From: an uncultured Bacilli bacterium
GTDB lineage: Bacteria > Bacillota_I > Bacilli_A > RF39 > UBA660
DNA: 64,000 bases
NCBI GenBank assembly: GCA_947589495.1
Contig: CANQAK010000001.1
Span: 13,017-77,016 of the forward strand
Direction: 5' to 3'
In this document: positions 1-64,000 of the stretch, one piece after another
Layout of the letters: the number at the start of each line of letters is the position of its first letter
How positions within the stretch are numbered: the stretch's first letter is position 1
Notes under the pieces: generated by a model
Database searches by the model: none
What the model was told of the DNA's origin: nothing
The model's input: only the letters and a program-made list of their open reading frames with translations
Position numbers and translations under genes: made by a program

Positions 1-455
1 CTTTCTTTTATAGAATGGATAGATTAATAAATTTTGCAAATGGAAATAGTTATCAATTAGAAAATGCTTTAATTACAATTGGAAGTGCTTCTTTTTATGG
101 AGTTGGTTTTAATAAAATACTTCTTTATATTCCGGAAGCACCTACTGATTTTTTCTTCTCTTTTTCTATCGGTAATTTTGGCCTTTTAAGTGGAATTATA
201 ATTATTACTTCTTTTTTAATATTTGATATATTATTAATATACAAAACAAGTAAATTAAAAAGAAAAGAAGAAAAAATCTTCTCATACAGTTATATTGCTA
301 TTTTACTTTTTCATGAAATATATAATATAGCAATGAATTTAGGATTACTCCCTATTATGGGTATTCCTCTTCCCTTTTTATCATATGGTGGAACTAATAC
401 ATTAATTAATTTTCTATTCCTTGGTATCATTATGAATTTCTTAATTAAAATATAA
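1..455 (+). CDS. C-terminal fragment of a SEDS-family peptidoglycan glycosyltransferase (FtsW/RodA/SpoVE-like); the gene starts upstream of the window
   Basis: The reading frame is open to position 1. The conserved SEDS C-terminal motif 'GIPLPFLSYGGTNTL' is present, and the rest is hydrophobic TM-rich sequence. Confidence 0.7.
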   Translation, partial: FFYRMDRLINFANGNSYQLENALITIGSASFYGVGFNKILLYIPEAPTDFFFSFSIGNFGLLSGIIIITSFLIFDILLIYKTSKLKRKEEKIFSYSYIAILLFHEIYNIAMNLGLLPIMGIPLPFLSYGGTNTLINFLFLGIIMNFLIKI

Positions 456-500
456 AAAAAATGGCTTATACAAATGAAGCCATTTTAATTTTATTTATAA

Positions 501-1985
501 TTAAATATATGTCATTATTGTAAATAATACTAATAATATTACTAACATTGCAACAATGAAAATCCAAATATATTTAATCCAAGTCTTAAGGTCAATTTTT
601 AAATAAGATAAACCAATTAATAGTATTGCACTAGTTGGAATGAATAATCCAACAAATCCATACATTGTTGTAAAGATAGTATGTATTACTTCTAAATTAG
701 CAGCGTATGTATTTGTGAAGTATGTAGCAACTACATATCCAGTAAATCCAAAATCTACATGGAAAATATTAGATACTAATGCATCAAAACTTACTAAGAA
801 TGGATTAAACTTATCAATACCACTAAATATTGTATTAGTAATTGTTGGAATGAATGGACTCATATAAGCTGCTACCATAACTAAATATGTTCCTACAAAA
901 AGTAAGATTGGTAAGCTCATTTTTTTCATTCCTTCGCCATAAGCAGATATAAAATCATTTAATTTAACTCTACTTACAATAGCTACTAAGATGCTCATAA
1001 CTATTAATAAAATTGAACCATGGAATAAATTCCAAGCTCCAAATGGGGCATCTTTAGCTAGAGTTCCAAGAATAACTTTAAATACTTGGAAATCACCAAT
1101 TTTTAAGTCAAGTAACCATGTATGGAAACTACTAAATGCTGTAATACCAAAGTTAGTTTCCCATGCTACATAACCTAATACCATTAATATAAAAGTAATT
1201 GCAAAAAGTACAACAATTGGCCATGATTTTGCCTTTTTATCTACTTCTTCTACTTTAAATAAATCTGCATCTTTTTCATTTACATTTTTATCTTTTAAAA
1301 CTTTTTTAACATGATAAACTGTAAAGAAATTAAATAAAACATATGCTACTACTAAAATTAGTAAACGATAAAGTATTGCTGTAGTAACAGTAGCATTAAC
1401 ATAATTATTAAACCAATATAGTCCTTCTCCACCGTAAGTTACACCAAGTGTACCAATTAATATAGAACCAAATGTAATACAGAATGCTGTAATTTTATCT
1501 AATTTCATAGATAAAGCAACTGAAATTATAAATGGAACAAATATTAATGCTATAAAGCTTTGTGAGAACACTGAAGCCATTACAGTAAATAATAATGAAC
1601 TAATTAATGCAAATATTATTTCCTTTCCTTTAAATTTTTCTGCTACAGTATTAACTAATTTTTTATAGCCTTTGCATTTACTTAATACTGCATAGAAAGC
1701 TCCTAATGCTAGTAAGAATATAATTTTATCACCAGCAAAATTAATGGCATAATAAATTAAATTTGGAATGTCTGTAAGACCTTGTTGATTCATGCCATAA
1801 TCATAATATTCAGCACCATTGTAATAACCATATGAGAAAATCCAAGTTAAAGCAATAGATAAAATAACAAATAAACTAATCCATTTTACTAAATCATGCT
1901 TTTCAGATTTTCTTATAATCATGATACCAGCAATAAGTGCTAATACTAATACAACTATAAGACCAATAATTTGAGTTATTGTCAT
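501..1985 (-). CDS. Polytopic integral membrane protein, putative transporter; family uncertain (YfcC/DcuC- or NhaC-like size and topology)
   Basis: 494-aa ORF with at least 10 hydrophobic segments and no recognisable catalytic motif. Confidence 0.45.
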   Translation of the reverse strand: MTITQIIGLIVVLVLALIAGIMIIRKSEKHDLVKWISLFVILSIALTWIFSYGYYNGAEYYDYGMNQQGLTDIPNLIYYAINFAGDKIIFLLALGAFYAVLSKCKGYKKLVNTVAEKFKGKEIIFALISSLLFTVMASVFSQSFIALIFVPFIISVALSMKLDKITAFCITFGSILIGTLGVTYGGEGLYWFNNYVNATVTTAILYRLLILVVAYVLFNFFTVYHVKKVLKDKNVNEKDADLFKVEEVDKKAKSWPIVVLFAITFILMVLGYVAWETNFGITAFSSFHTWLLDLKIGDFQVFKVILGTLAKDAPFGAWNLFHGSILLIVMSILVAIVSRVKLNDFISAYGEGMKKMSLPILLFVGTYLVMVAAYMSPFIPTITNTIFSGIDKFNPFLVSFDALVSNIFHVDFGFTGYVVATYFTNTYAANLEVIHTIFTTMYGFVGLFIPTSAILLIGLSYLKIDLKTWIKYIWIFIVAMLVILLVLFTIMTYI

Positions 1986-2049
1986 TTTCCTTACCTCCTA
2001 GTGAAATTATATCACTAGTAAAAATAAAAATAAAGCTTTTTTCACATTT

Positions 2050-2086
2050 AAAACCATTAAAAAATAGTTTGATTTTGCCAAACTAT
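2050..2086 (-). terminator. Intrinsic terminator of lysS, overlapping the stop codon
   Basis: Hairpin ATAGTTTGattttgcCAAACTAT followed by a T-run on the minus strand. Confidence 0.6.
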
Positions 2087-3591
2087 TTATTTTTAGTTTC
2101 ACCTACTGGTTTCATTGTTGGAAATAAAATAACATCTCTTATTGATTCACTTTCCGTAAATAACATTACAAGTCTATCTATTCCATATCCAATACCACCT
2201 GCTGGAGGCATTCCATATTCAAGGGCTTCAACAAAGTCCATATCTATATCATTTGCTTCATCATTACCTAAATCTTTTTCTTTTAATTGACTTTCAAATC
2301 TTTCTAATTGATCAATTGGATCATTTAATTCGGTATAAGCATTTGCAAATTCTTTTCCGCCGATAAATAATTCAAAACGATCTACGAATCTTGGATCTTT
2401 AGGATTTTTCTTAGTAAGTGGTGATATTTCAATTGGATGTCCATATAAAAATGTTGGTTCAATTAATGTTTCTTCAACATATTTTTCAAAAAATAAATTA
2501 ATAATATGTCCCACATTTTTTTGATGTTCTTCAACAGTAATATCATGTTCACTAGCTAACTTTAAAGCATCTTCAACACTCATTTCTTTACTAAAATCTA
2601 TTCCTGTTTTTTCTTTTATGGCATCAACCATACTTATTCTTCTCCATGGCCCTTCTAAATTAATGGTATTACCACACCAATTAAAAGTCATTTTACCAAA
2701 AACATCTTTAGCAATTTTTTGATACATTGATTCAGTTAATTCCATCATACCTTCTAAATCAGAATATGCTAAATATGCTTCCATTAAAGTAAATTCAGGA
2801 TTATGTTTAGGATCCATTCCTTCGTTTCTAAATGTTCTACCTATTTCATATACTCTTTCCATTCCTCCAACTAAAAGTCTTTTTAATGGAAGTTCTAGTG
2901 CTATTCTCAAGTACATATCTAAATCTTGAGCATTATGATGAGTAATAAAAGGTCTTGCAGCAGCACCAGTTAAAAGTGTTGATAATATTGGCGTTTCTAC
3001 TTCTAAAAATCCTCTTTCATCCATAAAATTTTGAATACATCTAATAATTTTTGGTCTAATAAAAGCAATTTTTTTAGAATTTTCATTCATAATTAAATCA
3101 ACATAACGTCTTCTATAACGTTCTTCTATATCTGTTAAACCATGAAATTTTTCTGGAAGTGGTCTTAATGCTTTAACTAAATGAGTATATTTAGTAGCAT
3201 GAATTGTTAAAGCTCCTGTATTAGTTTTACAAACAAAACCATTAATACCAATTATATCTCCTAAATCACAAGCTTTATATAATTCATATTCACTTTCACC
3301 AACATCATTAATACTTATATATATTTGCATATTGCCAAATCTATCTTGTATATCCATAAATCCAGCTTTACCACTACGTCGTTTACTCATTATTCTTCCT
3401 GCAATAACTACTTCTTTATGTAAAGATTCTAAATCTTCTTTAGTCATATTTTCATAATTATCTTTAATTTCCTTTGAATTACTTGTTACATCAAATTTAG
3501 AACCAAAAGGATCTATACCTAAATTTCTTAAATTTTCTGCTTTTTCTCTTCTTACTAATTCTTGATCTGTAAAATTTCGTGTAATAGCCAT
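2083..3591 (-). CDS. lysS: Lysyl-tRNA synthetase, class II
   Basis: Class II aaRS motifs and the LysS-specific C-terminus '[31 protein letters not shown]'. The ORF-track start at 3606 is a TTG. The ATG at 3591 ('MAITRNF') has an AGGTGAT RBS 7 nt upstream. Confidence 0.95.
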
Positions 3592-3657
3592 AAAAATCAC
3601 CTGCAAAAATTATACCACAAAAAAAAAGCCTTTCATAGAAAAAGCTTTTAAAATTAA

Positions 3658-4197
3658 TTAAATTTTATACATTTTGGCCTTATTTCTAGTAGCTAAATAA
3701 GCTCCAACAGCAACAACTGCTATAACTCCTAATGCAATATAAGGTAATGTTGCACCAGTTTGTTTATTATCTGCAGCTTGATCTGGAATTGTTGCAGGTT
3801 TAATTGTTGCAGTTTCATTATTTAATGCAACACCAATTTCACATTCTGTTGAACCACTTGCTTTGTATGTGAAAGAAAATAAATCACCTTCACCAACAAC
3901 ACCAAAAGAAGTTAATTGTACAGTCCAAACTCCACTGTTTTCATTTTGTGATTGAACTGTCCATTCAGATTCAGAAGCACTAAAAATACTAGAAATTTCT
4001 GCTCCACCACGTTCAGTTAAAGTTACAGTTAAATTATCTACGGCCTCTGTACCTGTAATTGTATAGGCTACAGTACAAGTTATATTTCCATTTTCATCTT
4101 GATTACTACAATTTGGAACAATTCCTGTTGCGGCTTTCGCACTAAGCGGTAAAAATGCTATTAAAGACATTACCATTAAACCAAATAATTTTTTCAC
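3658..4197 (-). CDS. Small secreted or cell-surface protein with a signal peptide and a C-terminal tripartite anchor ('NKQTG' + hydrophobic stretch + basic tail); candidate sortase substrate
   Basis: N-terminal 'MKKLFGLMVMSLIAFLPLSAKA'. C-terminus '...DNKQTGATLPYIALGVIAVVAVGAYLATRNKAKMYKI'. Confidence 0.55.
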   Translation of the reverse strand: MKKLFGLMVMSLIAFLPLSAKAATGIVPNCSNQDENGNITCTVAYTITGTEAVDNLTVTLTERGGAEISSIFSASESEWTVQSQNENSGVWTVQLTSFGVVGEGDLFSFTYKASGSTECEIGVALNNETATIKPATIPDQAADNKQTGATLPYIALGVIAVVAVGAYLATRNKAKMYKI

Positions 4198-4325
4198 TTT
4201 TATCCTCTCCTACTCTCTATTATGTCAACATTATATCATAAAAATACAAAAATCTACATTTTTTTGAAAAAAAATTATTAAAAAATGTCAAATTGTGTTA
4301 TTATATATAATAAGGAGAATAAAAT

Positions 4326-5939
4326 ATGATAAAGATTCTTTTTCAAATAAAAGATAACAGATTATATATTCAAAAAAGAAAAAGACTTAATGCTGATCAA
4401 AAAAGTCTTATTAATACTAATGTTATTAGTGAAAATGAATTAGTATTTAGTGATGAATACATAAAACAAAATGTTAAAATAATCCATAATTTTGTTAAAG
4501 AATTAATTAATAATTATAATATTGATACTCTAATAATTAAAGAATTAGAAATAGCTCCTTTAATTTTACATGTGTCAAGTAATATAACTAATTTAAAAAA
4601 TTTATATCTTTTAGAAGAATCAATTATCAACTATAAAGTATGTGAAAAAATAATTAAAACTAATTCTATTAAATATGTTTCTTTATATAATATTCCAACA
4701 TTTTTATTAGAAATGTTAGATAGAGAAAAAATTATTGTAGAATCAAGAAGTGAAATATTATTTTTAAGTAATTTTATGAAAGATAATAATTTAGATAATT
4801 TTTCTTCTCTATATTATAAAACTACTATTTATATTAATCTTCCCTTTTCTAAAGAAGATGAAGAAGATTTTCTATCTTTTATTAATATTAATAAATACTT
4901 AAAAAATATTTATGTTAATAAATTAAATAAAAATGATATTGAAAATATTTTAGAAATACTTTATAAATTAAAACTTAAAAATATTAAAATTTATATAGAA
5001 GAAAATATTAATGATGTTGAATTAATTGAATATTTAAAAAAGATTAACAAAAGAAATGCTAAAATAAATGGAATTCATTTTAAAATTGATTATAGTAAAG
5101 AATATTTAGAAGATAATTTAATGAATCAAATTCATATTAATACTATTAAAGCTTGTATTTTTATTTCTCTTTTCTTAGTAAGTTCTTTAGTACTCTATGT
5201 TTTTTCATCAAATTATATGTCAATGCAAAAAGTTGAAGATATACAAGATGATATAAATAATGCAATTGCTGAAAATAAAAATGAAGAAAATGAAGAAACA
5301 CAAGAAGAAATTATAGAAGAGCCTCCAGTAGAAGTACCAACAGAAGAAGTAAAAGAAGAAAAGGTTGAACCTAAAATGGTTGAAGACTATGCTGCTCTTT
5401 TAGAAATTAATAAAGATACTGTTGGTTGGTTAAAAGTAAATAATACAAATGTTGATTATCCAGTAGTTCAAGCTAGTGATAATGATTATTATTTATCAAG
5501 AAATTATAAAGGTCAAAAAGACAACAGTGGTTGGATTTTTCTGGATTATCGTGCTGATGCTGTTAATTTAAGTCAAAATAATATTATTTTTGGACATAAT
5601 ATGTATTACAGTGGTGTTATGTTTGGAACTCTTTATAAAACTAAATATTCTAATTGGTATACTAATCCTGAAAATCAAATTATAGAATTTAATACTATGT
5701 ATCAAAAACTAAGATGGCAAATTTTTTCTATTTATGTTGTTCCTAATACAAATGATTATTTAATTGCTAATTTTAGTTCTGATGAAAAATTCCAAGAATT
5801 TCTAAATTTAATTACTGAACGTAGTATTTATGGATTTAATACTCCTGTATTTACTACTGATAAAATACTAACATTATCAACTTGTTCTAATAATGGTAAA
5901 AATAGATTAGTTATACATGCTGTTTTATTAAGCGATTAA
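4326..5939 (+). CDS. Class B sortase (SrtB-like) carrying an unusual ~270-aa N-terminal cytoplasmic Leu/Ile-rich repeat domain, a single TM helix and an acidic linker
   Basis: The C-terminal 210 aa carry SrtB hallmarks: 'VGWLKVNNTNVDYPVVQASDNDYYL', 'NIIFGHNMYYSGVMFGTL' (catalytic His) and 'LTLSTC' (catalytic Cys). A TM helix 'IKACIFISLFLVSSLVLYVF' lies near aa 275, so the preceding 270 aa are cytoplasmic. Confidence 0.75.
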   Translation: MIKILFQIKDNRLYIQKRKRLNADQKSLINTNVISENELVFSDEYIKQNVKIIHNFVKELINNYNIDTLIIKELEIAPLILHVSSNITNLKNLYLLEESIINYKVCEKIIKTNSIKYVSLYNIPTFLLEMLDREKIIVESRSEILFLSNFMKDNNLDNFSSLYYKTTIYINLPFSKEDEEDFLSFININKYLKNIYVNKLNKNDIENILEILYKLKLKNIKIYIEENINDVELIEYLKKINKRNAKINGIHFKIDYSKEYLEDNLMNQIHINTIKACIFISLFLVSSLVLYVFSSNYMSMQKVEDIQDDINNAIAENKNEENEETQEEIIEEPPVEVPTEEVKEEKVEPKMVEDYAALLEINKDTVGWLKVNNTNVDYPVVQASDNDYYLSRNYKGQKDNSGWIFLDYRADAVNLSQNNIIFGHNMYYSGVMFGTLYKTKYSNWYTNPENQIIEFNTMYQKLRWQIFSIYVVPNTNDYLIANFSSDEKFQEFLNLITERSIYGFNTPVFTTDKILTLSTCSNNGKNRLVIHAVLLSD

Positions 5940-7027
5940 ATATCGCTTTTTTCAATGTATTTTTCCATTTCTTCTAAATTAAGTTGTAATCTTAAATTAT
6001 TTTGATCTTTTTCTAAAGCTAGTTTAACATTTTCTACTGCTTCATCATAATAACCTAAATTAAAAGAACAAATACTTAATAAATCATATATAAAACTATT
6101 CCAAGCAAATACTTCATTAATATATGTTTTACTTTTAACTTTTATTTTTAAAGCTAATTTTAAATACTTATAAGCTTCAAAATAATTTTCTTCTTCATAA
6201 TAAAGATAAGCAAGTTCTATGTAAGCTTCTCTTAAATATGGTGCCTCTTGAATGGCTTTTAAATACCAATTTTTAGCTTCTTCTTTCTCATTTTTAGCAC
6301 TATAACTTCTAGCAATATAACGCATAGAGGCAGCTCTTTCATCTTTCCAAGTAGCACTTTTTAAATCAAGATGTTTTTTTAATGTTTCAATACATTTATC
6401 CCATTGACAATAATACATATATTCTCTACCTAAATAATGCATATTTCTATCATCTTCTGGACATTCTTTAACACTTAATTCTAAAAGGGGTAAATAACTT
6501 TTTCGAGATTTTGTAATATCAGGATAATGCTCTAATAAAATATTTTTACATAATACTTCTTTTTCTAAACATTTGGGAGTTAAAACTTCATGTACGGGAT
6601 GAGTCCAAGTATATGCTTTATTTTTATGAATTTTATTAATATAAAAAGTAGTTGCAGGATTACCATACTCATCAAAAGACCAATTATATTCATATCTTAA
6701 TCTTGTTACATCATCATTCCAAGTTTTAACTACTTCATCTTTCCATCCTTTTTTAAATATTTCATCTAAATCAGTACATACACATATTTCATAATCATCG
6801 GGAACTAAATTTAAAGATTCATTTCTTGCAACATCAAAACGCCATGGTTTAATTTCTTTTTCATGTACTTCAACTCCTCTTTTTTTTAATTTTTCAACTG
6901 TTTTATCTGTTGAACCTGTATCTAAAACAATAATTTTATCAGCTTCTTGCATAGAATCTACCCATCTATCCACAAACTTCTCTTCATTTTTACTAATTGC
7001 ATAAACACACACTTTATAATTTTTCAA
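5936..7027 (-). CDS. Family-2 glycosyltransferase N-terminal domain fused to C-terminal TPR repeats
   Basis: GT2-like N-terminus 'KVCVYAISKNEEKFVDRWVDSMQEADKIIVLDTGSTDKT'. C-terminal TPR-like Tyr/Ala/Leu periodicity. Lies adjacent to the collagen-like gene. Confidence 0.65.
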   Translation of the reverse strand: MKNYKVCVYAISKNEEKFVDRWVDSMQEADKIIVLDTGSTDKTVEKLKKRGVEVHEKEIKPWRFDVARNESLNLVPDDYEICVCTDLDEIFKKGWKDEVVKTWNDDVTRLRYEYNWSFDEYGNPATTFYINKIHKNKAYTWTHPVHEVLTPKCLEKEVLCKNILLEHYPDITKSRKSYLPLLELSVKECPEDDRNMHYLGREYMYYCQWDKCIETLKKHLDLKSATWKDERAASMRYIARSYSAKNEKEEAKNWYLKAIQEAPYLREAYIELAYLYYEEENYFEAYKYLKLALKIKVKSKTYINEVFAWNSFIYDLLSICSFNLGYYDEAVENVKLALEKDQNNLRLQLNLEEMEKYIEKSDI

Positions 7028-7064
7028 AATATCACCTAAAATATTTTATGCTAATTAAAAAAAA

Positions 7065-7098
7065 TGGTATCAAAATAAAAAAGCCAAAATGGCCTTTT
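7065..7098 (-). terminator. Putative intrinsic terminator downstream of the collagen-like gene
   Basis: Short GC hairpin 'GCCAaaaTGGC' flanked by A and T runs on both strands. Confidence 0.45.
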
Positions 7099-7100
7099 TA

Positions 7101-7853
7101 TTAAGCAACTTGTACTACTGTAAGTCTTGCATCATTAACTGTTAATGTTGCAGTATTGTTTTCTGTAGTAATTGCTAAATCTAAAGTTGCTCCAGCAGGT
7201 AATTCTGCAAATACTGTTCCATTGTAATTTGTAGCAGCAGCATTAGTTACGTTTCCACTTGTCGCAGTTGTATCTATATTTTGATTATTGCTTCTTACAG
7301 CAAAGGTAATATCTGCCGTTTCTGTTGTTGTAACATCACTATTATAACTTATTTGATAAGTTCCTTCTTCATCTACAGTTAAACTATTTGTAGAATAATT
7401 AACATTTTGAGCTGGTAAAGTTTCTCCTAATTGAATTTGATATGGACTAGAATCTTGTGTTAAATTAATACTTTGAGATCCTGTATTATAAAGTCCACCA
7501 AAAGCGGTAAATCCAACTGGTCCTGTTGGCCCTTCAATTCCTTGAGCTCCTGTTGCTCCAGTTGCCCCAGTTGGTCCTGTTGGACCCGTTGGCCCTGTAG
7601 GTCCTGTTAATCCAGTAGGACCTATTGGTCCAGTTGGACCTTGTGGAATAGTTAAATTTAAAATAAAATTAGGTGCTACTCCTGTAATACTTGCGGCAGC
7701 TTGACTGCCTGGAGCACCTGTAGTTACTGTACCAATTGTTAATGTCATATTTCCTGGAACAACATTACTTTGAGCTAAGCAACAACAAGGTGATGGTCTA
7801 TAATTTTTATTAAAATTTTGAATTATACATCTAGCTCTTTCAACGTTATTCAT
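7101..7853 (-). CDS. Collagen-like triple-helix-repeat protein, BclA-like exosporium or spore-surface glycoprotein candidate
   Basis: A central tract of about 25 G-X-Y triplets ([44 protein letters not shown]) lies between an N-terminal domain and a Thr/Asn-rich C-terminal beta-domain. A CATATGTTA motif (sigK-type -10) lies upstream. Confidence 0.75.
7520..7660 (-). repeat. Imperfect 9-bp tandem repeats encoding the GPT collagen triplets
   Basis: Reiterated 'ggtcctgttgg/ggacccgttgg/ggccctgtagg' units are visible in the sequence. Confidence 0.7.
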
Positions 7854-7929
7854 TTTTCCCTCCCATTAGTAACATATGAGATAAGAAACTTATTGAAAAG
7901 TTCAAATAACTAGTTCTCTCAAAAAAGTG

Positions 7930-9054
7930 TTATAAAGATTTTAATTTTTTATAACATTCATCAAAAATATTTAAAAATTTATCAATTTCTTCTTTACTTG
8001 TTAAATAAGATAAACTAATTCTAATGCTACTTTGAGCTCTTTTTTTATCTTTAGTTAACTCATAGACACTTTCACTTAAACTATCATGAATACTACAAGC
8101 TGTTTTAGTAGAAACATAAACATCATATTCTTCTAAAGCATGCATAAATGTTTCTGATTTTATACCTAAAATACTTATATTTAAAATATGAGGAATACAT
8201 TTATCATTACTATTTATATAAACATCTTCATAATTACTTAATTTACTTTTTAAATATTTATTTAACTCTAAAACATAATTAAATTTTTCATCTAAATTAA
8301 TATATGCAAGTCTTAATGCTTTTGATATAGAAACAATTAAAGGATGAGCAGGTGTTCCACTTCTATAAATAGTTGTTGATTTACCTCCATGAATTAAAGG
8401 CTCTAATTGAATTTTTTCTTTTTTAATTAAACAACTTATGCCTTTAATTCCATAAATTTTATGTGCTGAAAAAGTCCCTAAATCAATATTATCTAAATTT
8501 ACATTTATTTTACCTATACTTTGAGTTAAATCAACATGAAATATACATTTTGGATATTCTTTTAAAAATTGTCCTATTTCTTCAATAGGTTGTTTTATTC
8601 CTATTTCACTATTAACATGATTTATAGTTACTAATATAGTGTCACTACGCATAAGACTTTTTAAACTATCTAAATTAATTACTCCATTTTCATCTGTTTC
8701 AACATACGATACTTCAAATCCTAAATCTTTTAAAAAATCTAATGCTCCATATGTTGCTGAATGTTCAAACTTACTTGTAATAATATGTTTACCTCTTTGT
8801 TGATATTTAAAAGCAACTCCTTTAATTGCTAAATTAATTGATTCACTAGAACTACTTGTATAAATAATCTCATCATTTTTAACATTTAAAATATGAGCAA
8901 TCTGTGTGGTTGCACTTTCTATTAATTTAGAGGAATTTACCCCTAATTTATGTAAAGAATTAGCATTACCTATAAATTCTTTATTAGCTACATTAAAACT
9001 TTCTAAAACTTCCTCATTAACCGGTGTAGTAGCACTATAATCTAAATAAATCAT
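7930..9054 (-). CDS. Cysteine desulfurase / class V aminotransferase (NifS/IscS family)
   Basis: 'MIYLDYSATTPV...' N-terminus and the PLP-lysine region 'FSAHKIYGIKGISCL'. The ORF-track start at 9072 is a TTG. The ATG at 9054 has a GAAGGTGA RBS. Confidence 0.8.
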   Translation of the reverse strand: MIYLDYSATTPVNEEVLESFNVANKEFIGNANSLHKLGVNSSKLIESATTQIAHILNVKNDEIIYTSSSSESINLAIKGVAFKYQQRGKHIITSKFEHSATYGALDFLKDLGFEVSYVETDENGVINLDSLKSLMRSDTILVTINHVNSEIGIKQPIEEIGQFLKEYPKCIFHVDLTQSIGKINVNLDNIDLGTFSAHKIYGIKGISCLIKKEKIQLEPLIHGGKSTTIYRSGTPAHPLIVSISKALRLAYINLDEKFNYVLELNKYLKSKLSNYEDVYINSNDKCIPHILNISILGIKSETFMHALEEYDVYVSTKTACSIHDSLSESVYELTKDKKRAQSSIRISLSYLTSKEEIDKFLNIFDECYKKLKSL

Positions 9055-9116
9055 CTTAAAAATCACCTTCAAAAATTATATCACAGTAATTTAAAAAAGG
9101 CACCATTTATTGGGCC

Positions 9117-10622
9117 TTATTTTTCTAATTTACAAGTATATCCTAATGTATTTTTAAAATAATCCATTAAACTACGATATGTTGCAATATTTTCTTCTCC
9201 ATATTGGGTTTTTATACTATCGTTATCTAACTTACTAGTTATAGTGATAATATTTGAAGTATCATCAAATGTTGCTTCTCCTGTTACATTATTAATTGTT
9301 AAATCACTATTTCCATCATATTCTTGTTTATAACTCATATATTTTGTAGAATCACTAAATGTAAATGTATGAATTTCAAAAGCTAACCCTCCATAAACAT
9401 TAGTCGCACTATCCGTATCAGAAATAGCAAATTTTTCACTAACTGTCATAGAAGCTCCAATATCACTAACATTTTGATCTTTAGAACTACAAAGTAAGTA
9501 ACCTTTAATTGGATTTTCAACAATTACTAAATTACCTTTAGCAGTAGCTTTCTTTCCGTTTGAATTAGTAACTTCAATGTCAACCTCATAACTACCTGCT
9601 TCTCCATTTATAATGTTATTAACAGATGCTGCATCTACAAATTCATATGTACTACTACTTTCAGAATCTTGAGCAAATTCACTTGCTTCAATATTTTCTC
9701 CTTTAGATTTATATACAGTTTTTAATGCTACTGTAACTTCTGTATTATCTATAACTGTAATTGTACCATCTTTATGAACTTCTCCACAAGTTACAGTATA
9801 TTTATATGTTCCAACTTTAGAAACATCTACTTCTAAAAAATTTGTATCACAATTTGTAATTGCAGTACCAGTAACTGTTGCATAATCACTAGTATTAGCA
9901 GATAAAGTATCTCCTAAACTAATTTCTATATCTTTAGTTTCAATAGTAATTTGAGAAGTAACATTATTTAAAATATTAGTATATCTTAATACATAAAATG
10001 TACCAAAACCAACACCCGCTAAAACTACTAAAACTATAATTATAAATGGTAGTTTACTTTTCTTTTTTTGAGGTGCTTTTTCTGGTTCTAAATTAATTGG
10101 AGGTGTTGTTCCAATTGTTCCTGGATTTTCAAACCCTGGCATAGTATTTGGTTGGGAAGGTGCCGGATTTGGATTATTAAATCCTGCAGATTGAATTGGT
10201 TGATTATTAGGGACTGGATTAGAATTAGGTATTATTGTTTGGGGATTAGTAAAAGCTGGACTTGGTTCTACAGAAGCTGGATTTACACCATTATTTTGAT
10301 TAACAAAGGTATCACTATTTGTACTCATTCCATTATTAATACCATTATTTAAAGATTCAACACCCGGGTTATTCATACCTTGTGGATTTGGATTGGGATT
10401 ATTTAATACATTTGGTTCAGGATTCACTCCTACATTTCCAACTGGATTAGAATTTGGCATTGAAGGATTAACTCCCCCTAATGTTTCTACTCCTAAAGTT
10501 TCTCCACCCATATTTGGATTCATTGGATTTTGATTAGGTATTTGTGTTGGATTTGGTGTAGTACTTCCTAAAACATTTCCATTATTAAAATTATTATTAG
10601 TATCATTATTCACATTAATCAT
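9117..10622 (-). CDS. Membrane-anchored protein with a ~185-aa N-terminal Asn/Pro/Gly-rich low-complexity region, one TM helix and a ~290-aa extracytoplasmic beta-rich domain
   Basis: Contains 'NPNPNPQGMNNPGVESLNNGINNG...'. The TM helix is 'LPFIIIVLVVLAGVGFGTFYVL'. Confidence 0.6.
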   Translation of the reverse strand: MINVNNDTNNNFNNGNVLGSTTPNPTQIPNQNPMNPNMGGETLGVETLGGVNPSMPNSNPVGNVGVNPEPNVLNNPNPNPQGMNNPGVESLNNGINNGMSTNSDTFVNQNNGVNPASVEPSPAFTNPQTIIPNSNPVPNNQPIQSAGFNNPNPAPSQPNTMPGFENPGTIGTTPPINLEPEKAPQKKKSKLPFIIIVLVVLAGVGFGTFYVLRYTNILNNVTSQITIETKDIEISLGDTLSANTSDYATVTGTAITNCDTNFLEVDVSKVGTYKYTVTCGEVHKDGTITVIDNTEVTVALKTVYKSKGENIEASEFAQDSESSSTYEFVDAASVNNIINGEAGSYEVDIEVTNSNGKKATAKGNLVIVENPIKGYLLCSSKDQNVSDIGASMTVSEKFAISDTDSATNVYGGLAFEIHTFTFSDSTKYMSYKQEYDGNSDLTINNVTGEATFDDTSNIITITSKLDNDSIKTQYGEENIATYRSLMDYFKNTLGYTCKLEK

Positions 10623-10652
10623 GCCCCTTTTACTACTATCTCAATTATATCG

Positions 10653-11975
10653 TTATTTAAAAAATTTTTCAACCAGTTTTTTAAATTCTTCTCCCCTTGT
10701 CTCAAATTTGTCAAATTGATCCCATGAAGCACTTCCTGGTGATAATAATACTGCTTCTCCATCTTGGGCATCTTTTTTTATATATTCCATTGCATTATCT
10801 AGTGTATAACACTTAATACATGAAATATTATTTTCTTTAGCAAAATCATAAACTCTATCTGTTACTTCTCCAATTGCATAAATACCACAAACTTTTTTTA
10901 ATTCACTTTTAATTTCATTAAAATCTTGTTTTCTTTCCATTCCACCAAGAATTAGTCTAGTTGGTTTATCCATAGTTTTAAGAGCAACTAAAGTAGATGT
11001 TGGATTAGTAGCTTTTGAATCATTATAAAAATCAATTTTAGTATTACTATCAACAATTTCTATACGATGTTCTACTCCATTAAAATTCTTTAAATAATTT
11101 TTTATAATCTCTATATCAAACGCAAAGTTTTTTAATACTAATAACGCTACTAAAATATTTTCATAATTATGTGTACCTTTTATTTTAATATCTTTAAGTT
11201 CAATAATTAATTTATTATCAATATAAATTCCTTTTTCATTATAATAATTTTCTTCATTATTAAAGTATATTTTTGTTGATTTAATATCTTGTGTTATTTC
11301 TAAACTATCTTTATTTTGTTTATTTATATACGCTAAATCTTCTTTAGTATGATGATTAAATATTTTCTTTTTAACATTTATGTAATTTTCATAATTTCCA
11401 TGAAAATCTAAATGAGTTGGACATAAATTAGTTAAAACACTTATATTTGTTTTAAATTCATCTAAATTATATAATTGATGATCAGATATTTCTAATAATA
11501 ATATATCTCCCTTTTTAACATCATTAACAATTTCACTTAAAGGATAACCAATATTTCCTCCTAATTTAACTGGTAAATTATGTAATTTTAATAAATCATT
11601 TATTAATGTCGTTGTAGTTGTTTTACCATTTGATCCAGTTACTCCAATAATAAAAACATCATCTTGTAAGTAATGATAAGCTACTTCCATTTCATTAACT
11701 ATTTTAATATTTAATTCTTGAGCTTTTTTAACACATGGTTGATTAGGTTCTATACCTGGATTTTTAATTAATAAATCAAAACTTTCATCAAGAAGTTCTT
11801 CTCCTGTTTCACTTAAAATAAATTTAATACCTAAACTTTCTAACTCATTAATAATTTTTTCATCTTGTTCTTTTTTATCTGTAACAATTATTTCATTTTT
11901 ACTAGCAAGTAATTTAGAAACATGATAACCACTTTTAGCAAGCCCTAAAACTAATATTTTCTTATCTTCTAACAT
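10653..11975 (-). CDS. murD: UDP-N-acetylmuramoylalanine--D-glutamate ligase
   Basis: Mur-ligase P-loop 'GVTGSNGKTTTTTLI' and MurD-like length and layout. Confidence 0.9.
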   Translation of the reverse strand: MLEDKKILVLGLAKSGYHVSKLLASKNEIIVTDKKEQDEKIINELESLGIKFILSETGEELLDESFDLLIKNPGIEPNQPCVKKAQELNIKIVNEMEVAYHYLQDDVFIIGVTGSNGKTTTTTLINDLLKLHNLPVKLGGNIGYPLSEIVNDVKKGDILLLEISDHQLYNLDEFKTNISVLTNLCPTHLDFHGNYENYINVKKKIFNHHTKEDLAYINKQNKDSLEITQDIKSTKIYFNNEENYYNEKGIYIDNKLIIELKDIKIKGTHNYENILVALLVLKNFAFDIEIIKNYLKNFNGVEHRIEIVDSNTKIDFYNDSKATNPTSTLVALKTMDKPTRLILGGMERKQDFNEIKSELKKVCGIYAIGEVTDRVYDFAKENNISCIKCYTLDNAMEYIKKDAQDGEAVLLSPGSASWDQFDKFETRGEEFKKLVEKFFK

Positions 11976-12092
11976 TTTCCCACTTCTTTCTAACTAATAC
12001 CTACTCTTTATTTATCCTTTTTATTCCTACCACTCTTTTTAATTATATAACTCAAAGTAAAAAAAACCAAGTGATTTATTTCACTTAAGTTT

Positions 12093-13571
12093 TTATAAAA
12101 CAATCGCTATTAAGTTATTACTTCCCTTATTAACAATTTTTGTAACAGTATTAGATAATTTATATCTTGTATTATCTGGCATCATATTAAGTTTAGCTTG
12201 AATACCTTCTTGTACAATTACTTCTAAACTTCTACCAAATATTTCACTTTTCCAAATACTTCCTGGATCAGTTTCATAATCTTTCATTAAATAATTTATT
12301 AATTCTTTACTTTGAACTTCACTACCTATTATTGGTTCAAATGTTGATTCAACATCTACTTTCATTAAATGAATACTTGACGCTAAAGCTTTTAGTTTAA
12401 CTCCATATCTTGAACCTTGTTTAACTATTTCTGGTGTTTCTAATTTCATATCTTTAAGAGTTGGATAAACTATACCATACCCCGTTGTTTTAGCTTGTTT
12501 CATTGCATTTCTAATAAGTTCAGTTTCTTCTTTACTTTCTTTATAAGTTGCAAATATCTTTAAAAGGCCTGCTTTAGTAGTGGCTGATTCTCCCATTAAA
12601 GATTTTAATGTTTCATTATATAATTCATTTGGACTTTCTAATGTTATTGTAATTGTTCCAGAAGCTGCATCTAGTTCACTAATATATGATTTAGATATAT
12701 AAGGACTATCTTCAAAATGACTAATTATATAATCAACATCTTTAATTTTTTCAACACTTATAACACTTTCTTTAATTTTATCTAAATAATGCATTTTAAT
12801 TTCATTATTATTAGGTAAAACATGAACCCATTCAGGCATATTAACTAAAATATCCATAACTGGAAATTCATATAATGCCTCTTTTAAAATACTCATGATT
12901 TCTTTTTCATTCATTGATTCAACATTAATTGGCATAACTGGTACATCATAAGCATCACTTAAAGATCGTGATAATTCTACTGTGTCTGTATTAGTTGGAT
13001 GAACTGTATTTAATATAACAATAAAAGGTTTACCAATTTCTTTAAGTTCACTAACTATTTTTTCTTCAGCTTCAATATAATTTTCTCTTTTAATCTCTCC
13101 AAAAGAACCATCAGATGTTACTACAATACCAATAGTAGAATGATCTTTAATTACTTTTTGAGTACCTACTTCTGCTGCTTCCACAAAGGGAATAGCATCT
13201 GGAAACCATGGAGTTTTAACCATTCTAGGATTTCCATCTTCATCTTCATAACCATTAGAACCTGGAATTACATAACCAACACAATCTACTAATTTAATAT
13301 TAGTTTCAAACTCTTCCACTTTAATAGTAGCCCCATTAGAAGGTACAAATTTTGGCTCAGTAGTCATAATGGTTTTTCCTTCAGCACTTTGAGGAATTTC
13401 ATCTAAACATTTCTTTTTATCAAAATCATCAGTAATATTTGGAACTACTAAGTTTTCAATTACCCTTTTAATAAATGTTGATTTTCCTGTACGAACAGCT
13501 CCAACTACTCCTAAATATATTTCACCATTTCCACGCTTTGCTATAGAAGATATTATTTTTTCTTTTTCCAT
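12093..13571 (-). CDS. spoIVA: Stage IV sporulation protein A (spore coat basement-layer ATPase)
   Basis: 492 aa. The N-terminus 'IYLGVVGAVRTGKSTFIKRVIENLVVPNI' is near-identical to the B. subtilis SpoIVA Walker A region. Confidence 0.9.
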   Translation of the reverse strand: MEKEKIISSIAKRGNGEIYLGVVGAVRTGKSTFIKRVIENLVVPNITDDFDKKKCLDEIPQSAEGKTIMTTEPKFVPSNGATIKVEEFETNIKLVDCVGYVIPGSNGYEDEDGNPRMVKTPWFPDAIPFVEAAEVGTQKVIKDHSTIGIVVTSDGSFGEIKRENYIEAEEKIVSELKEIGKPFIVILNTVHPTNTDTVELSRSLSDAYDVPVMPINVESMNEKEIMSILKEALYEFPVMDILVNMPEWVHVLPNNNEIKMHYLDKIKESVISVEKIKDVDYIISHFEDSPYISKSYISELDAASGTITITLESPNELYNETLKSLMGESATTKAGLLKIFATYKESKEETELIRNAMKQAKTTGYGIVYPTLKDMKLETPEIVKQGSRYGVKLKALASSIHLMKVDVESTFEPIIGSEVQSKELINYLMKDYETDPGSIWKSEIFGRSLEVIVQEGIQAKLNMMPDNTRYKLSNTVTKIVNKGSNNLIAIVL

Positions 13572-13623
13572 AACTTCTCTCCTTTTTCTACTTAATGCTA
13601 TGTGAAGTATTTAAACTTTATGC

Positions 13624-13656
13624 AAAAAAAGAACACAATCGCCTATAATTGTGTTC
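13624..13656 (-). terminator. Strong rho-independent terminator on the minus strand just upstream of the spoIVA promoter region
   Basis: Minus-strand sequence GAACACAATTATAGGCGATTGTGTTC followed by TTTTTTT. Confidence 0.75.
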
Positions 13657-13839
13657 CGTCCCAATTAAATCAATTATACTCGCAATTCTGCCAGTATCAT
13701 AATTTTTTTAGTTCTTGTGCCTAAATTACTAGGATACCCCAAGAACTCCAAGTATCCTAGGAAATATTATTTTTATAAAAGCCTTTTAGAAATTCTATAA
13801 TTTGTGTTATTTTTTAAATTTGTGTATTATTAATTAGTA

Positions 13840-14673
13840 TTAGTAGTATAATGCTACGCCACTCATTCCATCGTATTTTTGTGAAATACTATATGGATAT
13901 GTAAATACATTGCCTAATCCGCCTTCTAAAGTATAGTTTTGTGAATTAGCAAGTGAAACTTCTGCAACAGCATGTTGATATGATGCAAGTACTGTTGGAT
14001 GAGCAATAGTTGATGCAACATCAAAGTCAATTTCTGCTTGTAATGATGTAATATTATCATTAACAATATTCATTGAAATTCCAAATCCATTATCAAACTT
14101 TTTAATATTTGTTCCATTCCAAGCATAAGATACTCTTTTAATAGAACCACCCGTTGTATAAATTTGTGCTCCTTCTTGTGAACCTTCTCTATATTCTAAT
14201 CCTATTCCTCGAGAACCAATTACATCAAAAGAACGAGTTGCTGGAATAGACTTCCAAGTTGTAGTAACTGTAACAAAATTCCAATTTGTAGCACCAGCTA
14301 AAACCATATTTAATTTCTTAGCAGTTGTTTCAATAGATGTTCCGTCACTATTTAATATTGGACTTATTGAATGAAAATTTTCATATTCTTCTTCAGTAAT
14401 TTCTTTTTCTGTAGTTAATTTCAATGATGGATTATAAGTTGTTTCATAATATTTTGTTTCAGAAATAATATTGCTATAATCAATATTTGATAATTTTTCA
14501 TAATCTTTTTGAGTCATAGTCATTATATATTCATGTGTATGCATTTTTAAAAAATTATTATATTCTTCTTCGCTTAATTCAATACCAGTATCTGTTGTTA
14601 TTGCATGAGTAAATAATGGAAAAATAGCAAACATACTAATTAAAGCAATAATTGTTAACTTCACATTTTTCAA
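13840..14673 (-). CDS. Secreted hypothetical protein with a signal peptide
   Basis: N-terminal 'MKNVKLTIIALISMFAIFPLFTHA'. No recognisable domain. Confidence 0.55.
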   Translation of the reverse strand: MKNVKLTIIALISMFAIFPLFTHAITTDTGIELSEEEYNNFLKMHTHEYIMTMTQKDYEKLSNIDYSNIISETKYYETTYNPSLKLTTEKEITEEEYENFHSISPILNSDGTSIETTAKKLNMVLAGATNWNFVTVTTTWKSIPATRSFDVIGSRGIGLEYREGSQEGAQIYTTGGSIKRVSYAWNGTNIKKFDNGFGISMNIVNDNITSLQAEIDFDVASTIAHPTVLASYQHAVAEVSLANSQNYTLEGGLGNVFTYPYSISQKYDGMSGVALYY

Positions 14674-14769
14674 ACCCTTTTATCTCCTTTCCACCTTCAA
14701 TTTTAAATATTTTGTCGAAAAGACACAACCTATTTCTGCGAGAATTATAATTCTCGATTTACGAGATAT

Positions 14770-15897
14770 TCATTTTTTTAATAAATTTAATATATTCTTA
14801 TTAAGTAATTTCATAGCATCTTTATAACTATTACATTTACCTACTACACAATCAATTACTTTATTATTAGTTATATCATATTTATAATTTTCAATTTCAA
14901 CATTATTACTATCAAAAACTGAAACTTTTAATAAATTTTCATTTAAATAATAGATATATCTATAATCAAAATTATTACTTTCAGAACTAAAATTTATTCT
15001 ATTAGTATCAATTATATAATCCACCCTGTAATCATCTATTTCTTTTGATAAAATACCGTCAGATATATATTTAAATTTATTTTTCAATAAAATTTCTATT
15101 ATTTCATTTTGTGATAAATTTATTGTATTATTTGTTAATTCATTATTATCTTCTTTATAAATTATTTTATTATTAGAAAAATCTTTTGAAAATTTTAATT
15201 TACTTTTATATTTTTTTACATTATTCTTTGAATCAATAACAGAAATTTCAATATACAATTTATCAAAATATTTACTCAAATCATCTATTTTTATATAACT
15301 TTGATAATTTGAAAAATTAAAATTATTTAAACTTTCAGAACTAAAAATTATATTTTCTTTTTTGTTTTCTAAATAATAAACATCGACTGAAACCGTATCA
15401 GTATTTTTTATTTCAATGTTATTTAATTTTATATTTCCTAGATAAAAAGTATCCTTTATTTTTGTTTCAACATAGACACCATTCGTTGTTGAAATATCTT
15501 TACTTTCAAAAGTTATAGTATACACATTAAACTTATTATAAGATTGAGTAAAAATAATTATTGCAGCAAGTATAGTTATAATAATTATGGTGATGGTTAA
15601 AATTATTTTAATTCTCTTAATATTCTTCTTATTCATTTCCGTAAATTCTTTAATGATATCGTGCATTAACTCATCATCAGTATTATCATCTTCCATTCTT
15701 GCTGTTAGTAAATCATTGAAAGATACTTTAAAATATTTACTAATTCTGAATAACATTTCTAAGTTTGGAAAACTATTACCAGTTTCCCATCTTGATACTG
15801 CTTTATCACTTATACCTAAATTATCTGCTAATTCCTTTTGAGTTAAATTTTTCTTCTTTCTTAACGTTAAAATAATTTGACCTAGTTTGTTATCCAT
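14770..15897 (-). CDS. XRE-family HTH transcriptional regulator with a TM segment and a large Asn/Ile-rich extracytoplasmic domain
   Basis: N-terminal 'LRKKKNLTQKELADNLGISDKAVSRWETGNSFPNLEMLFRISKYFKVSFNDLL' (Cro/C1 HTH), then TM 'IKIILTITIIIITILAAIIIF'. Confidence 0.7.
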   Translation of the reverse strand: MDNKLGQIILTLRKKKNLTQKELADNLGISDKAVSRWETGNSFPNLEMLFRISKYFKVSFNDLLTARMEDDNTDDELMHDIIKEFTEMNKKNIKRIKIILTITIIIITILAAIIIFTQSYNKFNVYTITFESKDISTTNGVYVETKIKDTFYLGNIKLNNIEIKNTDTVSVDVYYLENKKENIIFSSESLNNFNFSNYQSYIKIDDLSKYFDKLYIEISVIDSKNNVKKYKSKLKFSKDFSNNKIIYKEDNNELTNNTINLSQNEIIEILLKNKFKYISDGILSKEIDDYRVDYIIDTNRINFSSESNNFDYRYIYYLNENLLKVSVFDSNNVEIENYKYDITNNKVIDCVVGKCNSYKDAMKLLNKNILNLLKK

Positions 15898-15944
15898 ATT
15901 ATCACCATGAATATTTTAACAAACTAAATATATAAAGAACAACC

Positions 15945-16595
15945 TTATTTTTCCCTTACTTTACATTTTTCTTTAAAAATACACGTTTGACATACCGGAT
16001 TTTTACTCTTACAATAATATCTTCCAAAAAGAACTAATTGATGATGTAAAAGACTCCATTTCTCTTTAGGAAATTTTTTCATTAATTTTTGTTCAACTGC
16101 CCATACATCGTCAGTTTCACTAGCAAGGCCTAATCTTTTAGCAACACGAAAAACATGAGTATCAACTGCAATTGCTGGTACTGAAAATAGATTAGATAAA
16201 ACTACATTAGCAGTTTTTCTACCCACTCCAGGTAAACTTTCTAAATATTCTCGATTATTTGGAACAACTCCATCATAATCAGTTATAAGTCTATTTGCTA
16301 TTTCCTTAATATATTGAGCTTTTCTTGTGTATGTTCCCACTGGTTTGATAATATTTTCTATTTCTTTTAAAGGCATTTCTTTTAAATCTTCTAAATTATA
16401 TTTAGTAAACAACACATGTGTTACTTCATTTACTCTTTTATCAGTTGTTTGAGCAGATAACACCGTGGCAATTAAAAGCTCATAATCTTTATTATATTCT
16501 AATTCACATTTAGCATTAGGTAATAATTTATCTAACGTTTCCATTACTTCTTTACTACTTATCATAATCTTCCAACCAATTATAATCAAAAACAT
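15945..16595 (-). CDS. nth: Endonuclease III (HhH-GPD, Fe-S)
   Basis: 'LPGVGRKTANVVL' HhH motif and a C-terminal Cys cluster 'CKSKNPVCQTC'. The true start is probably internal ('MISSKEV' or 'METLDKL'), because the ORF as drawn overlaps dnaD. Confidence 0.9.
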   Translation of the reverse strand: MFLIIIGWKIMISSKEVMETLDKLLPNAKCELEYNKDYELLIATVLSAQTTDKRVNEVTHVLFTKYNLEDLKEMPLKEIENIIKPVGTYTRKAQYIKEIANRLITDYDGVVPNNREYLESLPGVGRKTANVVLSNLFSVPAIAVDTHVFRVAKRLGLASETDDVWAVEQKLMKKFPKEKWSLLHHQLVLFGRYYCKSKNPVCQTCIFKEKCKVREK

Positions 16596-17193
16596 TAGTT
16601 TCTTCTAATTTTTTGCTTTCATATCTATTTTTATAATAATTTTCTACATCTTCTCTAGTATTAAATCCTTTTTTACTCCATTCATATAAAATCGTATCAA
16701 TATATCTTATATTAGTAGCACCATTATATACAGCTTCTTCTAACGCTTTAATAATTAAATCTTCATTATACATTTTTTCAAGCCAAGTTTTAATAATTTC
16801 AAATTCTGTTCCTGTTAAAGGTCTTCTAAATTCACTCTCAAATTTTGTAAAAATATCTTCTTTTATTTTACCTTTTTTTTCTTTTGATCTGGATTCTTGA
16901 ATATTTTGATAGAATCCCTCTAAAGATACTTTATCATATCTTTTTCCTGCTTCATTTTTTTCACTAATTAAACTAATCATTTGTTTACTAAGTAAACTAT
17001 TAAACGCATTCATAATCTCTTCTTTATCTACTTTTAATTTTTTACTAATAATATCTAAATCAAATGTTAAATCATCAGCATTTTCAAAGTAAAGTAATAA
17101 TAAAAATTCGCTTAAAGATAAATTTAGTTTACTAGCTTCTCTAATAAAATTGGCATCTACGACGAATTTTTTATTATTACTCATATTTAACAC
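16555..17193 (-). CDS. dnaD: DnaD-domain replication initiation / membrane attachment protein
   Basis: C-terminal DnaD/DDBH2-like 'FEIIKTWLEKMYNEDLIIKALEEAVYNGATNIRYIDTILYEWSKKGF'. The dnaD-nth adjacency is conserved in Bacillus. Confidence 0.7.
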   Translation of the reverse strand: MLNMSNNKKFVVDANFIREASKLNLSLSEFLLLLYFENADDLTFDLDIISKKLKVDKEEIMNAFNSLLSKQMISLISEKNEAGKRYDKVSLEGFYQNIQESRSKEKKGKIKEDIFTKFESEFRRPLTGTEFEIIKTWLEKMYNEDLIIKALEEAVYNGATNIRYIDTILYEWSKKGFNTREDVENYYKNRYESKKLEETNVFDYNWLEDYDK

Positions 17194-18305
17194 TCTTTTC
17201 TTTTTATAACATATTCTCTTAATATTTTATTATCATTTTTTAATTTTTCTTCCAATATTAAATTAATCATTTCATTTTTAATATCGCTTATTTTTTTAGA
17301 TGGCAAAATATCTAATAAATGAATAATTTCTTCATTAGTAATTGCTAAATCATTAGCGCTTTTAATAGGTAATTTTTCATACATTACATTAATATCTTTT
17401 TTATTAATATTTAAAATATCTGACGCTACTAAAGAATTATAAAGACCATGCTTATATAATACTTTGTTATCAATTATTCCTTTATTAATAATTTGTCTAA
17501 TACTTATTATATTTCTATTTTCTTGTTTTGTAAATGTATAACTTTGTGGAGTATTAAGTTGAGCCCACATACCACATATATCATTGACATAAACTACATC
17601 ATCATAAGAAATATTTAATAAATCTAATATTTTTAAATTTTTTAAAAGTTTTAAACCTTTTTGATAATTTTTATTTAATAAAATTTTAGTTAATTCACTT
17701 TTAATTCTAGTATTAGATAAAGTTTTTACTAATTGATAATTTTCTTTAATTTCTTTATATAAATTTTCTTCAATATCAAAATTAAGAACACTTGCAAAAC
17801 GAATTGCTCTAAGAATTCTCAAAGGATCTTCTTCTAAACGATTCTTAATATTTTTACTATCAACCATTCTAATTAAATGATTATTAATATCATCAATACC
17901 ATTAACTAAATCAATTATTTTTTCATTTTTATCCATACAAACAGCATTAATAGTAAAATCTCTTCTTAATACATCAATATTTAAATCATTAATATACATT
18001 ATTTCTGTAGGTCTTCTTAAATTATATTTTAATTCTTTACGGTAAGTTGTAATATCTATATTATAACCCTTTATTTGTAAGTTAAAACCACCATAATTAT
18101 TACTATTATTGTTATTTGGAAATAATTCATGTAAATCTTTAGGTAAAGCATTAGTACAAATATCTACATCAAATGTTTTAATACCTAATAAATAATCTCT
18201 TACAAAACCACCGACTAAAAAAGCTTCAAAGCCAGCATTTTCAATTGTACTTAAAATTCTTTTTAATATTTTATCCATAATGTTCCTCTCATTTATTTTT
18301 GACAA
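17187..18305 (-). CDS. cca: CCA tRNA nucleotidyltransferase
   Basis: PolyA-polymerase head domain 'GFEAFLVGGFVRDYLLGIKTFDVDI'. Confidence 0.85.
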   Translation of the reverse strand: MSKINERNIMDKILKRILSTIENAGFEAFLVGGFVRDYLLGIKTFDVDICTNALPKDLHELFPNNNNSNNYGGFNLQIKGYNIDITTYRKELKYNLRRPTEIMYINDLNIDVLRRDFTINAVCMDKNEKIIDLVNGIDDINNHLIRMVDSKNIKNRLEEDPLRILRAIRFASVLNFDIEENLYKEIKENYQLVKTLSNTRIKSELTKILLNKNYQKGLKLLKNLKILDLLNISYDDVVYVNDICGMWAQLNTPQSYTFTKQENRNIISIRQIINKGIIDNKVLYKHGLYNSLVASDILNINKKDINVMYEKLPIKSANDLAITNEEIIHLLDILPSKKISDIKNEMINLILEEKLKNDNKILREYVIKRKEC

Positions 18306-19111
18306 TATTCACAATAATAAGTACTTCTTCCTCCTACTTTTATTCTTTTAATTATATTACCACATACTAAACATGGTTTACCTTCTTTTTTATGCACTTT
18401 TAAATAATCTTGGTAATGCCCTGTTACCCCTAAACTAGATGTATAACTTCTTATAGTAGTTCCTCCCATTTCTATAGCTTTTAAAATAATTTCTTTAGAA
18501 GTTTTTATTATTCTCTTACATTCTAAATCATTTAATGAACTTGCCATTTTTAAGGGATTTATTTTTGATGCAAATAAAACTTCATCAGCATAAATATTAC
18601 CTAATCCACTAATTATTTCTTGATCTAATAAAGCTGTTTTAATTGGTACTTTTTTATTTTTAAATTTTTCAAGTAAATAACTACTAGTTAATTTATCACT
18701 TATTGGTTCAATACCTTGTTTTTTTATTTCTTCTGTATCCCATAACTCATCTTTTTTTACCAGTTTCATTTTACCAAATTTTCTAGTATCATGATATCTT
18801 AATTCCGTTTTATCTTCAAAAGTAAATATTATATGTTCATGTTTTTCTAAAACATCCCCTTCATTTTTAATAAAAAATTTACCTTCCATTCTTAAATGAC
18901 TTAATAAATAATAATCATTAAGTTCAAAAATTAACCATTTACCTACTCTTAAAATATCTTTAAATTCATTATTAATTAATATTTTTGAAAATGAATTTAA
19001 ATCACTTTCAATTATTTTACTATATCTTATTTTTACATCAACAATTTTCTTATTTAAAATTCTTTTTTTTAAACTATTTCTAACAGTTTCTACTTCTGCT
19101 ATTTCTGGCAT
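18293..19111 (-). CDS. mutM: Formamidopyrimidine-DNA glycosylase
   Basis: N-terminal 'MPEIAEVETV' (catalytic Pro2, Glu3) and a C-terminal zinc finger 'CLVCGNIIKRIKVGGRSTYYCEYCQ'. Confidence 0.9.
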   Translation of the reverse strand: MPEIAEVETVRNSLKKRILNKKIVDVKIRYSKIIESDLNSFSKILINNEFKDILRVGKWLIFELNDYYLLSHLRMEGKFFIKNEGDVLEKHEHIIFTFEDKTELRYHDTRKFGKMKLVKKDELWDTEEIKKQGIEPISDKLTSSYLLEKFKNKKVPIKTALLDQEIISGLGNIYADEVLFASKINPLKMASSLNDLECKRIIKTSKEIILKAIEMGGTTIRSYTSSLGVTGHYQDYLKVHKKEGKPCLVCGNIIKRIKVGGRSTYYCEYCQK

Positions 19112-19190
19112 ATTCTCACCCTTATATCAATTTTATCATGATTAATTATATGTTGCAAAATTTTTTAAATTAAAAAAAGGTTTTAAACCT

Positions 19191-21746
19191 TTATTTTGCT
19201 TCATACCAATTAACCCCAGTACTAATATCTATTTTTAGAGGTACTTTTAATTTAACTACATTTTCCATTGCATCTTTTAAAATAGTTTTTAACTTTTCTA
19301 CTTCTTCTTTTTTAGCATCAATAATTATTTCATCATGAACTTGTAATATTAATTTACTTTGTAAATTATTCTCTTTAATTTTATCATAAACTTTAATCAT
19401 TGCTAATTTCATTACATCCGCACTTGTGCCTTGAATCGGGGTATTTAAGGCCATTCTTTCTCCCATAGCCCTTGTTCTAAAATTAGTATCTTTTAATTCT
19501 AAAATTTTTCTTTTACGTCCAAATAATGTTTTAACTTCTCCAGTTTCATAAGCTTCTTTAACAATATTTGTCATATACTCTTTTACCCCTGGATAAAATT
19601 CATAATATTTTTCAATAAATTTATTAGCTTCAGTACGAGATATATTTAAATTTTCTCCTAAACCAAAACCACTTATTCCATAAACAATACCAAATATAAC
19701 AGCTTTAGCCATACTTCTCATTTCTTTAGTAACTTCACTTTCTTTAATACCATGAATATCCGCTGCTACCTTTGTATGAATATCTTCATCTTTAATAAAA
19801 GCATCAATTAATTCTTTACAATCAGAAATATGGGCAAGTATTCTTAATTCTATTTGAGAATAATCAGCACTCATAATTAAATCATTACTAGGTACAAAAG
19901 CAATTCTTACTTTTTTACCATATTCTTCTCTAGCAGGAATATTTTGTAAATTAGGATCCATAGAAGAAAGTCTACCTGTTCTTGTTAAAGTTTGATTAAA
20001 AATGGTATGAATTTTTCCATCCTCTAAAACAAATTCTTTTAAACCTTCTAAATATGTACTTAACAATTTAGATAAGTTACGATATTCTAAAACTTTATTA
20101 ATTATAGGATGTGTATCAACATATTTTTGTAGTGTTTTAATATCAGTTTTATAACCACGATTAATTTTTTTACTTTTTCCAATTCCCATTTTTTCAAATA
20201 AAACTATTCCTAATTGCATAGGACTTGCTACATTAAATTTTTCTCCACTTAAATCATATATTTCTTCAGTTACAACATTTATTTTTCTTATTACTTCTTG
20301 TTTCATATCAGATAATTTTTCATCTTCAAATTTAAAACCATTTTTTTCCATTTCTGCAAGTACATAAACTAAAGGCATTTCTATTTTATTTAAAATATCT
20401 ACTTGTCCTTCTTCTTTTAAAGTATTTTTTATTGTTTTTTCATTGTCATATATAAATTTACTTTTTAGAGCAATTATATTTTCAATATCAACAAAATTTT
20501 TCTTTTTAAGTTCATCAAAAGAAATGCATGGTTCCCCTAAAGAATTCATTAACTCTGATATATCTAATGATGCTTTATAATCTACTAAATAAGCTCCTAC
20601 CATTAAATCAAATTTACAATCTATTTCTTCTTTAGTTACTACTAAACTTTTTTTTAAATCATAAGTAACAATATCTTTTCCCTTTAGTAATTTAATTGCA
20701 TCATTAACAAGTTCTGGTTTAATAAAATAAGTATTTTTACTATCAGTTATACCCATTCCTAGTAAATTACCCAAATGATAATTAATATTATCAACTTCTA
20801 AATAAAAAGATATGTGATCATCTAACTTTAATTCATCTAAACTATTTATTTTAATATAATTATTTGTTAAATTTTTAGGAACTTTATTAGCTATGGTTTT
20901 TAACATTGAATAAAATTCTAAATCTTCATAAATATTTTTTAATTCTTGAACATTTGGTCCATTATATTTAAATTCTTCAAAATCAATATTAATAGGAACT
21001 TCTCTATAAATAGTAGCAAGTTCATAACTTTGTTCTGCGCTTTTTCTATCATTAATTAATTTTTCTTGTATTTTTCCTTTAATATTATTAATATTTTCAT
21101 AAATACCCTCTAAAGATTTATATTCTTGAAGTAATTTTAAAGCTGTTTTTTCACCAATTCCTTTTACTCCTGGAATATTGTCAGAAGTATCTCCCATTAA
21201 TGCTTTTAAATCAATAATTCTAATTGGTTCAATTCCATAATCTTTTTTAAATGTTTCTTCATTATATCTTATAAAACCACTTTGTTTTAATAATTTAACT
21301 TCAGTTTCAAAACTGATTAATTGCAGCAAATCTTTATCACTAGATATAATTGAGCAATAATATTCTGGATCTTTTTCTGCAACTGAAGCAATTGTTCCAA
21401 TTATATCATCTGCTTCATATGGAGCAAGTTCACGATAAGATATCCCCATAGCTTTTAATATATCTCTTGCAATAGGCATTTGTAATTTTAAATCATCGGG
21501 AGTTGCATTTCTTCCTTCTTTATAGAAATCATATTTTTCTTTCCGAAAATTTTTACCTATATCAAATGCCACAACCATATACTCTGGTTCTTCTTCATTG
21601 ATAATTTTGTTAATCATTCCAACAAAACCATACAACGCATTTGTTGGTAATCCTTTGCTATTTCTCATAAGTGTACCAGTATAAGCTGTTGCAAAATATG
21701 AACGAAATAACAAATTATTACCATCTACTAATACTACTTTTTTCAT
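19191..21746 (-). CDS. polA: DNA polymerase I (5'-3' exonuclease plus polymerase domain; short linker, 3'-5' exonuclease probably degenerate)
   Basis: 851 aa. FEN-like N-terminus and C-terminal family A polymerase motifs ('...QVHDEIII...'). Confidence 0.95.
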   Translation of the reverse strand: MKKVVLVDGNNLLFRSYFATAYTGTLMRNSKGLPTNALYGFVGMINKIINEEEPEYMVVAFDIGKNFRKEKYDFYKEGRNATPDDLKLQMPIARDILKAMGISYRELAPYEADDIIGTIASVAEKDPEYYCSIISSDKDLLQLISFETEVKLLKQSGFIRYNEETFKKDYGIEPIRIIDLKALMGDTSDNIPGVKGIGEKTALKLLQEYKSLEGIYENINNIKGKIQEKLINDRKSAEQSYELATIYREVPINIDFEEFKYNGPNVQELKNIYEDLEFYSMLKTIANKVPKNLTNNYIKINSLDELKLDDHISFYLEVDNINYHLGNLLGMGITDSKNTYFIKPELVNDAIKLLKGKDIVTYDLKKSLVVTKEEIDCKFDLMVGAYLVDYKASLDISELMNSLGEPCISFDELKKKNFVDIENIIALKSKFIYDNEKTIKNTLKEEGQVDILNKIEMPLVYVLAEMEKNGFKFEDEKLSDMKQEVIRKINVVTEEIYDLSGEKFNVASPMQLGIVLFEKMGIGKSKKINRGYKTDIKTLQKYVDTHPIINKVLEYRNLSKLLSTYLEGLKEFVLEDGKIHTIFNQTLTRTGRLSSMDPNLQNIPAREEYGKKVRIAFVPSNDLIMSADYSQIELRILAHISDCKELIDAFIKDEDIHTKVAADIHGIKESEVTKEMRSMAKAVIFGIVYGISGFGLGENLNISRTEANKFIEKYYEFYPGVKEYMTNIVKEAYETGEVKTLFGRKRKILELKDTNFRTRAMGERMALNTPIQGTSADVMKLAMIKVYDKIKENNLQSKLILQVHDEIIIDAKKEEVEKLKTILKDAMENVVKLKVPLKIDISTGVNWYEAK

Positions 21747-21842
21747 AATTCCACCTATTAATATTATAACTAAAAATAATTACAATTGAAATATATAATT
21801 TTTTTAAAAAAACATATAGTTAACTAGGATGTGTTATAAATT

Positions 21843-22538
21843 ATGTTTTTAAATTTAATTGCTATTATAAAAAATATGATATTTTTTACAGGATCATATG
21901 GAAATAATGTTTTTCCACCACCATTAAGTGCTGAAGAAGAAAATAAATATGTTGATGAAATGTTAAATGGTAGTAATGAAGCTAGAAGTATTTTAATTGA
22001 ACATAATTTAAGATTAGTAGCCCATATAGTTAAAAAATTTGATAGCAAAAATACTGATACTGATGATTTAATAAGTATAGGTACTATTGGGCTTATTAAA
22101 GGAATTGATACTTATAAAAAAACTCCTAAAGTAAAAATTACTACGTATGCTGCAAGATGCATACAAAATGAAATTCTAATGTATTATAGAAGTAATAAAA
22201 AAAATCAATTTACTGTTTCTTTAAATGATTCAATTGGTTATGATAAAGAAGGAAATGAAATTAATTTAGTTGATTTATTAGAGGATAAAAAAGAAGATAT
22301 TTTAGATACAATTCAAATTAAAGATAATATTAATCTTTTAAATAAATATTTAAAAAAATTAAATGAACGGGAAAAAGAAATTATTATTAAAAGATATGGA
22401 CTTAATAATGAAAAAGATTTAACCCAAAAAGAGATTGCTGAATCATTAGGTATTTCAAGAAGTTATGTATCAAGAATAGAAAAAAGAGCTTTAACTAAAA
22501 TATTAAGAGAATTTATTAAAAATAAAAATAGTTTATAA
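21843..22538 (+). CDS. sigK: Sporulation sigma factor pro-sigma-K (pro-sequence present, gene uninterrupted)
   Basis: 'NNVFPPPLSAEEENKYV...LIEHNLRLVAHIVKKF...DLISIGTIGLIKGI...TYAARCIQNEILMYYRS...LGISRSYVSRIEKRALTKI' closely matches B. subtilis SigK including the pro-peptide region. Confidence 0.85.
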   Translation: MFLNLIAIIKNMIFFTGSYGNNVFPPPLSAEEENKYVDEMLNGSNEARSILIEHNLRLVAHIVKKFDSKNTDTDDLISIGTIGLIKGIDTYKKTPKVKITTYAARCIQNEILMYYRSNKKNQFTVSLNDSIGYDKEGNEINLVDLLEDKKEDILDTIQIKDNINLLNKYLKKLNEREKEIIIKRYGLNNEKDLTQKEIAESLGISRSYVSRIEKRALTKILREFIKNKNSL

Positions 22539-22560
22539 AAAAACTCCCTAGGGAGTTTAG
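22538..22560. terminator. Bidirectional intrinsic terminator shared by sigK (+) and hsp20 (-)
   Basis: Perfect 18-nt palindrome AAACTCCCTAGGGAGTTT flanked by A and T runs. Confidence 0.7.
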
Positions 22561-22973
22561 TCTATTTCTATATATTTCTTTTCTGGTAATTCTTTAGTTT
22601 CTTCTTTTTTAGGAACTTCTAATTTTAAAGTACCATTTTTAAATGATGCTTTAATATCTTCGCTTTCAATATTATCTCCAACATAGAAACTTCTTGAACA
22701 TTCACCAAAATATCTTTCTCTTTTTACAAATTTTCCTTCTTTACTTTCTTCATGTTTAGAATCCATTGAAGCAGTAATATTTAAGTAACCATTTTCAACA
22801 TCAACTTTGATGTTTTCTTTTTCATACCCTGGTAAATCAATAAAAATATCATAATTATTTTTATTTTCTTTAATATCAGTACGCATTACTTTACTTTCAT
22901 GAACATCAAAGAATGGATCTTTAAATAACTCCTCCCATAAATCAAAACTATTTTTTCTTGGTATCATCATCAT
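22557..22973 (-). CDS. Hsp20/alpha-crystallin family small heat-shock protein
   Basis: 'DIFIDLPGYEKENIKVDVENGYLNITAS...' alpha-crystallin domain. The real start is most likely the ATG triplet 'MMMIPRK' at 22973, which has an AAAGGAAG RBS. The ORF-track start at 23078 sits inside the promoter. Confidence 0.85.
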   Translation of the reverse strand: MMMIPRKNSFDLWEELFKDPFFDVHESKVMRTDIKENKNNYDIFIDLPGYEKENIKVDVENGYLNITASMDSKHEESKEGKFVKRERYFGECSRSFYVGDNIESEDIKASFKNGTLKLEVPKKEETKELPEKKYIEID

Positions 22974-23069
22974 AAAATCATTCTTCCTTTCTTTCAACTT
23001 GTGTTGATGCCCAAAAGGGTTAGCACATATAATTATAATACCCATAAGATGCATTTCTATGCCTCTTAC

Positions 23070-23120
23070 AATTATCATTATAGCACAATTATTAGCAATT
23101 GCAAGCTTTAAGTGCTAATT
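23070..23120 (-). promoter_or_regulatory. Sigma-A-type promoter (TTGCAA-16-TGcTATAAT) overlapping a CIRCE-like inverted repeat TTAGCACTT-N9-AATTGCTAA upstream of hsp20
   Basis: The minus strand reads TTAGCACTTAAAGCTTGCAATTGCTAATAATTGTGCTATAATG. Compare with the CIRCE consensus TTAGCACTC-N9-GAGTGCTAA. Confidence 0.5.
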
Positions 23121-23140
23121 TCACGATTATTTCACAAAGA

Positions 23141-23866
23141 TTAATGATTTTTCATAATTTTATTTAAGCTTCTTAATGAAGCATCATCTTTATGTTTTTG
23201 ATAAAAATCGGGATTTAACCAAATTTTTTTGAAATTTTCCCACTTACTTTTTCCTAAATCAATTTTATCTAATTCTTTAGTACTCATAATTGGATTTATA
23301 TATTTAGTTGGAGTAAATATTTCTAATAAATAACTTAATAAAGTTAAAGCTTCCATGATAATTGCTGGAAATAATAGATAAAAATATAATTTTTTATTAG
23401 TTATACTTATTAAAAATTCTTTAATATTTGCTGGTAAGAAAATAATATTACTTATATCACTTAAAAGAAAAATTAAAACTACAGAAATAGCAAGTACCCA
23501 TACTTTAGATTTACCAATTATATTGGAATTTAAATTATAATTTCTATTATATTTAAAAACTTGAACTAGAACTATTAATATTTCAAAAACAATGGGAATA
23601 AGTGCATATGGTGTAATTAAATATAACACTATAAAGTTAATTATGGTAAATAACTTATCTGCTACTCCATCAAATAAAGCACCAAAAAAAGTTGAAGCTT
23701 TCATTCCCCTTGCTAGAATTCCATCAATACTATCAGTTAAATAACAAATTAAAGATAGAATTCCTACATAAAATCCTCCTAAATTTTTATATATTGGTAC
23801 TAATATAAATGTCCCAATAACCCTTATTAAAGTTAGACCATTAATTAACAATAATTTTAATGCCAT
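23141..23866 (-). CDS. CDP-alcohol phosphatidyltransferase family protein (PgsA-like with a C-terminal extension)
   Basis: 'DSIDGILARGMKASTFFGALFDGVADKL' D-G-x2-A-R...G-x3-D-x3-D motif, in a multi-TM protein. Confidence 0.75.
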   Translation of the reverse strand: MALKLLLINGLTLIRVIGTFILVPIYKNLGGFYVGILSLICYLTDSIDGILARGMKASTFFGALFDGVADKLFTIINFIVLYLITPYALIPIVFEILIVLVQVFKYNRNYNLNSNIIGKSKVWVLAISVVLIFLLSDISNIIFLPANIKEFLISITNKKLYFYLLFPAIIMEALTLLSYLLEIFTPTKYINPIMSTKELDKIDLGKSKWENFKKIWLNPDFYQKHKDDASLRSLNKIMKNH

Positions 23867-23893
23867 ATTTTGTTCACCTCTAATATTTATATA

Positions 23894-24790
23894 TTACTTT
23901 TTACCATTTAAATAACTTTTAATATCCATCTCTTTTTTGCCAACTGGTTTAATTTTATCAAAATAAATTATTCCATTTAAACAACCTATTCCTAAACTAT
24001 CTTTACTTTTATAAATTTTATTTATTTCACTTTTACCTAATTCATAATGAGCTTTAATAATTTTAATTTCTTCTCCATAAAGATTGGTTTTAGTTAGTGG
24101 TGAGGGGCTAAAAGCCCTAATTTTATTATAAACTTTTTTAACATCTTCCGTAAAATCTAATTCTTCCATTTCTCTTTCAATCATAGGAGCATATGTAGCT
24201 TTTTCATCATCTTGTTTAATTCTTTTAATATTCCCATTTACTAAATTTTCTAAATTTTTTTCTAACAGATTAGCTCCCATAACACTTAATTTATCATAAA
24301 TAGTTCCTATATCATCAAAATCCTCTATTTTACAAGAATCTGTATCAATTATATCTCCCGTATCCATAAATTCATCCATATACATAAGTGTTATACCAGT
24401 TTCTTCTTCTCCATTAATAATTGCCCATTGCATAGGAGCAGCCCCTCTATATTTGGGAAGAAGAGATGCATGAATATTTATGCATCCATACTTTGGAGCA
24501 TCGATAAGTTCTTTGGGAATAATTTTTCCATAAGCACAAGTAATAATAATATCGGGATTGTATTTTAATACTTCTTCATATTCTTTTTTAATAGAATCTG
24601 GTGTAAAAACAGGAATATTATATTCCATAGCTAATTTTTTAACTGGTGATGGTGTTAATACTTTTTTTCTACCTACAATAGCATCTTTTTTAGTAACTAC
24701 TAAAACAACATTAGTTTTATCTATTAAAACTTGTAACGCTTTTAAAGCAAATTCTGGAGTACCCATAAATACAACTTTTAAATCTTTCAT
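23894..24790 (-). CDS. fmt: Methionyl-tRNA formyltransferase
   Basis: 'VVFMGTPEFALKALQVL' N-terminus and a formyltransferase core. An AGGAG RBS is present. Confidence 0.9.
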   Translation of the reverse strand: MKDLKVVFMGTPEFALKALQVLIDKTNVVLVVTKKDAIVGRKKVLTPSPVKKLAMEYNIPVFTPDSIKKEYEEVLKYNPDIIITCAYGKIIPKELIDAPKYGCINIHASLLPKYRGAAPMQWAIINGEEETGITLMYMDEFMDTGDIIDTDSCKIEDFDDIGTIYDKLSVMGANLLEKNLENLVNGNIKRIKQDDEKATYAPMIEREMEELDFTEDVKKVYNKIRAFSPSPLTKTNLYGEEIKIIKAHYELGKSEINKIYKSKDSLGIGCLNGIIYFDKIKPVGKKEMDIKSYLNGKK

Positions 24791-24799
24791 AATTATCTC

Positions 24800-25015
24800 C
24801 TAATCTATTAATTCTAAATATACATCTTCTATTAAATCTTTTTTTATTTGTAAACTTGCAAGAAGCGCGAAAGCTACTTCTACATCCATTCTTAAAAAAC
24901 AATCATCTCTATTTAATATTTTTTTTATTAATTTTTGTTTTTCTAATTCTTTATCATTATCTTTATTTAACATAATTAATGAATCATTTATACTTCTTAA
25001 TTTATTTAATATCAT
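24800..25015 (-). CDS. Small hypothetical protein (71 aa), translationally coupled (ATGA overlap) to the upstream TGc-like gene
   Basis: Start and stop overlap at 25012-25015 (plus strand 'tcat'). Confidence 0.4.
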   Translation of the reverse strand: MILNKLRSINDSLIMLNKDNDKELEKQKLIKKILNRDDCFLRMDVEVAFALLASLQIKKDLIEDVYLELID

Positions 25016-26661
25016 CTTGTAACTCCTTTTAAATTAATACCAGGTATTTCATACACATCACTAACCATAAAATATTCATTTTCTACAAATCTTCTTTGTA
25101 ATTCATTTTTATCTATTTCCATACATGTTCCATCAGTTTCCAATAAATAATAAAAATTATCTTCATTATTATTATAATCTATATAATTAATTGTAAAAAC
25201 CACACTTAGTATTCTATCTCTCTCTTCATTAATATTATCTGTTAATCTTACTAAAGATAATTTAACATTTTTCTTTTGTTCACTTAAAGAAAAAATTGTT
25301 TTATAGTTTTTAATTAAATTACCTAAAATATCCATATTAAATAAACCTTTTTTCTTAACTTTTTTTATTAATAAACTAAATTTTTCCTCGATACTCATAA
25401 AAGGAATATCACAAAGTAATTTTAAACTTTCTATAGCACTATTAAATTCATCAATTTTTTCTTCTCTTAAAACAATTTCATAAACATCATCAACTATATC
25501 TGTAAATTCTTTTTGAGTATGACGATTTTTATTAAAACACACTAAGCCATCTAAAGAATCTCCAAATTTAGATGCAACTAAATCACCAAAGAAAATAGAT
25601 GTAACGGAGTCTGCTCTTACTAAATATTTACCACAACGAAAATTAAGATAAGCATGACTTCCACCAAAATCCATAACAAATGATTGTTCTGTTTCAAAGT
25701 TAATACCAAGTTCACTTAAAAATTTCCCATAAATAGCATTAAATTCATAACATACCACACTGTTATTAGAAGGACTTATTTCTGAAACATGTTTTAAATT
25801 TTCATGTTTAACTGCTACTTTACCTTTTTGACCAAACGCATAAAATTCTTCATCATAAGTTAAAATGCGACATAGTTTTATATAAATATAAATAGCTTTT
25901 TCTAAATTATTTAAATCATTTGGCATTTGCGATAAAACATACTCTCTTAATTCATCATTAATAACAACTTTAGAAACATTTATATCTAATGTTTGTTCAA
26001 AAGTATTTAAAGATTCAAAATCTACAAGTTTTTGATTTTCAAGAGCTTGCTTTTTAATTTTCATTTCATAAGGTATTAAATAATTATCAAAAATTTTATT
26101 TCTTAAGAAAAATAAATATATCATATAAACAAAATATTCTTTAGGCATATTTGCAATATTTTTTACAGAGCGATTAGTAAAGATAGCTTCTAATTTGGAA
26201 TAATTCATCTCCATATAATAAATAATTGTATTAAAAGGTACAGAATATATTTTACCATCAATTCGCGTTTGAAATATTGTATCTTTATACTTTTCTTTAA
26301 AACTTTCATAAGTAATTGAATTTTCTAATTTATTAAATATTGTCATTAATTTTTCATTAAAAGAAATGGTTGATGATTCTTTTAGTAATTTTAATGCATC
26401 ATATATATTTTTCTTAGTTAGTCTTATTACTCCTACAACACCATTATCTTTAGTATTTTTAATATTTAACTCAGGAAATTCATCATTTAATATTCTTTCT
26501 GTATATAAATAATAATCTTCTCTCATAAAAAGATCTATTAACAATTTTTCGCTTATTTCTGTATTTCCAATGCTTACTTTTTTATCTTGTTCATAATTTA
26601 AATATTCTTTCTCATCAATATATAAATTATACATTTTATTTTTTTTATTAAATTGTTCCAA
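25012..26661 (-). CDS. Cytoplasmic hypothetical protein with a transglutaminase-like (TGc) putative cysteine-protease core
   Basis: 'VVCYEFNAIYGKFLSELGINFE...GGSHAYLNFRCGKYLVRAD' fits the Cys-His-Asp TGc signature. TTG start with an AAGGAGG RBS. No signal peptide. Confidence 0.5.
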   Translation of the reverse strand: MEQFNKKNKMYNLYIDEKEYLNYEQDKKVSIGNTEISEKLLIDLFMREDYYLYTERILNDEFPELNIKNTKDNGVVGVIRLTKKNIYDALKLLKESSTISFNEKLMTIFNKLENSITYESFKEKYKDTIFQTRIDGKIYSVPFNTIIYYMEMNYSKLEAIFTNRSVKNIANMPKEYFVYMIYLFFLRNKIFDNYLIPYEMKIKKQALENQKLVDFESLNTFEQTLDINVSKVVINDELREYVLSQMPNDLNNLEKAIYIYIKLCRILTYDEEFYAFGQKGKVAVKHENLKHVSEISPSNNSVVCYEFNAIYGKFLSELGINFETEQSFVMDFGGSHAYLNFRCGKYLVRADSVTSIFFGDLVASKFGDSLDGLVCFNKNRHTQKEFTDIVDDVYEIVLREEKIDEFNSAIESLKLLCDIPFMSIEEKFSLLIKKVKKKGLFNMDILGNLIKNYKTIFSLSEQKKNVKLSLVRLTDNINEERDRILSVVFTINYIDYNNNEDNFYYLLETDGTCMEIDKNELQRRFVENEYFMVSDVYEIPGINLKGVTR

Positions 26662-26734
26662 AATAAGCCTCCTTATCTTTATTTAATTATATCATTACTA
26701 AAAATGAGAAGCAAAATAAATGCATCCCATTTTG

Positions 26735-29700
26735 TCAATCTTGTGTTATTTTGTATTCTTCATTTATTCTTTTTAAAATTAATTCATTTTCTTTGATTGA
26801 GTTATTTTTACTATAATTAACTACAAAATTTTTAGCTAAATCAATTACCTCTAGTTCACTAATATTTAAAGATAGAGCTATTTTTTCATTTGAATAATTA
26901 TAAATATATTTTAAAATGCCTACAATAATTTCTTTAGGAACACTTTTTAAAAGGGTTGGAATATTTTCTAAAGTTAAAATGTTTATTATATCATTTAAAT
27001 ATTCATATGCATTTTGTTCATTTCTAATTTTTAGTAACATTACTTTCATTTTTTTAATTATATAATAGAACTTTTTCCTTTCATAAGGTTCTAAATTAGC
27101 TTGTTCATATTTTTTCTTAATAATTTCTTTTTCTTCTTCACTTAACTCTTTTAAAAGAATATTTTCTTCTTCTAAAGTACAATCTAATAAGCCTTGAAGC
27201 ATTTGTTCACTTTTAGAATTTTTTATTAATGGTTTAATAATATCAATAATACTTATTCCTTTTATAAAAGAATCATTTATCTTATTAAGGGCATTACTTT
27301 TAATCTTTAAATATTTTTTAACAGTTAATTTTAAAATATCTACATTATTTAATAATGATTCACAATTTTTATCAGTACAATTAATTTCATTCCAAATAAC
27401 TAAAGTTTCAATGTTATTTAAACCAATTTCTTTAGTACAATCTAAAAATTCTTTTGGTAATGTTTTTAATAATTCTTCATAATATAATTCTATTTTTATA
27501 TAAAAACGATACTTATATAAATTTTGACTAATCTTTTTAATTAATGGTTTCCATGTATTATTTAAAAATTCATCACTAAACTTTTCTTTGTTAGAGTCAT
27601 TAATGACTCTTTCTAATAAAGATTTTTCTTCTTCGATTAAAAAACTATAAATATAATTTTCTTCTTCTTTACTACAATTTATTATGTCATTAAAATCATG
27701 TATAATATGACCAAATAATAAAATATCTTTTATATCTTTAGGTATAATTAATTCTCTATTATAAAATTCTTTTATTCTTTTTAATAAATCATCTATTTTA
27801 TTTTGAACACAATAATTATTTTCATTTATTTTTTTAACTAAATTAAATCTCCAACAAAATAATAATATTTCATCTTTAGTTAACCCTGCTCGTGAAAGAA
27901 AATCTATATTTTCTTTCTTAACATTACTTAATAATTCCTCTACTAAAGATTTTTCAATAGAAATATTTCTCTTTATTTTTTCTTCTTCTAAAATTTCTTT
28001 AATATTTTGAGGTATTTTTAAATTAGTTTGAGATTCTTTATCTAATAATTTATTAATTGCACTTTCTAAATACTTTTTAATATTATAATTAGAAATATTT
28101 AATCCTTTAGATATACTTGATAAATTTCTTTTTATTCCATCAACAAGGCCAAAATTATAGCAAAAAACATTTATTTCTATTTCATTTAATCCAGCTTCAC
28201 TTAAAAATTCTTGTTCTTCTAAATTATAAATTTTTTCTACTTTTTTCTTCTTTTCTTTCTCTAAAATAATTCTTTTTAATTCTTCTGGAACTTGTCTTTC
28301 AGATTTTAATTGTTCACTAACTGTATATGATACTCTTAATAAATATTGTTTTACAGTTGTTTCTTTAATATGAAATAATTCACAAATTTCTTCACTAGAT
28401 TTTACATCACCATATAATCCATTAGCTAAACCAAATATTACCATAGCATTTTTATTTAAAATCATTTGTTCACAAAATTCTTTTATTTCAGGTGATAACT
28501 TTTCAATATAATATAAATATTTATTTTCTTTTTTAGATATTTTTATTTGTAGTTTACTAATCATATTATAAAATTCTTGTTCTTCATTTTCACTTAATGT
28601 CTCTTTTTCATAATATGTTTCAATAATACTTTTCTCTTCATTTGTTAAATTTTGAAGAAGATATTGAAATTGTTTATCTGAACAATTTATCAATTCTTTC
28701 AATTTCTTTTGTTTTAATTTCTTTTCATTAACCTGAGCTTTTCTTACCTGTTTTTGTATTTCTTTTTCTTTGTAATTAGGATGTTTTTTAGATTCCTCCA
28801 TTAAAATGTCTTTAATTTTACTAGGTAAATTTATTTTATCTTGTACTTCTAAAAGTTTAATTATGGAACTTTCTATATATTTACGAACATAATAATCGGT
28901 AATACATAATTCTGATTTTATACTATTAATACTTTTTATGTTACCATCAATTAAACCAAATCTATTTTTAAAAACTTTAATTTCTATATCTGTTAAACCC
29001 GCATCTTTGAAAATATCTGTATTATCAAATTCATTAAATTTTTCTTTTCTAATGTCTTCTAAAATTATAGACATCTTTTCAAATAATTGTGAAAATTTAA
29101 TTTGTGATTTTTTATCCCATTTTGCACAAGAATTAGAGTCACCATTACGATATTTAATAAATAAATATTCTTCTTTACTTAATTTTTTATAAATTTCTTG
29201 TTCTTCTTCTAAAGTGCAATCTAATAATTCAGAAATACTTTTTATTAATTTACCATGAATTAAAATAATAATTAATTCCTTTGGTAATTTAATTCCTTCA
29301 TAAAAAGCTTCTTTTAATTTATCATAAACTATTTTTAAATCTTTTGTAATAGTAACACTTGAATAATTTAAATCTAAAGCAAGTTCTCTTACAGTTTCCT
29401 TTGAATAATTACTTAAACCATTTTTTACACAGAATAATAAAGTTTGTCTTTCATTTATTCCAAGAGTCTTAAATAATTCAACATATTTAGGATCAATAAC
29501 TAGTGGAGGTTTTTCTACTTCACTTTCTTTTCTTAATTTAGTTAACATTCTTCTCATTTTATTAACTAATACTTTAAAATCACTTGTATGACTATCATCC
29601 CATTTTCCACTTATTAATTGATTATCAGTACTATCACCCCAGCGAATATTTATTAATTCTAAATCAAAATTATCCAATCTTTTTAAAATTTCATTTTCTT

Positions 29701-32287
29701 CTTCTTTGCTACAATTTAATAATTCACATAAAGATTTAATTTTAATTATTTTATTTTTTCCTAAAATAATTTTTTGATAAATTTCATCAGGGACTCTAAT
29801 ACCATCTTTTTCAGACTCATTTATTTTATTTAAAGCACTTTCTTGTTCTTTTTTTAAAAAATGAGTTGTGGTATGCATAATTTGGGCAGCAGCATAAGCA
29901 AAATGAACTAAATTACCGTTTAATCCATATAGTAATTCTAAAGTTTGAATTTCTTTTTCTGTTAAATTAATATTTTGAAAATATTTTTCAATTGAATTTT
30001 TAGGAACTTCCTCTTTTTTTAATGAAGATAAATTTTTACTTATCTTTTTTTCTAAAGATGTAGGTATTTTTATTCCTAATTTTCTAGCTTCTTCAATTTT
30101 TAATAAAGCTTTAAATTCATAACTAGCTACATCATCTTCACTCAATTGAAGATCTAGTGCTACTAGTTTTATATCATTTTCTTGTTCTTTACCTAATCCA
30201 TATAATAATTCTAAAATTTTAACTTCTTCTAAAGTTAAATTAATTTTCTTAAAGAATGTTATATAATAATTTGGTAAATCATATAAATTAAAAACTTGGT
30301 CTTTAAAATTTTTTCTACAATGTTCAAACATCATTAAAAAATCTTGATAATATCTTACTTTTTCTAAATAATCATTATTACTATACGCTAAAACATCTTT
30401 TTGAGCTTTCTCGATAGCTTCTTCAATTTTTTTGTTATTTTCTAAAATAATTTTATCTACTAATTCATAGCTTACATTAAATTCTTTACTTATTTTTACT
30501 AAAGATACTGGACTTTTACCATCTAATCCATATCTTTTTGTAGCCATTTTCATAGCATCTTTATTAATATCAGCATCAAATACTATTTCATTTTTACTTA
30601 TCTTCTTTTCAATTTCTTTTTTAATATTTTTAGTTTCATCACTAAGATTTTTACTATTTAATTTTTTTAAAGCATTTTTTTCAATTCTTCTAATTGTTTC
30701 TTCAGAAACTCTTAAAAGTTTCCCTGCTTCTTCTTCACTATAAACATGCCCGTCACTAAGACCTCTTAATAAAAATAAAACCTTTTTTTCTTGTTCTGAT
30801 AAATTAGCTTGCTCAGTTAAATTTTCATACTGATATGTAAATTTTTGACGAGTACTTTCTTTTATTGAACTATTAGATTCATAATATTCTCTTTTTTTTC
30901 CAATACTTTCTATATTTTCATATTTTCGTCTTAATTTACTAATACCTTTATTTTCTATTTGTCTTATTCTTTCTCTAGTAAGTTTATATTTTGAACCAAT
31001 TTCTTCTAAAGTATAAACTTTACCATCAAATAGTCCATGTCTCAAACTTAAAATTTCTTTTTCTCTTTGGGTTAATTTAGCATCTTCAAACATTCCTTTA
31101 ATATAATCAGGTAATAACATTTTATAAGCATCTTCTTCAATATTTGTATTATTATCAGGAATAAAATCACCAATTTCTGAATCTTCTGAATCTCCAACTT
31201 TAACATTCATACTTAAAGTACTATCTTGAATATTTAAAACTTCTTTAACAACCTCTATAGGCCACCCTAAATCATTTGCTAAATCTTCTTCTGTAGGATT
31301 AGCAATTCCTAATCTTAATAAGTTTAATTGACTATTTTTAAGTTTAACTATTTTTTCATGCATATGAACAGGTATTCTAATTGTTCTACCTTCATCAGCT
31401 ATACTTCTAGTAATTGCTTGTCTTATCCACCAAATAGCATAAGTAGAAAACTTAGTCCCTTTTTTATAATCAAACTTTTCTGCTGCTTTTAATAAACCTT
31501 CATTACCATTTTGAATTAAATCAAGAAAATCTACTCCTCTTCCATTATATTTTCTAGCTATGCTTACTACTAATCTTAAATTATGTTCAACAAGTTTATT
31601 AATTGCTTTTTTATTTCCTTTACTAATTTCAATGGCAAGTTCTCTTTCTTCTTCTTTACTTAAAAGAGGAATTTCTCCCATTTCTTTTAAATAGGTTTTA
31701 ACATCATCTGATGAATAATAACTATCATTTTTCACATCCATAGATAAATCATCAACAATTTCAATATCATTTAAAGATGCGTAAGCTTCAATAAAACAAA
31801 CTTCTATTTCATTAGAAAATAAATTATTTAAAGAATTGCTTTCTATTACTCCATTTGAAAACTTACTATTAATAACATTTTTAATGCAATTATTTAATTT
31901 ATTATTAGTTTTTATAACATCTATAATAACATCAATTGAAGGATCATAATCTACATCACTTAGAAAAAGAGATAAAGATTTTAAATCTTTTAAAGAATCA
32001 TTTTTAAAATTTTGTTCAATATATTTTACTATTATATTCATTGCATAATTTGCTGAATTCATTAATTCTAAAATATATTCATTAATTTTATTATCTAATT
32101 CGCTTTCAAAATAAGCTTCACTTATTTCTCTATCTAAATTTTGAATATCTTCTAAAATATTATTAACTAAATTATTAAATACATCTGTAGGTATATCAAA
32201 AAAATTATATTTCTTTTTTATTTTTTCAATAATATCTTTAAAATACTTTTTTAAATCATCAAGGCTCATTTCTTTAAATTTATTCAT
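26735..32287 (-). CDS. Giant (1850 aa) sigma-70-family protein: a complete group-1-like sigma core (regions 1.2-4) followed by about ten degenerate tandem region-3.2/region-4-like HTH modules
   Basis: aa ~190-455 carry '[21 protein letters not shown]' (r1.2), '[78 protein letters not shown]' (r2), '[13 protein letters not shown]' (r3.2) and '[50 protein letters not shown]' (r4). Later copies include '[48 protein letters not shown]', '[15 protein letters not shown]', '[15 protein letters not shown]', '[19 protein letters not shown]...', '[18 protein letters not shown]...' and '[15 protein letters not shown]'. It has its own AGGAGGG RBS and a TGgTATTAT extended -10. Confidence 0.85.
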
Positions 32288-32328
32288 ATTAAAACCCTCC
32301 TAGACAGTTACATATAATACCACAAAAA

Positions 32329-32353
32329 GGCTTTTTTTAAAAGAAAAAAAGCC
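32329..32353 (-). terminator. Intrinsic terminator of ileS (perfect palindrome GGCTTTTTTT...AAAAAAAGCC followed by a T-run on the minus strand)
   Basis: Plus strand 'ggctttttttaaaagaaaaaaagcc'. Confidence 0.65.
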
Positions 32354-32364
32354 ATAAATGACTT

Positions 32365-35300
32365 TTATTCTTCTACTTTTTCTACTAAAGTATAAACTTT
32401 AATACCATTAACATTTATTTCTTCTTTATCTATATTTTTCTTTTCTATTTTTATAGCTAGTGTTTCTTTCTTTATATAATCTTCATATTTTTCAATAACT
32501 TTTTCAAATTCATCACTATTATAATAAATTATAATTCTATTACTTACATCATAATTAGCTTGTTTACGTAAATTTTGTATTTTAGAAATAAATTCTCTAG
32601 CATGTCCTTCTAATATTAAATCTTCTGATAAATTAGTATTTAAAATAATAAATAAATTATCTAATACCCCAACATTAAAGCCTTCTTTAGAAGCTATTTT
32701 TATTTCATACATATTTTTAGTAATTACTGTATTATCAAAAGATAAATCTTCATTATTTAATTTATTCAAGTCAGCATTTTGTAAAAATGCCTCATAATCT
32801 TTAATTTTTGCTCCAAAAATCTTTCCAACTTCTTTATAATTTGGCTTCAAAGATAAATTCATATATTTAGTTAAATCTTTTTCACTAATAACTTCTTTAA
32901 CATTTAACTCTTCTTTAATTAAAGGAATTAAATTATCTATTTTTTGATATACTTCATCATCAATAATAGCTTCTTTTAATGGAGTTCTTACCTTTATTTT
33001 AGCTTCTTCTCTAACATTTCTACCTAAAGAAATAAGATTTTTAACTAAACTCATTTTTTCTTCTAATTTTTCATCAATTAACTCTTCATTACATTCTGGA
33101 TAAGAAGTTAAATGAACAGATTCTTCATTTGTTAAATTACGATAAATTTCTTCACTTAAAAATGGTGTTATTGGTGCAATTAACTTAGATAAACCTACTA
33201 AAACTTCATAAGTAGTAAGATAAACAGATTTTTTAGAATTATCCAGTTTATTACCCCAGAAACGATTTCTACATCTTCTTATATACCAATTAGATAAATC
33301 TTCTGATACAAAACTTGTTAAATATCTAACAACTTTATTTAAATCATATTCTTCAAATGAATTAGTTACATTTTTAACTAAACTATTATATTTTGATAAT
33401 AACCATTTATCAATTTCTTCTCTATCTTGATAAGGTATATTACATTCATCAATATCAATATTATCAACATTAGCATACATTACAAAGAAATTATAAGTAT
33501 TTTTTAAAGGATTAAAGAATTTTGAATAAACTTCTTTTAAACCATCTAAATCAAATTTTAAAGGTGTCCATACTGGTGAAACATAAGGTAAATAAAATCT
33601 TACTGTATCTGCTCCATACTCTTTCATTGTAGTAAATGGTTCAACAATATTACCTCTACTCTTACTCATCTTTTTACCTTCAGCATCAAGTAATAAATCA
33701 TTTACTAAAACATTTTTAAATGGGCTACAGCCTTTAATAAATGTAGAAATAACCATTAATGTATAGAACCAACCTCTAGTTTGATCAATTCCTTCACAAA
33801 TAAAATCAGCAGGAAATTGTTTTTCAAAAAATTCTTGATTTTCAAATGGATAATGATATTGAGCAAATGGCATTGAACCTGAATCAAACCAACAATCTAA
33901 AACATCAGGAATTCTTTTCATATCTTTACCACATTTAGGACATTTTAAATAAACATTATCAATATAAGGCTTATGTAAATCAAGATTTTCATCTAACTTT
34001 TTAGTAGCCATATTCTTAAGTTCTTCAATTGAACCAACCATATGATTATAACCACATTCACATTTAAAGAATGGAATAGGACTTCCCCAATAACGACTTC
34101 TTGATACATTCCAATCTTTAGCATTAGCTAACCAATTAGCAAATCTTTTTTCTCCAACATAAGCTGGATACCAATTAACATTTTTATTAGCTTCCACCAT
34201 TTTATCTTTAAATTCAGATACTTTAATATAATAACTAGGCATTGAATAATAGATTAATGGAGTATGACATCTCCAACAATGTGGATAATCATGCATTATT
34301 TTTTGACGTTTAAATAATTTATTATTTTCTTTTAAATAATCTACAACTTTCTCATTAACATCAAAAACAAAACTACCTTTCCATAATCCTTCTGTATAAC
34401 ATCCATCTTTTCCAACTGGATTTATGCTAGGTAAATCATATTTTGCTCCTACTAAAGCATCATCTTCACCAAATGATGGAGCAATATGAACAATACCTGT
34501 TCCATCAGTCATTGTTACATAATTATCACAAGTTACATAGAAAGCTTTTTTATCCACTTTAATTTCTGGAATTAATTGTTCATATTCTGTATATTCTAAA
34601 GTTTTACCTTTAAATGTATCTAATATTTTAACATCTTCACCAAATATTGTTGAAACTAATGAAGTAGCTAAAATAAATTTATTTCCTTTTGATTCTACTA
34701 ATGAGTAATCTTCATCTGGATTAACACATAATGCAACATTGGCAATTAAAGTCCAAGGTGTAGTTGTCCAAACTAAAAAGTAGATATCTTCTCCCTTTTT
34801 TTTAAAAGGAACGTATACAGTTATAGCTTGTTCATTTACATATTCTTGAGCAACTTCATGAGATGCAAGACCTGTTCCACAATGTGGACAATATGGTACT
34901 ATTCTAGTACCTTCATAAAATAAATTTTCTTCATAAAATTTCTTTAAAATCCACCATTCAGTTTCAATATATTCATTTTTATAAGTTAAATAAGGATCTT
35001 CTACATTTATAAATTGTCCCATTTTACTTGTTAAATCTGTAAAAGCATTTTCATTTTCTCGAACACTTTTACGACATTCTTCATTAAATTTATCTACTCC
35101 TAAAGCTTCTATTTCTTTTTTAGAAGAAATTCCTAACTTTTTCTCAACATGATTTTCAATTGGAAGACCATGAGTATCCCATCCAACTTTTCTATAAACT
35201 TGGTAACCTTTCATTACTTTATATTTACAAATTGCATCTTTTAAATTTTTTGCTACCATATGATGTAGACCAGGAAATCCATTTGCAAATGCTGGTCCAT

Positions 35301-35439
35301 CATAAAACACGAATGTTTTATTTCCTTCTCTTAATTTTATTTGCTTTTTAGTAATTTCATTAATTCCACCCCAAGAATCAAGAATATCTTTTTCTATTTC
35401 TTCATATTTTTTTTGACTAAGTGCTTTAAAATTTTTCAT
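32365..35439 (-). CDS. ileS: Isoleucyl-tRNA synthetase
   Basis: 1024 aa. HIGH-like 'PFANGFPGLHHMVAK', 'KMSKS' ('KKMSKSRGN') and a C-terminal Zn-binding Cys cluster. Confidence 0.95.
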   Translation of the reverse strand: MKNFKALSQKKYEEIEKDILDSWGGINEITKKQIKLREGNKTFVFYDGPAFANGFPGLHHMVAKNLKDAICKYKVMKGYQVYRKVGWDTHGLPIENHVEKKLGISSKKEIEALGVDKFNEECRKSVRENENAFTDLTSKMGQFINVEDPYLTYKNEYIETEWWILKKFYEENLFYEGTRIVPYCPHCGTGLASHEVAQEYVNEQAITVYVPFKKKGEDIYFLVWTTTPWTLIANVALCVNPDEDYSLVESKGNKFILATSLVSTIFGEDVKILDTFKGKTLEYTEYEQLIPEIKVDKKAFYVTCDNYVTMTDGTGIVHIAPSFGEDDALVGAKYDLPSINPVGKDGCYTEGLWKGSFVFDVNEKVVDYLKENNKLFKRQKIMHDYPHCWRCHTPLIYYSMPSYYIKVSEFKDKMVEANKNVNWYPAYVGEKRFANWLANAKDWNVSRSRYWGSPIPFFKCECGYNHMVGSIEELKNMATKKLDENLDLHKPYIDNVYLKCPKCGKDMKRIPDVLDCWFDSGSMPFAQYHYPFENQEFFEKQFPADFICEGIDQTRGWFYTLMVISTFIKGCSPFKNVLVNDLLLDAEGKKMSKSRGNIVEPFTTMKEYGADTVRFYLPYVSPVWTPLKFDLDGLKEVYSKFFNPLKNTYNFFVMYANVDNIDIDECNIPYQDREEIDKWLLSKYNSLVKNVTNSFEEYDLNKVVRYLTSFVSEDLSNWYIRRCRNRFWGNKLDNSKKSVYLTTYEVLVGLSKLIAPITPFLSEEIYRNLTNEESVHLTSYPECNEELIDEKLEEKMSLVKNLISLGRNVREEAKIKVRTPLKEAIIDDEVYQKIDNLIPLIKEELNVKEVISEKDLTKYMNLSLKPNYKEVGKIFGAKIKDYEAFLQNADLNKLNNEDLSFDNTVITKNMYEIKIASKEGFNVGVLDNLFIILNTNLSEDLILEGHAREFISKIQNLRKQANYDVSNRIIIYYNSDEFEKVIEKYEDYIKKETLAIKIEKKNIDKEEINVNGIKVYTLVEKVEE

Positions 35440-35700
35440 TTTATCTACCTCTTTCTCGTATAAAAAAATTCATAAAATAAAGGACGAATTTTATCCGTGG
35501 TACCACCTTATTTTATGAATTTAATCACCTTATTATGTTAACGCCATCGACGAGTTATTTTACTAATATTTCAAATAACTGACTCCCAAGTGATATAAAT
35601 TAAATATTTTTATTAGTTTCCACCAACCACTAACTCTCTTTTAAAAATAGTTTTAATTTACGTGTCTTGTTCAATGTCTTTAAATTTACAATATTCATTA
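35440..35700 (-). ncRNA. T-box riboswitch leader of ileS
   Basis: The minus strand contains the T-box sequence AATAAGGTGGTACCACGG, which overlaps the 5' arm of a terminator hairpin TTCATAAAATAAGG...CCTTTATTTTATGAA followed by TTTTTTT. Upstream are AGAGAG (AG-box) and Stem-I-like 'TTAGTGGTTGGTGGAAACTAA'. A candidate AUC specifier lies in 'UAUAUCACU'. Confidence 0.7.
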
Positions 35701-35803
35701 TAGGCAAAATATTTTTATAAGTCAACAATTTTTATTATATTAAAATTTAAATTATTTCTATTATTTTTTAAGTAATTGTGCTAAAATTATAATAAGCGAG
35801 GGA

Positions 35804-37165
35804 TTGATGATGAAAGATACAATTTTTAGAGAATACGATATAAGAGGTAAAGTACCCTCTGAAATTAACGAAGAAGTTGCTTATAAAATTGGTTTAGGAT
35901 ACGGTTCTTATATTCAAGATTTTTTAAATCAAAAAGCTTGTATCGTTTCTCATGACAATAGAATTTCTAGTGAATCATTAAGTGTAAATTTAATAAATGG
36001 TTTACTTAAAAGTGGTATAAAAGTTATTGATTATGGACTTACTACTACCCCAATGCATTATTATGCTCGACATGTAAATAATTTATTTGGAGTAATGATT
36101 ACTGCTAGTCATAATCCAAGTGATGAAAATGGTTTTAAATTTTCCTTTGATGAATTTGCTAATGCAAGAGGTACAATGGTCCAAGATTTAAAAAATTATA
36201 TTGAAAAAGGTCAATTTATTGAAGGAAATGGTAGTATTGAACATAAAAGTATTAAAGAAGATTATATAAATTATGTTATTAGTCATTTAAAACTAGGTAA
36301 AAAGAAAATTAAAGTTGTTTTAGATCCCGCTAACGGAGCATGTACAACTATTGCTAGAAGTATTTTTGAAAAAGTTAATGTTGATTTAACAATTATTAAT
36401 GAAGAAAATGATGGAACATTTCCCCATCATCACCCAGATCCAAGTGTTGAAGAAAACTTAGAACAACTTAAAAAGAAAGTTATCGAATTAAAAGCAGATA
36501 TTGGAATTGGTTTTGATGGAGATGGTGATCGAATTGGAATTGTTGATGAATTAGGTAATAGAGTTTCTATTGAAGATTATGCAATTATTATATTAAGAAA
36601 TATTATAGATAAAGTTAATAATAAAAAATTCTTATATGATCCAAAATGTTCTGATAGTTTTAAAGATGAAATTATCAGACTTAAAGCTACTCCAGTAATG
36701 TGTCGTACTGGTTCAAGTTATACTCAAGAAAAAGTTTTAAGAGAAAAAATTCCTTTTGGAATACAATATGTAGGACATATTTCTATTAATGATCGATTAT
36801 TTAGTACTGAATCAGCAATGTATTCTTCTCTTCGATTAATTGAAATATTAAGTAAGACTAAAAAATCACTTAGTGAACTCGTTGAAACTATTCCACACTA
36901 CTATACTTCTGAAGAAAAAAGAATAAAATCTACAGATACTAAGAAAAAATTAGTAATTAATAATATTAAAAAATATTGTGATGAGAAAAAATATAAATAT
37001 ATAGAAATAGATGGATTAAAAGTAATCTTTAAAGATGGATGGGCTTATGTAAGAGCAAGTAATACTGGTCCAACAATTAATTTAAGATGTGAATCTAAAA
37101 ACGAAAAAGATTTAAAAAATTTAGAAAAACTATTTACTTCTTTAATAGATATATTCAATAAATAG
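35804..37165 (+). CDS. Phosphomannomutase/phosphoglucomutase (alpha-D-phosphohexomutase family)
   Basis: 'FREYDIRGKV' N-terminus, active-site 'TASHNPSDENGFKF' and Mg-site 'GFDGDGDR'. Confidence 0.85.
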   Translation: MMMKDTIFREYDIRGKVPSEINEEVAYKIGLGYGSYIQDFLNQKACIVSHDNRISSESLSVNLINGLLKSGIKVIDYGLTTTPMHYYARHVNNLFGVMITASHNPSDENGFKFSFDEFANARGTMVQDLKNYIEKGQFIEGNGSIEHKSIKEDYINYVISHLKLGKKKIKVVLDPANGACTTIARSIFEKVNVDLTIINEENDGTFPHHHPDPSVEENLEQLKKKVIELKADIGIGFDGDGDRIGIVDELGNRVSIEDYAIIILRNIIDKVNNKKFLYDPKCSDSFKDEIIRLKATPVMCRTGSSYTQEKVLREKIPFGIQYVGHISINDRLFSTESAMYSSLRLIEILSKTKKSLSELVETIPHYYTSEEKRIKSTDTKKKLVINNIKKYCDEKKYKYIEIDGLKVIFKDGWAYVRASNTGPTINLRCESKNEKDLKNLEKLFTSLIDIFNK

Positions 37166-37195
37166 ACAAAAATAGATAAGAATCCCTTATCTATT

Positions 37196-39097
37196 TTATT
37201 TATCTCTTTTAACTAAGAATATAATTAAACCTTTTAAAATATTTTTTCCTTCTTCAGTAATTATTAATTCATCAATATCCATATTTACTTCATCAAATAA
37301 ATTTTCTAAAAAACATATAGCATAATCATAACTTCCACTTTTAATTAATAATTCTCTAATTTTATATAATTCATTATCTGTAATATATTTTTTACCATAT
37401 AATTTTAAAAATTCATCTTTATAAGAAGTATTCATTATATATGTATATAATATTGTTTGTTTAAATTCTTCTATATCACTTACATTGGATTTTCCAATAT
37501 CTTTTGAAGAGGAAAAAATACCCATTAAATCATCTTTTAATTGAAAAATAATTCCTATTTTATTTAAAACTTTTTCTAAAGATTCATCTTTATTTTTTCC
37601 TCCTAGTAAGTATCCTAAAATAAATGGCCCCGTTATTGTATACCAACTAGTTTTTAATTCATATATATCTAAAATATCTTGTTCTTTAGTTTTTCTATAA
37701 TTATATTTACTTAAAAATGGTAATGTTACATCAATTATTTCTCCTTTAATAGTTTTTATTACTATATCATTAAAGAAAGTTAATATACTACTTAATCTTG
37801 GATTTTCTTTATAATTTGTTAATATTAATTTATTAGCTTCATAAAAACCTAAATCCCCCATACATATTCCTAGTGAGTTAGCTAGTTTTAAAACATCTTG
37901 TTGATAATCTTTATTATTTTCTACATTTAAATATTTTTGACATATTCTTCTTGGAATTGTTTGTTTACCTCTTCTTTCACGAGCATTATCTATTATATCA
38001 TCATGAATTAAAATAGATGTTTGAAATAGTTCATAAGCATACGCTAAAGATAAATAATCTTTATTTTGTCCACTAGCTAAATATTCTCCTAAAGCAATTA
38101 AAATACCTCTTATATATTTACCATCTTTATTTAAATCTTTCAAATATTCAATTAAATTTTTTACTATATCATTATCAAGATCATTATTTAAACCATTATT
38201 AATTAATTCTTGTCCACTTACTAATTTTTCTTTATGAATTTTATAAAATAATAGAAAACTCAATAAATACTTATAATTATAAATTTCTTTTAAAGGAGTA
38301 TTAAGTCCTCCCGTTAAAATAAAATTCATTTTATTAGTATAATTACTATTTAATATAAATTTAATAAATTCTTCTTCATTATTAAAAAAGTAACTTTCTT
38401 TTCCTTTAATATTATTTTGAATTACTCTATTATTTTCATTATTATCCCCAATGATAAAAATAACATCACTATCACTAAAATCTTCATTATTAAAATAAAT
38501 ATTTTTTTTAAATTCACATTCATTTTTAATTATTTCTAAATCACTTATATAATTATTAGCTATAAAATTTTCTAATTGTTTTTCTAAATCCAAACTAGTA
38601 TTTGTTAAAATAATTACTTTTTTTCTATTATTATTTAACTTAGAAAATTCTTCTTCTCTACTTAAAATTATTCCATTATAATCACAATAACTATTTAAAA
38701 TATTTATTTCTTTTTGTGTATTATTTCCCACTAAAAAAATATCATAACCATCATTATATTTTGCTAAAACTTTTTCTTGTAATACTATATAAAATTCACA
38801 TGTATTATTTATATATTCAATATTATTAAGTTGTAAAAATTTAAGTTCTTCTTTTTTAATTCCCACAGGGCCAATAATAAAAATTCCATCACTACTTAAT
38901 TCATTTAAATCATTTATTAATTCTATTCCTAAATCTTTAAACTCTCTTAAAACTGTTTTATTATCAATAATATTTTGATATATATAAATATTTTTTGGTT
39001 CTTCTTTGGCCATTTCTCTTTCGTAAATTTCATAAATTTTACTAAATGTTTCATTAATTTTTTCACATGTTCCACAATATTTTGCTACTTTTATCAT
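37196..39097 (-). CDS. Fusion protein: N-terminal IspH/LytB-like domain (apparently degenerate) plus C-terminal trans-polyprenyl diphosphate synthase
   Basis: C-terminal FARM 'ILIHDDIIDNARERRGKQT' and SARM 'FQLKDDLMG'. The N-terminal ~320 aa align by eye with IspH: 'IYIYQNIIDN' vs 'IYVRHEVVHN', 'NNTCEFYIV' vs 'DATCPLVTKV', 'ILTNTSLD' vs 'MTQTTLS', 'IIGDNNENN' vs 'VVGSKNSSNSN', 'ILTGGLNTP' vs 'VTAGASAP'. Confidence 0.7.
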   Translation of the reverse strand: MIKVAKYCGTCEKINETFSKIYEIYEREMAKEEPKNIYIYQNIIDNKTVLREFKDLGIELINDLNELSSDGIFIIGPVGIKKEELKFLQLNNIEYINNTCEFYIVLQEKVLAKYNDGYDIFLVGNNTQKEINILNSYCDYNGIILSREEEFSKLNNNRKKVIILTNTSLDLEKQLENFIANNYISDLEIIKNECEFKKNIYFNNEDFSDSDVIFIIGDNNENNRVIQNNIKGKESYFFNNEEEFIKFILNSNYTNKMNFILTGGLNTPLKEIYNYKYLLSFLLFYKIHKEKLVSGQELINNGLNNDLDNDIVKNLIEYLKDLNKDGKYIRGILIALGEYLASGQNKDYLSLAYAYELFQTSILIHDDIIDNARERRGKQTIPRRICQKYLNVENNKDYQQDVLKLANSLGICMGDLGFYEANKLILTNYKENPRLSSILTFFNDIVIKTIKGEIIDVTLPFLSKYNYRKTKEQDILDIYELKTSWYTITGPFILGYLLGGKNKDESLEKVLNKIGIIFQLKDDLMGIFSSSKDIGKSNVSDIEEFKQTILYTYIMNTSYKDEFLKLYGKKYITDNELYKIRELLIKSGSYDYAICFLENLFDEVNMDIDELIITEEGKNILKGLIIFLVKRDK

Positions 39098-39135
39098 ATA
39101 TCCTCCAATTTAAAAAAAGAAATAGAGACTATTTC

Positions 39136-39381
39136 TTAAAAAGAATCAATATTAATTTTAACCTTTGGCATTTTATTTACAGCTGCAAAAGCTTGAATTA
39201 ATGTTCTAATTGAAACAGATGTTTTACCATTTTTTCCAATTACTCTACCCATATCAGATTCTGGAACTAATATTTCTAAAATCGTAATATCATCATCGGC
39301 TTGAAATTCAGAAACTTTAATAAGTTCTTTTTCTACTACTATACTTTTTACTAAATATTCCGCAAATTCTACTACGTTCAT
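39136..39381 (-). CDS. KH-domain RNA-binding protein (YlqC-like, downstream of rpsP as in Bacillus)
   Basis: 'MGRVIGKNGKT' GXXG KH motif. The position matches the rpsP-ylqC arrangement. Confidence 0.8.
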   Translation of the reverse strand: MNVVEFAEYLVKSIVVEKELIKVSEFQADDDITILEILVPESDMGRVIGKNGKTSVSIRTLIQAFAAVNKMPKVKINIDSF

Positions 39382-39390
39382 TATTATCTC

Positions 39391-39666
39391 CTATTTATTT
39401 TTCTTTTTTGATTCAGCATATTTAGCCATAATACCAGCACGTGATAAAATATTTCTTACTGTATCAGTTGGTTCAGCTCCATTTTTTAACCAATTTAAAG
39501 CTTTTTCTTCATCAACAGTTATTTCTTCTGCACCTTTAATTGGATTATATGTTCCAACTAAATCGATAAAACGTCCATCTCTTGGACTACGAGCATCAGC
39601 TGCTACTATTCTATAAAATGGTTTTTGTTTAGCTCCCATTCTTTTTAATCTTAATTTTACTGCCAT
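39391..39666 (-). CDS. rpsP: 30S ribosomal protein S16
   Basis: '[42 protein letters not shown]'. Confidence 0.95.
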
Positions 39667-39738
39667 TATATTTGCCTCCTTTTTTTACTACTAGTAGTAT
39701 AACATTAACAAAAACTTAAGTCAACAATTTTTGTTGAC

Positions 39739-40284
39739 TTACTCTTCTTCTTTAACTTCTTCAGTTTCTAAATAATTTTCATCAATAGCATCAATCGCAT
39801 TATCTAACTCATCATCAATTAATTCTTCATAATCATCATCAAAATCTTCTACTGATATTTTTACTTTAGTATTACCAACAATTTCAACTCCTAATTCTTT
39901 TTCAACTGTTAAATCAACTAAACCATTTTTTATTTCAACATTAGTAACTGTTGGTTGTTTTAAACTTCTTACTATAATTTCTGAATTATTATCTAAAACT
40001 GTATCATTTTTAAGTGGAACATTCATTTTATCACTATAAGTAAATCTTTTAGTAGTAACTGCTGTTTTAGTATCATTATCATATGAATACCAAACATTTA
40101 CATCAAAAGCTCCTGTTATTAAAACACTTCCATTATTATTCGCACCATTAAAAGTATTATTTATTACCCAACAACCTAAAACAGTATTAGGTTTTTCATC
40201 TGTTTCTACTGTAAATTTATTTCCACTTGTTTTTTTAGCTTTACCAATAACTGCTTTAGTTACAATTTCTCTAAAATTAGACAA
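39739..40284 (-). CDS. cotE: Outer spore coat morphogenetic protein CotE homolog
   Basis: 'FREIVTKAVIGKAKK...VLGCWVINN...AFDVNVWYSYDNDTKTAVTTKRFTYSD' parallels B. subtilis CotE 'YREIITKAVVAKGRK...ILGGWIINH...[25 protein letters not shown]', and the acidic C-terminal tail is present. The probable start is the TTG at 40284 (GGGAGTGA RBS), not the GTG at 40293. Confidence 0.75.
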   Translation of the reverse strand: MSNFREIVTKAVIGKAKKTSGNKFTVETDEKPNTVLGCWVINNTFNGANNNGSVLITGAFDVNVWYSYDNDTKTAVTTKRFTYSDKMNVPLKNDTVLDNNSEIIVRSLKQPTVTNVEIKNGLVDLTVEKELGVEIVGNTKVKISVEDFDDDYEELIDDELDNAIDAIDENYLETEEVKEEE

Positions 40285-40453
40285 ATTTATCACTCCCTAA
40301 TTTAATTTATGCAAGTGATTAGAAAAAGAACACAAATTTATCTAACTCTAAAAAATTCTATTACGCATTTTTCAATTTTTTTCATTTTTGCGTAATAGAA
40401 AAAAGTAACTACTTTATTTTATAATTAATATTTTATATAATAATTTCGGTGGT

Positions 40454-41140
40454 TTGATGGACATTTTAAGTATTTTAATACCTTATCAAGACTTAAATTA
40501 TAAAAAATTTCATGAAAAAATATGTTCTACTAAATATGAAATAGTAGGTATTAAAATACCTACCCTAAGAAAGTTATCTAAATATTTACTAAAAACATAT
40601 GAAGTTGAAGAAATCTTTAACTCTTTAAATAATAATTATTATGAATGTGTTATGTTACAAGGTTTAATTATTGCGAATTTAAAAGTTGATTATAAAACTA
40701 AGGTAGAAATGATTAATTCATTTCTACCTAAAATAGATAATTGGGCTATTTGTGATATTTTTTGTGGTGAACTTAAATTTATTAAAAATAATCAAAAAGA
40801 ATTTTTAAAATATATTAATAATTGTTTAAAAAAGAAACAAGAATATATTATTCGATTTGGTATAGTTTGTTTAATAAATTATTATATAAATGATAATTAT
40901 ATAGATTATATTTTAGAAAAAATGTTAAGTATTCAAAGTGATTATTACTACGTTAAAATAGCTGTTAGTTGGACTTTATCAGTTTGTGCTACTAAATACT
41001 TTGAAAAAACTTATGAATATTTAAAAGTAAATAAAAATGTTATAGAACCTTGGATATTTAATAAAACAATTCAAAAATGTATAGAATCTTATAGATTAAA
41101 TAAAGATCAAAAAGAATTATTAAAAAAATTAAAAAACTAG
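40454..41140 (+). CDS. Putative DNA alkylation repair enzyme family protein (HEAT-like repeat)
   Basis: 228 aa, all-helical, with a 'KIDNWAICDIFCGELK'-type motif typical of the AlkC/AlkD-like family. Weak call. Confidence 0.4.
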   Translation: MMDILSILIPYQDLNYKKFHEKICSTKYEIVGIKIPTLRKLSKYLLKTYEVEEIFNSLNNNYYECVMLQGLIIANLKVDYKTKVEMINSFLPKIDNWAICDIFCGELKFIKNNQKEFLKYINNCLKKKQEYIIRFGIVCLINYYINDNYIDYILEKMLSIQSDYYYVKIAVSWTLSVCATKYFEKTYEYLKVNKNVIEPWIFNKTIQKCIESYRLNKDQKELLKKLKN

Positions 41141-41155
41141 ATTACTCTAGTTACT

Positions 41156-41270
41156 TTTTCCATTTCCTGATTATATAGCCGGAATCGCCGCTTTGTCCAC
41201 TTCCTGTTTAACATGGCCGGAATCGCCGCTTTTTCCATTTCCTGTTTACATGGCCGGAATCGCCGCTTTT
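41156..41270. repeat. Three tandem copies of a ~38-bp direct repeat with a GC-rich core (CATGGCCGGAATCGCCGCTTT)
   Basis: 'ttttccatttcctgattatatagccggaatcgccgcttt / gtccacttcctgtttaacatggccggaatcgccgcttt / ttccatttcctgtttacatggccggaatcgccgcttt' in an otherwise AT-rich intergenic region. Confidence 0.85.
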
Positions 41271-41368
41271 TCGAACACATAATTACTTATGTAAAATAAG
41301 TATACAGTTTAATAATAAATTTGTCAAATTATTTCTAAATTTTGGTATAATGAAATTGGTGAAAGAAA

Positions 41369-41734
41369 ATGGAATGTTTATTTTGTAAAATTATTAATGG
41401 TGAAATGCCAAGTTATAAATTATATGAAGATGATTTAGTAATGGTTATTATGGATGCTTATCCTAATGTTGATGGACATACTTTAATTATTCCTAAAAAA
41501 CATTATGATACATTAATGGATATCCCTGATGATTTAGTTACTCATATTAATAAAATAGCTAAAAAGTTTATTAAACAAAATATGGAAAAATTAAATGCTA
41601 AAGAATTAAGTGTTGTTGTTAATTATGGAAATAGTCAAAAAATTAAACATTATCATATGCATTTACTTCCTAATTATGGAACAAGAGCAGTTGAAGATGT
41701 TAAAAATGTTTATGAGGTCTTAAAAAATGACTAA
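41369..41734 (+). CDS. HIT-family (histidine triad) nucleotide hydrolase
   Basis: 'HYHMHLLP' histidine triad and 'GHTLIIPKKHY'. Confidence 0.85.
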   Translation: MECLFCKIINGEMPSYKLYEDDLVMVIMDAYPNVDGHTLIIPKKHYDTLMDIPDDLVTHINKIAKKFIKQNMEKLNAKELSVVVNYGNSQKIKHYHMHLLPNYGTRAVEDVKNVYEVLKND

Positions 41735-42956
41735 GCTTCGTAAAAAAGCTAAAAGAAAAATATTACTTATATTAGTTTTAATTATCATACTATTAGGGTT
41801 TTTTGGTTTTAAATATATCTTTAATAATGATGATGATAAAGGAATTAAAAATCCAATTAAAAATATTTTAACACCAGAAGATCCAATTAAAACATACACT
41901 GCTAAACTAATTGCTACTGGAGATGGATTAATACACTCTCCCCTTTATAATGCAGCTTATAATAGTAGTACTAATACATATGATTTTAGTAGTATGCTTA
42001 CTTACACGAAGGAAAAACTTAAAGGTTATGATATTAAATATTATAATCAAGAAACAATATTTGATGATACAATAAGTTATAGTAGTTACCCTACTTTCAA
42101 TACTCCAAGTAGTTTTGGAAAAAATATGATTGATGCTGGTTTTAACTTAGTAAGTTTAGCTACTAACCATTCTTTAGATAAAGGAAAAGATAGTGCTATA
42201 AGAAGTGCTAAATGGTGGGAAAGTCAAAATAATATTTTAGCTACTGGTATGTCTTCTTCTATAGAAGAGAGAAATAACTTTAAAATAATGAATGCTAATG
42301 GAATTACTTATACAATGCTTTCTTATACATATGGAACAAATGGCTTAGGAACTAGTACAATTAGTAGTGATCCATATGTAGTAAATATTTTTAATGAAGA
42401 AGTAGTTAAAAAAGATATTGAAGCTGTTAGAGATAAAGTAGATGTTTTAATTGTAGCAATGCATTGGGGAAATGAATATGAACAAGGAGCAACGGAAACT
42501 CAAAAAAAACAAGCTCAGTTTTTAGCAGATAATGGAGTTGATATTATATTGGGTACGCATTCTCACTGTATTGAACCTTGGGAATGGATTGATGATACAG
42601 TGGTATTCTACTCCTTTGGTAATTTTATTTCTAATCAAATGGGAGCTGAACAAGCAATGGTTAGAAAAGTTGGAACCGTTGGTATGTTTGCTACATTAGA
42701 TATTACTAAAACAGTTGATACAGAAAAAAATACAACAACAATTAAAATTGATAATATTGGGGCTGACTTAAATTACAGCTATAGATATTACAATAAAGAT
42801 AAAGGTAAAAATGATTATTTAGTTATTCCTTTTAGTAAAATGGAATCAAAATATTTAGATAATTATGAAAGTGTTTATAATGAATTTAGTCAAGTATTAA
42901 CTAAATTTGATGATAGTATTAAAATTGAGGCACTTCCAAGTATTCCTGCAAATTAA
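41727..42956 (+). CDS. CapA/PgsA-family (PGA_cap) metallophosphatase-like protein, membrane-anchored
   Basis: N-terminal TM, 'KLIATGDGLIHSPLY', 'GFNLVSLATNHSLDKGKD', 'VLIVAMHWGNEY' and 'ILGTHSH' motifs. Confidence 0.75.
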   Translation: MTKLRKKAKRKILLILVLIIILLGFFGFKYIFNNDDDKGIKNPIKNILTPEDPIKTYTAKLIATGDGLIHSPLYNAAYNSSTNTYDFSSMLTYTKEKLKGYDIKYYNQETIFDDTISYSSYPTFNTPSSFGKNMIDAGFNLVSLATNHSLDKGKDSAIRSAKWWESQNNILATGMSSSIEERNNFKIMNANGITYTMLSYTYGTNGLGTSTISSDPYVVNIFNEEVVKKDIEAVRDKVDVLIVAMHWGNEYEQGATETQKKQAQFLADNGVDIILGTHSHCIEPWEWIDDTVVFYSFGNFISNQMGAEQAMVRKVGTVGMFATLDITKTVDTEKNTTTIKIDNIGADLNYSYRYYNKDKGKNDYLVIPFSKMESKYLDNYESVYNEFSQVLTKFDDSIKIEALPSIPAN

Positions 42957-42989
42957 AAATTCAAGAAAATATCTTGAATTTTTAATTTG

Positions 42990-43943
42990 CTAGTTAATTA
43001 TAACATCAACTTTTCTCGGTAATTCTCTATCTAATTTTTGTACTTTTAATAAACCATTTAAAATATCTCTAGTACTATCTGGTAAATTATCATCTTCTAA
43101 ATATTTTTTAATTAAATTATTAGAATCTTCTTCTCTAAATAAACAACATACTCTAATAAGTATTTGACTAATTATAATATTTACTTCTTCACTTTCTTCA
43201 TTAATTTTACTTAAATAATCTAATTCTGATTCTAATATACTATCAACATAAATTTTTTGATATAAAGAAACATATATATCATTAACATTATTACAAGTAG
43301 CTTCTAATGTACTTCCCCAATATAAATCATTATCATAAAGAAAATCATAAGTTAATAAATCAAATTCAATTGGATCATAAAGATATGCTAAATAATATTT
43401 TATTTGAATTAAAGAACAACTTAATAAATAATCATCAGTATTATTAATTTCCATAGATAACATTTTAATAAAAGTATTAATAAAATCTTTTTTAACTGCT
43501 ACATTTACAGAAATAATACCCATTGGGTTTTCAACTCCCTTTTCTTCAAATAATTTATTTAATCCAGATATTTTAGATATTTTAACTTCATTTTCTTTAT
43601 CAAATAATCTTAAAATAATTCTTTTTTTAATTAAACTTATTTGACTAGGATTTTTTAATAAATTCATTTCTTCCACTAAATTATTAGCAACTTTTCCATC
43701 TGTAACAAAATCAAGTATTTTAAATATATCTTTTCCAGTGGGAGTTAATAACTTATATATATCAACTTCTTCTATATTTTGCTGAGTTAACTTTATTAAT
43801 AAATCTAAATATTCATCACTTTCAATTTTATTTTCCATTTCTAATTTCATTAACTCTTCTAAAGTATTTAAAATTTCATAATTATTCTCTATTAACAAAC
43901 CTAATAAATTATATTCTTTTTCTGTTAAATGTTCTTTTTCCAT
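42990..43943 (-). CDS. Hypothetical cytoplasmic protein
   Basis: 317-aa ORF with no recognisable motif. Confidence 0.5.
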   Translation of the reverse strand: MEKEHLTEKEYNLLGLLIENNYEILNTLEELMKLEMENKIESDEYLDLLIKLTQQNIEEVDIYKLLTPTGKDIFKILDFVTDGKVANNLVEEMNLLKNPSQISLIKKRIILRLFDKENEVKISKISGLNKLFEEKGVENPMGIISVNVAVKKDFINTFIKMLSMEINNTDDYLLSCSLIQIKYYLAYLYDPIEFDLLTYDFLYDNDLYWGSTLEATCNNVNDIYVSLYQKIYVDSILESELDYLSKINEESEEVNIIISQILIRVCCLFREEDSNNLIKKYLEDDNLPDSTRDILNGLLKVQKLDRELPRKVDVIIN

Positions 43944-44004
43944 AATATTAGCTCCTTACAAAATAAAACTTTTTTTAGTTTACTATAATACTCAAATTTT
44001 TTCA

Positions 44005-44031
44005 ACAAAAAAGAAGCATTTTAGCTTCTTG
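44005..44031 (-). terminator. Intrinsic terminator after the YjcZ-like gene pair
   Basis: Minus strand AGAAGCTAAAATGCTTCT followed by TTTTTTG. Confidence 0.65.
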
Positions 44032-44033
44032 CA

Positions 44034-44171
44034 TTAATAAAACAAACTACCACCAATAATTATTGCTAATAATATATATAATATTAATACTACGAAAAAG
44101 TAGTTGTAGTTGTTATTATTGTTATTATTATTTTGGCATTCATTAGTTACATTACATTTTGAACAAGCCAT
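44034..44171 (-). CDS. Tiny TM protein, YjcZ-like (tiny_TM_bacill family), 45 aa
   Basis: Minus-strand ORF 'MACSKCNVTNECQNNNNNNNNYNYFFVVLILYILLAIIIGGSLFY' with an AAGGAGG RBS. Not in the ORF track because it is under the size cutoff. Confidence 0.6.
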   Translation of the reverse strand: MACSKCNVTNECQNNNNNNNNYNYFFVVLILYILLAIIIGGSLFY

Positions 44172-44193
44172 AAATATACCTCCTTAACTTAAA

Positions 44194-44280
44194 TTAAATA
44201 AACGCTCCTACAATAATTATAAGTAATATAAATAATACTAAAATTATAGCAGCGCCTAATCCATTATTTCCACAGTTCAT
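44194..44280 (-). CDS. Tiny TM protein, YjcZ-like (tiny_TM_bacill family), 28 aa
   Basis: Minus-strand ORF 'MNCGNNGLGAAIILVLFILLIIIVGAFI' with an AAAGGAGG RBS. Resembles the 'FALIVVLFILLIIVGA' core of Bacillus YjcZ-type sporulation peptides. CATAGATTA (CATA---TA) lies upstream. Confidence 0.65.
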   Translation of the reverse strand: MNCGNNGLGAAIILVLFILLIIIVGAFI

Positions 44281-44411
44281 AGTTCACTCCTCCTTTATGT
44301 CTATTCATTTATAATCTATGGTTAATTTTTTTAAGTGTGAGTGCTTAATTTATTAATAATACTTTATTTTATTAACCCCTTTTGTTATAATAATATTATT
44401 GGGAGGAAAAT

Positions 44412-45446
44412 ATGAAAAAAGGAATGATATTAAGTTTAGTCTGCCTTCTTTGTGTTTGTGGTTGTGGAAAAATACCAAAACTAGAAAATGGCGAAGAAGC
44501 AGTTGTTACTTTTGCTAAAGATGATAAAGAACATATGATCAGTGTTAATGAATTATATGAAGAATTAAAAAATAATTTTGGGCTAGAAGCCACTATTAAA
44601 TTAATTGATACATATGTATTAGAAACAGAATTTTCTGATTATGTAGATACTGCTAAAGCAAATGCAAAAAATTATATTGATTCATATATTGAATCTTATG
44701 GAAGTGAAGAAGATTTTTTAGAAGCTTTACAATATAGTACTAATTACTCTACTATTGAAGCTTATCAAGAATATTTATATACTAATTTAATGCAATCTCA
44801 TGCTTTAGAAGAATATTCTAAAACTTTAGTAACAGATAAAGAAATTGAAAAATATTATAATGATGAAGCTAAAGGAGATGTTGAAGTTTATCAAATCTTA
44901 ATCACACCAGATGTTAAAGATGATATGAGTGATGAAGAGAAAAAGACTGCTGAAGAAAATGCTAAAAATACTGCTAAAGAAGTAATTGAAAAATTAGATA
45001 AAGCAGAAAATAAATTAGATGAATTTAAAAAATTAGTTAAAGAATATTCTAAAGATGATGCATCTAAAGAAAAAGATGGTAATTTAGGATTTATAAATTA
45101 TAATGATTTAGATGAAAATTATGATGAATTATTAGATACTGTTTATAAATTAAAAGATGGTGAATATTCTAAAGATGTTATTACTACTGAATTAGGTTAT
45201 CATGTAGTATATCGTAACGCTTCTAAAGAAAAAGAAGCTTTAGAAGATTTAAAAGATGAAATTAAAGATACTTTAGCAAAAAGAAAAATAGAAGAAGTTA
45301 AAACTATTTCAATTGATTCAGAAAAATATTATCGTGATATGTATGATATGAAAATTATTGATGATACACTTAATAGACAATATGGTATTTATTTAAATAG
45401 TCAAATAAATCAAGCTAATGCTTCTACTGAAGAAACAACAGATTAA
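44412..45446 (+). CDS. PrsA-like foldase lipoprotein (parvulin-type PPIase)
   Basis: Lipoprotein signal 'MKKGMILSLVCLLCVCGCG', parvulin-like 'EVYQILIT...' and 'ELGYHVVYRN'. Confidence 0.65.
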   Translation: MKKGMILSLVCLLCVCGCGKIPKLENGEEAVVTFAKDDKEHMISVNELYEELKNNFGLEATIKLIDTYVLETEFSDYVDTAKANAKNYIDSYIESYGSEEDFLEALQYSTNYSTIEAYQEYLYTNLMQSHALEEYSKTLVTDKEIEKYYNDEAKGDVEVYQILITPDVKDDMSDEEKKTAEENAKNTAKEVIEKLDKAENKLDEFKKLVKEYSKDDASKEKDGNLGFINYNDLDENYDELLDTVYKLKDGEYSKDVITTELGYHVVYRNASKEKEALEDLKDEIKDTLAKRKIEEVKTISIDSEKYYRDMYDMKIIDDTLNRQYGIYLNSQINQANASTEETTD

Positions 45447-45601
45447 ACAATATTTAATTAAACTAAGATATAATTTCTTAGTTTTTTTATTATTTAAAAA
45501 GAAGATATAAATTAATATATCTTCTGGGTTAAGTTAAGTCTATTTTAACGTCTTCGTTGACGAGTGTTTTTTTATTTGTTTTTGTTTATTTTATAATATT
45601 G

Positions 45602-48109
45602 TTAACTTTCTATATAGAATGGATCATCATATGTTCCTGAACCTTTTAATACTATATCATTCTTTAAATAGAAGACTGGACGAATCGAAAGCTCCACGTT
45701 GAAGTAGTGGCGATTGACATAACCACCAGGATCCACACGCCACGCCTCGAAGCTAGATGACGAGTCAGACTGTCGGCCAGCTCGCGACATGGTCCATTCA
45801 TAATCTGATGATGATCCTCCATTTTTTGATATGTGCATCCAGCCTCCTGTTTTACATGCTTCATATTTGCTTCCATTATAATGACAGTTATCTGATGTTG
45901 ATTGGTAATAATAATCATGTAAATATATTAATCCTATATTAGCTCCAATTTTTCCTGTCCATCTTTTTCCGGTTACTAAATCTTTACTTGATGATGTTTT
46001 ACCATAATATTGTGTATCTGCTTGACCAATTTCTATTTTATATATTTCTTCTGCTGTTTTATTTGCATAATTCCATTCTATATCTCCATACCACCAGTTC
46101 CATTCTTGTATTTTATTTTTTATATTTTCATTTAGTGAACTATAAAACGTTCCATTTAGCGTGTTATATATTTCACTTTTTGGCCATTCAGGGCATCCAC
46201 TTTCATCACATTTATATATGGGAATTGAAGTAGTTTCATCATTTTTTGTATTCCATACATATTTACTTATTCCCTTATTCGTAAATTGTGTTTGTTTTAT
46301 TACCTTTATATTTCCACTCTCTGTGATTCCTATAATCCTGTACATGTTGTCATCATAACCATTAGTTTTTGCATTACTACAACCTGCTTCTTCTACTTTT
46401 TCTAAACATATATAATTGTTTACTTTTTTTCCTTTTAATGTATCTGCTCCTTGATATCTATACATTCCACCAACTAAAGTTTTACTTAATGCAGTACTAT
46501 TATTTGCTTCCTCATTTTTTCTTAAATAATTTTCTTGCTCTGTTGGTATTACTTCGGATAATGTATATGGATCATCTAATGTTCCACTTCCATATAATGT
46601 TATGTTACTCTTTAAATAGAAAACTGGGCGGACTGCATACGAAACGAGCAAGTCGGTTGAGGCGATATTTCCGGTTTCACTCACAGACAGAGCGCTGAAG
46701 TAAGGGCTTGAGTTCGCTTGGCGACCAATACGCGACATGGTCCATTCGCGTGCTTCATTTCCAGACTCTGCTCCTCCGTTATTTCGCATATTCATCCAGC
46801 CTTGGTTTATACAATTTGCATAATCACTATTTTTTTTAGGATGACAACTAGCTTGGTTTGCTTGGTAATAATAATCATGTAAATAGATTAATCCTATATT
46901 AGCTTTATTTTCCATTTGAGTCCATCTTTGATTTGTTACTTCTGCTTTATTACTTGAACTATGTCCATAGTATTTTGTATCCATTTGACCTGTCTCTATT
47001 TGGTATACTTGATCTGCAACTAATTCTTCTACAAAACTATAGTGCATATCACCATACCACCATTTTTGCGGTTCTATTTTATTTTGTATATCTGCATTTA
47101 ATGTACTTAGAAATGAACTTTCTCCTTCATTTAATATTTTATAAACATCACTTTCTGGCCATTCGGGACAACCATCATCACCACATGTTGAATCTTGATA
47201 ATCTGTGTTCCATGCATATGTGCTTGTACCATTATTTATAAATTTTGTTTGTTTTATTAATTTTATACTTCCTTCGGGAGTAATTCCTATAATCCTGTAC
47301 ATATCATCTGATCCTGAAGAACATTTTCCTTCGAAACAGAAATAATTATTTACTTCATCATTTGTTCCTTGATATCTATACATTCCTCCGACTAAGTCAT
47401 CACTTAATGTGTTATTTGTATCATCATCTTGTAATTTTTTTACTAATTTTGCTCCTTTATCTTCTCCACATTTTAAATTTCCCGCACTTATTGTTATATT
47501 TAATTCTTTATTAGCTAAATGATCTTGTTCTGCATCTTTTTTATTAACTAAATATGCATATGCATCTATTTTTGATGAACTATTTCCTGTTACTTTAAAT
47601 GTTATTCCACTATATGTCTTTGTTCCTTCATCCTTAATGGTATATAAATCTAATGTTTCTTCTGGAAAATCATTACTTCCGTCTCCCTTTAAATGTAAAT
47701 ATAAATCTCCTTGTTGTAATGCTGCTCCCATTGAACCTTCTTCATTAGTCATTGTTACTGTTATATCTGCTGTACATTCATATTTATCTTCATTCGTTGC
47801 ATCAGTTATTTCAAATTTAGTTATGGTATGTGTTCCTTCTTCTTCAGTTAACACATAATTCTTTTCATCATCTGCATAATAATTCCTTGCATTATTTGGT
47901 GCCATATCTTCTTCATCTACTATTATTTTTAAATTTGGTGTTGGTACTGAAAGAGTTACTAATCCTGATTCTTCTGTTTGTAGTGTTATTACACTACTAG
48001 TTGAATTATTTATTACTCCCATATTAAAGTAAGCATATGTAGCTCCAATTACCAAGACTATCATTATTGCTACTCCAATTATTAATTTTACTTTTGTTTT
48101 CTTATCCAT
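45602..48109 (-). CDS. N-terminally anchored surface protein made of two ~330-aa tandem modules, each ending in a DUF1566/C-type-lectin-like domain ('...EWTMSR.GRQ...(V/I)RPVFYLK')
   Basis: Repeated blocks 'LVGGMYRYQG...NNY(F/I)C...MYRIIGIT..G.IK.IKQT.F', 'DGCPEWP.S..Y' and 'ANIGLIYLHDYYYQ'. N-terminal TM 'VKLIIGVAIMIVLVIGATYAYF'. Confidence 0.7.
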   Translation of the reverse strand: MDKKTKVKLIIGVAIMIVLVIGATYAYFNMGVINNSTSSVITLQTEESGLVTLSVPTPNLKIIVDEEDMAPNNARNYYADDEKNYVLTEEEGTHTITKFEITDATNEDKYECTADITVTMTNEEGSMGAALQQGDLYLHLKGDGSNDFPEETLDLYTIKDEGTKTYSGITFKVTGNSSSKIDAYAYLVNKKDAEQDHLANKELNITISAGNLKCGEDKGAKLVKKLQDDDTNNTLSDDLVGGMYRYQGTNDEVNNYFCFEGKCSSGSDDMYRIIGITPEGSIKLIKQTKFINNGTSTYAWNTDYQDSTCGDDGCPEWPESDVYKILNEGESSFLSTLNADIQNKIEPQKWWYGDMHYSFVEELVADQVYQIETGQMDTKYYGHSSSNKAEVTNQRWTQMENKANIGLIYLHDYYYQANQASCHPKKNSDYANCINQGWMNMRNNGGAESGNEAREWTMSRIGRQANSSPYFSALSVSETGNIASTDLLVSYAVRPVFYLKSNITLYGSGTLDDPYTLSEVIPTEQENYLRKNEEANNSTALSKTLVGGMYRYQGADTLKGKKVNNYICLEKVEEAGCSNAKTNGYDDNMYRIIGITESGNIKVIKQTQFTNKGISKYVWNTKNDETTSIPIYKCDESGCPEWPKSEIYNTLNGTFYSSLNENIKNKIQEWNWWYGDIEWNYANKTAEEIYKIEIGQADTQYYGKTSSSKDLVTGKRWTGKIGANIGLIYLHDYYYQSTSDNCHYNGSKYEACKTGGWMHISKNGGSSSDYEWTMSRAGRQSDSSSSFEAWRVDPGGYVNRHYFNVELSIRPVFYLKNDIVLKGSGTYDDPFYIES

Positions 48110-48333
48110 ATTACAACTTCCTTTTTTAAATTTGTTTTATATACCGATAGGGTTATATAAAATAATAAATTAGTATTATTATTATGGTTTTTATAAACAC
48201 ATATTATTCTTTTACTATTTATCTGTTGTAATAAATATATCATATTTATCGTATTTGTGTATATACTTTTTTATATTTATTTGACATTTTTAAACACTAA
48301 AAAAGAAAACTATTTCAAGTTTTCTTTTTAGTG

Positions 48334-51300
48334 TTAAGCTTCTTCTTTTAAATTACCTAAGAATTTTTCTTCTAATACTTCACTAGCATCATCATCTAAT
48401 AATTCTTTTTCTAGTTCAAGGTCAATATCACTATATTGTCTAGCACCTGTACCAGCTGGAATTAATTTACCAATAATAACATTTTCTTTTAATCCCACTA
48501 AATTATCAGTTTTACCACGCATAGCAGCATCAGTTAAAACTCTTGTTGTTTCTTGGAATGAAGCTGCAGATAAGAATGAATCAGTTTCTAATGATGACTT
48601 AGTAATACCAAGCATTATTGGATTTCCTTTAGCAGGAACTCCTCCTTTTAGAATAACTGGTTTATTACCTTCGGCAAATTCTCTTAGAGAAACTGTTAAT
48701 CCTTCAACAAATTCAGTATCACCAGCATCTACTATTCTTACTTTATTAATCATTCTCTTAACAATTATTTCAATATGTTTATCATTAATATCAACACCTT
48801 GTAATTTATAAACATTTTGAATTTCTTTTAAAATATATTCTTGAGCAGTAAGTGGATTAGTAACTGCAAGTAACTCTTTAGGTGAAATAACACCTTCAGT
48901 AAGTTTATCTCCTGCTTCTACTTCATCTCCAACATCTACACGTAACTTCATATTATAATTAGTAATATGTTCTTTTACTCCGGAAGCATTTTCAATAACA
49001 ATTGAATATTTACCATTTTGATCAGTAATACTTATTACTTTACCAGTAACTTCAGCGATAGTTGCTTTGAATTTAGGAACACGAGCTTCAAATAATTCTT
49101 CAACTCTTGGTAAACCTTGAGTGATATCATCTCCACCAGCAACACCACCAGTGTGGAATGTACGCATGGTAAGTTGGGTACCAGGTTCACCGATTGATTG
49201 AGCAGCCATAATACCAACTGCTTCTCCTGTTTCTACTAAGTTACCAGTAGCAAGGTTACGTCCATAACATTTTTGACATACACCATTAACTGTTTTACAA
49301 GTAAGAACACTTCTAATTTCAACTCTTTTAATACCTGCTTCCAGAATTTTAGAAACAACATTTTCAGTAATCATTTCTCCAGCTTCTAAAATTGTTTCTT
49401 TAGTTTCAGGATGAATAATCTTTTTAGATGCATATCTTCCTAAAATTCTTTCTGCTAAAGATTCAATAACAGAATTATCTTTATCATTAATTAAATCATA
49501 AACGACAACACCTTGCATTGAACCACAATCATGTTCTTTAACAATTATATCTTGAGCTACATCAACTAATCTTCTTGTTAAATAACCTGAGTCAGCTGTA
49601 CGTAAAGCCGTATCTGCAGATCCTTTTCTTGATCCATGCGTAGATAAGAAGAATTCTGATACTGAAAGTCCTTCCATAAAGCATGAAGTAATTGGAATTT
49701 CCACAGTTGTACCATCTGGTTTAGCCATAAGTCCACGCATACCAGCAAGTTGTGTAAAGTTAGAAATTTTACCACGGGCACCACTGTTCATCATCATAAA
49801 TATTGGATTAGTAAAGTTATCTTTAGCTATTTCTGCTAAAGCATCTTTAACTTTATCAGTAGCTTCGCTCCAAATTTGAATAACACTATTATATCTTTCA
49901 GATTCAGTAATTAAACCTTTTTGATATTGTTTATTAATTTTATCTACTCTACCTTTAGCTTCTTCAATAATATCTTTTTTAGCATCACTTCTAACAACAT
50001 CAGCAGCAGAAACAGTTATACCTGCAATTGTTGAATACTTAAATCCTTGATCTTTTAATTTATCTAGCATTACTGATGTTTCAGTTGTTTTATATCTTTT
50101 AAATACTTGTGCAATAATTTGTCCTAAAGTTTTTTGAACAAACGGTGTAACTAAAGGCATCTTTTTAATTTCTTCTTCTAAATTAGTTCCCATTGGTAAG
50201 AAATATTTACTTGGAGTAATACCTTCAATATTTTCTTTAGTACCTTCATTAAGATAAGGGAAAGTATCTGGAAGAATTTCATTAAATTTAATTTTACCTA
50301 CAGTAGTAACTAAATATTTATCTTGTTCTTCTTCAGTAAATAATTTATGTTTAAATGATTTTACTGGAACCGCAATTCTTGTATGTAAATCAATTTCTCT
50401 TCTTTCATAAGCCATTAAAGCTTCATTACAATTTTTATAAGCTTTACCTTCGTTATTACCACCAGCTGTTTCCATTGTTAAATAACAATTTCCTAATACC
50501 ATATCTTGGCTTGGTGTAACAATTGGTTTTCCATCTTTAGGATTTAAAATGTTATTAGCTCCAAGCATCAAAATACGAGCTTCAGCTTTAGCTTCTTCAG
50601 ATAAAGGAACGTGAACAGCCATTTGATCGCCATCGAAGTCAGCATTAAATGCTGTACAAACAAGTGGGTGTAAACGAATAGCTTTTCCTCCCACTAATTT
50701 TGGTTCAAACGCTTGAATACCAAGTCTATGTAAAGTTGGGGCTCTATTAAGCATTACAGGATATTCCGTAATAACATCTTCAACAATATCCCAAACACAT
50801 TCATCACGACTTTCAATTAACTTTTTAGCACCCTTAATATTATGAGCTAAGCCTTTTTCAACTAAGCCATGGATAACATGAGGTTTAAATAGTTCAATAG
50901 CCATTTCTTTTGGTAAACCGCATTGATACATTTTAAGATTTGGTCCAACAACGATAACTGAACGACCTGAATAGTCAACACGTTTTCCAAGTAAGTTTTG
51001 ACGGAAACGTCCTTGTTTACCTTTAAGCATACTTGATAAACTTTTTAAAGGACGATTAGAAGCTGCTGTAATACTTCTTCCTCTTCTACCATTATCGAAT
51101 AATGAATCAACTGCTTCTTGAAGCATACGTTTTTCATTTTGAACAATAATAGTTGGAGCTCCAAGTTCTAGTAATTTCTTTAAACGATTGTTACGATTAA
51201 TAATTCTTCTATATAAATCATTTAAATCACTTGTCGCAAATCTTCCACCATCAAGTTGAATCATTGGACGTAATTCTGGAGGTATAACAGGTAATACTGT

Positions 51301-51984
51301 TAAAATCATCCATTCAGGTTTATTACCTGATTCTTGGAAAGAAACTAATGCATCTAATCTTTTAACTAAACGAATTCTTTTTTGACTAGTAGCGTTTTCT
51401 AGTTCACTTCGAACACTTTCTATTTCTTTTTCTAAATCTACTCTTTTTAAAAGTTCTTGAATAGCTTCTGCACCCATACCTACTTTAAAAGTATTTCCAT
51501 ATTTTTCATAGTAAGCACGATATTCTTTATCTGATAATGTTTGTTTAGCTTCTAATGGAACATTTCCTGGATCAATTACAACATAGCTAACAAAATATAA
51601 TACTTCTTCTAAGTCTCTTGGACTCATATCAAGAACTAAGCCCATTTTAGATGGAACACCTTTAAAGAACCAAATGTGAGAACAAGGAGCAGCAAGTTCA
51701 ATATGTCCCATTCTTTCACGTCTAACTTTTGAACGAGTAACTTCTACTCCACATCTGTCACAAACAACATTTTTATATCTTAGTCTTTTATATTTTCCAC
51801 ATGAACATTCAAAGTCTTTTGTTGGTCCAAAAATCTTTTCACAGAATAATCCATCTCTTTCAGGTTTTAAAGTACGATAGTTTATTGTTTCTGGTTTTTT
51901 AACTTCACCATAAGACCAACTACGAATTTTTTCTGGTGATGCAATACTAATTTTTAAACCTTTAAATTTACTAACATCTATCAT
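48334..51984 (-). CDS. rpoC: DNA-directed RNA polymerase subunit beta'
   Basis: 1216 aa. Zn-finger '[23 protein letters not shown]' and the catalytic 'NADFDGD'. Confidence 0.97.
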
Positions 51985-54900
51985 TTATTCCACCTCGATA
52001 TCTTCTAAGTCTTCTGGAAATTCTAAATCATCTAATGGAACATCTTCTTCCATTTCATCTTCTTCAGTTGCTTTTTCTTCGAAAGGAGCTTCATTTTCTT
52101 CTTCAGTTGTTGGAATTTCTATTTCTTCAATTCTAAATGGTTCATCACCATCTTCTTCTTCCTCAATATCTTTAAATTCTAGTACATTGTCATTATTATC
52201 AACAACTTGAACATCTAAACCTAAAGCTTGGAATTCTTTTACTAATACTCTAAATGATTCTGGTACACCAGCTTGATTTACTAATTTACCTTTAACTAAA
52301 GCTTCATAAACTTTAACACGGCCAACAATATCATCAGCTTTAACGGTTAAGATTTCTTGAAGAACATGAGCAGCACCATAAGCATATAATGCCCAAACTT
52401 CCATTTCTCCAAATCTTTGTCCACCAAATTGAGCTTTTCCACCAAGAGGTTGTTGAGTAACTAATGAATATGGTCCAGTTGCTCTAGCATGTAGTTTATC
52501 ATCAACCATGTGATGAAGTTTAACCATATACATAACTCCAACTGATATTCTTTGATCGAATGCTTCACCAGTACGACCATTATATAAAACAGTTTTACCA
52601 TCTGCATCCATTCCAGCTTCTTTCATTTCTTCTTGAATATCTTCCCAAGATGCACTATCGAATACTGGAGTAGCATAATGAACACCTAATTTTTTACCAG
52701 CCATACCTAAGTGTAATTCTAAAATTTGGCCAATATTCATACGAGATGGAACACCAAGTGGATTAAGCATTACATCAACAGGACGACCATCTGGTAAATA
52801 TGGCATATCTTCTTCTGGTAAAATTAGAGAAATAACACCTTTGTTACCATGACGTCCACTCATCTTATCTCCGATTTGAATTTTTCTCTTTTGAATTATA
52901 TAAACACGAATAACTTTAGATACACCAGCAGGAAGTTCGTCACTATTTTCTTTAGTATAAACTTTAACATCATGAACAACTCCACCAGCACCATGTTCAA
53001 CACGTAGTGATGTATCACGAACTTCACGAGTTTTTTCACCAAAAATAGCGTGTAATAATTTTTCTTCACTAGTTAATTCTTGAACTCCTTTTGGAGTAAC
53101 TTTACCAACTAGAATATCCCCTTCTTTTACTTCTGTACCAATTTTAACAATACCTTCTGAATCCAAATTTTTACGAGCATCTTCTCCAACATTTGGAATA
53201 TCTCTTGTAATTTCTTCAGGTCCTAATTTAGTATCTCTACAATCAATATCATAGTGATCTATATGTAAAGATGTATAAACATCATCTTTAACTAATCTTT
53301 CATTTAATATTACAGCATCTTCATAGTTATAACCATTATATGTCATGAATGCTACTGTCATATTTTTACCTAGGGCAAGTTCACCTTTTTCGGTAGATGG
53401 ACCATCTGCAATTACTTGTCCTGCATGAACTTTATCACCTTTTTTAACTAATGGATGATGGTTAATAGAACTTGAAGCATTACTTCTTTCAAAGTTTGCT
53501 AAATGATAAGTATCTGTTCCATTTTTAACTTTAACAACAATTTTTAAACCATCAGCATATTCAACTACTCCTGGAGCTTTACAAACTACTGTTGATCCTG
53601 AATCTCTGGCTGCAATCCATTCAACACCTGTTCCAACAATAGGAGCTTCACTTGTTAAAAGTGGCACTGCTTGACGTTGCATGTTAGAACCCATAAGTGT
53701 TCTATTAGCATCATCGAATTCCAAAAATGGTATACAACTTGTTGTAATAGATACTACTTGACTTGGTGCAACATCTACATAATCAACTAAATCACGTTGT
53801 ACCATTACATTATCACCATTATGACGAACTAAAATTTCATCATCAACAATTTTATTTTTATCATCTAAGGCTACTGTTGCTTGACTTATATATAAATCTT
53901 GTTCTTCATCAGCAGTCATATAAGTAATTTCATCCGTTACTACACCATTTTCTACTTTACGATAAGGTGTCATAATGAAACCATATTCATTAATTTTAGC
54001 ATAACCTGCTAAGGAAGTAATTAAACCAATATTTTGTCCTTCTGGAGATTCAATTGGACAAATTCTACCATAGTGGCTAGAGTTAACATCACGAACATCC
54101 ATTCCAGCACGTTCTCTTGAAAGTCCACCAGGTCCTAAACTTGATAAACGTCTTTTATCTGTAAGTTCTGCAATTGGATTAATTTGATCCATGAATTTAG
54201 ATAATTGTGATGAACCAAAGAATTCTTTTAAAGCTGCTGTTACAGGACGAATATTAATTAATGTTTTTGGTGTAATATTTTCAACTTCTTGCGTAGTCAT
54301 TCTTTCACGAATAACTCTTTCCATTCTTGCTACACCAGTTCTAAATTGATTTTGAATAAGTTCTCCGACTTGTCTTACTCTTCTGTTTCCTAAATTATCT
54401 ATTTCATCTGTATTACCAATATCATCATGTAAATTTAAATAATAAGATACTGCAGCATAAATATCTGGAATTGTAAGTCTTTTTTCTTCCACCCCTGGTG
54501 CAATACCAATAACTTTAATAACTTTTTCATTATTTTGTTTATCGTATACTAAAATTTCTTGAATTTTATTGTAATCATCAAGTTCCATATTAGTAATAGT
54601 CTCTTTAGTACTATAACCACTTGCATAAATTTCCTTTAATTCACTTAAAACTTTTTTGTCAATTAAAGTTCCTTTAGCAAATTTAGTTTTACCATCTACT
54701 TTAATATTTTCTGCTAAAGTACATCCTAAAATTCTTTCACAAACATTTAATTTTTTATTAAATTTATAACGTCCTACTTTAGCTAAATCATAACGGAATC
54801 TATCAAAGAATCTAGTTATTAATTGGTTTTTAGCACTATCAAGAGTAGCAGGTTCTCCCGGTCTTAATTTTTCATAGATTTCAATTAAGGCTTCATCAGT

Positions 54901-55602
54901 ATTTTTAGTACTATCTTTTGCAATAGTATTTTTAATAAATTCATTATCTCCAAATACAGAAATAATATCTTCATCACTTGATAATCCTATTGCTCTTAAG
55001 AATGTTGTAATTGGAACTTTTCTTGTTCTATCTATACGAACATATACAATATTTTTAGCATCAGTTTCAAATTCTAACCAAGTACCTTTATTAGGTATAA
55101 TTTCTCCTGATATAATATGACGTCCATTTTTATCAATTTCTCTTTTAAAATAAATAGATGGACTTCTAACAAGTTGGGAAACAATAACTCTTTCAGCACC
55201 ATTAATAATGAATGTTCCAGCTTCAGTCATTAAAGGCATATCTCCTAAGAATATTTCTTGTTCCTTAACTTCTCCAGTTTCATGAATGAAAACACGTGCT
55301 TCAACTTTTAATGGAGCCGCATAGTTTACCATTCTTTCTTTTGCTTCTTTAATAGAATATCTTGGAGTTTCAAATGAATAGTCCCCAAATTCTAAAGAAA
55401 TATTTCCCGTAAATGATTCCACAGGAAATAAATCATCAAAGACTTCTTTAATTCCATTTTCTAAGAAGTTTTGATAACTTTTCTTTTGAATTTCTAATAA
55501 ATCTGCAAGTTCTAGCGTATTTTTTGATTTTGCAAAGCTTCTTCTTTCTCGATAATCACCAAATTTTAAGGTTTTATAAGCCACGATATCACCCCTATAC
55601 AT
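51985..55602 (-). CDS. rpoB: DNA-directed RNA polymerase subunit beta
   Basis: 1205 aa with canonical RpoB conserved blocks. Lies directly upstream of rpoC. Confidence 0.97.
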
Positions 55603-55672
55603 AGATTAAATTTTGAAAAATATAAATACGTCACCAATTTAAAATTGTATCAGCAATTTATAATAAAGTCAA

Positions 55673-56263
55673 CTAATTTTTAGCACGAATTACCCAAAAA
55701 CCTTTACTTCTACCAACTAAATGACACGTATAATCTTTTTCAAGCTCTTTTTTTAAACTTTTGGCACCTTTATCTTTTGATATTACAAACCATATTTCCC
55801 CATCTTTATTTAATCTTGCTAAACCACCTTTAATAAAATTTATTAAAACTTCTTTTCCTGCCCTAATCGGTGGATTAGTAATAATTAAATCATATTTGTC
55901 TTCTACATTTTCATAGATATCACTAATAAATACATCAACATCTACTTCATTTAAATCTGCATTAATTTTACATAAATGAACTGCTCTTTTATTGATATCA
56001 CACATAGAAACATGTTGTTTTAAAACTTTACTTAAAACGATTCCAATGAAACCATAACCACAACCAATATCTAATATTTTATTATAAGAACGTTCATTAT
56101 TTGCAAAAAAAGTTTTAACTAAAAATAAACTAGCATAATCTACTTTATTTTTTGAAAAAACTCCATTATCACTTTTAAACATAAAATTATATGCATCATA
56201 AGAAAAATTTATTTCTCTTATTTCACTTTTTAAATCTTGATTGTTGGTAAAATAGTGTTCCAA
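55673..56263 (-). CDS. Class I SAM-dependent methyltransferase (YbxB/RsmC-like small MTase upstream of rpoB, as in Bacillus)
   Basis: 'LDIGCGYGFIGIVL' motif I and 'ITNPPIRAGK' (N/D-PP-F/I motif IV). Confidence 0.8.
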   Translation of the reverse strand: MEHYFTNNQDLKSEIREINFSYDAYNFMFKSDNGVFSKNKVDYASLFLVKTFFANNERSYNKILDIGCGYGFIGIVLSKVLKQHVSMCDINKRAVHLCKINADLNEVDVDVFISDIYENVEDKYDLIITNPPIRAGKEVLINFIKGGLARLNKDGEIWFVISKDKGAKSLKKELEKDYTCHLVGRSKGFWVIRAKN

Positions 56264-56337
56264 TTATTTTTCCCCGTTTCTCGTATAATTAGTATAACAT
56301 AATTAAAATTTTGAAACAAGTTAAAATTATTAAAAGA

Positions 56338-57357
56338 CTATTCATCGCATAAAGAATAGTCTACTTCATTATTATTTAATAAAATATTTTTATTTTCACT
56401 ACAAGATAAAATATTAAATTTTTCTAATTTATATAATTTTTTATTATCTATTTCTCTTATTTCACTATTATTTATTATTTCCTCTAAAGTAATTTTACCA
56501 TCTTTTAAAGCATAAGATAATTCGTATTTATCTATCTTATAATCTAAATAAATATTTTCAATACATTTAGTATAAAAATTATCAGTGTATTCTTTTATGG
56601 AGTTATCACAATTATTACTCAAGATTACTTGAAAATCATACTTATCATATAAATCATTTTTTTCAATAATACTACTAGTTAGAGAAAGTTCCATCGAATC
56701 TTTATTAAAATTTTCAAGTAATCCTACTACTGTTATATAATCATATATCTTATAATTAGAAATATTTATATTTTTTAAATTAACAGTTAGTTTACTAGTT
56801 TCATTAAATTTAACATAACCATTTATAGCATTATCTTGTATTGTATACTCTCTTAATTCAATACTTGTATTACCATTTATTTTACTTATCTTCCCTGTTA
56901 TTTTAATAAAATCATTTTTATATTCATGAAAACTTTCTTCTGGTTCATTTAAAAGTTTATTAATATCAATATTTTCTAACATAGTTGGTGAACATGCAAA
57001 ATTCTTTTCATAATCATTATCAAATATATATTCATTTTGACATTTAAATACTCGATAAAAAATACTATTATATATTGATACATCATCATTTATTTTATTT
57101 TCTAAAACATAGATAGGACTTAATTTTAATGTATAAGTCTTAATATAATCTATACTATAAGTTAATAAAACTAAAATTATTGGTAAATATATAAGTAAAA
57201 AAATATTAGTTTTACTTTTAGTTGCTAAAAATATGTCAATTAAAAGAATACCAAGTGCTACAGAAATTAATTTATAAACACTATAAAAATTTAAGAAAAA
57301 TGGTCCTATTATTAAAATTAAACCAATTATTAATAAAATTATTCTTTTCTTTTCCAT
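56338..57357 (-). CDS. Membrane protein with an N-terminal TM cluster and an extracytoplasmic domain; hypothetical
   Basis: N-terminal ~75 aa are hydrophobic. The remainder is Asn/Ile/Lys-rich. Confidence 0.5.
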   Translation of the reverse strand: MEKKRIILLIIGLILIIGPFFLNFYSVYKLISVALGILLIDIFLATKSKTNIFLLIYLPIILVLLTYSIDYIKTYTLKLSPIYVLENKINDDVSIYNSIFYRVFKCQNEYIFDNDYEKNFACSPTMLENIDINKLLNEPEESFHEYKNDFIKITGKISKINGNTSIELREYTIQDNAINGYVKFNETSKLTVNLKNINISNYKIYDYITVVGLLENFNKDSMELSLTSSIIEKNDLYDKYDFQVILSNNCDNSIKEYTDNFYTKCIENIYLDYKIDKYELSYALKDGKITLEEIINNSEIREIDNKKLYKLEKFNILSCSENKNILLNNNEVDYSLCDE

Positions 57358-57403
57358 ATTTTTAACCTCACATATATTATACTCTAAAAATGAATCTAAA
57401 AAA

Positions 57404-57434
57404 CAAAAAAAGTTAGCAACTGCTAGCTTTTTTA
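57404..57434 (-). terminator. Putative intrinsic terminator downstream of hup
   Basis: Minus strand AAAAAAGCUAGCAGUUGCUAACUUUUUUUG (imperfect stem). Confidence 0.45.
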
Positions 57435-57449
57435 CTTAAATTTTACTTA

Positions 57450-57722
57450 TTAATTTAAAGCGTCTTTTAATTTGCTTCCAGCTTTGAATGAAGCAACTGT
57501 TTTTGCAGGAATTTTTAATGGTTCTTTTGTTAATGGATTAATTCCTTCTCTAGCAGCTCTTTTTTTAGCACTAAAAGTTCCAAATCCTACTAAAGTAACC
57601 TTTCCTTCTTTTTTAAGACCAGTAGTAACTCCTTCAAATACTGCATCAACTGCTCTAGCTGCAGCAGCCTTTGATAAATCTGTAGCTTCAGCAACAAATT
57701 CTACTAATTCTGTTTTAGACAT
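57450..57722 (-). CDS. hup: Histone-like DNA-binding protein HU
   Basis: 90 aa, with 'GFGTFSAKKRAAREGINPLTKEPLKIPA' arm region. Confidence 0.92.
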   Translation of the reverse strand: MSKTELVEFVAEATDLSKAAAARAVDAVFEGVTTGLKKEGKVTLVGFGTFSAKKRAAREGINPLTKEPLKIPAKTVASFKAGSKLKDALN

Positions 57723-57863
57723 GTTTTTTACCTCCTCATTTTTTATTAAACATTATCTCTATGCTTAGACATATTGTCCTCACATAATAAGATTATCAAA
57801 AATATCTTTTAAAATCAACTAAAAACATCAATATTTACTATTAAATTACACTTTTTTGATAAT

Positions 57864-58760
57864 TTAAATTACTTCTTCTATAAAAATCGGCTGTCTTAAA
57901 TGTCCATTTTTAGTTTTCTCTAAATATTTTACAAGACATTTATATTTAGGAGTTATATATTTAATATCTTCTTTATAATCAGAAAAAGAACTTGTTTTTC
58001 TTAAATTACTTTTTATTATTTTATTATATAGTTTATGTCTTTTATTCATGGATACTTTTCCTAAAAACATTAATTTATTTTTTTTATAACTACCCAAATA
58101 TAAAGTAATACTTTCATTTTTATTGGTGTCAGTAAAACCTCCAATATAAAAAGTATCTTTCTTTAAATTTTTTATTTTAATCCAGTTAAAACTTCTTTTA
58201 TCTATTAAATAATTACTATCCCCTTTTTTAGCAATAATACCTTCTAACCCTAATTTTTTAACTGACTTAAATAAATCTTTTCCTCTTTTCTCAATATATT
58301 TATTTTTCATAAAATAATCATTTTCTTTATATTTTTTTAAAATTTCTTTTCTTTCCATCAAACTTAAATTAGTTAAATCTTTATTTTCATACAAGATATC
58401 AAAACAAACAAATACGACCGGATCACTTTTACTCTTTTCATTTATTTTAATTGTGTTTTTCAAGTGCTCTCTTTCTTGTAATTTACTAAAAGATGATTTA
58501 CCATTTACAAAAGATACTATTTCTCCATCAAAAATAGTATTTTTACTAACTAAATCTTTAATACTTGCAAGTTCAGGAAATAAATGAGTTATATCTTTTT
58601 TATTTCTTGTTTGAACTACTACTTTTTTAGGACTTGCAAAAATTACTGCCCTTATACCATCAAATTTAATTTCAAAAATATAATCATCTGAATCAAAAGG
58701 TTTTTGAATCTCTTTTAAAAGCATTGGTACCCAATCATGATTTTGCCAAATATTTTTCAT
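57864..58760 (-). CDS. ATP-dependent DNA ligase (stand-alone LigD-type ligase domain), translationally coupled to ku
   Basis: Motif I 'EIKFDGIRAV' (KxDGxR) and motif 'FDGEIV'. Its start codon overlaps the ku stop (ATGA). Confidence 0.8.
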   Translation of the reverse strand: MKNIWQNHDWVPMLLKEIQKPFDSDDYIFEIKFDGIRAVIFASPKKVVVQTRNKKDITHLFPELASIKDLVSKNTIFDGEIVSFVNGKSSFSKLQEREHLKNTIKINEKSKSDPVVFVCFDILYENKDLTNLSLMERKEILKKYKENDYFMKNKYIEKRGKDLFKSVKKLGLEGIIAKKGDSNYLIDKRSFNWIKIKNLKKDTFYIGGFTDTNKNESITLYLGSYKKNKLMFLGKVSMNKRHKLYNKIIKSNLRKTSSFSDYKEDIKYITPKYKCLVKYLEKTKNGHLRQPIFIEEVI

Positions 58761-59503
58761 TTTTTCTTCAAACTCTTTTCTAAAGCCTCTAATAAATCAC
58801 TAATTTGTTCTTTTTGTTTTTTCTTAACACCTTTAACTTTTTTACCATTTAATTTATCTGAAATAGCATCTTTAATATTATTTTGATATTCATCTTGATA
58901 AGTTTCCGGCTCAAATTTACCACTTCTTTCTTCAATTAATTTAATGGCTAAATCTAATTCTTTTTCTTTAACATTTTTATCAATTTCTACTTCAGGAAGT
59001 ATTACTTCTTCTTGAAAAAACAAAGTTGTCATAATAATTCCAAACTTAGTGAACCTTAAAATACAATAATAAAATTTACTTCCAATAACTGTTTTTGCTA
59101 ATGCTACCTTTTTGGTTTTTTTTAAAGCTTCACATAGTAAATTGTAAGCTTTGCTTACTTTTTCAGTACCAAGCATATAACTTTTTTCATAATAAGCTGG
59201 ATCAATTTCATCAATTTTAATAAATGAAACTATTTCAATTTCTTTTTCATTTTCTGGTTTTAATTTATTTAATTCTTCTTTAGGAAAAGTTAAATATTTA
59301 TCTTTTTCATATTCATAACCTTTTATTATATCTTTTTCTTTAACTTCTACTTTACAATGATCACAATATTTGACATATTGAATACGATTTAAACATTTAG
59401 CATGTAATTGATTAAAAGATGTATCATTATTTCTTATTATAGGGTTCATAATAACAGGAATATTTACAAGGCCAAAAGAAATATTACTATGGATATTAGG
59501 CAT
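58757..59503 (-). CDS. ku: Ku protein (NHEJ DNA end-binding)
   Basis: 'ISFGLVNIPV...' Ku core. The ATG at 59503 ('MPNIHS') has a GGTGAT RBS. The ORF-track start at 59515 is a TTG. Confidence 0.85.
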   Translation of the reverse strand: MPNIHSNISFGLVNIPVIMNPIIRNNDTSFNQLHAKCLNRIQYVKYCDHCKVEVKEKDIIKGYEYEKDKYLTFPKEELNKLKPENEKEIEIVSFIKIDEIDPAYYEKSYMLGTEKVSKAYNLLCEALKKTKKVALAKTVIGSKFYYCILRFTKFGIIMTTLFFQEEVILPEVEIDKNVKEKELDLAIKLIEERSGKFEPETYQDEYQNNIKDAISDKLNGKKVKGVKKKQKEQISDLLEALEKSLKKK

Positions 59504-59588
59504 AATTATCACCAATTATAGTATTTACAAATGGAATAATATTTATGTATAAAAGAATTTATTATTCTCAAACTATTAAAGTGATATT

Positions 59589-61001
59589 ATGAAAGATAAT
59601 TTAAAAAAGTATAATGAAAAAAGAGATTTTAAAAAAACAAAAGAACCAGTTGGAAAGATAAGTACCTCTAAAAAAAAATTAAGGTTTGTAGTTCAACACC
59701 ATATTGCTCGGAAAGATCATTTTGATTTTCGATTAGAATGGAATGGAACATTAAAAAGTTGGGCTGTTCCTAAAGGACCATCTTACAATACGAAAGATAA
59801 AAGATTAGCAATTATGGTTGAAGATCATCCACTAGATTATCGGACGTTTGAAGGCACAATTCCCCAAGGGGAATATGGTGGAGGGACAGTTATGGTTTGG
59901 GATGAAGGTTACTGGGAACCAACTCATAAAATTCCTAAAAACTTTAATTTAGAGTCCATTAAATTTACTTTAAATGGAAAAAGATTAAAAGGTAAATGGA
60001 CTCTTGTTCACTTAGAAGATAAAAATTGGTTACTCATTAAAGAAAAAGATGAATATCATGAATTTGATGATATTAAAAAGATTACTAAAAGTATTAAAAC
60101 TAAGAGAACTATGGAAGAAATAGCTAATCATAAAAGTATAAAAAATACTAAAACTATTAAATCTAAAAATATAGTTGAAGATATTCTAATATCTAATCCT
60201 GAAAAAGTTATTTTTAAAAATCCTAAAATAACTAAATTAGATATTGCTATGTACTATCATAAAGTTGCTAAAAGAATGCTTCCTTTTTTAGAAAATAGAC
60301 TTATTAGTACTATTCGTATGCCAGATGGATTTAATGGAGAAAAATTTTTTAAAAAACATTTAGAAAATAAAAATAAAGGAATTGGTAAAAAAATTATTAA
60401 AAGTGAAAAAGATCATAAAAATGATTATTATTATATAAAAAATAGTGAAGGTTTAATTAGTGAAGTGCAAATGAATAGTTATGAATTTCATACTTGGGGA
60501 AGTACCACAAAAAATTTAGATCATCCAGATATTATGGTATTTGATTTAGATCCTGATGAAAAATTAAGTATTAAAAAATTAAGAGAAGGTGTTTTAGATT
60601 TAAAAAGTATTTTAGATGAATTAAAATTAAAATCATATCTTAAAACTAGTGGTGGTAAAGGTTATCATGTAGTAGTTCCAATAAAACAAAAAATGAATTG
60701 GGAAGAATTTAGAAAAACTGCTAAAAATATTGCAAAACTTATGGAAACAAAATGGAATGATAAATATACAAGTAATATTCGTCTTAAAAATAGAAAAGGA
60801 AAAATATTCATTGATTGGGTAAGAAACACAAAAAGTGCAACAAGTGTTGCACCATACTCGATTCGCTTAAGAAAAAAATGTAGAGTTTCAATGCCAATTA
60901 AATGGAGTGAATTAAATACTGTTACTCCAGATGAAATAACTATGGAAGAAGCAATAAAAAGGTTAAAAAGAAAAGATCCCTGGATTCAATTTTGGGATTA
61001 A
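59589..61001 (+). CDS. LigD 3'-phosphoesterase (PE) domain fused to a LigD primase-polymerase (Pol) domain
   Basis: 'RFVVQHHIARKDHFDFRLEWNGTLKSWAVPKGPS' (PE) and 'MVFDLDPDE...KTSGGKGYHVVVP' (Pol/AEP). Confidence 0.75.
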   Translation: MKDNLKKYNEKRDFKKTKEPVGKISTSKKKLRFVVQHHIARKDHFDFRLEWNGTLKSWAVPKGPSYNTKDKRLAIMVEDHPLDYRTFEGTIPQGEYGGGTVMVWDEGYWEPTHKIPKNFNLESIKFTLNGKRLKGKWTLVHLEDKNWLLIKEKDEYHEFDDIKKITKSIKTKRTMEEIANHKSIKNTKTIKSKNIVEDILISNPEKVIFKNPKITKLDIAMYYHKVAKRMLPFLENRLISTIRMPDGFNGEKFFKKHLENKNKGIGKKIIKSEKDHKNDYYYIKNSEGLISEVQMNSYEFHTWGSTTKNLDHPDIMVFDLDPDEKLSIKKLREGVLDLKSILDELKLKSYLKTSGGKGYHVVVPIKQKMNWEEFRKTAKNIAKLMETKWNDKYTSNIRLKNRKGKIFIDWVRNTKSATSVAPYSIRLRKKCRVSMPIKWSELNTVTPDEITMEEAIKRLKRKDPWIQFWD

Positions 61002-61750
61002 TCTTTAAAACCTTTTTTTAATAAACCTAATTTAATACGTTCTTCTAATTCTTTACCAGAATATTTTTTACTTAATTTAATTTTTAATTTTTCATATTCT
61101 TTATTTTTTATTTCATCACTATCTTTAATTTCATAACTAGAAAGAATATTTATAATATCTTCTTTATAAAATCCTCTTTTATATAAATCATTTATAATTT
61201 TTTGTTTTAAATTATTTGCTGATAAATTATGATTAACTTCTAACTTTTTTTTAATATATTTATTAATTTTATTTAACCAAATATTTTCATCAATAGTTTG
61301 TAAATAATTATTAATTTGGGATTTTTCAAATCCTAGCCTATTTAAATCAAAAGATATTTTATTTTGCCCTACTAATTTTAAATTAATAGCATCATTAGTA
61401 TAAGCTTTTATATAATTTATATCATTTAAATAGCCCTCTTTTTTTAATCTATTAATTGTATAATCAATTGCTTCTTTAGAAAAATCTTTTAATTTCTTTT
61501 CAATTTCTTTTTCTGTTCTTAATTTAATATTTAAATATTTAAGTGCAATATTGTAACTTTCTAAATAACTATTATAAATAGTTATTTGTTTTAAATTTTC
61601 TTCAGAAATTTCTTTTTTTAATAAAAGTTCATATTTTAAAATAACGTCATCATATAAATTTATTTTATTATTATTTGACAACGTTATTTCATAAATATTT
61701 CCTTTTTTCTTTTTATAATTTATTATTTTCATAATCTTTACATGCTTCAC
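60998..61750 (-). CDS. recX: RecX-family regulatory protein (putative)
   Basis: Three ~50-aa helical repeats of RecX type ('...AIDYTINRLKKEGYLNDINYIKAY...'). Confidence 0.5.
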   Translation of the reverse strand: MKHVKIMKIINYKKKKGNIYEITLSNNNKINLYDDVILKYELLLKKEISEENLKQITIYNSYLESYNIALKYLNIKLRTEKEIEKKLKDFSKEAIDYTINRLKKEGYLNDINYIKAYTNDAINLKLVGQNKISFDLNRLGFEKSQINNYLQTIDENIWLNKINKYIKKKLEVNHNLSANNLKQKIINDLYKRGFYKEDIINILSSYEIKDSDEIKNKEYEKLKIKLSKKYSGKELEERIKLGLLKKGFKD

Positions 61751-62693
61751 TTAAATCTTTAATTAAATTATCTACATCTTCCATTTTTTCAAGTTTTGCT
61801 CCACTGGCATATTTATGCCCTCCACCATTATATTTATTAGCAATTTTATTAATAATAGGTCCTCTACTTCTAATACTTATTTTATATTGATTATTTTTAA
61901 CATCTTCTGTTATAAAAATCCAAACTAATAATTCATCAATAAAGTTATAACTATTAATTAAATTTGATGGAGTGGCTGTATCAACATTATAATCTTTTAA
62001 ATTTTGATTACTTATTTTTATATATCCTAATTTATTTTCATCAATAATTAAATTATTTGTAATAAAAGCAATAAATTTGTATTCAGAAAAAGGTCTTGTA
62101 TAGAGAATATCATAAAGATTTGTAAAATCTATTTTACTTTTTTCTAGTAACTTCTTTACTGTATCAAATGTTTCAATGGTTGTATTTTTTAAAGAAAATC
62201 TTTCACTATCAGAAACAATTCCTAAAAATAAATTTTCAGAAATTTTAGTATTTAATTTTAATTTAGTATTTAAAATTAATTCCGCAACCATTTGACATGT
62301 ACTAGATTTCTTCTCATCACACCAATCAACAATACCTTTTATATCTTCTTTAGGATGATGGTCTATTTTTAAAATATTTTTATAATTTAAATTTTCTATA
62401 CCATCTACTCGATTATAATTGGGAACATCTAAAACAATTAATAATGGTTCATGTAAATCATTATAATTGGGATGATCTAAATTACCATACGTTTTAAATT
62501 TTGATACTCCTGCTCCTACAGCATAAACATGTTTTTTAGGAAAAGTTAATTTAATGGAATCTCTTAAAGCAATTTCAGAAGCAATTGCATCGGGATCAGG
62601 ACCAATATGTCTTGCAATTACTATATCATCATATTTTTTTATTTCTTTATATATTTTGTTTAATAAAGTTTTGTTTATTATTTTAATCACCAA
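61713..62693 (-). CDS. DHH/DHHA1 phosphoesterase (NrnA-like nanoRNase / pAp phosphatase)
   Basis: 'VIARHIGPDPDAIAS', 'IDHH' and DHHA1 'GGGHKYASGA'. Confidence 0.8.
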   Translation of the reverse strand: MVIKIINKTLLNKIYKEIKKYDDIVIARHIGPDPDAIASEIALRDSIKLTFPKKHVYAVGAGVSKFKTYGNLDHPNYNDLHEPLLIVLDVPNYNRVDGIENLNYKNILKIDHHPKEDIKGIVDWCDEKKSSTCQMVAELILNTKLKLNTKISENLFLGIVSDSERFSLKNTTIETFDTVKKLLEKSKIDFTNLYDILYTRPFSEYKFIAFITNNLIIDENKLGYIKISNQNLKDYNVDTATPSNLINSYNFIDELLVWIFITEDVKNNQYKISIRSRGPIINKIANKYNGGGHKYASGAKLEKMEDVDNLIKDLSEACKDYENNKL

Positions 62694-63890
62694 CTAACTA
62701 ATTAATTCCATTGTTTCAAGAGCAATCATTAATTCTTCATTAGTAGGAATAACATATACAGGAACACTAGATTTATCACTAGAAATAATTCCTTCATTAA
62801 CATCTAAGTAAGATGCTGTATTCATATTCTTTTCATGATCAATAAATATATTTAATGAACCTAATTTATTTATAATATTTTCTCTAAATTCACGAGCATT
62901 TTCTCCAAGACCTGCAGTAAAGACTAAAGCATCTACTTTGCCATCAAGTTCTACATAATATTTAGCAATATAAGATACTATTTTATCAATATACATATCA
63001 TTTGCTAAGATACTATATTTATCTCCTTTAACCATTTGTTCTTCAATATCACGATGATCAGAATATTTTCCACTTATTCCTAAAAGTCCACTTTCTTTAT
63101 TTAAAATATTATCTACTTCTTGAATAGATTTACCAGTTTTTTCCATTATATAAGGAATTAATGAATAATCAATATCGCCACATCTTGTTCCCATCATAAT
63201 ACCAGCATTTGGACTGAATCCCATTGATGTATCAATACTTTTACCATTTTTAATACAACAAATACTGCCACCACTACCAATATGACAACTTATAACATTA
63301 ACATCTTCTTTATTTAATATTTCTTGAACTCTTTTTGTTATATATTTGTGACTTGTTCCATGAAAACCATATTTACGTACTCCATAATCTTTATACCAAT
63401 TCATAGGTACAGCATATAAATATTCTTTTTCTGCCATTGTTTGATGAAATGCTGTATCAAAAACTCCAACCATTGGGGTATTAGGTAAAGCATCTCTAAA
63501 AGCCTTTACTCCAACTATATTAGCTGGATTATGAAGAGGAGCCAAACTAGATAATTCACTTACTGTTTTAATTACATCATCATCAATAATAACAGATTTA
63601 TTATATTTATCTCCTCCATGAACTAAACGATGACCAACACCATCAATTTCATCTAATGAATTAATTATTTTATTATTTAATAATTCTTCAATTAGATATT
63701 TAATCGCATCACCATGTTCTTTTAAAGAAGCTTCCTTTTTAATTTTTTCACCATTAATTTTAATACTATAAAAACTTCCTTCAAGTCCTATTTTTTCAAA
63801 ATAACCACTTATTAATTCTTTTCTTTCAGGTAATTCAATACAATTAAATTTTAATGAAGAACTACCTGCATTTACTGATAATATTTTCAT
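62694..63890 (-). CDS. ackA: Acetate kinase
   Basis: 'MKILSVNAGSSSLKF' N-terminus and acetate/propionate kinase signatures. Confidence 0.92.
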   Translation of the reverse strand: MKILSVNAGSSSLKFNCIELPERKELISGYFEKIGLEGSFYSIKINGEKIKKEASLKEHGDAIKYLIEELLNNKIINSLDEIDGVGHRLVHGGDKYNKSVIIDDDVIKTVSELSSLAPLHNPANIVGVKAFRDALPNTPMVGVFDTAFHQTMAEKEYLYAVPMNWYKDYGVRKYGFHGTSHKYITKRVQEILNKEDVNVISCHIGSGGSICCIKNGKSIDTSMGFSPNAGIMMGTRCGDIDYSLIPYIMEKTGKSIQEVDNILNKESGLLGISGKYSDHRDIEEQMVKGDKYSILANDMYIDKIVSYIAKYYVELDGKVDALVFTAGLGENAREFRENIINKLGSLNIFIDHEKNMNTASYLDVNEGIISSDKSSVPVYVIPTNEELMIALETMELIS

Positions 63891-64000
63891 TTTTTTACAC
63901 CTCTAAAACAATTATAACCAACAATTTCTTTTTTGTAAACAAAGAAAAAGGTAGCATTTAATGAGTTTTAAAAATAAATTCCATCAATCATTTGCTACCC

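Follow-up and report, generated by a model that had tools for sequence, protein, structure and literature searches.

A predicted class B sortase fused to a large, undescribed intracellular domain in uncultured gut bacteria

Sortases are usually described as extracellular enzymes that choose their substrates by a pentapeptide and whose part inside the cell is a membrane anchor alone. Certain class B sortases are pilin polymerases, for example Spy0129 of S. pyogenes. To our knowledge, all characterised sortases lack a conserved, folded cytoplasmic domain of 268 amino acids such as the one described here. The SrtB of Bacillus anthracis has one neighbouring substrate, IsdC, which carries an NPKTG signal that is cut between T and G (PMC8225981). 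The SrtB of Clostridioides difficile is the sole sortase of that organism and has been termed housekeeping (PMC8225981). Its signals are of the form (S/P)PxTG, with NVQTG proposed for CbpA, and eight substrates are predicted. The recombinant C. difficile enzyme left NVQTG uncleaved in vitro, and two native residues after the motif raised cleavage at least two-fold (PMC4155245). In Actinomyces oris CafA/FimB, the FLIAG motif, which lies beyond the pentapeptide, decides the sortase pathway (PMC11389406). In Enterococcus and Streptococcus, short basic cytoplasmic tails set the membrane location of sortases, as cited in PMC3781834 from Kline et al. 2009. Here, we describe a putative class B sortase which, judged from its sequence, is fused to a large and undescribed intracellular domain, together with the small secreted protein encoded next to it. 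The comparison suggests that both sides of the membrane take part when this sortase recognises a substrate or a site of work.

The locus lies in a window of 64 kb, which is the whole stretch of DNA that was analysed, and its features are collected in Table 1. The two open reading frames were found at the positions given in an earlier note on this DNA, in divergent orientation and 128 bp apart. The ATG start codon of the sortase gene has a strong ribosome-binding site upstream, AAGGAGA-N7, and the GTG start codon of the substrate gene is preceded by GGAGAGGA-N5. A promoter scan of the intergenic region gave no more sites than shuffled sequence. The hairpin at the end of the sortase gene is the sole terminator-like site in the interval 3500-6100, where 0.3 would be expected. 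The neighbouring genes encode LysS, DcuC and a GT2-TPR protein.

Table 1 Features of the sortase and substrate locus, in positions of the window.
Feature	Position	Strand	Basis
Fused sortase gene (N-domain/TM/linker/SrtB)	4326..5939	+	ORF list, 537 aa
N-domain, aa 1-268	4326..5129	+	AF2 prediction; presumably cytoplasmic
Single predicted TM helix, about aa 273-295, core 276-293	5142..5210	+	Hydropathy
Acidic disordered linker, about aa 296-355, length-variable, presumably extracellular	5211..5390	+	Sequence, AF2
Class B sortase catalytic domain, about aa 356-537	5391..5936	+	Profile match, PDB sequence match
His424 codon	5595-5597	+	
Cys520 codon	5883-5885	+	
Arg527 codon	5904-5906	+	
Terminator-like hairpin across sortase stop codon, common to convergent GT2-TPR gene	5930..5948	+	
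AT-rich divergent intergenic region, 128 bp, both ribosome-binding sites inside	4198..4325	.	
Cognate substrate gene, 179 aa, small secreted Ig/cohesin-like protein	3658..4197	-	ORF list
Signal peptide, aa 1-22, MKKLFGLMVMSLIAFLPLSAKA|ATG	4132..4197	-	Read from sequence, putative cleavage site
Mature domain, aa 23-143	3769..4131	-	Family alignment
Pentapeptide NKQTG, aa 144-148	3754..3768	-	Signal logo
Segment downstream of the pentapeptide, with membrane span, ATLPYIALGVIAVVAVGAYLA, aa 149-169	3691..3753	-	Alignment, logo
Tail TRNKAKMYKI-COOH, aa 170-179, presumably cytoplasmic	3661..3690	-	Logo

The C-terminal part of the larger protein is a sortase domain of class B, as had been proposed. 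It scores above cutoff with two profiles, at 157.7 bits with TIGR03064 for class B sortases, MEROPS C60B (cutoff 153.75) and at 46.9 bits with Pfam Sortase PF04203 (cutoff 26.6). The match to TIGR03064 begins at profile position 47. The GHN motif corresponds to residues 423-425 and the TLSTC motif to residues 516-520. The triad, composed of H424 (in GHN), C520 (in TLSTC) and R527 (in RLVIHA), is invariant in 44 sequences and aligns with the His/Cys/Arg triad of B. anthracis SrtB (PDB 2oqw/1rz2), which is also the best match among solved structures (2oqw, 142.9 bits, E 8.7e-41). A significant match (E 1e-30) was obtained with C. difficile SrtB (PDB 5gyj/4ux7), likewise a class B enzyme of a gut Firmicute, which has no tie to haem uptake and whose xPxTG-type signals are cut between T and G. 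By analogy with these enzymes, the sortase would cleave T|G and transfer its substrate to lipid II. NCBIfam NF040525 comprises class B sortases specific for LPKTxAVK and resembles the present family as a class B subfamily with its own specialised signal. The two signals differ, and the fused protein is not a member of NF040525, as it scores 61.2 bits where the cutoff is 200.

What sets this protein apart from other class B sortases is its architecture rather than its catalytic domain. Class B sortases are type II proteins with the membrane anchor at the protein start, whereas here the transmembrane helix follows a domain of 268 residues. B. anthracis SrtB starts with its membrane anchor and lacks a cytoplasmic domain, and the anchor of C. 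difficile SrtB is at residues 2-25 (PMC4155245), compared with about residue 275 in the fused protein. Hydropathy shows one hydrophobic peak, with its core at residues 276-293, and the second-best peak is well short of transmembrane level. Across 44 homologues, the mean start residue of the helix is 275 and the peak is 2.8, versus 1.24 for the next best. These results agree with the helix near residue 275, after a long N-terminal part, that had been read from the sequence together with GHN and TLSTC. In the AF2 prediction, the transmembrane segment falls inside a long helix, 258-323. The linker which follows had been called E/P-rich; it is instead acidic, with 21 D/E and just 4 P in the 56 residues from about 301 to 356. 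AF2 predicts it to be disordered (pLDDT <50 at 322-348), and its length differs from homologue to homologue. The charges which flank the transmembrane helix do not by themselves fix the topology. The N-domain is probably cytoplasmic and the catalytic domain extracellular.

A long N-terminus of this kind could be produced by a frameshift or misassembly, and the two genes could be adjacent by chance. Genes for the N-domain and a transmembrane helix do occur alone elsewhere, showing that the two halves of the sortase protein can be separate. The reading frame is uninterrupted, however, and starts at M1 with its own ribosome-binding site. The full-length fused architecture is kept in more than 110 protein clusters, with identities of 54-100% and coverages of 99-100%, and it is present in 103 species genomes, all from uncultured Bacilli of the gut. 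Identical architecture was found in independent assemblies from the gut of rabbit, goat, human, mouse and chicken. The N-terminal 270 residues thus belong to the sortase, and not to a separate upstream reading frame. The divergent substrate gene is present in 72 of the 74 related loci that have enough upstream sequence, and the synteny DcuC-LysS-substrate<->sortase is maintained down to 54% identity, so that the sortase and substrate suspected in the earlier note form a conserved divergent pair. Because the architecture is conserved over more than 100 independent assemblies, we consider an artefact refuted, with a negligible chance of being the explanation.

The N-terminal 268 residues are rich in isoleucine (15.7%), asparagine (13.4%), leucine (12.7%) and lysine (11.9%), and have neither a Pfam match nor a PDB sequence match. 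Structure prediction with AF2 gave a confident model (pLDDT 85.6 to about 90, pTM 0.70), which can be described as N-terminal β-hairpins followed by about eight β-strand/helix units. The short β-strands alternate with helices with a period of 20-31 residues, a periodicity that is visible solely in the predicted structure. The invariant residues N30-T31-N32 are placed in a loop of low confidence. The N-domain is therefore predicted to be a β/α solenoid, weakly similar to leucine-rich repeat (LRR) proteins. Solenoids of this kind are folds of a protein-binding type. The description of this region as an LRR-like repeat domain finds weak support. The predicted structure is periodic, and the best Foldseek matches are LRR proteins, although borderline, with E values of at least 1.2e-3, TM scores of 0.2-0.3 and nothing at E<=1e-3. 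In the sequence, no internal repeat is detectable (hhalign of half against half, E 0.13), and LRR Pfam models searched against 13 N-domain members gave nothing at E<=10. The top of the Foldseek list comprises SKP2, NLRP14, leiomodin/tropomodulin, NLRC4, NLRP3/7, SDS22, MAX2 and CARMIL. Generic β/α folds, namely TIM barrels and Rossmann-type folds, are found in the same list. The strand/helix alternation predicted for the N-domain recalls RNI/SKP2/NLR-type LRR solenoids, but its sequence gives neither an LRR match nor a repeat. Its family has 227 representatives among 1.84e9 proteins, and all 56 representatives of 460 residues or more also have a sortase domain. In the homologue alignment, N-domain and catalytic domain are conserved to the same degree.

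The neighbouring gene encodes a secreted protein of 179 residues, which belongs to a family of 55 clusters, every one about 170-210 residues long. As previously read, it has the tripartite sorting-signal organisation of a substrate, with a signal peptide, the T-G pentapeptide NKQTG, a hydrophobic span of 21 residues and the basic tail TRNKAKMYKI. Among the open reading frames of the 64-kb window, it alone has such a C-terminus. The signal peptide ends in ..SAKA|ATG, with P16 and A21 invariant in the family alignment. The mature domain has a conserved pair of cysteines, a third invariant cysteine and the motifs TLTExGGA and GEGxLFxFTY. It gave weak Ig-like matches, to Big_13, Filamin, TMEM132 cohesin-like and the PDB cohesin 2xdh. 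A profile search gave no match to a NEAT domain. IsdC of B. anthracis is a NEAT haem-binding protein from an iron-uptake operon, whereas the substrate here is a small Ig/cohesin-like protein whose conserved signal parts are downstream of TG. A haem/Isd role was rejected, as the substrate lacks a NEAT domain and the neighbours LysS, DcuC and GT2-TPR do not make an iron-uptake operon.

An Ig-like domain with an xxxTG signal could also be a pilin, which the class B sortase would polymerise into a fibre as Spy0129 does, and the Spy0129 structure 3psq is a significant match to the catalytic domain (E 3e-20). The catalytic domain is nevertheless nearer to the anchoring SrtBs, with 143 bits for B. 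anthracis SrtB versus 76 bits for Spy0129. Moreover, the family alignment shows no invariant lysine in the mature domain that could act as nucleophile; the tail alone has one. The locus has one pilin-like gene, and a SipA/LepA-like chaperone and a second pilin are absent from it. We regard a pilus as very improbable, and a sortase-assembled pilin was rejected on the missing conserved lysine and accessory genes.

The sorting signal is the best-conserved part of the substrate, in which the mean column identity over the whole protein is 44%. NKQTG had been taken for a non-canonical pentapeptide. In a logo of the 102 unique signals of the family, it is not a fixed motif. The logo contains 39 different pentapeptides, including the canonical SrtB-type NPKTG, NPQTG and NVQTG, of which NPKTG is also the signal of IsdC. 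T and G are invariant, while positions 1-3 drift freely among orthologues. NKQTG was therefore rejected as a defining motif. The segment after the presumed cut has the consensus T-G-[AS]-x-[LIV]-P, in which the proline, P(+5), four residues after the G, is invariant, and Y(-13) is 96% conserved. The tail has the consensus ...[KR][NK]K-x-K-[MLIV]-Y-K-I-COOH, with K(-5) invariant, Y(-3) at 96% and I(-1) at 94%. A spacing of 33 residues between T and the C-terminus is kept in 101 of the 102 signals. The conserved determinants thus sit downstream of the presumed cut and at the very end of the protein, and not in positions 1-3. The substrate of the window is unmatched by the curated signal models TIGR01167 LPXTG_anchor, NF033846 Rumino_NPXTG and TIGR03065 QVPTGV. 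When 32 members of its family were compared, 11 matched Rumino_NPXTG (best E 0.0016), 10 LPXTG_anchor and 3 QVPTGV, all with weak E values. A search with the 42-residue signal alone in a database of 5.8 billion proteins found one fragment only, and a search with the full-length substrate, whose sensitivity to tail-only matches is doubtful, found a single family.

Based on these features, we propose that the sortase and its neighbour are a dedicated pair in which a cytoplasmic docking domain binds the tail of the substrate itself, a reading to which we give slightly less than an even chance. The pair would be inherited together within one uncultured lineage of low-GC Bacilli from the gut, probably of the order RF39. 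The precursor of 179 residues would be exported by Sec, and its C-terminal span would then keep it in the membrane. By homology, the SrtB domain outside would cut T147|G148 and move the Ig-like domain onto a peptidoglycan precursor. The N-domain would be the docking module, gripping the conserved tail. Recognition would then be two-sided, with the tail held inside while the T-G...P segment is offered outside at a fixed 33 residues; being two-sided, it would leave the pentapeptide positions free to drift. A confident N-domain model whose best, if borderline, structural neighbours are protein-binding LRR domains also speaks for docking. As in A. oris, elements outside the pentapeptide would matter, which here would be the T-G-[AS]-x-[LIV]-P segment together with the tail. 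The A. oris case, however, involves a class C pilus sortase from Actinobacteria that lacks a cytoplasmic domain, and FLIAG is inside the CWSS rather than at a cytoplasmic C-terminus. Covariation between the signal positions and the sortase columns (normalised MI with APC, 64 unique pairs) was no higher for the tail with the N-domain than for the tail with the catalytic domain; it is uninformative, because phylogeny dominates. As a more tentative extension, the sorting signal might be a transmembrane "ruler" that takes the place of pentapeptide specificity, with the solenoid reading K-x-Y-K-I-COOH and the cut made 33 residues upstream; stand-alone proteins made of an N-domain and a transmembrane helix might then be adaptors for other envelope enzymes or substrates with a single membrane pass (LtaS/LCP, divisome), which they would grip by the cytoplasmic tail.

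The N-domain could instead, as the earlier note suggested, detect an intracellular state or ligand and switch the sortase through the membrane-spanning helix or by oligomerisation. The predicted helix 258-323, which is continuous from the N-domain through the membrane, is consistent with this, and the invariant NTN loop (residues 30-32) is poorly modelled, as sites for ligands or partners often are. One stand-alone N-domain homologue is encoded downstream of a hybrid histidine-kinase/receiver gene. The N-domain, however, resembles no known sensor domain in Pfam and PDB sequence searches, and no regulator gene is conserved at the locus. Furthermore, the disordered linker puts 50 residues between the membrane and the catalytic domain, making allosteric transmission unlikely. 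We consider a sensing role improbable. Docking is favoured over it by the conserved tail of the substrate and by the cell-envelope neighbourhoods in which stand-alone homologues are found.

The same neighbourhoods suit a localisation role, in which the N-domain ignores the substrate and, via a cytoplasmic partner, docks the sortase at sites of lipid II synthesis and protein secretion (divisome, elongasome, Sec foci), coupling anchoring to wall synthesis. One stand-alone gene for an N-domain with a transmembrane helix is the last in an operon LtaS - membrane protein - LCP, and another is divergent from mraZ-rsmH-ftsL-PBP2B and beside PrsA. These proteins have no sortase or visible substrate nearby, and the module must therefore have a function that is independent of this substrate, which counts against the docking proposal. 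Among the fused sortases, one is immediately 3' of a class A PBP gene and another adjoins FemAB. The short cytoplasmic tails that place known sortases (Kline et al. 2009, cited in PMC3781834) are a precedent, although these are a few charged residues on anionic lipid, versus a folded and highly conserved domain of 268 residues here. On the other side, localisation leaves unexplained the strict conservation of the substrate tail and of the length from T to the C-terminus, the stand-alone contexts seen are a handful, and no candidate partner was found. We hold it to be a possible but rather doubtful explanation.

If the N-domain either reads the tail or places the sortase at its site of work, this would be a new specificity principle for surface display. 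In either case, protein engineering would also gain an orthogonal sortase/tag pair, and an unannotated domain family of 227 representative clusters, which is also found near LtaS/LCP and division genes, would become open to functional study for the first time. In these uncultured gut Bacilli of reduced genome, the pair may be the main or sole route for attachment of proteins to the wall.

A metagenome scan with an N-domain alignment of three sequences gave three loci, of which the two long ones (L098 and L100) hold fused sortases and the third (L099) is 1 kb long, and added no stand-alone context. Certain distant fused sortases lack an adjacent substrate, which speaks against the docking proposal. 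Another distant branch (L093) has two paralogous substrates, both with NPKTG, at 33 and 34 residues from the C-terminus. Both end in ...KFPQI, unlike the K-x-Y-K-I of the present family. As this ending differs and yet is shared by the paralogues, the C-terminus is conserved within a system and different between systems, which speaks for the docking proposal.

The sortase encoded in the window has 537 amino acids and can be described as composed of an N-terminal domain (residues 1-268, hereafter the N-domain), a transmembrane (TM) helix, a linker and a catalytic domain. Its open reading frame and that of its divergent neighbour, the candidate substrate, have exactly the coordinates and nature described in an earlier note, in a window of 25% G+C. 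The class B identity proposed there is borne out by family profiles: the NCBIfam class B sortase model TIGR03064 scores 157.7 bits (cutoff 153.75) over residues 328-529, in an alignment that opens only at profile position 47, and Pfam Sortase matches residues 369-534. Among solved structures, B. anthracis SrtB (2oqw/1rz2, E 8.7e-41) is the nearest in sequence, followed by SrtB of S. aureus, Listeria and C. difficile, all at ~1e-30; pilus-type Spy0129 gives an E of 3e-20. His424, Cys520 and Arg527 do not vary among 44 homologues. By score, triad and fold family, the catalytic domain belongs to the class B sortases. An anchor at the N-terminus is a defining feature of that class, the TM segment of C. 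difficile SrtB being residues 2-25 (PMC4155245). The window sortase departs from this architecture, and its only hydrophobic segment (core 276-293) lies near residue 275. An acidic stretch follows, with 21 Asp or Glu and 4 Pro in 56 residues, which is predicted to be disordered and differs in length among homologues. The lack of a signal peptide, the single TM helix and the necessarily external catalytic domain would place the N-domain inside the cell; the charges flanking the helix carry no information on topology.

Features of the window and of related loci. L numbers denote loci from other genomes.
Sequence	Feature	Position	Strand	Remarks
Window	Substrate gene	3658..4197	-	179 aa; GTG start, 5 bases 3' of GGAGAGGA
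Window	Sortase gene	4326..5939	+	537 aa; ATG start, 7 bases 3' of AAGGAGA
Window	GT2 glycosyltransferase-TPR fusion	5936-7027	-	adjoins collagen-like gene
Window	Collagen-like gene	7101-7853	-	GPT repeats
Window	501-aa protein gene	9117-10622	-
Window	SpoIVA	12093-13571	-	near collagen-like gene
Window	Giant sigma-factor-like ORF	26735-32287	-	1850 aa
L087	Operon: LtaS-type synthase, 209-aa membrane protein, 622-aa LCP ligase, stand-alone N-domain+TM	1491-6861	+	DDE transposase comes next
L093	Two secreted proteins	1727-4132	+	357 and 409 aa; 5' of fused sortase
L093	Distant fused sortase	4145-5743	+
L093	FemAB-family gene	5766-7013	-	convergent, downstream of fused sortase
L095	Single-TM protein gene	6605-7693	+	directly 3' of distant fused sortase
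L097	Single-TM protein gene	6620-7729	+	directly 3' of distant fused sortase
L098	Second sortase and surface protein	8415-11217	-	~800 bp downstream of fused SrtB, opposite strand

The N-terminal region is part of the sortase. In a search of 5.8 billion proteins, more than 110 clusters span 99-100% of the 537 residues at 54-100% identity; the few that are named read 'MAG: class B sortase [Bacilli bacterium]'. When 1.84 billion representatives were searched exhaustively with an N-domain profile, 227 proteins matched. In all matches, fragments beginning inside the domain being left out, the domain starts at most ~25 residues from the N-terminus, and it is followed by a sortase domain in 56 of the 56 representatives of at least 460 residues. 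Conservation of the N-domain equals that of the catalytic domain, and dozens of its residues are invariant. With each species represented by a single genome, 103 species proved to encode it. A separate upstream reading frame, which the earlier note had named as a refuting case, is therefore rejected. The best 80 of the 103 species are MAGs whose labels read uncultured Bacilli, Tenericutes, Mycoplasma sp. or Erysipelotrichaceae; they come from the gut of rabbit, goat, human (Hadza), mouse and chicken. We take the N-domain MAGs to be of the kind that GTDB assigns to order RF39. In a published survey, most RF39 species are predicted to have a wall of peptidoglycan, and the related orders RFN20 and ML615J-28 are reported to be without srtA/B sortases (PMC10868615). 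Public annotation of the sortase and substrate families reads merely 'class B sortase' or 'hypothetical protein', and no description of this architecture was found in the literature searched on sortases with cytoplasmic or N-terminal domains and on RF39 sortases. The domain family attached to the sortase is uncharacterised.

The N-domain has no sequence match in Pfam, NCBIfam or the PDB. It was modelled by AlphaFold2 with a pLDDT of ~90 within the full-length sortase and of 85.6 (pTM 0.70) alone. The model opens with two β-hairpins, followed by a poorly modelled loop with the invariant N30-T31-N32, about eight β-strand/helix units spaced 20-31 residues apart, and a long helix that enters the membrane. 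A Foldseek search of this model against the PDB gave nothing at E<=1e-3. The best matches are leucine-rich repeat (LRR) proteins, led by SKP2 (E 1.2e-3, probability 0.92) and followed by NLRP14, leiomodin/tropomodulin, NLRC4, NLRP3/7, SDS22, MAX2 and CARMIL, with TM-scores of just 0.2-0.3 and generic β/α folds in the same list. No repeat is detectable in the sequence, and 'LRR-like solenoid', in line with the LRR-like domain proposed earlier, is a reasonable but weakly supported description of the model.

The substrate comprises a signal peptide, NKQTG at residues 144-148, a hydrophobic span of 21 residues and the tail TRNKAKMYKI; no other ORF of the 64-kb window ends in such a sorting signal. 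Its family has 55 clusters, nearly all of 167-212 residues, the two shorter ones being a fragment and an apparent fusion. Neighbourhoods of 12 kb were compared in related genomes. A divergent substrate-type gene lies within 400 nt of the sortase in 72 of the 74 loci with at least 750 nt of upstream sequence, and one locus, L054, has two in tandem. The order DcuC-LysS-substrate<->sortase is still kept at 54% identity, and the downstream side of the sortase changes. The two proteins very probably form a dedicated pair, as the earlier note had suggested. The mature domain of the substrate gives weak Ig/cohesin-like matches only (Big_13, Filamin, TMEM132 cohesin-like; PDB cohesin 2xdh, E 0.076). 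Since it has no NEAT domain, and the family alignment no invariant Lys in this domain, an Isd-type protein and a pilin are both rejected.

The signal is the best-conserved stretch of the substrate, whose mean column identity is 44%. Among 102 unique signals, the T (position 0), the G, Pro +5 and the Lys five from the end are invariant, Tyr -13 and Tyr -3 are each present in 96%, and the last residue is Ile in 94% and Leu in the remainder. Of the 102, 101 have the same T-to-C-terminus distance of exactly 33 residues. The first three positions of the pentapeptide take 39 forms (NKQ 30, NKD 10, ETK 8, NPK 5, NPQ 4, NVQ 2, with QED, TPN, NSE and others). NKQTG, the non-canonical pentapeptide first described, is therefore not a fixed motif; it is one of the drifting forms of a relaxed xxxTG, which also takes in the canonical SrtB-type NPKTG and NPQTG. 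Curated models match weakly (Rumino_NPXTG 11 of 32 members, LPXTG_anchor 10 of 32). The usual definition of a sorting signal asks for no more than a pentapeptide, a hydrophobic span and terminal basic residues (as used in PMC4155245), whereas the signals here have a fixed length and a conserved C-terminus. Their strict features lie C-terminal to the cleavage site and at the very end of the chain, in the cytoplasmic tail.

By homology, the precursor would be secreted and kept in the membrane by its C-terminal span; the sortase would then cleave the T147-G148 bond and join the protein to the wall precursor. We tentatively propose that the N-domain binds the conserved tail, so that the substrate would be recognised at two points, across the membrane. 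This is the sole reading that covers together the near-invariant K-x-Y-K-I-COOH, the fixed length of 33 residues and the freedom of the pentapeptide, and the predicted fold of the N-domain, of a protein-binding type, fits it. So does L093, where a diverged N-domain is found beside two paralogous substrates (T to C-terminus, 33/34 residues) that share NPKTG, a span and another common ending, ...K(T/S)(N/K)FPQI. Experiments have shown that signal elements outside the pentapeptide steer proteins to particular sortases (PMC11389406). Covariation of the tail with the N-domain is no higher than with the catalytic domain, but carries no information on this point, as phylogeny dominates.

The N-domain also occurs without a sortase. 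Several representatives of 278-301 residues stop a few residues past the TM helix, and P0217, P0240, P0284 and P0295, N-domain proteins from outside the window, are complete genes on their contigs, with a stop codon and without a sortase domain. P0217 follows a hybrid histidine-kinase/receiver gene, P0240 is the final gene of the LtaS-type synthase/membrane protein/LCP (LytR-CpsA-Psr) ligase operon, and P0295 is divergent from mraZ-rsmH-ftsL-PBP2B and adjoins a PrsA-type foldase. Furthermore, one distant fused sortase lies immediately 3' of a class A PBP, and that of L093 adjoins FemAB. We conclude that the N-domain and its TM helix form a cytoplasmic module in its own right, one that accompanies enzymes of wall assembly at the outer face of the membrane. 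The neighbourhoods of the stand-alone forms would suit a domain that docks the sortase where the wall is made or proteins are secreted, and a role in localisation is known for cytoplasmic tails of sortases (PMC3781834); we rank docking of this kind somewhat below tail binding, and it leaves the substrate tail unaccounted for. Tail binding and such docking are compatible and may both hold, and what they have in common, a cytoplasmic docking module on an extracytoplasmic wall enzyme, is probable. A sensor or regulator is improbable: nothing specific favours it, and the disordered linker speaks against allosteric coupling.

P0194, an N-domain-fused homologue of 519 residues from outside the window, has both catalytic residues replaced (GKN for GHN, TLTTF for TLSTC) and is a probable pseudo-sortase that retains the cytoplasmic domain. 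The single-TM proteins of L095 and L097 (362-369 residues) are 42% identical; in one of them, the surroundings of a conserved RTTC motif weakly resemble a transglutaminase core. In the distant locus L098, the second sortase has 229 residues (..LTLITCTKG..), and the repeat-rich surface protein of 709 residues ends in VPTTG, a span and RNGKQN; thus, some carriers of the N-domain sortase have more than one sortase system.

Elsewhere in the window, the ORF of 1850 residues has sigma-70 regions 1.2, 2, 3 and 4 within residues 196-453 and, by eye, many more region-4-like helix-turn-helix repeats in the next ~1400 residues; this resembles a giant sigma factor of RpoD type in which region 4 is repeated in tandem. 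The C-terminal end of the collagen-like protein is BclA-C-like, just below threshold (34 bits, cutoff 38), and a homologue in L004, a locus of another genome, is without this domain. Together with the GT2-TPR fusion and SpoIVA, it points to a spore-forming organism that has a glycoprotein of the exosporium type. The 501-residue protein, for which no significant family match was found, has an N/P/Q/G-rich low-complexity N-terminus of ~190 residues, one TM helix and an unannotated C-terminal domain.

Follow-up and report, generated by a model that had tools for sequence, protein, structure and literature searches.

Genes and signals of the cassette

All coordinates refer to the window, that is, the whole stretch of 64,000 nt that was analysed, position 1 being its first letter. 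A large and a small gene, together referred to as the cassette, lie on the minus strand between a giant sigma-70-family gene and fmt, and are accompanied by the following signals:

23894..24790, minus strand: fmt, 9 nt downstream of the small ORF (context only, outside the cassette)
24800..25015, minus strand: small gene, 71 aa, 8.4 kDa, pI 5.1, its start overlapping the stop of the large gene (ATGA)
25012..26661, minus strand: large gene, 549 aa, TTG start, open reading frame confirmed from the sequence
25023..25026, minus strand: ribosome-binding site GGAG of the small ORF, 7 nt before its ATG, within the 3' end of the large gene
26668..26674, minus strand: ribosome-binding site AAGGAGG of the large gene, 6 nt before the TTG, read from the sequence
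26686..26694, minus strand: extended -10 element TGATATAAT, 33 nt ahead of the TTG of the large gene
26702..26732, minus strand: terminator-like hairpin directly past the sigma TGA (A-tract, stem, U-run)
26709..26714, minus strand: putative weak -35-like hexamer TTGCTT, 17 nt upstream of TATAAT, matching 3/6 of the consensus
26735..32287, minus strand: sigma-70-family gene, 1850 aa, upstream of the large gene (context only, outside the cassette)

The open reading frames, the cysteine motif quoted for the large protein, the ATGA overlap and the gaps of 73 nt (from the sigma stop to the large gene) and 9 nt were all found exactly as described in the initial annotation. The stop of the small ORF is in turn overlapped by the AGGAG ribosome-binding site of fmt. 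The product of the large gene (64.9 kDa, pI 5.3) contains no hydrophobic segment (KD19 maximum 0.96) and is therefore predicted to be cytoplasmic, as had been proposed. Neither Rfam nor a tRNA scan gave a match in the region. Recoding of TGA (genetic code 4) was considered and dropped, the neighbouring genes all reading cleanly with table 11.

Comparison of the upstream regions revealed an extended -10 element at -45 to -22 in 39 of the 83 family loci examined, versus 1-5 loci in control windows and 2.1 +/- 1.4 loci in shuffled sequences. Judging from this motif, the cassette normally has its own predicted extended -10 promoter, which is retained in the window. A sporulation-type promoter was rejected, since the conserved element is the housekeeping extended -10. 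The cassette had also been described as following the sigma gene without a terminator. Although a scan of the minus strand for the consensus terminator pattern returned nothing, folding showed a terminator-like hairpin right after the sigma stop, with an 11-bp stem (8+3 bp, 4 G-C pairs) followed by UUUUU and a folding energy of -12 kcal/mol (z = -3.4; 1/200 shuffles folds equally well). An internal mismatch kept it from being caught by the pattern scan. The stated lack of a terminator is accordingly not confirmed.

Family and predicted fold of the 549-aa protein

The 549-aa protein is the founding example of a previously unannotated family of proteins of ~570 aa, comprising 626 clusters (E<=1e-3). 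Its members are ~30-37% identical to the window protein, spread over one lineage and mostly present in single copy. Pfam (E<=1) and NCBIfam contained no match for the 549-aa protein, and a Pfam search with 30 family members at E<=10 found neither a model of the TGc clan nor Acetyltransf_2; Transglut_core, the model expected from the initial annotation, matched neither the window protein nor any of the 30 members, and no other curated model recognised these members either. Sequence and profile searches of the PDB gave nothing significant for the cassette proteins, and PADLOC and PHROGs held no significant match to either of them or to three homologs. A profile of the core domain, searched against a set of 5.8 billion proteins, retrieved family members only, with no annotated bridge to a known family.

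According to the predicted models, the large protein consists of three modules, the central one (~aa 225-405) being nearest to arylamine N-acetyltransferases (NATs). The modules and the predicted catalytic residues are encoded as follows:

26062..26661, minus strand: N-terminal module, ~aa 1-200, made of two units of a beta-hairpin plus a helix, without recognisable relatives
25447..25989, minus strand: catalytic core, aa 225-405, papain-like/TGc/NAT-like fold according to the predicted model and hhalign
25015..25446, minus strand: C-terminal alpha+beta domain, aa 406-549, with no confident structural match
25750..25752, minus strand: codon of Cys304, predicted nucleophile, in the motif VVC[YF]EFN, aligning with Cys69 of NhoA and with the Cys motif of GdmF
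25654..25656, minus strand: codon of His336, predicted general base, aligning with His107 of NhoA
25609..25611, minus strand: codon of Asp351, predicted third member of the triad, 15 residues past His336, as in NATs

In some genomes the N-terminal module is a separate ORF (a 189-aa ORF of locus L100 matches it with a probability of 99.7%), while the C-terminal domain finishes with a conserved IPGI motif (P540, G541). The quoted motif is located at VVCYEFNAIYG (aa 302-312), GINFE (319-323), SHAYLNF (335-341) and D351. Within the family, Cys304 is found in 291/291 sequences, His336 in 287/287 and Asp351 in 286/287, and D360 and K365 are likewise invariant. Sequence comparison thus indicates that the Cys-His-Asp arrangement is conserved far beyond chance. 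In the predicted model, Cys304 opens the helix 304-317, His336 precedes the strand 339-343 and Asp351 follows the strand 346-350, so that the order Cys-His-Asp, a helix beginning at the Cys and the placement of His and Asp on or beside successive strands are those of the TGc proteins.

The full-length AlphaFold model (pLDDT 86.3, pTM 0.83) and that of the core (pLDDT 88.4, pTM 0.88) were compared with the PDB by Foldseek. Nearly all of the top ~45 matches of the core belong to one superfamily, the papain-like/TGc proteins, and the search with the full-length model agrees. The top matches of the core were the NATs 4guz, 1e2t, 4nv7 and 1w4t (prob 0.96-0.98, TMq 0.40-0.48), and further matches included the transglutaminase-like TglA (9crn), the transglutaminase 4xz7, GdmF, VASH-SVBP, 3isr, 3kd4 and Rad4. 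The TGc structures 9crn, 4xz7, 3isr and 3kd4 matched weakly (prob 0.35-0.97, TMq 0.33-0.40, E 0.05-0.8). In BFVD, an independent viral library, the top match was a viral NAT (E 1.9e-3). None of the structural matches reached E<1e-3, the TM-scores did not exceed 0.48 and the rmsd values were large. On the sequence side, the best PDB match of the core profile, below significance, was the Cys motif of GdmF, and hhalign of this profile with an alignment of 11 NAT sequences gave a probability of 66.5% over 46 columns, with Cys and His aligned. The spacing from His to Asp is 15 both in the family and in NATs.

The papain-like superfamily (Pfam clan Peptidase_CA CL0125, SCOP d.3.1) has the clan content given in PMC10318531. 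Its arrangement of a Cys helix on a His/Asp sheet together with the triad is present in the model, the individual scores being weak. As no single match is strong, the fold assignment relies on many consistent weak matches and the triad. Taken together, the structural matches, the alignment of Cys and His by hhalign and the invariant triad support the placement of the large protein in the papain-like/TGc/NAT superfamily, as far as predicted models can be read; membership of Transglut_core or of the NAT family is not supported. The TGc-like cysteine protease of the initial annotation therefore stands at the level of the superfamily, where the triad, both models and hhalign agree, and is over-specific beyond it, because the curated models fail and the nearest structural relatives are N-acetyltransferases, not proteases.

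Small partner and gene neighbourhood

The small ORF, originally described as coupled to the large gene, is real and conserved together with it: a homolog follows the large gene in 74 of 87 loci, the 4-nt overlap is found in at least 38 loci, and the pair is retained also in a genome of 50% GC. The small gene is absent from 13 of the 87 loci, which represent at least six separate clusters and keep the triad; hence the small partner is not obligatory in cis. A total of 323 small-protein homologs were found, of which the 120 listed are all standalone proteins of 65-79 aa, and no fusion occurred among the matches listed. A further Pfam search, with 28 family members, returned nothing significant. 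Several identities of the small protein were considered and rejected. An acyl-carrier-like or other thioester carrier would require residues that are not kept, there being no conserved Ser and Cys39 being only 85% conserved; a RiPP precursor does not agree with conservation over the whole length without a variable core; and a weak resemblance to subunit H of the archaeal RNA polymerase (E 0.02) spans 21 residues, too few to be of use.

The sigma gene behaves differently from the small gene. It adjoins the cassette in 0/86 related loci, and neither the sigma tail (0/86) nor a nearby fmt (0/86) was observed there. In 4/86 loci a sigma core is found at a distance of up to 10 kb, never adjacent and in three cases on the opposite strand, and no conserved third neighbour of the cassette was found in the related loci. 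Consequently, the suggested trio of sigma gene, large gene and small ORF holds for the large and small genes, whose pairing is co-conserved, and not for the sigma gene.

Proposed function and comparison with known systems

The best explanation of these data is that 24800..26694 (minus strand) is a self-contained operon, transcribed from its own promoter, which encodes a thiol enzyme of NAT/TGc fold and a small subunit likely bound to it; we consider this reading probable, albeit by no means certain. Its place in this genome, with the giant sigma gene on one side and fmt on the other, seems to be fortuitous. Catalysis is envisaged as follows. His336, oriented by Asp351, would deprotonate Cys304, and the resulting thiolate would attack an amide or thioester carbonyl, giving an acyl-enzyme intermediate that could be resolved either by water (peptidase or amidase) or by an amine (acyl transfer). 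N299 and N300, situated just upstream of Cys304, are candidate oxyanion-hole residues. Translational coupling would supply the 71-aa helical protein in a roughly 1:1 ratio with the enzyme, and by analogy with SVBP and vasohibin it is most likely a bound subunit, cofactor or regulator. Transcription would start from the housekeeping-type extended -10 promoter of the operon. A more specific version, in which the pair is a bacterial counterpart of vasohibin-SVBP, i.e. an enzyme that needs a co-translated 8-kDa subunit and performs a housekeeping modification of proteins or metabolites in reduced-genome gut Bacilli, is put forward tentatively and is rather unlikely. Within it the tail of the giant sigma factor is a conceivable substrate, at best with a very slight probability.

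The initial annotation had favoured another role for the large protein, that of a TGc cysteine protease which either matures the co-expressed giant sigma factor, as a polyprotein-like precursor comparable to pro-sigma-E/K, or degrades it in a regulated manner. The large gene indeed begins 73 nt past the sigma gene and is read in the same direction, the same gene order occurs in two other assemblies of the species, the superfamily includes proteases, and the hairpin past the sigma stop is modest enough for read-through. Nevertheless, in the 86 related loci sigma is never adjacent and its tail is absent, and conservation of a protease gene beside its sigma substrate, as known for SpoIIGA-SigE, was not observed among them. 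A normal 443-aa RpoD is encoded near the cassette of one genome (L048), a conserved promoter of its own precedes the cassette, and the nearest structural relatives of the large protein are acyltransferases rather than proteases. The large protein is soluble, whereas the pro-sigma proteases known so far sit in membranes. A literature search on S. pyogenes TglA and on links between TGc proteins and sigma factors found nothing relevant. Because the adjacency of sigma is specific to this genome, a sigma-processing role is unsupported, and we regard it as highly improbable.

Three further readings leave the sigma factor aside. That the large protein is a NAT-like acyltransferase dependent on acyl-CoA or an acyl carrier, or an amide synthase, acting on a small molecule and not as a peptidase, is suggested by the lead of NATs and of the NAT-family amide synthase GdmF among the PDB matches and of a viral NAT in BFVD, by two features in common with NATs, namely the C-[YF]-E-x-N...LG motif and a distance of 15 residues from His to Asp, and by the many invariant polar residues round the site, which suggest a defined ligand pocket. 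Yet Acetyltransf_2 finds 0/30 members even at E<=10, the family has NNxVVC at the position where NhoA has GGxC, its proteins have different flanking modules and are twice as long as a NAT, and the scores of transglutaminases, vasohibins and putative TGc proteases come close to those of NATs; this reading is accordingly doubtful, if worth keeping in mind. A mobile cassette of the toxin-antitoxin or defence type, in which the small protein would neutralise a toxic enzyme, would agree with the overlapping two-gene module and its varying neighbours, with a copy adjoining a prophage integrase (L006) and with tandem duplicates in L066 and L080. It is improbable in view of the empty PADLOC and PHROGs searches, the flanking housekeeping genes and housekeeping-type promoter, and the lineage-wide occurrence of the family at ~30-37% identity, mostly in single copy; moreover, the 13 loci (at least six clusters) that have an intact-triad enzyme and no small gene should not be viable if the enzyme were a toxin. 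A scaffold devoid of catalysis that keeps a TGc-like fold, as in Rad4/XPC or menin, could be imagined from the presence of Rad4/XPC among the structural matches and from the large extra N- and C-terminal modules, which could be binding domains. Since inactive TGc-fold proteins have lost the triad, while here it is invariant in ~290 sequences of ~30-37% identity, such a scaffold seems very improbable indeed.

We therefore return to the two-gene enzyme operon, and conclude that the large protein belongs to a new family within a familiar type of enzyme and is accompanied by a conserved small protein. Neither the large family, with its hundreds of clusters, nor the companion small-protein family is represented in Pfam, NCBIfam, PADLOC or PHROGs, and the two are conserved among small-genome gut Bacilli of an uncultured lineage about which little is known; a related circular genome measures only 1.2 Mb, and genes kept in it likely matter. 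The large family is now placed in a fold class, with named candidate catalytic residues, and work on the giant sigma factor should not presume that the large protein is its processing enzyme.

Among known systems, SpoIIGA/pro-sigma-E and SpoIVFB/pro-sigma-K have a single likeness to the cassette, the notion of a protease gene beside a sigma gene. SpoIIGA is a membrane aspartic protease, the linkage of whose gene with sigE is conserved, and SpoIVFB a membrane metalloprotease, whereas the large protein is soluble, of another catalytic class and linked to sigma in 0/86 loci. TGc proteins (Transglut_core PF01841; 3ISR, 3KD4, 4XZ7, TglA 9CRN) have the superfamily fold and the order of the triad in common with it, but score slightly below NATs, differ in domain architecture and give no HMM match. 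NATs and the NAT-family amide synthases such as GdmF (Acetyltransf_2, PF00797; 4GUZ, 1E2T, E. coli NhoA) offer the best structural matches (prob 0.96-0.98; hhalign prob 66%) and resemble the large protein in the Cys-His-Asp triad, whose Cys begins a helix, in the C-[YF]-E-x-N...LG motif, in the spacing of 15 and in the cytoplasmic location. However, they are three-domain proteins of ~280 aa, as opposed to ~570 aa with unrelated modules at both ends, the PF00797 model is blind to the family, GGxC is missing, and a conserved small partner gene distinguishes the family from NATs. Vasohibin-SVBP is eukaryotic while the cassette is bacterial, SVBP and the 71-aa protein show no detected sequence similarity, the complex is a putative one here, and 15% of the cassette loci lack the partner. 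Even so, vasohibin structures recur among the structural matches, and vasohibin, a thiol enzyme of TGc fold bound by a helical partner of ~66 aa, finds its parallel in the large protein with its translationally coupled, co-conserved 71-aa helical protein.

Gene layout and transcription of the cassette

The 549-aa ORF and the genes around it all lie on the minus strand of the window:

26735..32287, minus strand, 1850-aa sigma-70-family gene, upstream of the 549-aa ORF
25012..26661, minus strand, 549-aa ORF, start codon TTG, AAGGAGG 6 nt upstream
24800..25015, minus strand, 71-aa ORF, its ATG overlapping the TGA of the 549-aa ORF (ATGA)
23894..24790, minus strand, fmt, 9 nt after the 71-aa ORF

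The 73-nt gap after the sigma gene, the ATGA overlap and the 9-nt spacing to fmt are as described in the initial annotation, and the motifs reported there (VVCYEFNAIYG, GINFE, SHAYLNF and D351) are all found in the 549-aa protein. The cytoplasmic location proposed for this protein is likewise backed, since it is acidic and lacks any hydrophobic stretch, the highest Kyte-Doolittle mean over 19 residues being 0.96. No known RNA families or tRNAs were found in the cassette region. Within 24791-24803, the 71-aa ORF's stop codon and the ribosome-binding site of fmt (AGGAG) overlap, and in this genome a tight co-directional run extends from IleRS through sigma, the 549-aa gene, the 71-aa gene and fmt to the gene that follows.

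The gap had also been said to contain no terminator. A terminator-like hairpin with a U-run (-12 kcal/mol, z = -3.4) nevertheless follows the sigma stop directly, ahead of an extended -10 element, TGATATAAT, at -33 (26694..26686). Of 83 non-redundant loci carrying homologs of the large gene, 39 have such an element (TGnTAnAAT) at a distance of 22-45 nt from the start codon on its 5' side, against 1-5 in control windows and 2.1 +/- 1.4 in shuffles. It often comes after a clear terminator belonging to the preceding gene. Because of this element and the hairpin, the cassette of the two ORFs is best read, from sequence, as a separate transcription unit of housekeeping type; read-through from the sigma gene is possible.

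Family and fold of the 549-aa protein

Neither ORF matched any entry in Pfam, NCBIfam, PADLOC or PHROGs, and PDB sequence searches gave no significant match. A word-indexed search retrieved 169 homologs of the 549-aa protein. In an exhaustive search, 626 cluster representatives passed E<=1e-3 and 277 passed E<=1e-30; almost all are 540-590 aa long, and none has a Pfam domain. C304, E306, F307, H336, D351, D360 and K365 are invariant in a 30-sequence family alignment. Among 291 sequences the triad is conserved in 291/291 (C304), 287/287 (H336) and 286/287 (D351) cases; since identity to the window protein is only about 30-37%, strong purifying selection on the triad is indicated. The C-terminus (aa ~538-549, 25015-25050), just before the small-ORF overlap, carries a conserved [D/N]P-x-IPGI tail (P540 conserved in >=90%, G541 invariant in 30 sequences), which could be a docking or autoregulatory candidate.

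AlphaFold2 models of the full-length protein (family alignment; pLDDT 86.3, pTM 0.83) and of the core, residues 225-405 (pLDDT 88.4, pTM 0.88), were confident, placing Cys304 at a helix N-terminus and His336 and Asp351 flanking two successive strands. In Foldseek searches against the PDB, arylamine N-acetyltransferases (NATs) headed the matches of the full model, with prob 0.93-0.99 and E 0.03-0.3, and vasohibin-SVBP and Rad4/XPC came lower in the list. One superfamily accounts for nearly all of the top ~45 matches of the core model: NATs (TMq 0.40-0.48, prob up to 0.98), S. pyogenes TglA, the transglutaminase 4xz7, GdmF, vasohibins, 3isr, 3kd4 and Rad4/XPC. GdmF is a NAT-family amide synthase, and 3isr and 3kd4 are putative transglutaminase-like (TGc) proteases. 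The top match in an independent viral structure library was again a NAT (E 1.9e-3). No structural match reached E<1e-3, and the relationship is therefore remote.

The best, non-significant PDB match of the core profile is the catalytic-Cys motif of GdmF (vCyeFnaiy..eLG vs VCYELNRLF..ELG), and hhalign aligned the same motif with E. coli NhoA. Against an 11-sequence NAT alignment, the 287-sequence core profile (prob 66.5%, pairwise E 5e-5) pairs Cys304 with Cys69 and His336 with His107, the His-to-Asp spacing being 15 residues in both. NATs, transglutaminases and papain-like proteases are united in the Pfam clan Peptidase_CA (PMC10318531). The earlier TGc assignment thus stands at the superfamily level (triad, structure and profile matches) but not as Transglut_core membership. 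The protein is outside both Transglut_core and the NAT family as currently defined; it belongs to a new family, which stands somewhat nearer to NATs.

The small partner and the distribution of the cassette

The proposed coupling of the small ORF to the large gene was borne out by the 4-nt overlap and by co-conservation: in 74 of 87 loci a homolog lies directly 3' of the large gene (ORF inspection and HMM agree), at least 38 of them with the same overlap. The 71-aa family counts 323 members in the databases, of which the 120 listed are without exception unannotated standalone proteins of 65-79 aa with no fusion. Hydrophobic residues make up most of its near-invariant positions (I30, L34, F40, Y49, L52, L55, Y66, L69), and Cys39 is conserved in only 85%. 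Since 13 loci in at least six separate clusters lack the small gene and all keep the triad, the partner is usual, not obligatory in cis. Its profile's only PDB match, borderline and short, is to 21 residues of archaeal RNA polymerase subunit H/Rpo5 (E 0.02-0.04, aa 42-62). Single members graze Pfam RNA_pol_Rpb5_C (E 0.089) and Rho_N (E 0.009); an RNA polymerase-like stretch is curious beside a sigma neighbour, and too short for interpretation.

The large-gene family is distributed in MAGs of uncultured low-GC gut Bacilli (e.g. Ca. Coprovivens, Ca. Aphodocola, CAG:582, 'Tenericutes' UMGS bins). Muribaculaceae or Phocaeicola labels on several low-GC loci apparently reflect mislabelled or mis-binned contigs. 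The pair is retained in a genome of 50% GC: L046 (JAFWSJ010000015.1), a 205-kb contig labelled Candidatus Saccharibacteria with ~50% GC throughout, encodes a 630-aa member immediately followed by a 72-aa partner (prob 99.1%), and either the family reaches beyond low-GC Bacilli or it was transferred. On a 546-kb contig (L100:3359-5289) the large gene is split at a module boundary into ORFs of 189 aa (family residues ~1-180, prob 99.7%) and 354 aa (residues ~207-549), the latter followed by a 75-aa partner with the usual 4-nt overlap. With the many database forms of ~300-350 aa, this split makes the N-terminal module seem separable. Two loci carry two tandem large-gene copies each (L066:8225-11741; L080:7951-11656), the latter with a small ORF after the upstream copy only.

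A 231-aa sporulation-type sigma gene (SigK/SigE-like by sequence; 21843-22538, plus strand) adjoins polA in the window, and spoVA, yutH and cse60 lie near related cassettes, which points to a spore-forming lineage. The window also contains an Hsp20-family gene (22557-23078) and a single 633-aa ORF (37196-39097, minus strand) with LytB/IspH (aa 2-269) and polyprenyl synthetase (aa 313-579) domains, which looks like two enzymes of the isoprenoid pathway fused into one.

Sigma linkage and proposed activity

Among 86 related loci surveyed with flanks of up to 10 kb, a sigma core was in range at only four: L001 (218-aa sporulation-type sigma), L048 (normal 443-aa RpoD), L057 and L073 (921-aa extended sigma). 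It was adjacent to the cassette in none of the 86, and on the opposite strand in three of the four; at L073 it lies ~8 kb away on that strand. Sigma-70 length in related genomes runs from 443 aa (normal) to 921 aa (extended); C-terminal extension thus seems variable in this lineage, with the 1850-aa version as an extreme. The sigma tail had no match at any of these loci, fmt was near the cassette at none, and no conserved third neighbour was found; the window's gene order recurs only in contigs of the same species. With neither an adjacent sigma nor its tail at these loci, sigma and cassette are not co-conserved. The suggested proteolytic sigma maturation by the 549-aa protein is left without a co-conserved sigma and faces a cassette with its own promoter motif; it is highly improbable, and the cassette is no evidence for sigma processing.

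Best supported is the reading of the large protein as a thiol catalyst that works through an acyl-enzyme, in which Cys304, activated by His336 and Asp351, would attack a putative cytoplasmic amide or thioester, the 8-kDa protein serving as a stoichiometric subunit. Hydrolysis of the acyl-enzyme, as by a peptidase or amidase, has a slightly less than even probability; NAT-like transfer of the acyl group is a tentative second, and some other reaction is unlikely. A toxin-antitoxin or defence module, against which the enzyme-only loci speak, is very unlikely, and an inert scaffold, which is at odds with the invariant triad, is scarcely to be expected.

Enzyme and partner deserve curation as two new families. 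The cassette is not a categorically new system; what is new is the three-module architecture with its conserved small partner, in a lineage-restricted family inside a well-known enzyme superfamily.

Follow-up and report, generated by a model that had tools for sequence, protein, structure and literature searches.

Why does an AT-rich bacterial gene carry two short, separate stretches that are strongly GC-rich and written in codons its neighbours hardly use? The gene lies in a 64,000-nucleotide stretch of a contig from an uncultured gut Bacilli bacterium, and this whole stretch is referred to below as the window. The original prediction, made from the letters of the window, described an internally duplicated, lectin-like surface protein whose two domain ends are encoded by GC-rich islands, and it offered three explanations: gene conversion with a donor of higher GC, selection for structure in the mRNA or the DNA, or the remnant of a diversification mechanism. 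Our analysis favors the last of these. With a probability of roughly 0.85, both islands are variable regions (VRs) that were written by a diversity-generating retroelement (DGR).

Gene architecture and island composition

The gene (45602..48109, minus strand), delimited by its open reading frame, translation and family alignment, encodes a membrane-anchored protein of 835 amino acids that contains both peptides quoted in the original prediction. The protein is made up of an N-terminal signal-anchor, an N-terminal domain of about 200 amino acids and two homologous DUF6273/C-type-lectin-like modules. The signal-anchor, read from the translation, is the hydrophobic segment KVKLIIGVAIMIVLVIGATYAYF at amino acids ~6–28 (48026..48094, minus strand), and its prediction suggests a location at the cell surface, as had been proposed. 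Module 1 covers amino acids ~227–515 (46565..47431, minus strand; approximate limits) and module 2 covers amino acids ~531–835 (45605..46519, minus strand; approximate limits). The alignment of the two modules gives 51% identity, which bears out the internal duplication, and the motifs GGMYRYQG, MYRIIGIT, CPEWP and RPVFYL are common to both in the family alignment. The gene is chromosomal, is flanked by prsA-like and rpoC genes without any phage context, and is followed by an AT-rich hairpin and T-run (45496..45525, minus strand) that from its sequence and fold is a likely intrinsic terminator. The protein has 169 homologs, nearly all of them with no Pfam match or only a faint match to PF19789.

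The modules had been labeled as a DUF1566/C-type-lectin-like fold. The lectin-like part of this label stands, while DUF1566 gives way to DUF6273 (E 1e-10 to 1e-4, against E ≥ 3.5e-3 for DUF1566). The AlphaFold2 model of amino acids 527–835 (mean pLDDT 88.8, pTM 0.90) was compared with BFVD using Foldseek, and seven of the top 15 matches are annotated as DUF6273 (best E 9.6e-11, TM 0.45). The best viral structure matches to the model of module 2 are DUF6273 proteins with E values from 9.6e-11 to 1e-4 and TM of ~0.4–0.46, and phage DUF1566 proteins rank below them at E 3.5e-3 and weaker. In a separate Foldseek comparison with the PDB, matches to C-type lectins are weak, and the Lcl C-terminal domain (8q4e) reaches E 0.25 over 48 columns. 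At the sequence level, Pfam PF19789 (DUF6273) aligns to amino acids 638–690 of the whole protein with E 0.15 and 12.3 bits, under its 23.5-bit cut-off. Separate Pfam scans of module 2 and of each of 35 relatives gave no match at E ≤ 0.01; the 835-amino-acid protein has no Pfam match to DUF1566, and a profile search found no match among PDB sequences. Some homologs carry precomputed PF19789 matches. As modeled, the module fold is shared with DUF6273 and is closer to it than to DUF1566, the folds being related.

GC content is 0.250 in the window as a whole, and 120-nt sliding windows have a mean of 0.250 and a standard deviation of 0.062. The islands peak at 0.567 (45676) and 0.55 (46624), about five standard deviations over the mean. 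The only other place in the 64 kb to attain 0.55 is at 7463–7686, which is a collagen-like GXY repeat. After refinement of their limits, each island measures about 112 nt. VR1 (46624..46735, minus strand; TCGCG...CGCCCAG) closes module 1 and VR2 (45676..45787, minus strand; TCGCG...CGTCCAG) closes module 2, so the islands do lie at the module ends. Both are poor in A: coding-strand A is 42% in the whole gene but 19–23% in the islands, whereas C increases from 12% to 24–28% and T does not change. At the nucleotide level the two islands are strongly diverged, being 45% identical over 85 nt.

Part of this excursion follows from the encoded residues (Gly, Ala, Arg, Ser, Trp, Pro), as the amino acids alone give an expected GC of 0.34–0.36 compared with 0.25 in the window. 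We asked how far amino-acid composition or chance can account for the islands by keeping their amino acids and redrawing the codons from 42 other open reading frames of the window (18,577 codons) in 20,000 resamples. VR1 has a GC of 0.530 where 0.339 ± 0.015 is expected (z = 12.4), and VR2 0.556 where 0.357 ± 0.016 is expected (z = 12.8). The third codon position departs as strongly, with GC3 of 0.54 against 0.06 in VR1 and 0.56 against 0.09 in VR2 (z = 12.5 for both). None of the 20,000 resamples reached the observed island GC, which lies 12–13 standard deviations above expectation. A by-product of composition is refuted by these numbers, and we give it practically no chance. Outside the islands, the GC of the gene is slightly over the resampling expectation. 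The codons singled out in the original prediction are indeed rare, their fractions within their families in the window being 0.00 for TCG, 0.04 for CGA, 0.04 for GCG, 0.01 for CGC and 0.04 for GGC.

Selection could in principle maintain such codons, either through mRNA or DNA secondary structure or through the rate of translation, with rare codons causing a pause where a domain ends. It has sometimes been suggested that clusters of rare codons in such places give the protein time to fold, and the islands do lie at the module ends. However, they fold no better than dinucleotide shuffles on both strands (z = -1.13, +0.90, -0.11 and +0.18), and no nucleotide-level structure is common to the two islands and their homologs. 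Neither the NNY codons nor the adenine-specific mismatches described below are predicted by selection of this kind, which we consider extremely improbable.

Variable regions and retroelement cassettes in the family

In the family protein alignment, each of the two modules has a single hypervariable stretch, located between 'EWTMSR.GR' and 'VRPVFYL' and bordered by conserved flanks. Entropy by codon position was measured in seven VRs of equal length, taken from the window gene and from three genes closely homologous to it (P0003, P0006 and P0009). Values at positions 1/2/3 are 1.21/1.02/0.84 in the VR core and 1.04/0.89/1.02 in the flanks, i.e. without the drop at position 3, and the variable codons of these seven VRs are NNY. 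GC is at least 0.45 in 66 of 99 VR-like stretches (median 0.49), which come from genomes of ~25–30% GC; homologs show the same composition as the islands and hypervariability with it, whereas the original prediction would have been undermined by homologs of like composition that do not vary. The sequences of two relatives, L091 and L093, agree at 100% of positions across 1,647 nt upstream, 1,062 nt downstream and the whole block from the MutS-like gene to the reverse transcriptase (RT) (5288–7125), but at 82% in the 112-nt VR.

A DGR works from an RNA copy of its template repeat (TR). The RT that turns this RNA into cDNA makes errors at adenines only, and the cDNA then takes the place of the VR with which a C-type-lectin-like domain ends. 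Complete cassettes are present in related gut Bacilli MAGs and comprise the target, a TR, a MutS-like gene, Avd and an RT, with VR/TR differences at TR adenines only. In L048, which carries a single-module member of the family, the VR (1376–1487) and the TR (1693–1804) have 0 non-adenine mismatches and 22 of the 36 TR adenines are changed; beyond the TR lie a MutS_I-like gene, bAvd and an RT (RVT_1, E 4e-19). Cognate TR/VR pairs of relatives differ at 0/76 (L048), 0/57 (L088) and 2/55 (L086) non-adenine sites. The DGR of L088 has two tandem TRs. Cassettes of the clade also share a conserved ORF of 95–96 amino acids downstream of the RT and a conserved neighborhood of HIGH_NTase1, miaA and rpsT. 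The TRs of the clade are GC-rich; their variable sites are AAY codons, and their scaffold sites use codons without A (GCG, TGG, GTG, GTC, CGC).

Such a cassette would explain the islands as follows. The clade TR is itself GC-rich, and its copies would bring that composition into the VR. Variable residues would be templated by AAC or AAT and become NNC or NNT, and scaffold residues would escape mutagenesis because their TR codons (GCG, TGG, GTG, GTC, GGC, CGC, TCG) are free of adenine. The islands would then be A-poor, C/G-rich and full of 'rare' codons because they were copied from a GC-rich TR into a genome of 25% GC that favors A/T-ending codons.

The window VRs were compared with the TR of L084 (positions 1–85), which accompanies the RT P0141 and is from the same samples as the closest homologs of the window protein with retrievable DNA. 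The VR of one homolog, P0014, which shares 57% identity with the window protein, mismatches this TR at 2/55 non-adenine and 14/30 adenine sites. VR1 mismatches it at 19/30 adenine sites and 14/55 other sites (Fisher p = 7e-4), and VR2 at 19/30 and 12/55 (p = 2e-4); L084 is the closest available relative but another species, and the 22–25% of non-adenine sites that differ too are in excess of what a cognate pair would have. The TR adenines are replaced about equally by G, T and C in the window VRs. NNY codons stand at 12/13 of the codons aligned to AAY codons of this TR in VR1 and at 10/13 in VR2 (22/26 combined). The two TRs of L088 and that of L091 fit the window VRs worse, with 19–24 non-adenine mismatches. 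The VRs of L048, L086, L088 and L091 align with both islands column by column, the GC3 of the islands (0.54–0.56) is near the TR level (~0.68 for the L084 TR by hand count), and the islands have kept a third-position C/T ratio close to the TR value. These sequence comparisons suggest that the same process wrote the window VRs and the proven VRs of the relatives, and DGR targeting of DUF6273, a CLec-like domain, has been reported before (PMC10743442). The remnant of a diversification mechanism, with a DGR as the thing to look for, is thus the part of the original prediction that the cassettes of relatives and the adenine-biased mismatches support.

A foreign origin of the islands unrelated to reverse transcription would be their import through recombination or gene conversion, with silent cassettes or a donor of higher GC as the source. 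Their composition and codon usage are indeed foreign to the host, and DGRs themselves are often of atypical GC (PMC5758913). However, neither a repeat search nor blastn found a copy of either island, as a cassette or a repeat, elsewhere in the window. The feature is family-wide and not local: the excursion spans no more than ~112 nt, occupies homologous sites in the two modules and recurs there in the 66 of 99 family stretches, across many MAGs. Recombination also does not predict mismatches to a known TR that are specific to adenines. Import is therefore very improbable, and the DGR origin remains our preferred reading.

Probable present state of the two islands

If the islands were written by a DGR, is that DGR still at work on them? 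Our searches cover the 64 kb window of an 85.8 kb MAG contig. An adenine-tolerant scan of both strands found no TR in the window, the best match to either island having at least 21 non-adenine mismatches per 100 nt. The open frames of the window contain no YxDD RT motif except a chance one inside the target gene. Searching the window by tblastn with the RT, Avd, MutS-like (MSL) and orf96 proteins of L048 and L091 gave no match, and the HIGH_NTase1/miaA/rpsT neighborhood of the clade cassettes was not found there. Among database homologs of the RT, none lies on a contig of 85,832 nt, the length of the contig that carries the window gene. No strain variant of the gene was found: the window protein is the single member of its cluster; a metagenome scan for the gene returned one relative only, 33% identical, and a scan of genome contigs returned only relatives that are at most 38% identical (best segment).

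Sequences downstream of the VRs were examined by sliding-window folding, as perfect-stem detection misses imperfect GC hairpins. GC-rich hairpins (-19 to -27 kcal/mol) were found downstream of VRs only in L048, L086, L023 and L017. No GC-rich hairpin follows either window VR: VR1 is followed by coding sequence and VR2 by the AT-rich terminator hairpin, which stands where the cassette-adjacent targets of relatives have a GC-rich inverted repeat. The best 44-nt fold within 260 nt downstream of VR2 has -10.6 kcal/mol (AGAAGATATA..TATATCTTCT). In the Bordetella phage DGR, the downstream inverted repeat is described as needed for efficient homing (PMC5758913).

Given a DGR origin, we lean towards the view that the window VRs are orphans or fossils, either because the DGR was lost or because these copies are no longer efficient targets. 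This view draws on the lack of a TR, RT, Avd or MutS-like gene in the window and of a GC-rich hairpin downstream of the VRs, and on the VRs themselves. VR1 and VR2 differ from each other at 22 of the 55 non-adenine TR sites and are therefore not fresh copies of one TR. The 3' element GGTTCGCCCAG, identical in the four TRs and the cassette-adjacent VRs compared, has two substitutions in VR1 (AGTCCGCCCAG) and two in VR2 (GATTCGTCCAG), and VR1 has lost the scaffold Trp codon, with GCT CTG in place of the GCG TGG found in every TR. Relatives provide precedents for such decay: L017 and L023 have decayed cassettes beside VRs that are still GC-rich, and a single MAG holds VR-like stretches graded at 0, 5, 13 and ~30 non-adenine mismatches to its TR (L048, L009, L054 and L066, respectively).

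The same DGR origin would also be compatible with one or both VRs still being diversified in trans by a DGR outside the window, possibly one with two TRs. Distances of more than 100 kb between a target and its RT are on record, and non-adjacent and remote targets occur in the MSL + avd class (PMC5758913); several VRs in one target ORF have been reported for 31 of 271 multi-VR DGRs (PMC6642488). Within the clade, the two tandem TRs of L088 weaken the case for fossils, and so does the two-module homolog P0009. In their 3' 49 nt, its VRs have 0/31 and 1/31 non-adenine mismatches to the TR with 10–11 of 18 adenine sites changed, so that they look like recent partial conversion tracts, and they have no GC-rich hairpin. 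The TR-like third-position C/T ratio and the near-TR GC3 of the window VRs point in the same direction. Against ongoing diversification stand the 64 kb without a TR, RT, Avd or MutS-like gene, the 22/55 non-adenine differences, which mean that one TR cannot serve both VRs, the substitutions in the otherwise invariant GGTTCGCCCAG of both VRs together with the changed GCG TGG scaffold codons of VR1, and the missing GC-rich inverted repeat after either VR. We regard continued diversification in trans as rather unlikely, and orphan or fossil VRs as the more probable state.

At least 14 family loci occur in one MAG, and 16 two-module genes were found. Tentatively, and at somewhat less than even odds, the lectin tips of small AT-rich gut Bacilli may have been repeatedly 'frozen' by duplication of modules and genes, giving a germline-like repertoire of paralogs with fixed specificities in which one or a few copies are active. 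If so, the GC islands would be datable fossils: the further they have decayed toward the composition of the host, the longer ago they last received a copy by retrohoming. The window gene would then be a two-tip member of this repertoire.

Significance and comparison with known systems

The known DGR mechanism is unchanged by our finding. What is unusual here is that one gene carries two DGR-type tips with no retroelement within 64 kb. Such orphan VRs would be missed by DGR finders that are based on TR/VR pairs, and the islands provide a practical signature for very AT-rich genomes: an A-poor, GC3-rich island of ~110 nt that ends a lectin-like domain would indicate a DGR VR even where the contig holds no retroelement. 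The gene would represent a new family of DGR targets, chromosomal, membrane-anchored, two-module and DUF6273-like, in uncultured gut Bacilli. Together with the decayed cassettes of its relatives, it offers material on the birth, duplication and abandonment of DGR targets.

The known DGR variable proteins with a C-type-lectin fold, Mtd of a Bordetella phage, TvpA of Treponema denticola and LdtA of Legionella, resemble the window gene in having the VR in the last ~35–40 codons of a CLec-like domain, AAY-templated (NNY) variable sites in a conserved scaffold and a GC-rich 3' VR boundary. With the relatives of the window gene they share cassettes of target, TR, accessory gene and RT, and TR/VR differences that are confined to adenines. 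Unlike them, the window has no TR, RT, accessory gene or GC-rich inverted repeat, and its gene combines two VR-bearing modules in tandem in one ORF. The module has no detectable sequence similarity to the solved structures, and its matches to lectin structures in the PDB are weak. Structurally, the module model is matched best by the DUF6273 (PF19789) DGR targets of gut phages, namely the 'tentaclins' and the targets of Faecalibacterium prophages (PMC10743442, PMC11792537). In contrast to these, the window gene is chromosomal, scores under the Pfam threshold, is membrane-anchored and has two modules.

The order target-TR-MutS_I-like-Avd-RT in the relatives matches the MSL-type DGRs, Architecture D of Wu et al. 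2018 (PMC5758913), which include the Legionella DGR. The window differs in holding none of these components, and the cassettes of the relatives add the 95–96-amino-acid ORF after the RT and, in one case, a second TR. Finally, the multi-VR target ORFs (PMC6642488) are like the window gene in that a single ORF has two VR-type stretches. They are unlike it in that each VR of the window gene closes its own duplicated lectin-like module, and in that its two VRs are too different, at 22 of 55 non-adenine sites, to have been served by one TR.

Composition of the two islands

The target gene (45602..48109, minus strand) is an 835-aa ORF whose product comprises an N-terminal hydrophobic anchor, a ~200-aa N-terminal domain and two homologous modules of ~300 aa each. 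Almost all of its 169 homologs lack a Pfam domain. Alignment of the 12 closest homologs revealed a single hypervariable stretch per module, running from 'EWTMSR.GR' to 'VRPVFYL', that encloses a fixed scaffold (F, AW, V, G, V, L) and lies between highly conserved flanks. Another ORF, 56338-57357 (minus strand, 339 aa), begins with 55 nt (57306-57360) that are 75% identical to the start of the target gene (48058-48112); judged from this sequence, it suggests another surface protein of the window with a related N-terminal signal-anchor.

The GC-rich islands lie at the ends of module 1 (VR1, 46624-46735, minus strand) and module 2 (VR2, 45676-45787, minus strand). Window GC is 25.0% (120-nt windows: mean 0.250, sd 0.062), and the islands peak at 0.55 (VR1) and 0.567 (VR2). 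On their coding strand A falls from 42% to 19–23%, C is doubled and T is unchanged. When the same amino acids were re-encoded 20,000 times with the codon usage of the 42 other window ORFs, the expected GC was 0.34–0.36 and the expected GC3 0.06–0.09, compared to observed values of 0.53–0.56 (z ~12.5, reached by 0/20,000 resamples) and 0.54–0.56; outside the islands the gene is near expectation. This confirms the GC and rare-codon excursion of the original prediction, and excludes amino-acid composition or chance as its cause. The codons named there as rare elsewhere in the window (TCG, CGA, GCG, CGC, GGC) are indeed each 0–4% of their own family, and the islands, described as strongly diverged, share 45% nucleotide identity.

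Only one other site in the window matches the islands in GC richness, a peak of 0.55 at 7463-7686 (ORF 7101-7853, minus strand) caused by GGN/CCN codons of a collagen-like Gly-X-Y repeat. Collagen-like repeats also occur near family members in relatives (e.g. 3807-4194 in locus L039). The sole other non-coding GC peak, at 41143-41299, consists of three head-to-tail GC-rich repeats of ~37 nt each (consensus ...TTTCCATTTCCTGTTTACATGGCCGGAATCGCCGC...) that lie in the gap between ORFs 40454-41140 (plus) and 41369-41734 (plus). The repeat matches no Rfam family (best E 0.74) and was found in none of the fetched relatives' loci.

Three explanations had been offered for the islands. A gene-conversion donor of higher GC, or a silent cassette, is not supported, as the window holds no such sequence and the island is a site-specific feature of the whole family. 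Selection on mRNA or DNA structure is likewise not supported by fold z-scores of −1.1 to +0.9. The third, a remnant of a diversification mechanism, proved to be the right one: we put the probability that the islands are variable regions (VRs) of diversity-generating retroelement (DGR) origin at roughly 0.85–0.9.

Template repeats and DGR cassettes in relatives

The template repeats (TRs) of the clade are ~50% GC, with AAC/AAT codons at variable positions and an adenine-free scaffold of GCG, TGG, GTG, GTC, GGC, CGC/CGG, TCG and TTG. Adenine mutagenesis turns the AAC/AAT codons of the TR into NNC/NNT in the VR, and cDNA copied from the TR overwrites the VR with loss of further adenines; a VR overwritten in this way therefore has the composition of the TR and not that of the host. 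Compared to the TR of locus L084, from the closest available relative, each window VR differs at 19/30 adenine sites, and at 14/55 (VR1, p = 7e-4) or 12/55 (VR2, p = 2e-4) other sites. TR adenines are replaced by T, G and C about equally, and 22/26 window codons opposite AAY codons are NNY. The window gene and three close homologs (P0003, P0006 and P0009) together supply seven VRs of equal length; in these, variability is higher at codon positions 1 and 2 than at position 3, and the flanks show no drop at position 3. The adenine bias, the NNY codons and the codon-position pattern are consistent with islands copied from a TR.

The related loci all come from MAGs of uncultured gut Bacilli with ~25–30% GC, and most have a GC island of 0.5–0.67 at the module 3' end; GC is at least 0.45 in 66/99 VR-like stretches. 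In the window, a T-box leader (35477-35683, minus strand, 125.9 bits, E 1.6e-27) upstream of a 1024-aa ORF (32365-35439) fits a Bacillota-type host.

A complete DGR adjoins a single-module family member in L048. Its VR (1376-1487) has no non-adenine mismatch to its TR (1693-1804), and 22/36 adenines are changed. The TR is followed by a MutS_I-like gene, bAvd and an RVT_1 reverse transcriptase (RT), the MutS-like (MSL) + avd architecture of Wu et al. (PMC5758913). RT P0141, found in those samples that also yielded the closest homologs of the window protein for which DNA could be retrieved, led to a second, closer cassette (L084), whose TR ends (3' 85 nt) in AAC ACT AAC TTC AAT GCG TGG AAT GTG AAT TCG AGT GGC AAT GTC AAC AAC AAC AAC TTG AAC AAT ACG AAT GCG GTT CGC CCA G. 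P0014 shares 57% identity with the window protein, and its VR mismatches this TR at 2/55 non-adenine and 14/30 adenine sites.

The RT (P0134) and the TRs are identical among three loci from three samples (L091, L092 and L093; VR end 4218, TR end ~4754), and no two of their VRs are alike, which shows strain-level DGR activity in the clade. Between L091 and L093, identity is 100% across 1,647 nt of upstream and 1,062 nt of downstream sequence but 82% in the 112-nt VR, and this is diversification between samples; L092 is identical downstream and has an indel upstream. The three VRs depart from the TR at 5–10 non-adenine sites, which cluster opposite TR codons ATA TCA. L088 carries two tandem TR copies (478-640 and 803-965) that differ at several positions; its adjacent VR (~170-284) has 0/57 non-adenine mismatches to the second and 5/59 to the first, which may serve another target.

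The order target, TR, MutS_I-like gene (128–129 aa), Avd (118 aa), RT and a conserved 95–96-aa ORF is found in L083, L084, L088 and L091–L093. A HIGH_NTase1 gene follows in L083, L088, L091 and L093, with miaA, a transglutaminase gene and rpsT in L088 and L091; in L092 the site holds different genes (HTH, Viral_Rep matches). Because the position is mostly fixed, vertical inheritance rather than phage carriage is suggested.

Probable orphan or fossil state of the window VRs

Given a DGR origin, the window VRs are probably orphans or fossils. The 64-kb window was searched for a TR and for RT, Avd and MSL genes, none of which was found. VR1 and VR2 differ at 22/55 TR non-adenine positions and therefore are not both recent copies of one TR. 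Four TRs and all compared cassette-adjacent VRs have the same 3' element, GGTTCGCCCAG; each window VR departs from it by two substitutions, and in VR1 the Trp codon of the scaffold is also missing. Downstream of cassette-adjacent targets there is a GC-rich inverted repeat (−19 to −27 kcal/mol); downstream of VR2 there is only a likely AT-rich terminator, and downstream of VR1 coding sequence without such a repeat. The Bordetella phage DGR depends on its downstream inverted repeat to home efficiently (PMC5758913).

In relatives, VRs have remained GC-rich beside decaying cassettes. Decayed cassettes adjoin family members in L017 (5140-5300), where the GC-rich hairpin is kept, the TR breaks off after ~35 nt into an unrelated gene and the RT is gone, and in L023 (11600-12205), where the hairpin and MutS_I-like gene are kept and the TR and RT are gone; their VRs are still 59–69% GC. 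VR-like stretches of one MAG have 0 to ~30 non-adenine mismatches to its TR. Stretches with more mismatches are lower in GC (Spearman rho = −0.58), a correlation partly built in because TRs are GC-rich.

That the window VRs are still active is a less probable reading, for which the two-module homolog P0009 offers a parallel. Over the 3' 49 nt its VRs agree with the TR at 31/31 and 30/31 non-adenine sites and differ at 10–11/18 adenine sites, which looks like recent partial conversion, and no GC hairpin is present. One relative has two tandem TRs, and remote targets and multiple VRs per ORF are documented.

Module fold and known DGR systems

The module sequence scores below the Pfam threshold, and no sequence relative was found in the PDB. 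An AlphaFold2 model of module 2 (45605-46531, mean pLDDT 88.8) best matches phage DUF6273 proteins (E 9.6e-11 to 1e-4); matches to DUF1566 proteins, the Lcl C-terminal domain and canonical C-type lectins are weak. The literature reports DUF6273 as a CLec-like domain targeted by DGRs in gut phages (PMC10743442). The top solved-structure match of the model, Thomasclavelia ramosa IgA peptidase 9qa6 (E 8.7e-6, query TM 0.47), hints that a domain of this gut-bacterial peptidase may share the module's fold.

Three aspects are mildly new: uncultured gut Bacilli have a chromosomal DUF6273-like family with two modules; paralogs with VR-like islands at differing stages of decay are numerous; and, in practical terms, such islands expose DGR targets where the retroelement is lacking. 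Precedents exist for the mechanism, the fold class, remote targets, ORFs with multiple VRs and the MSL-type cassette.
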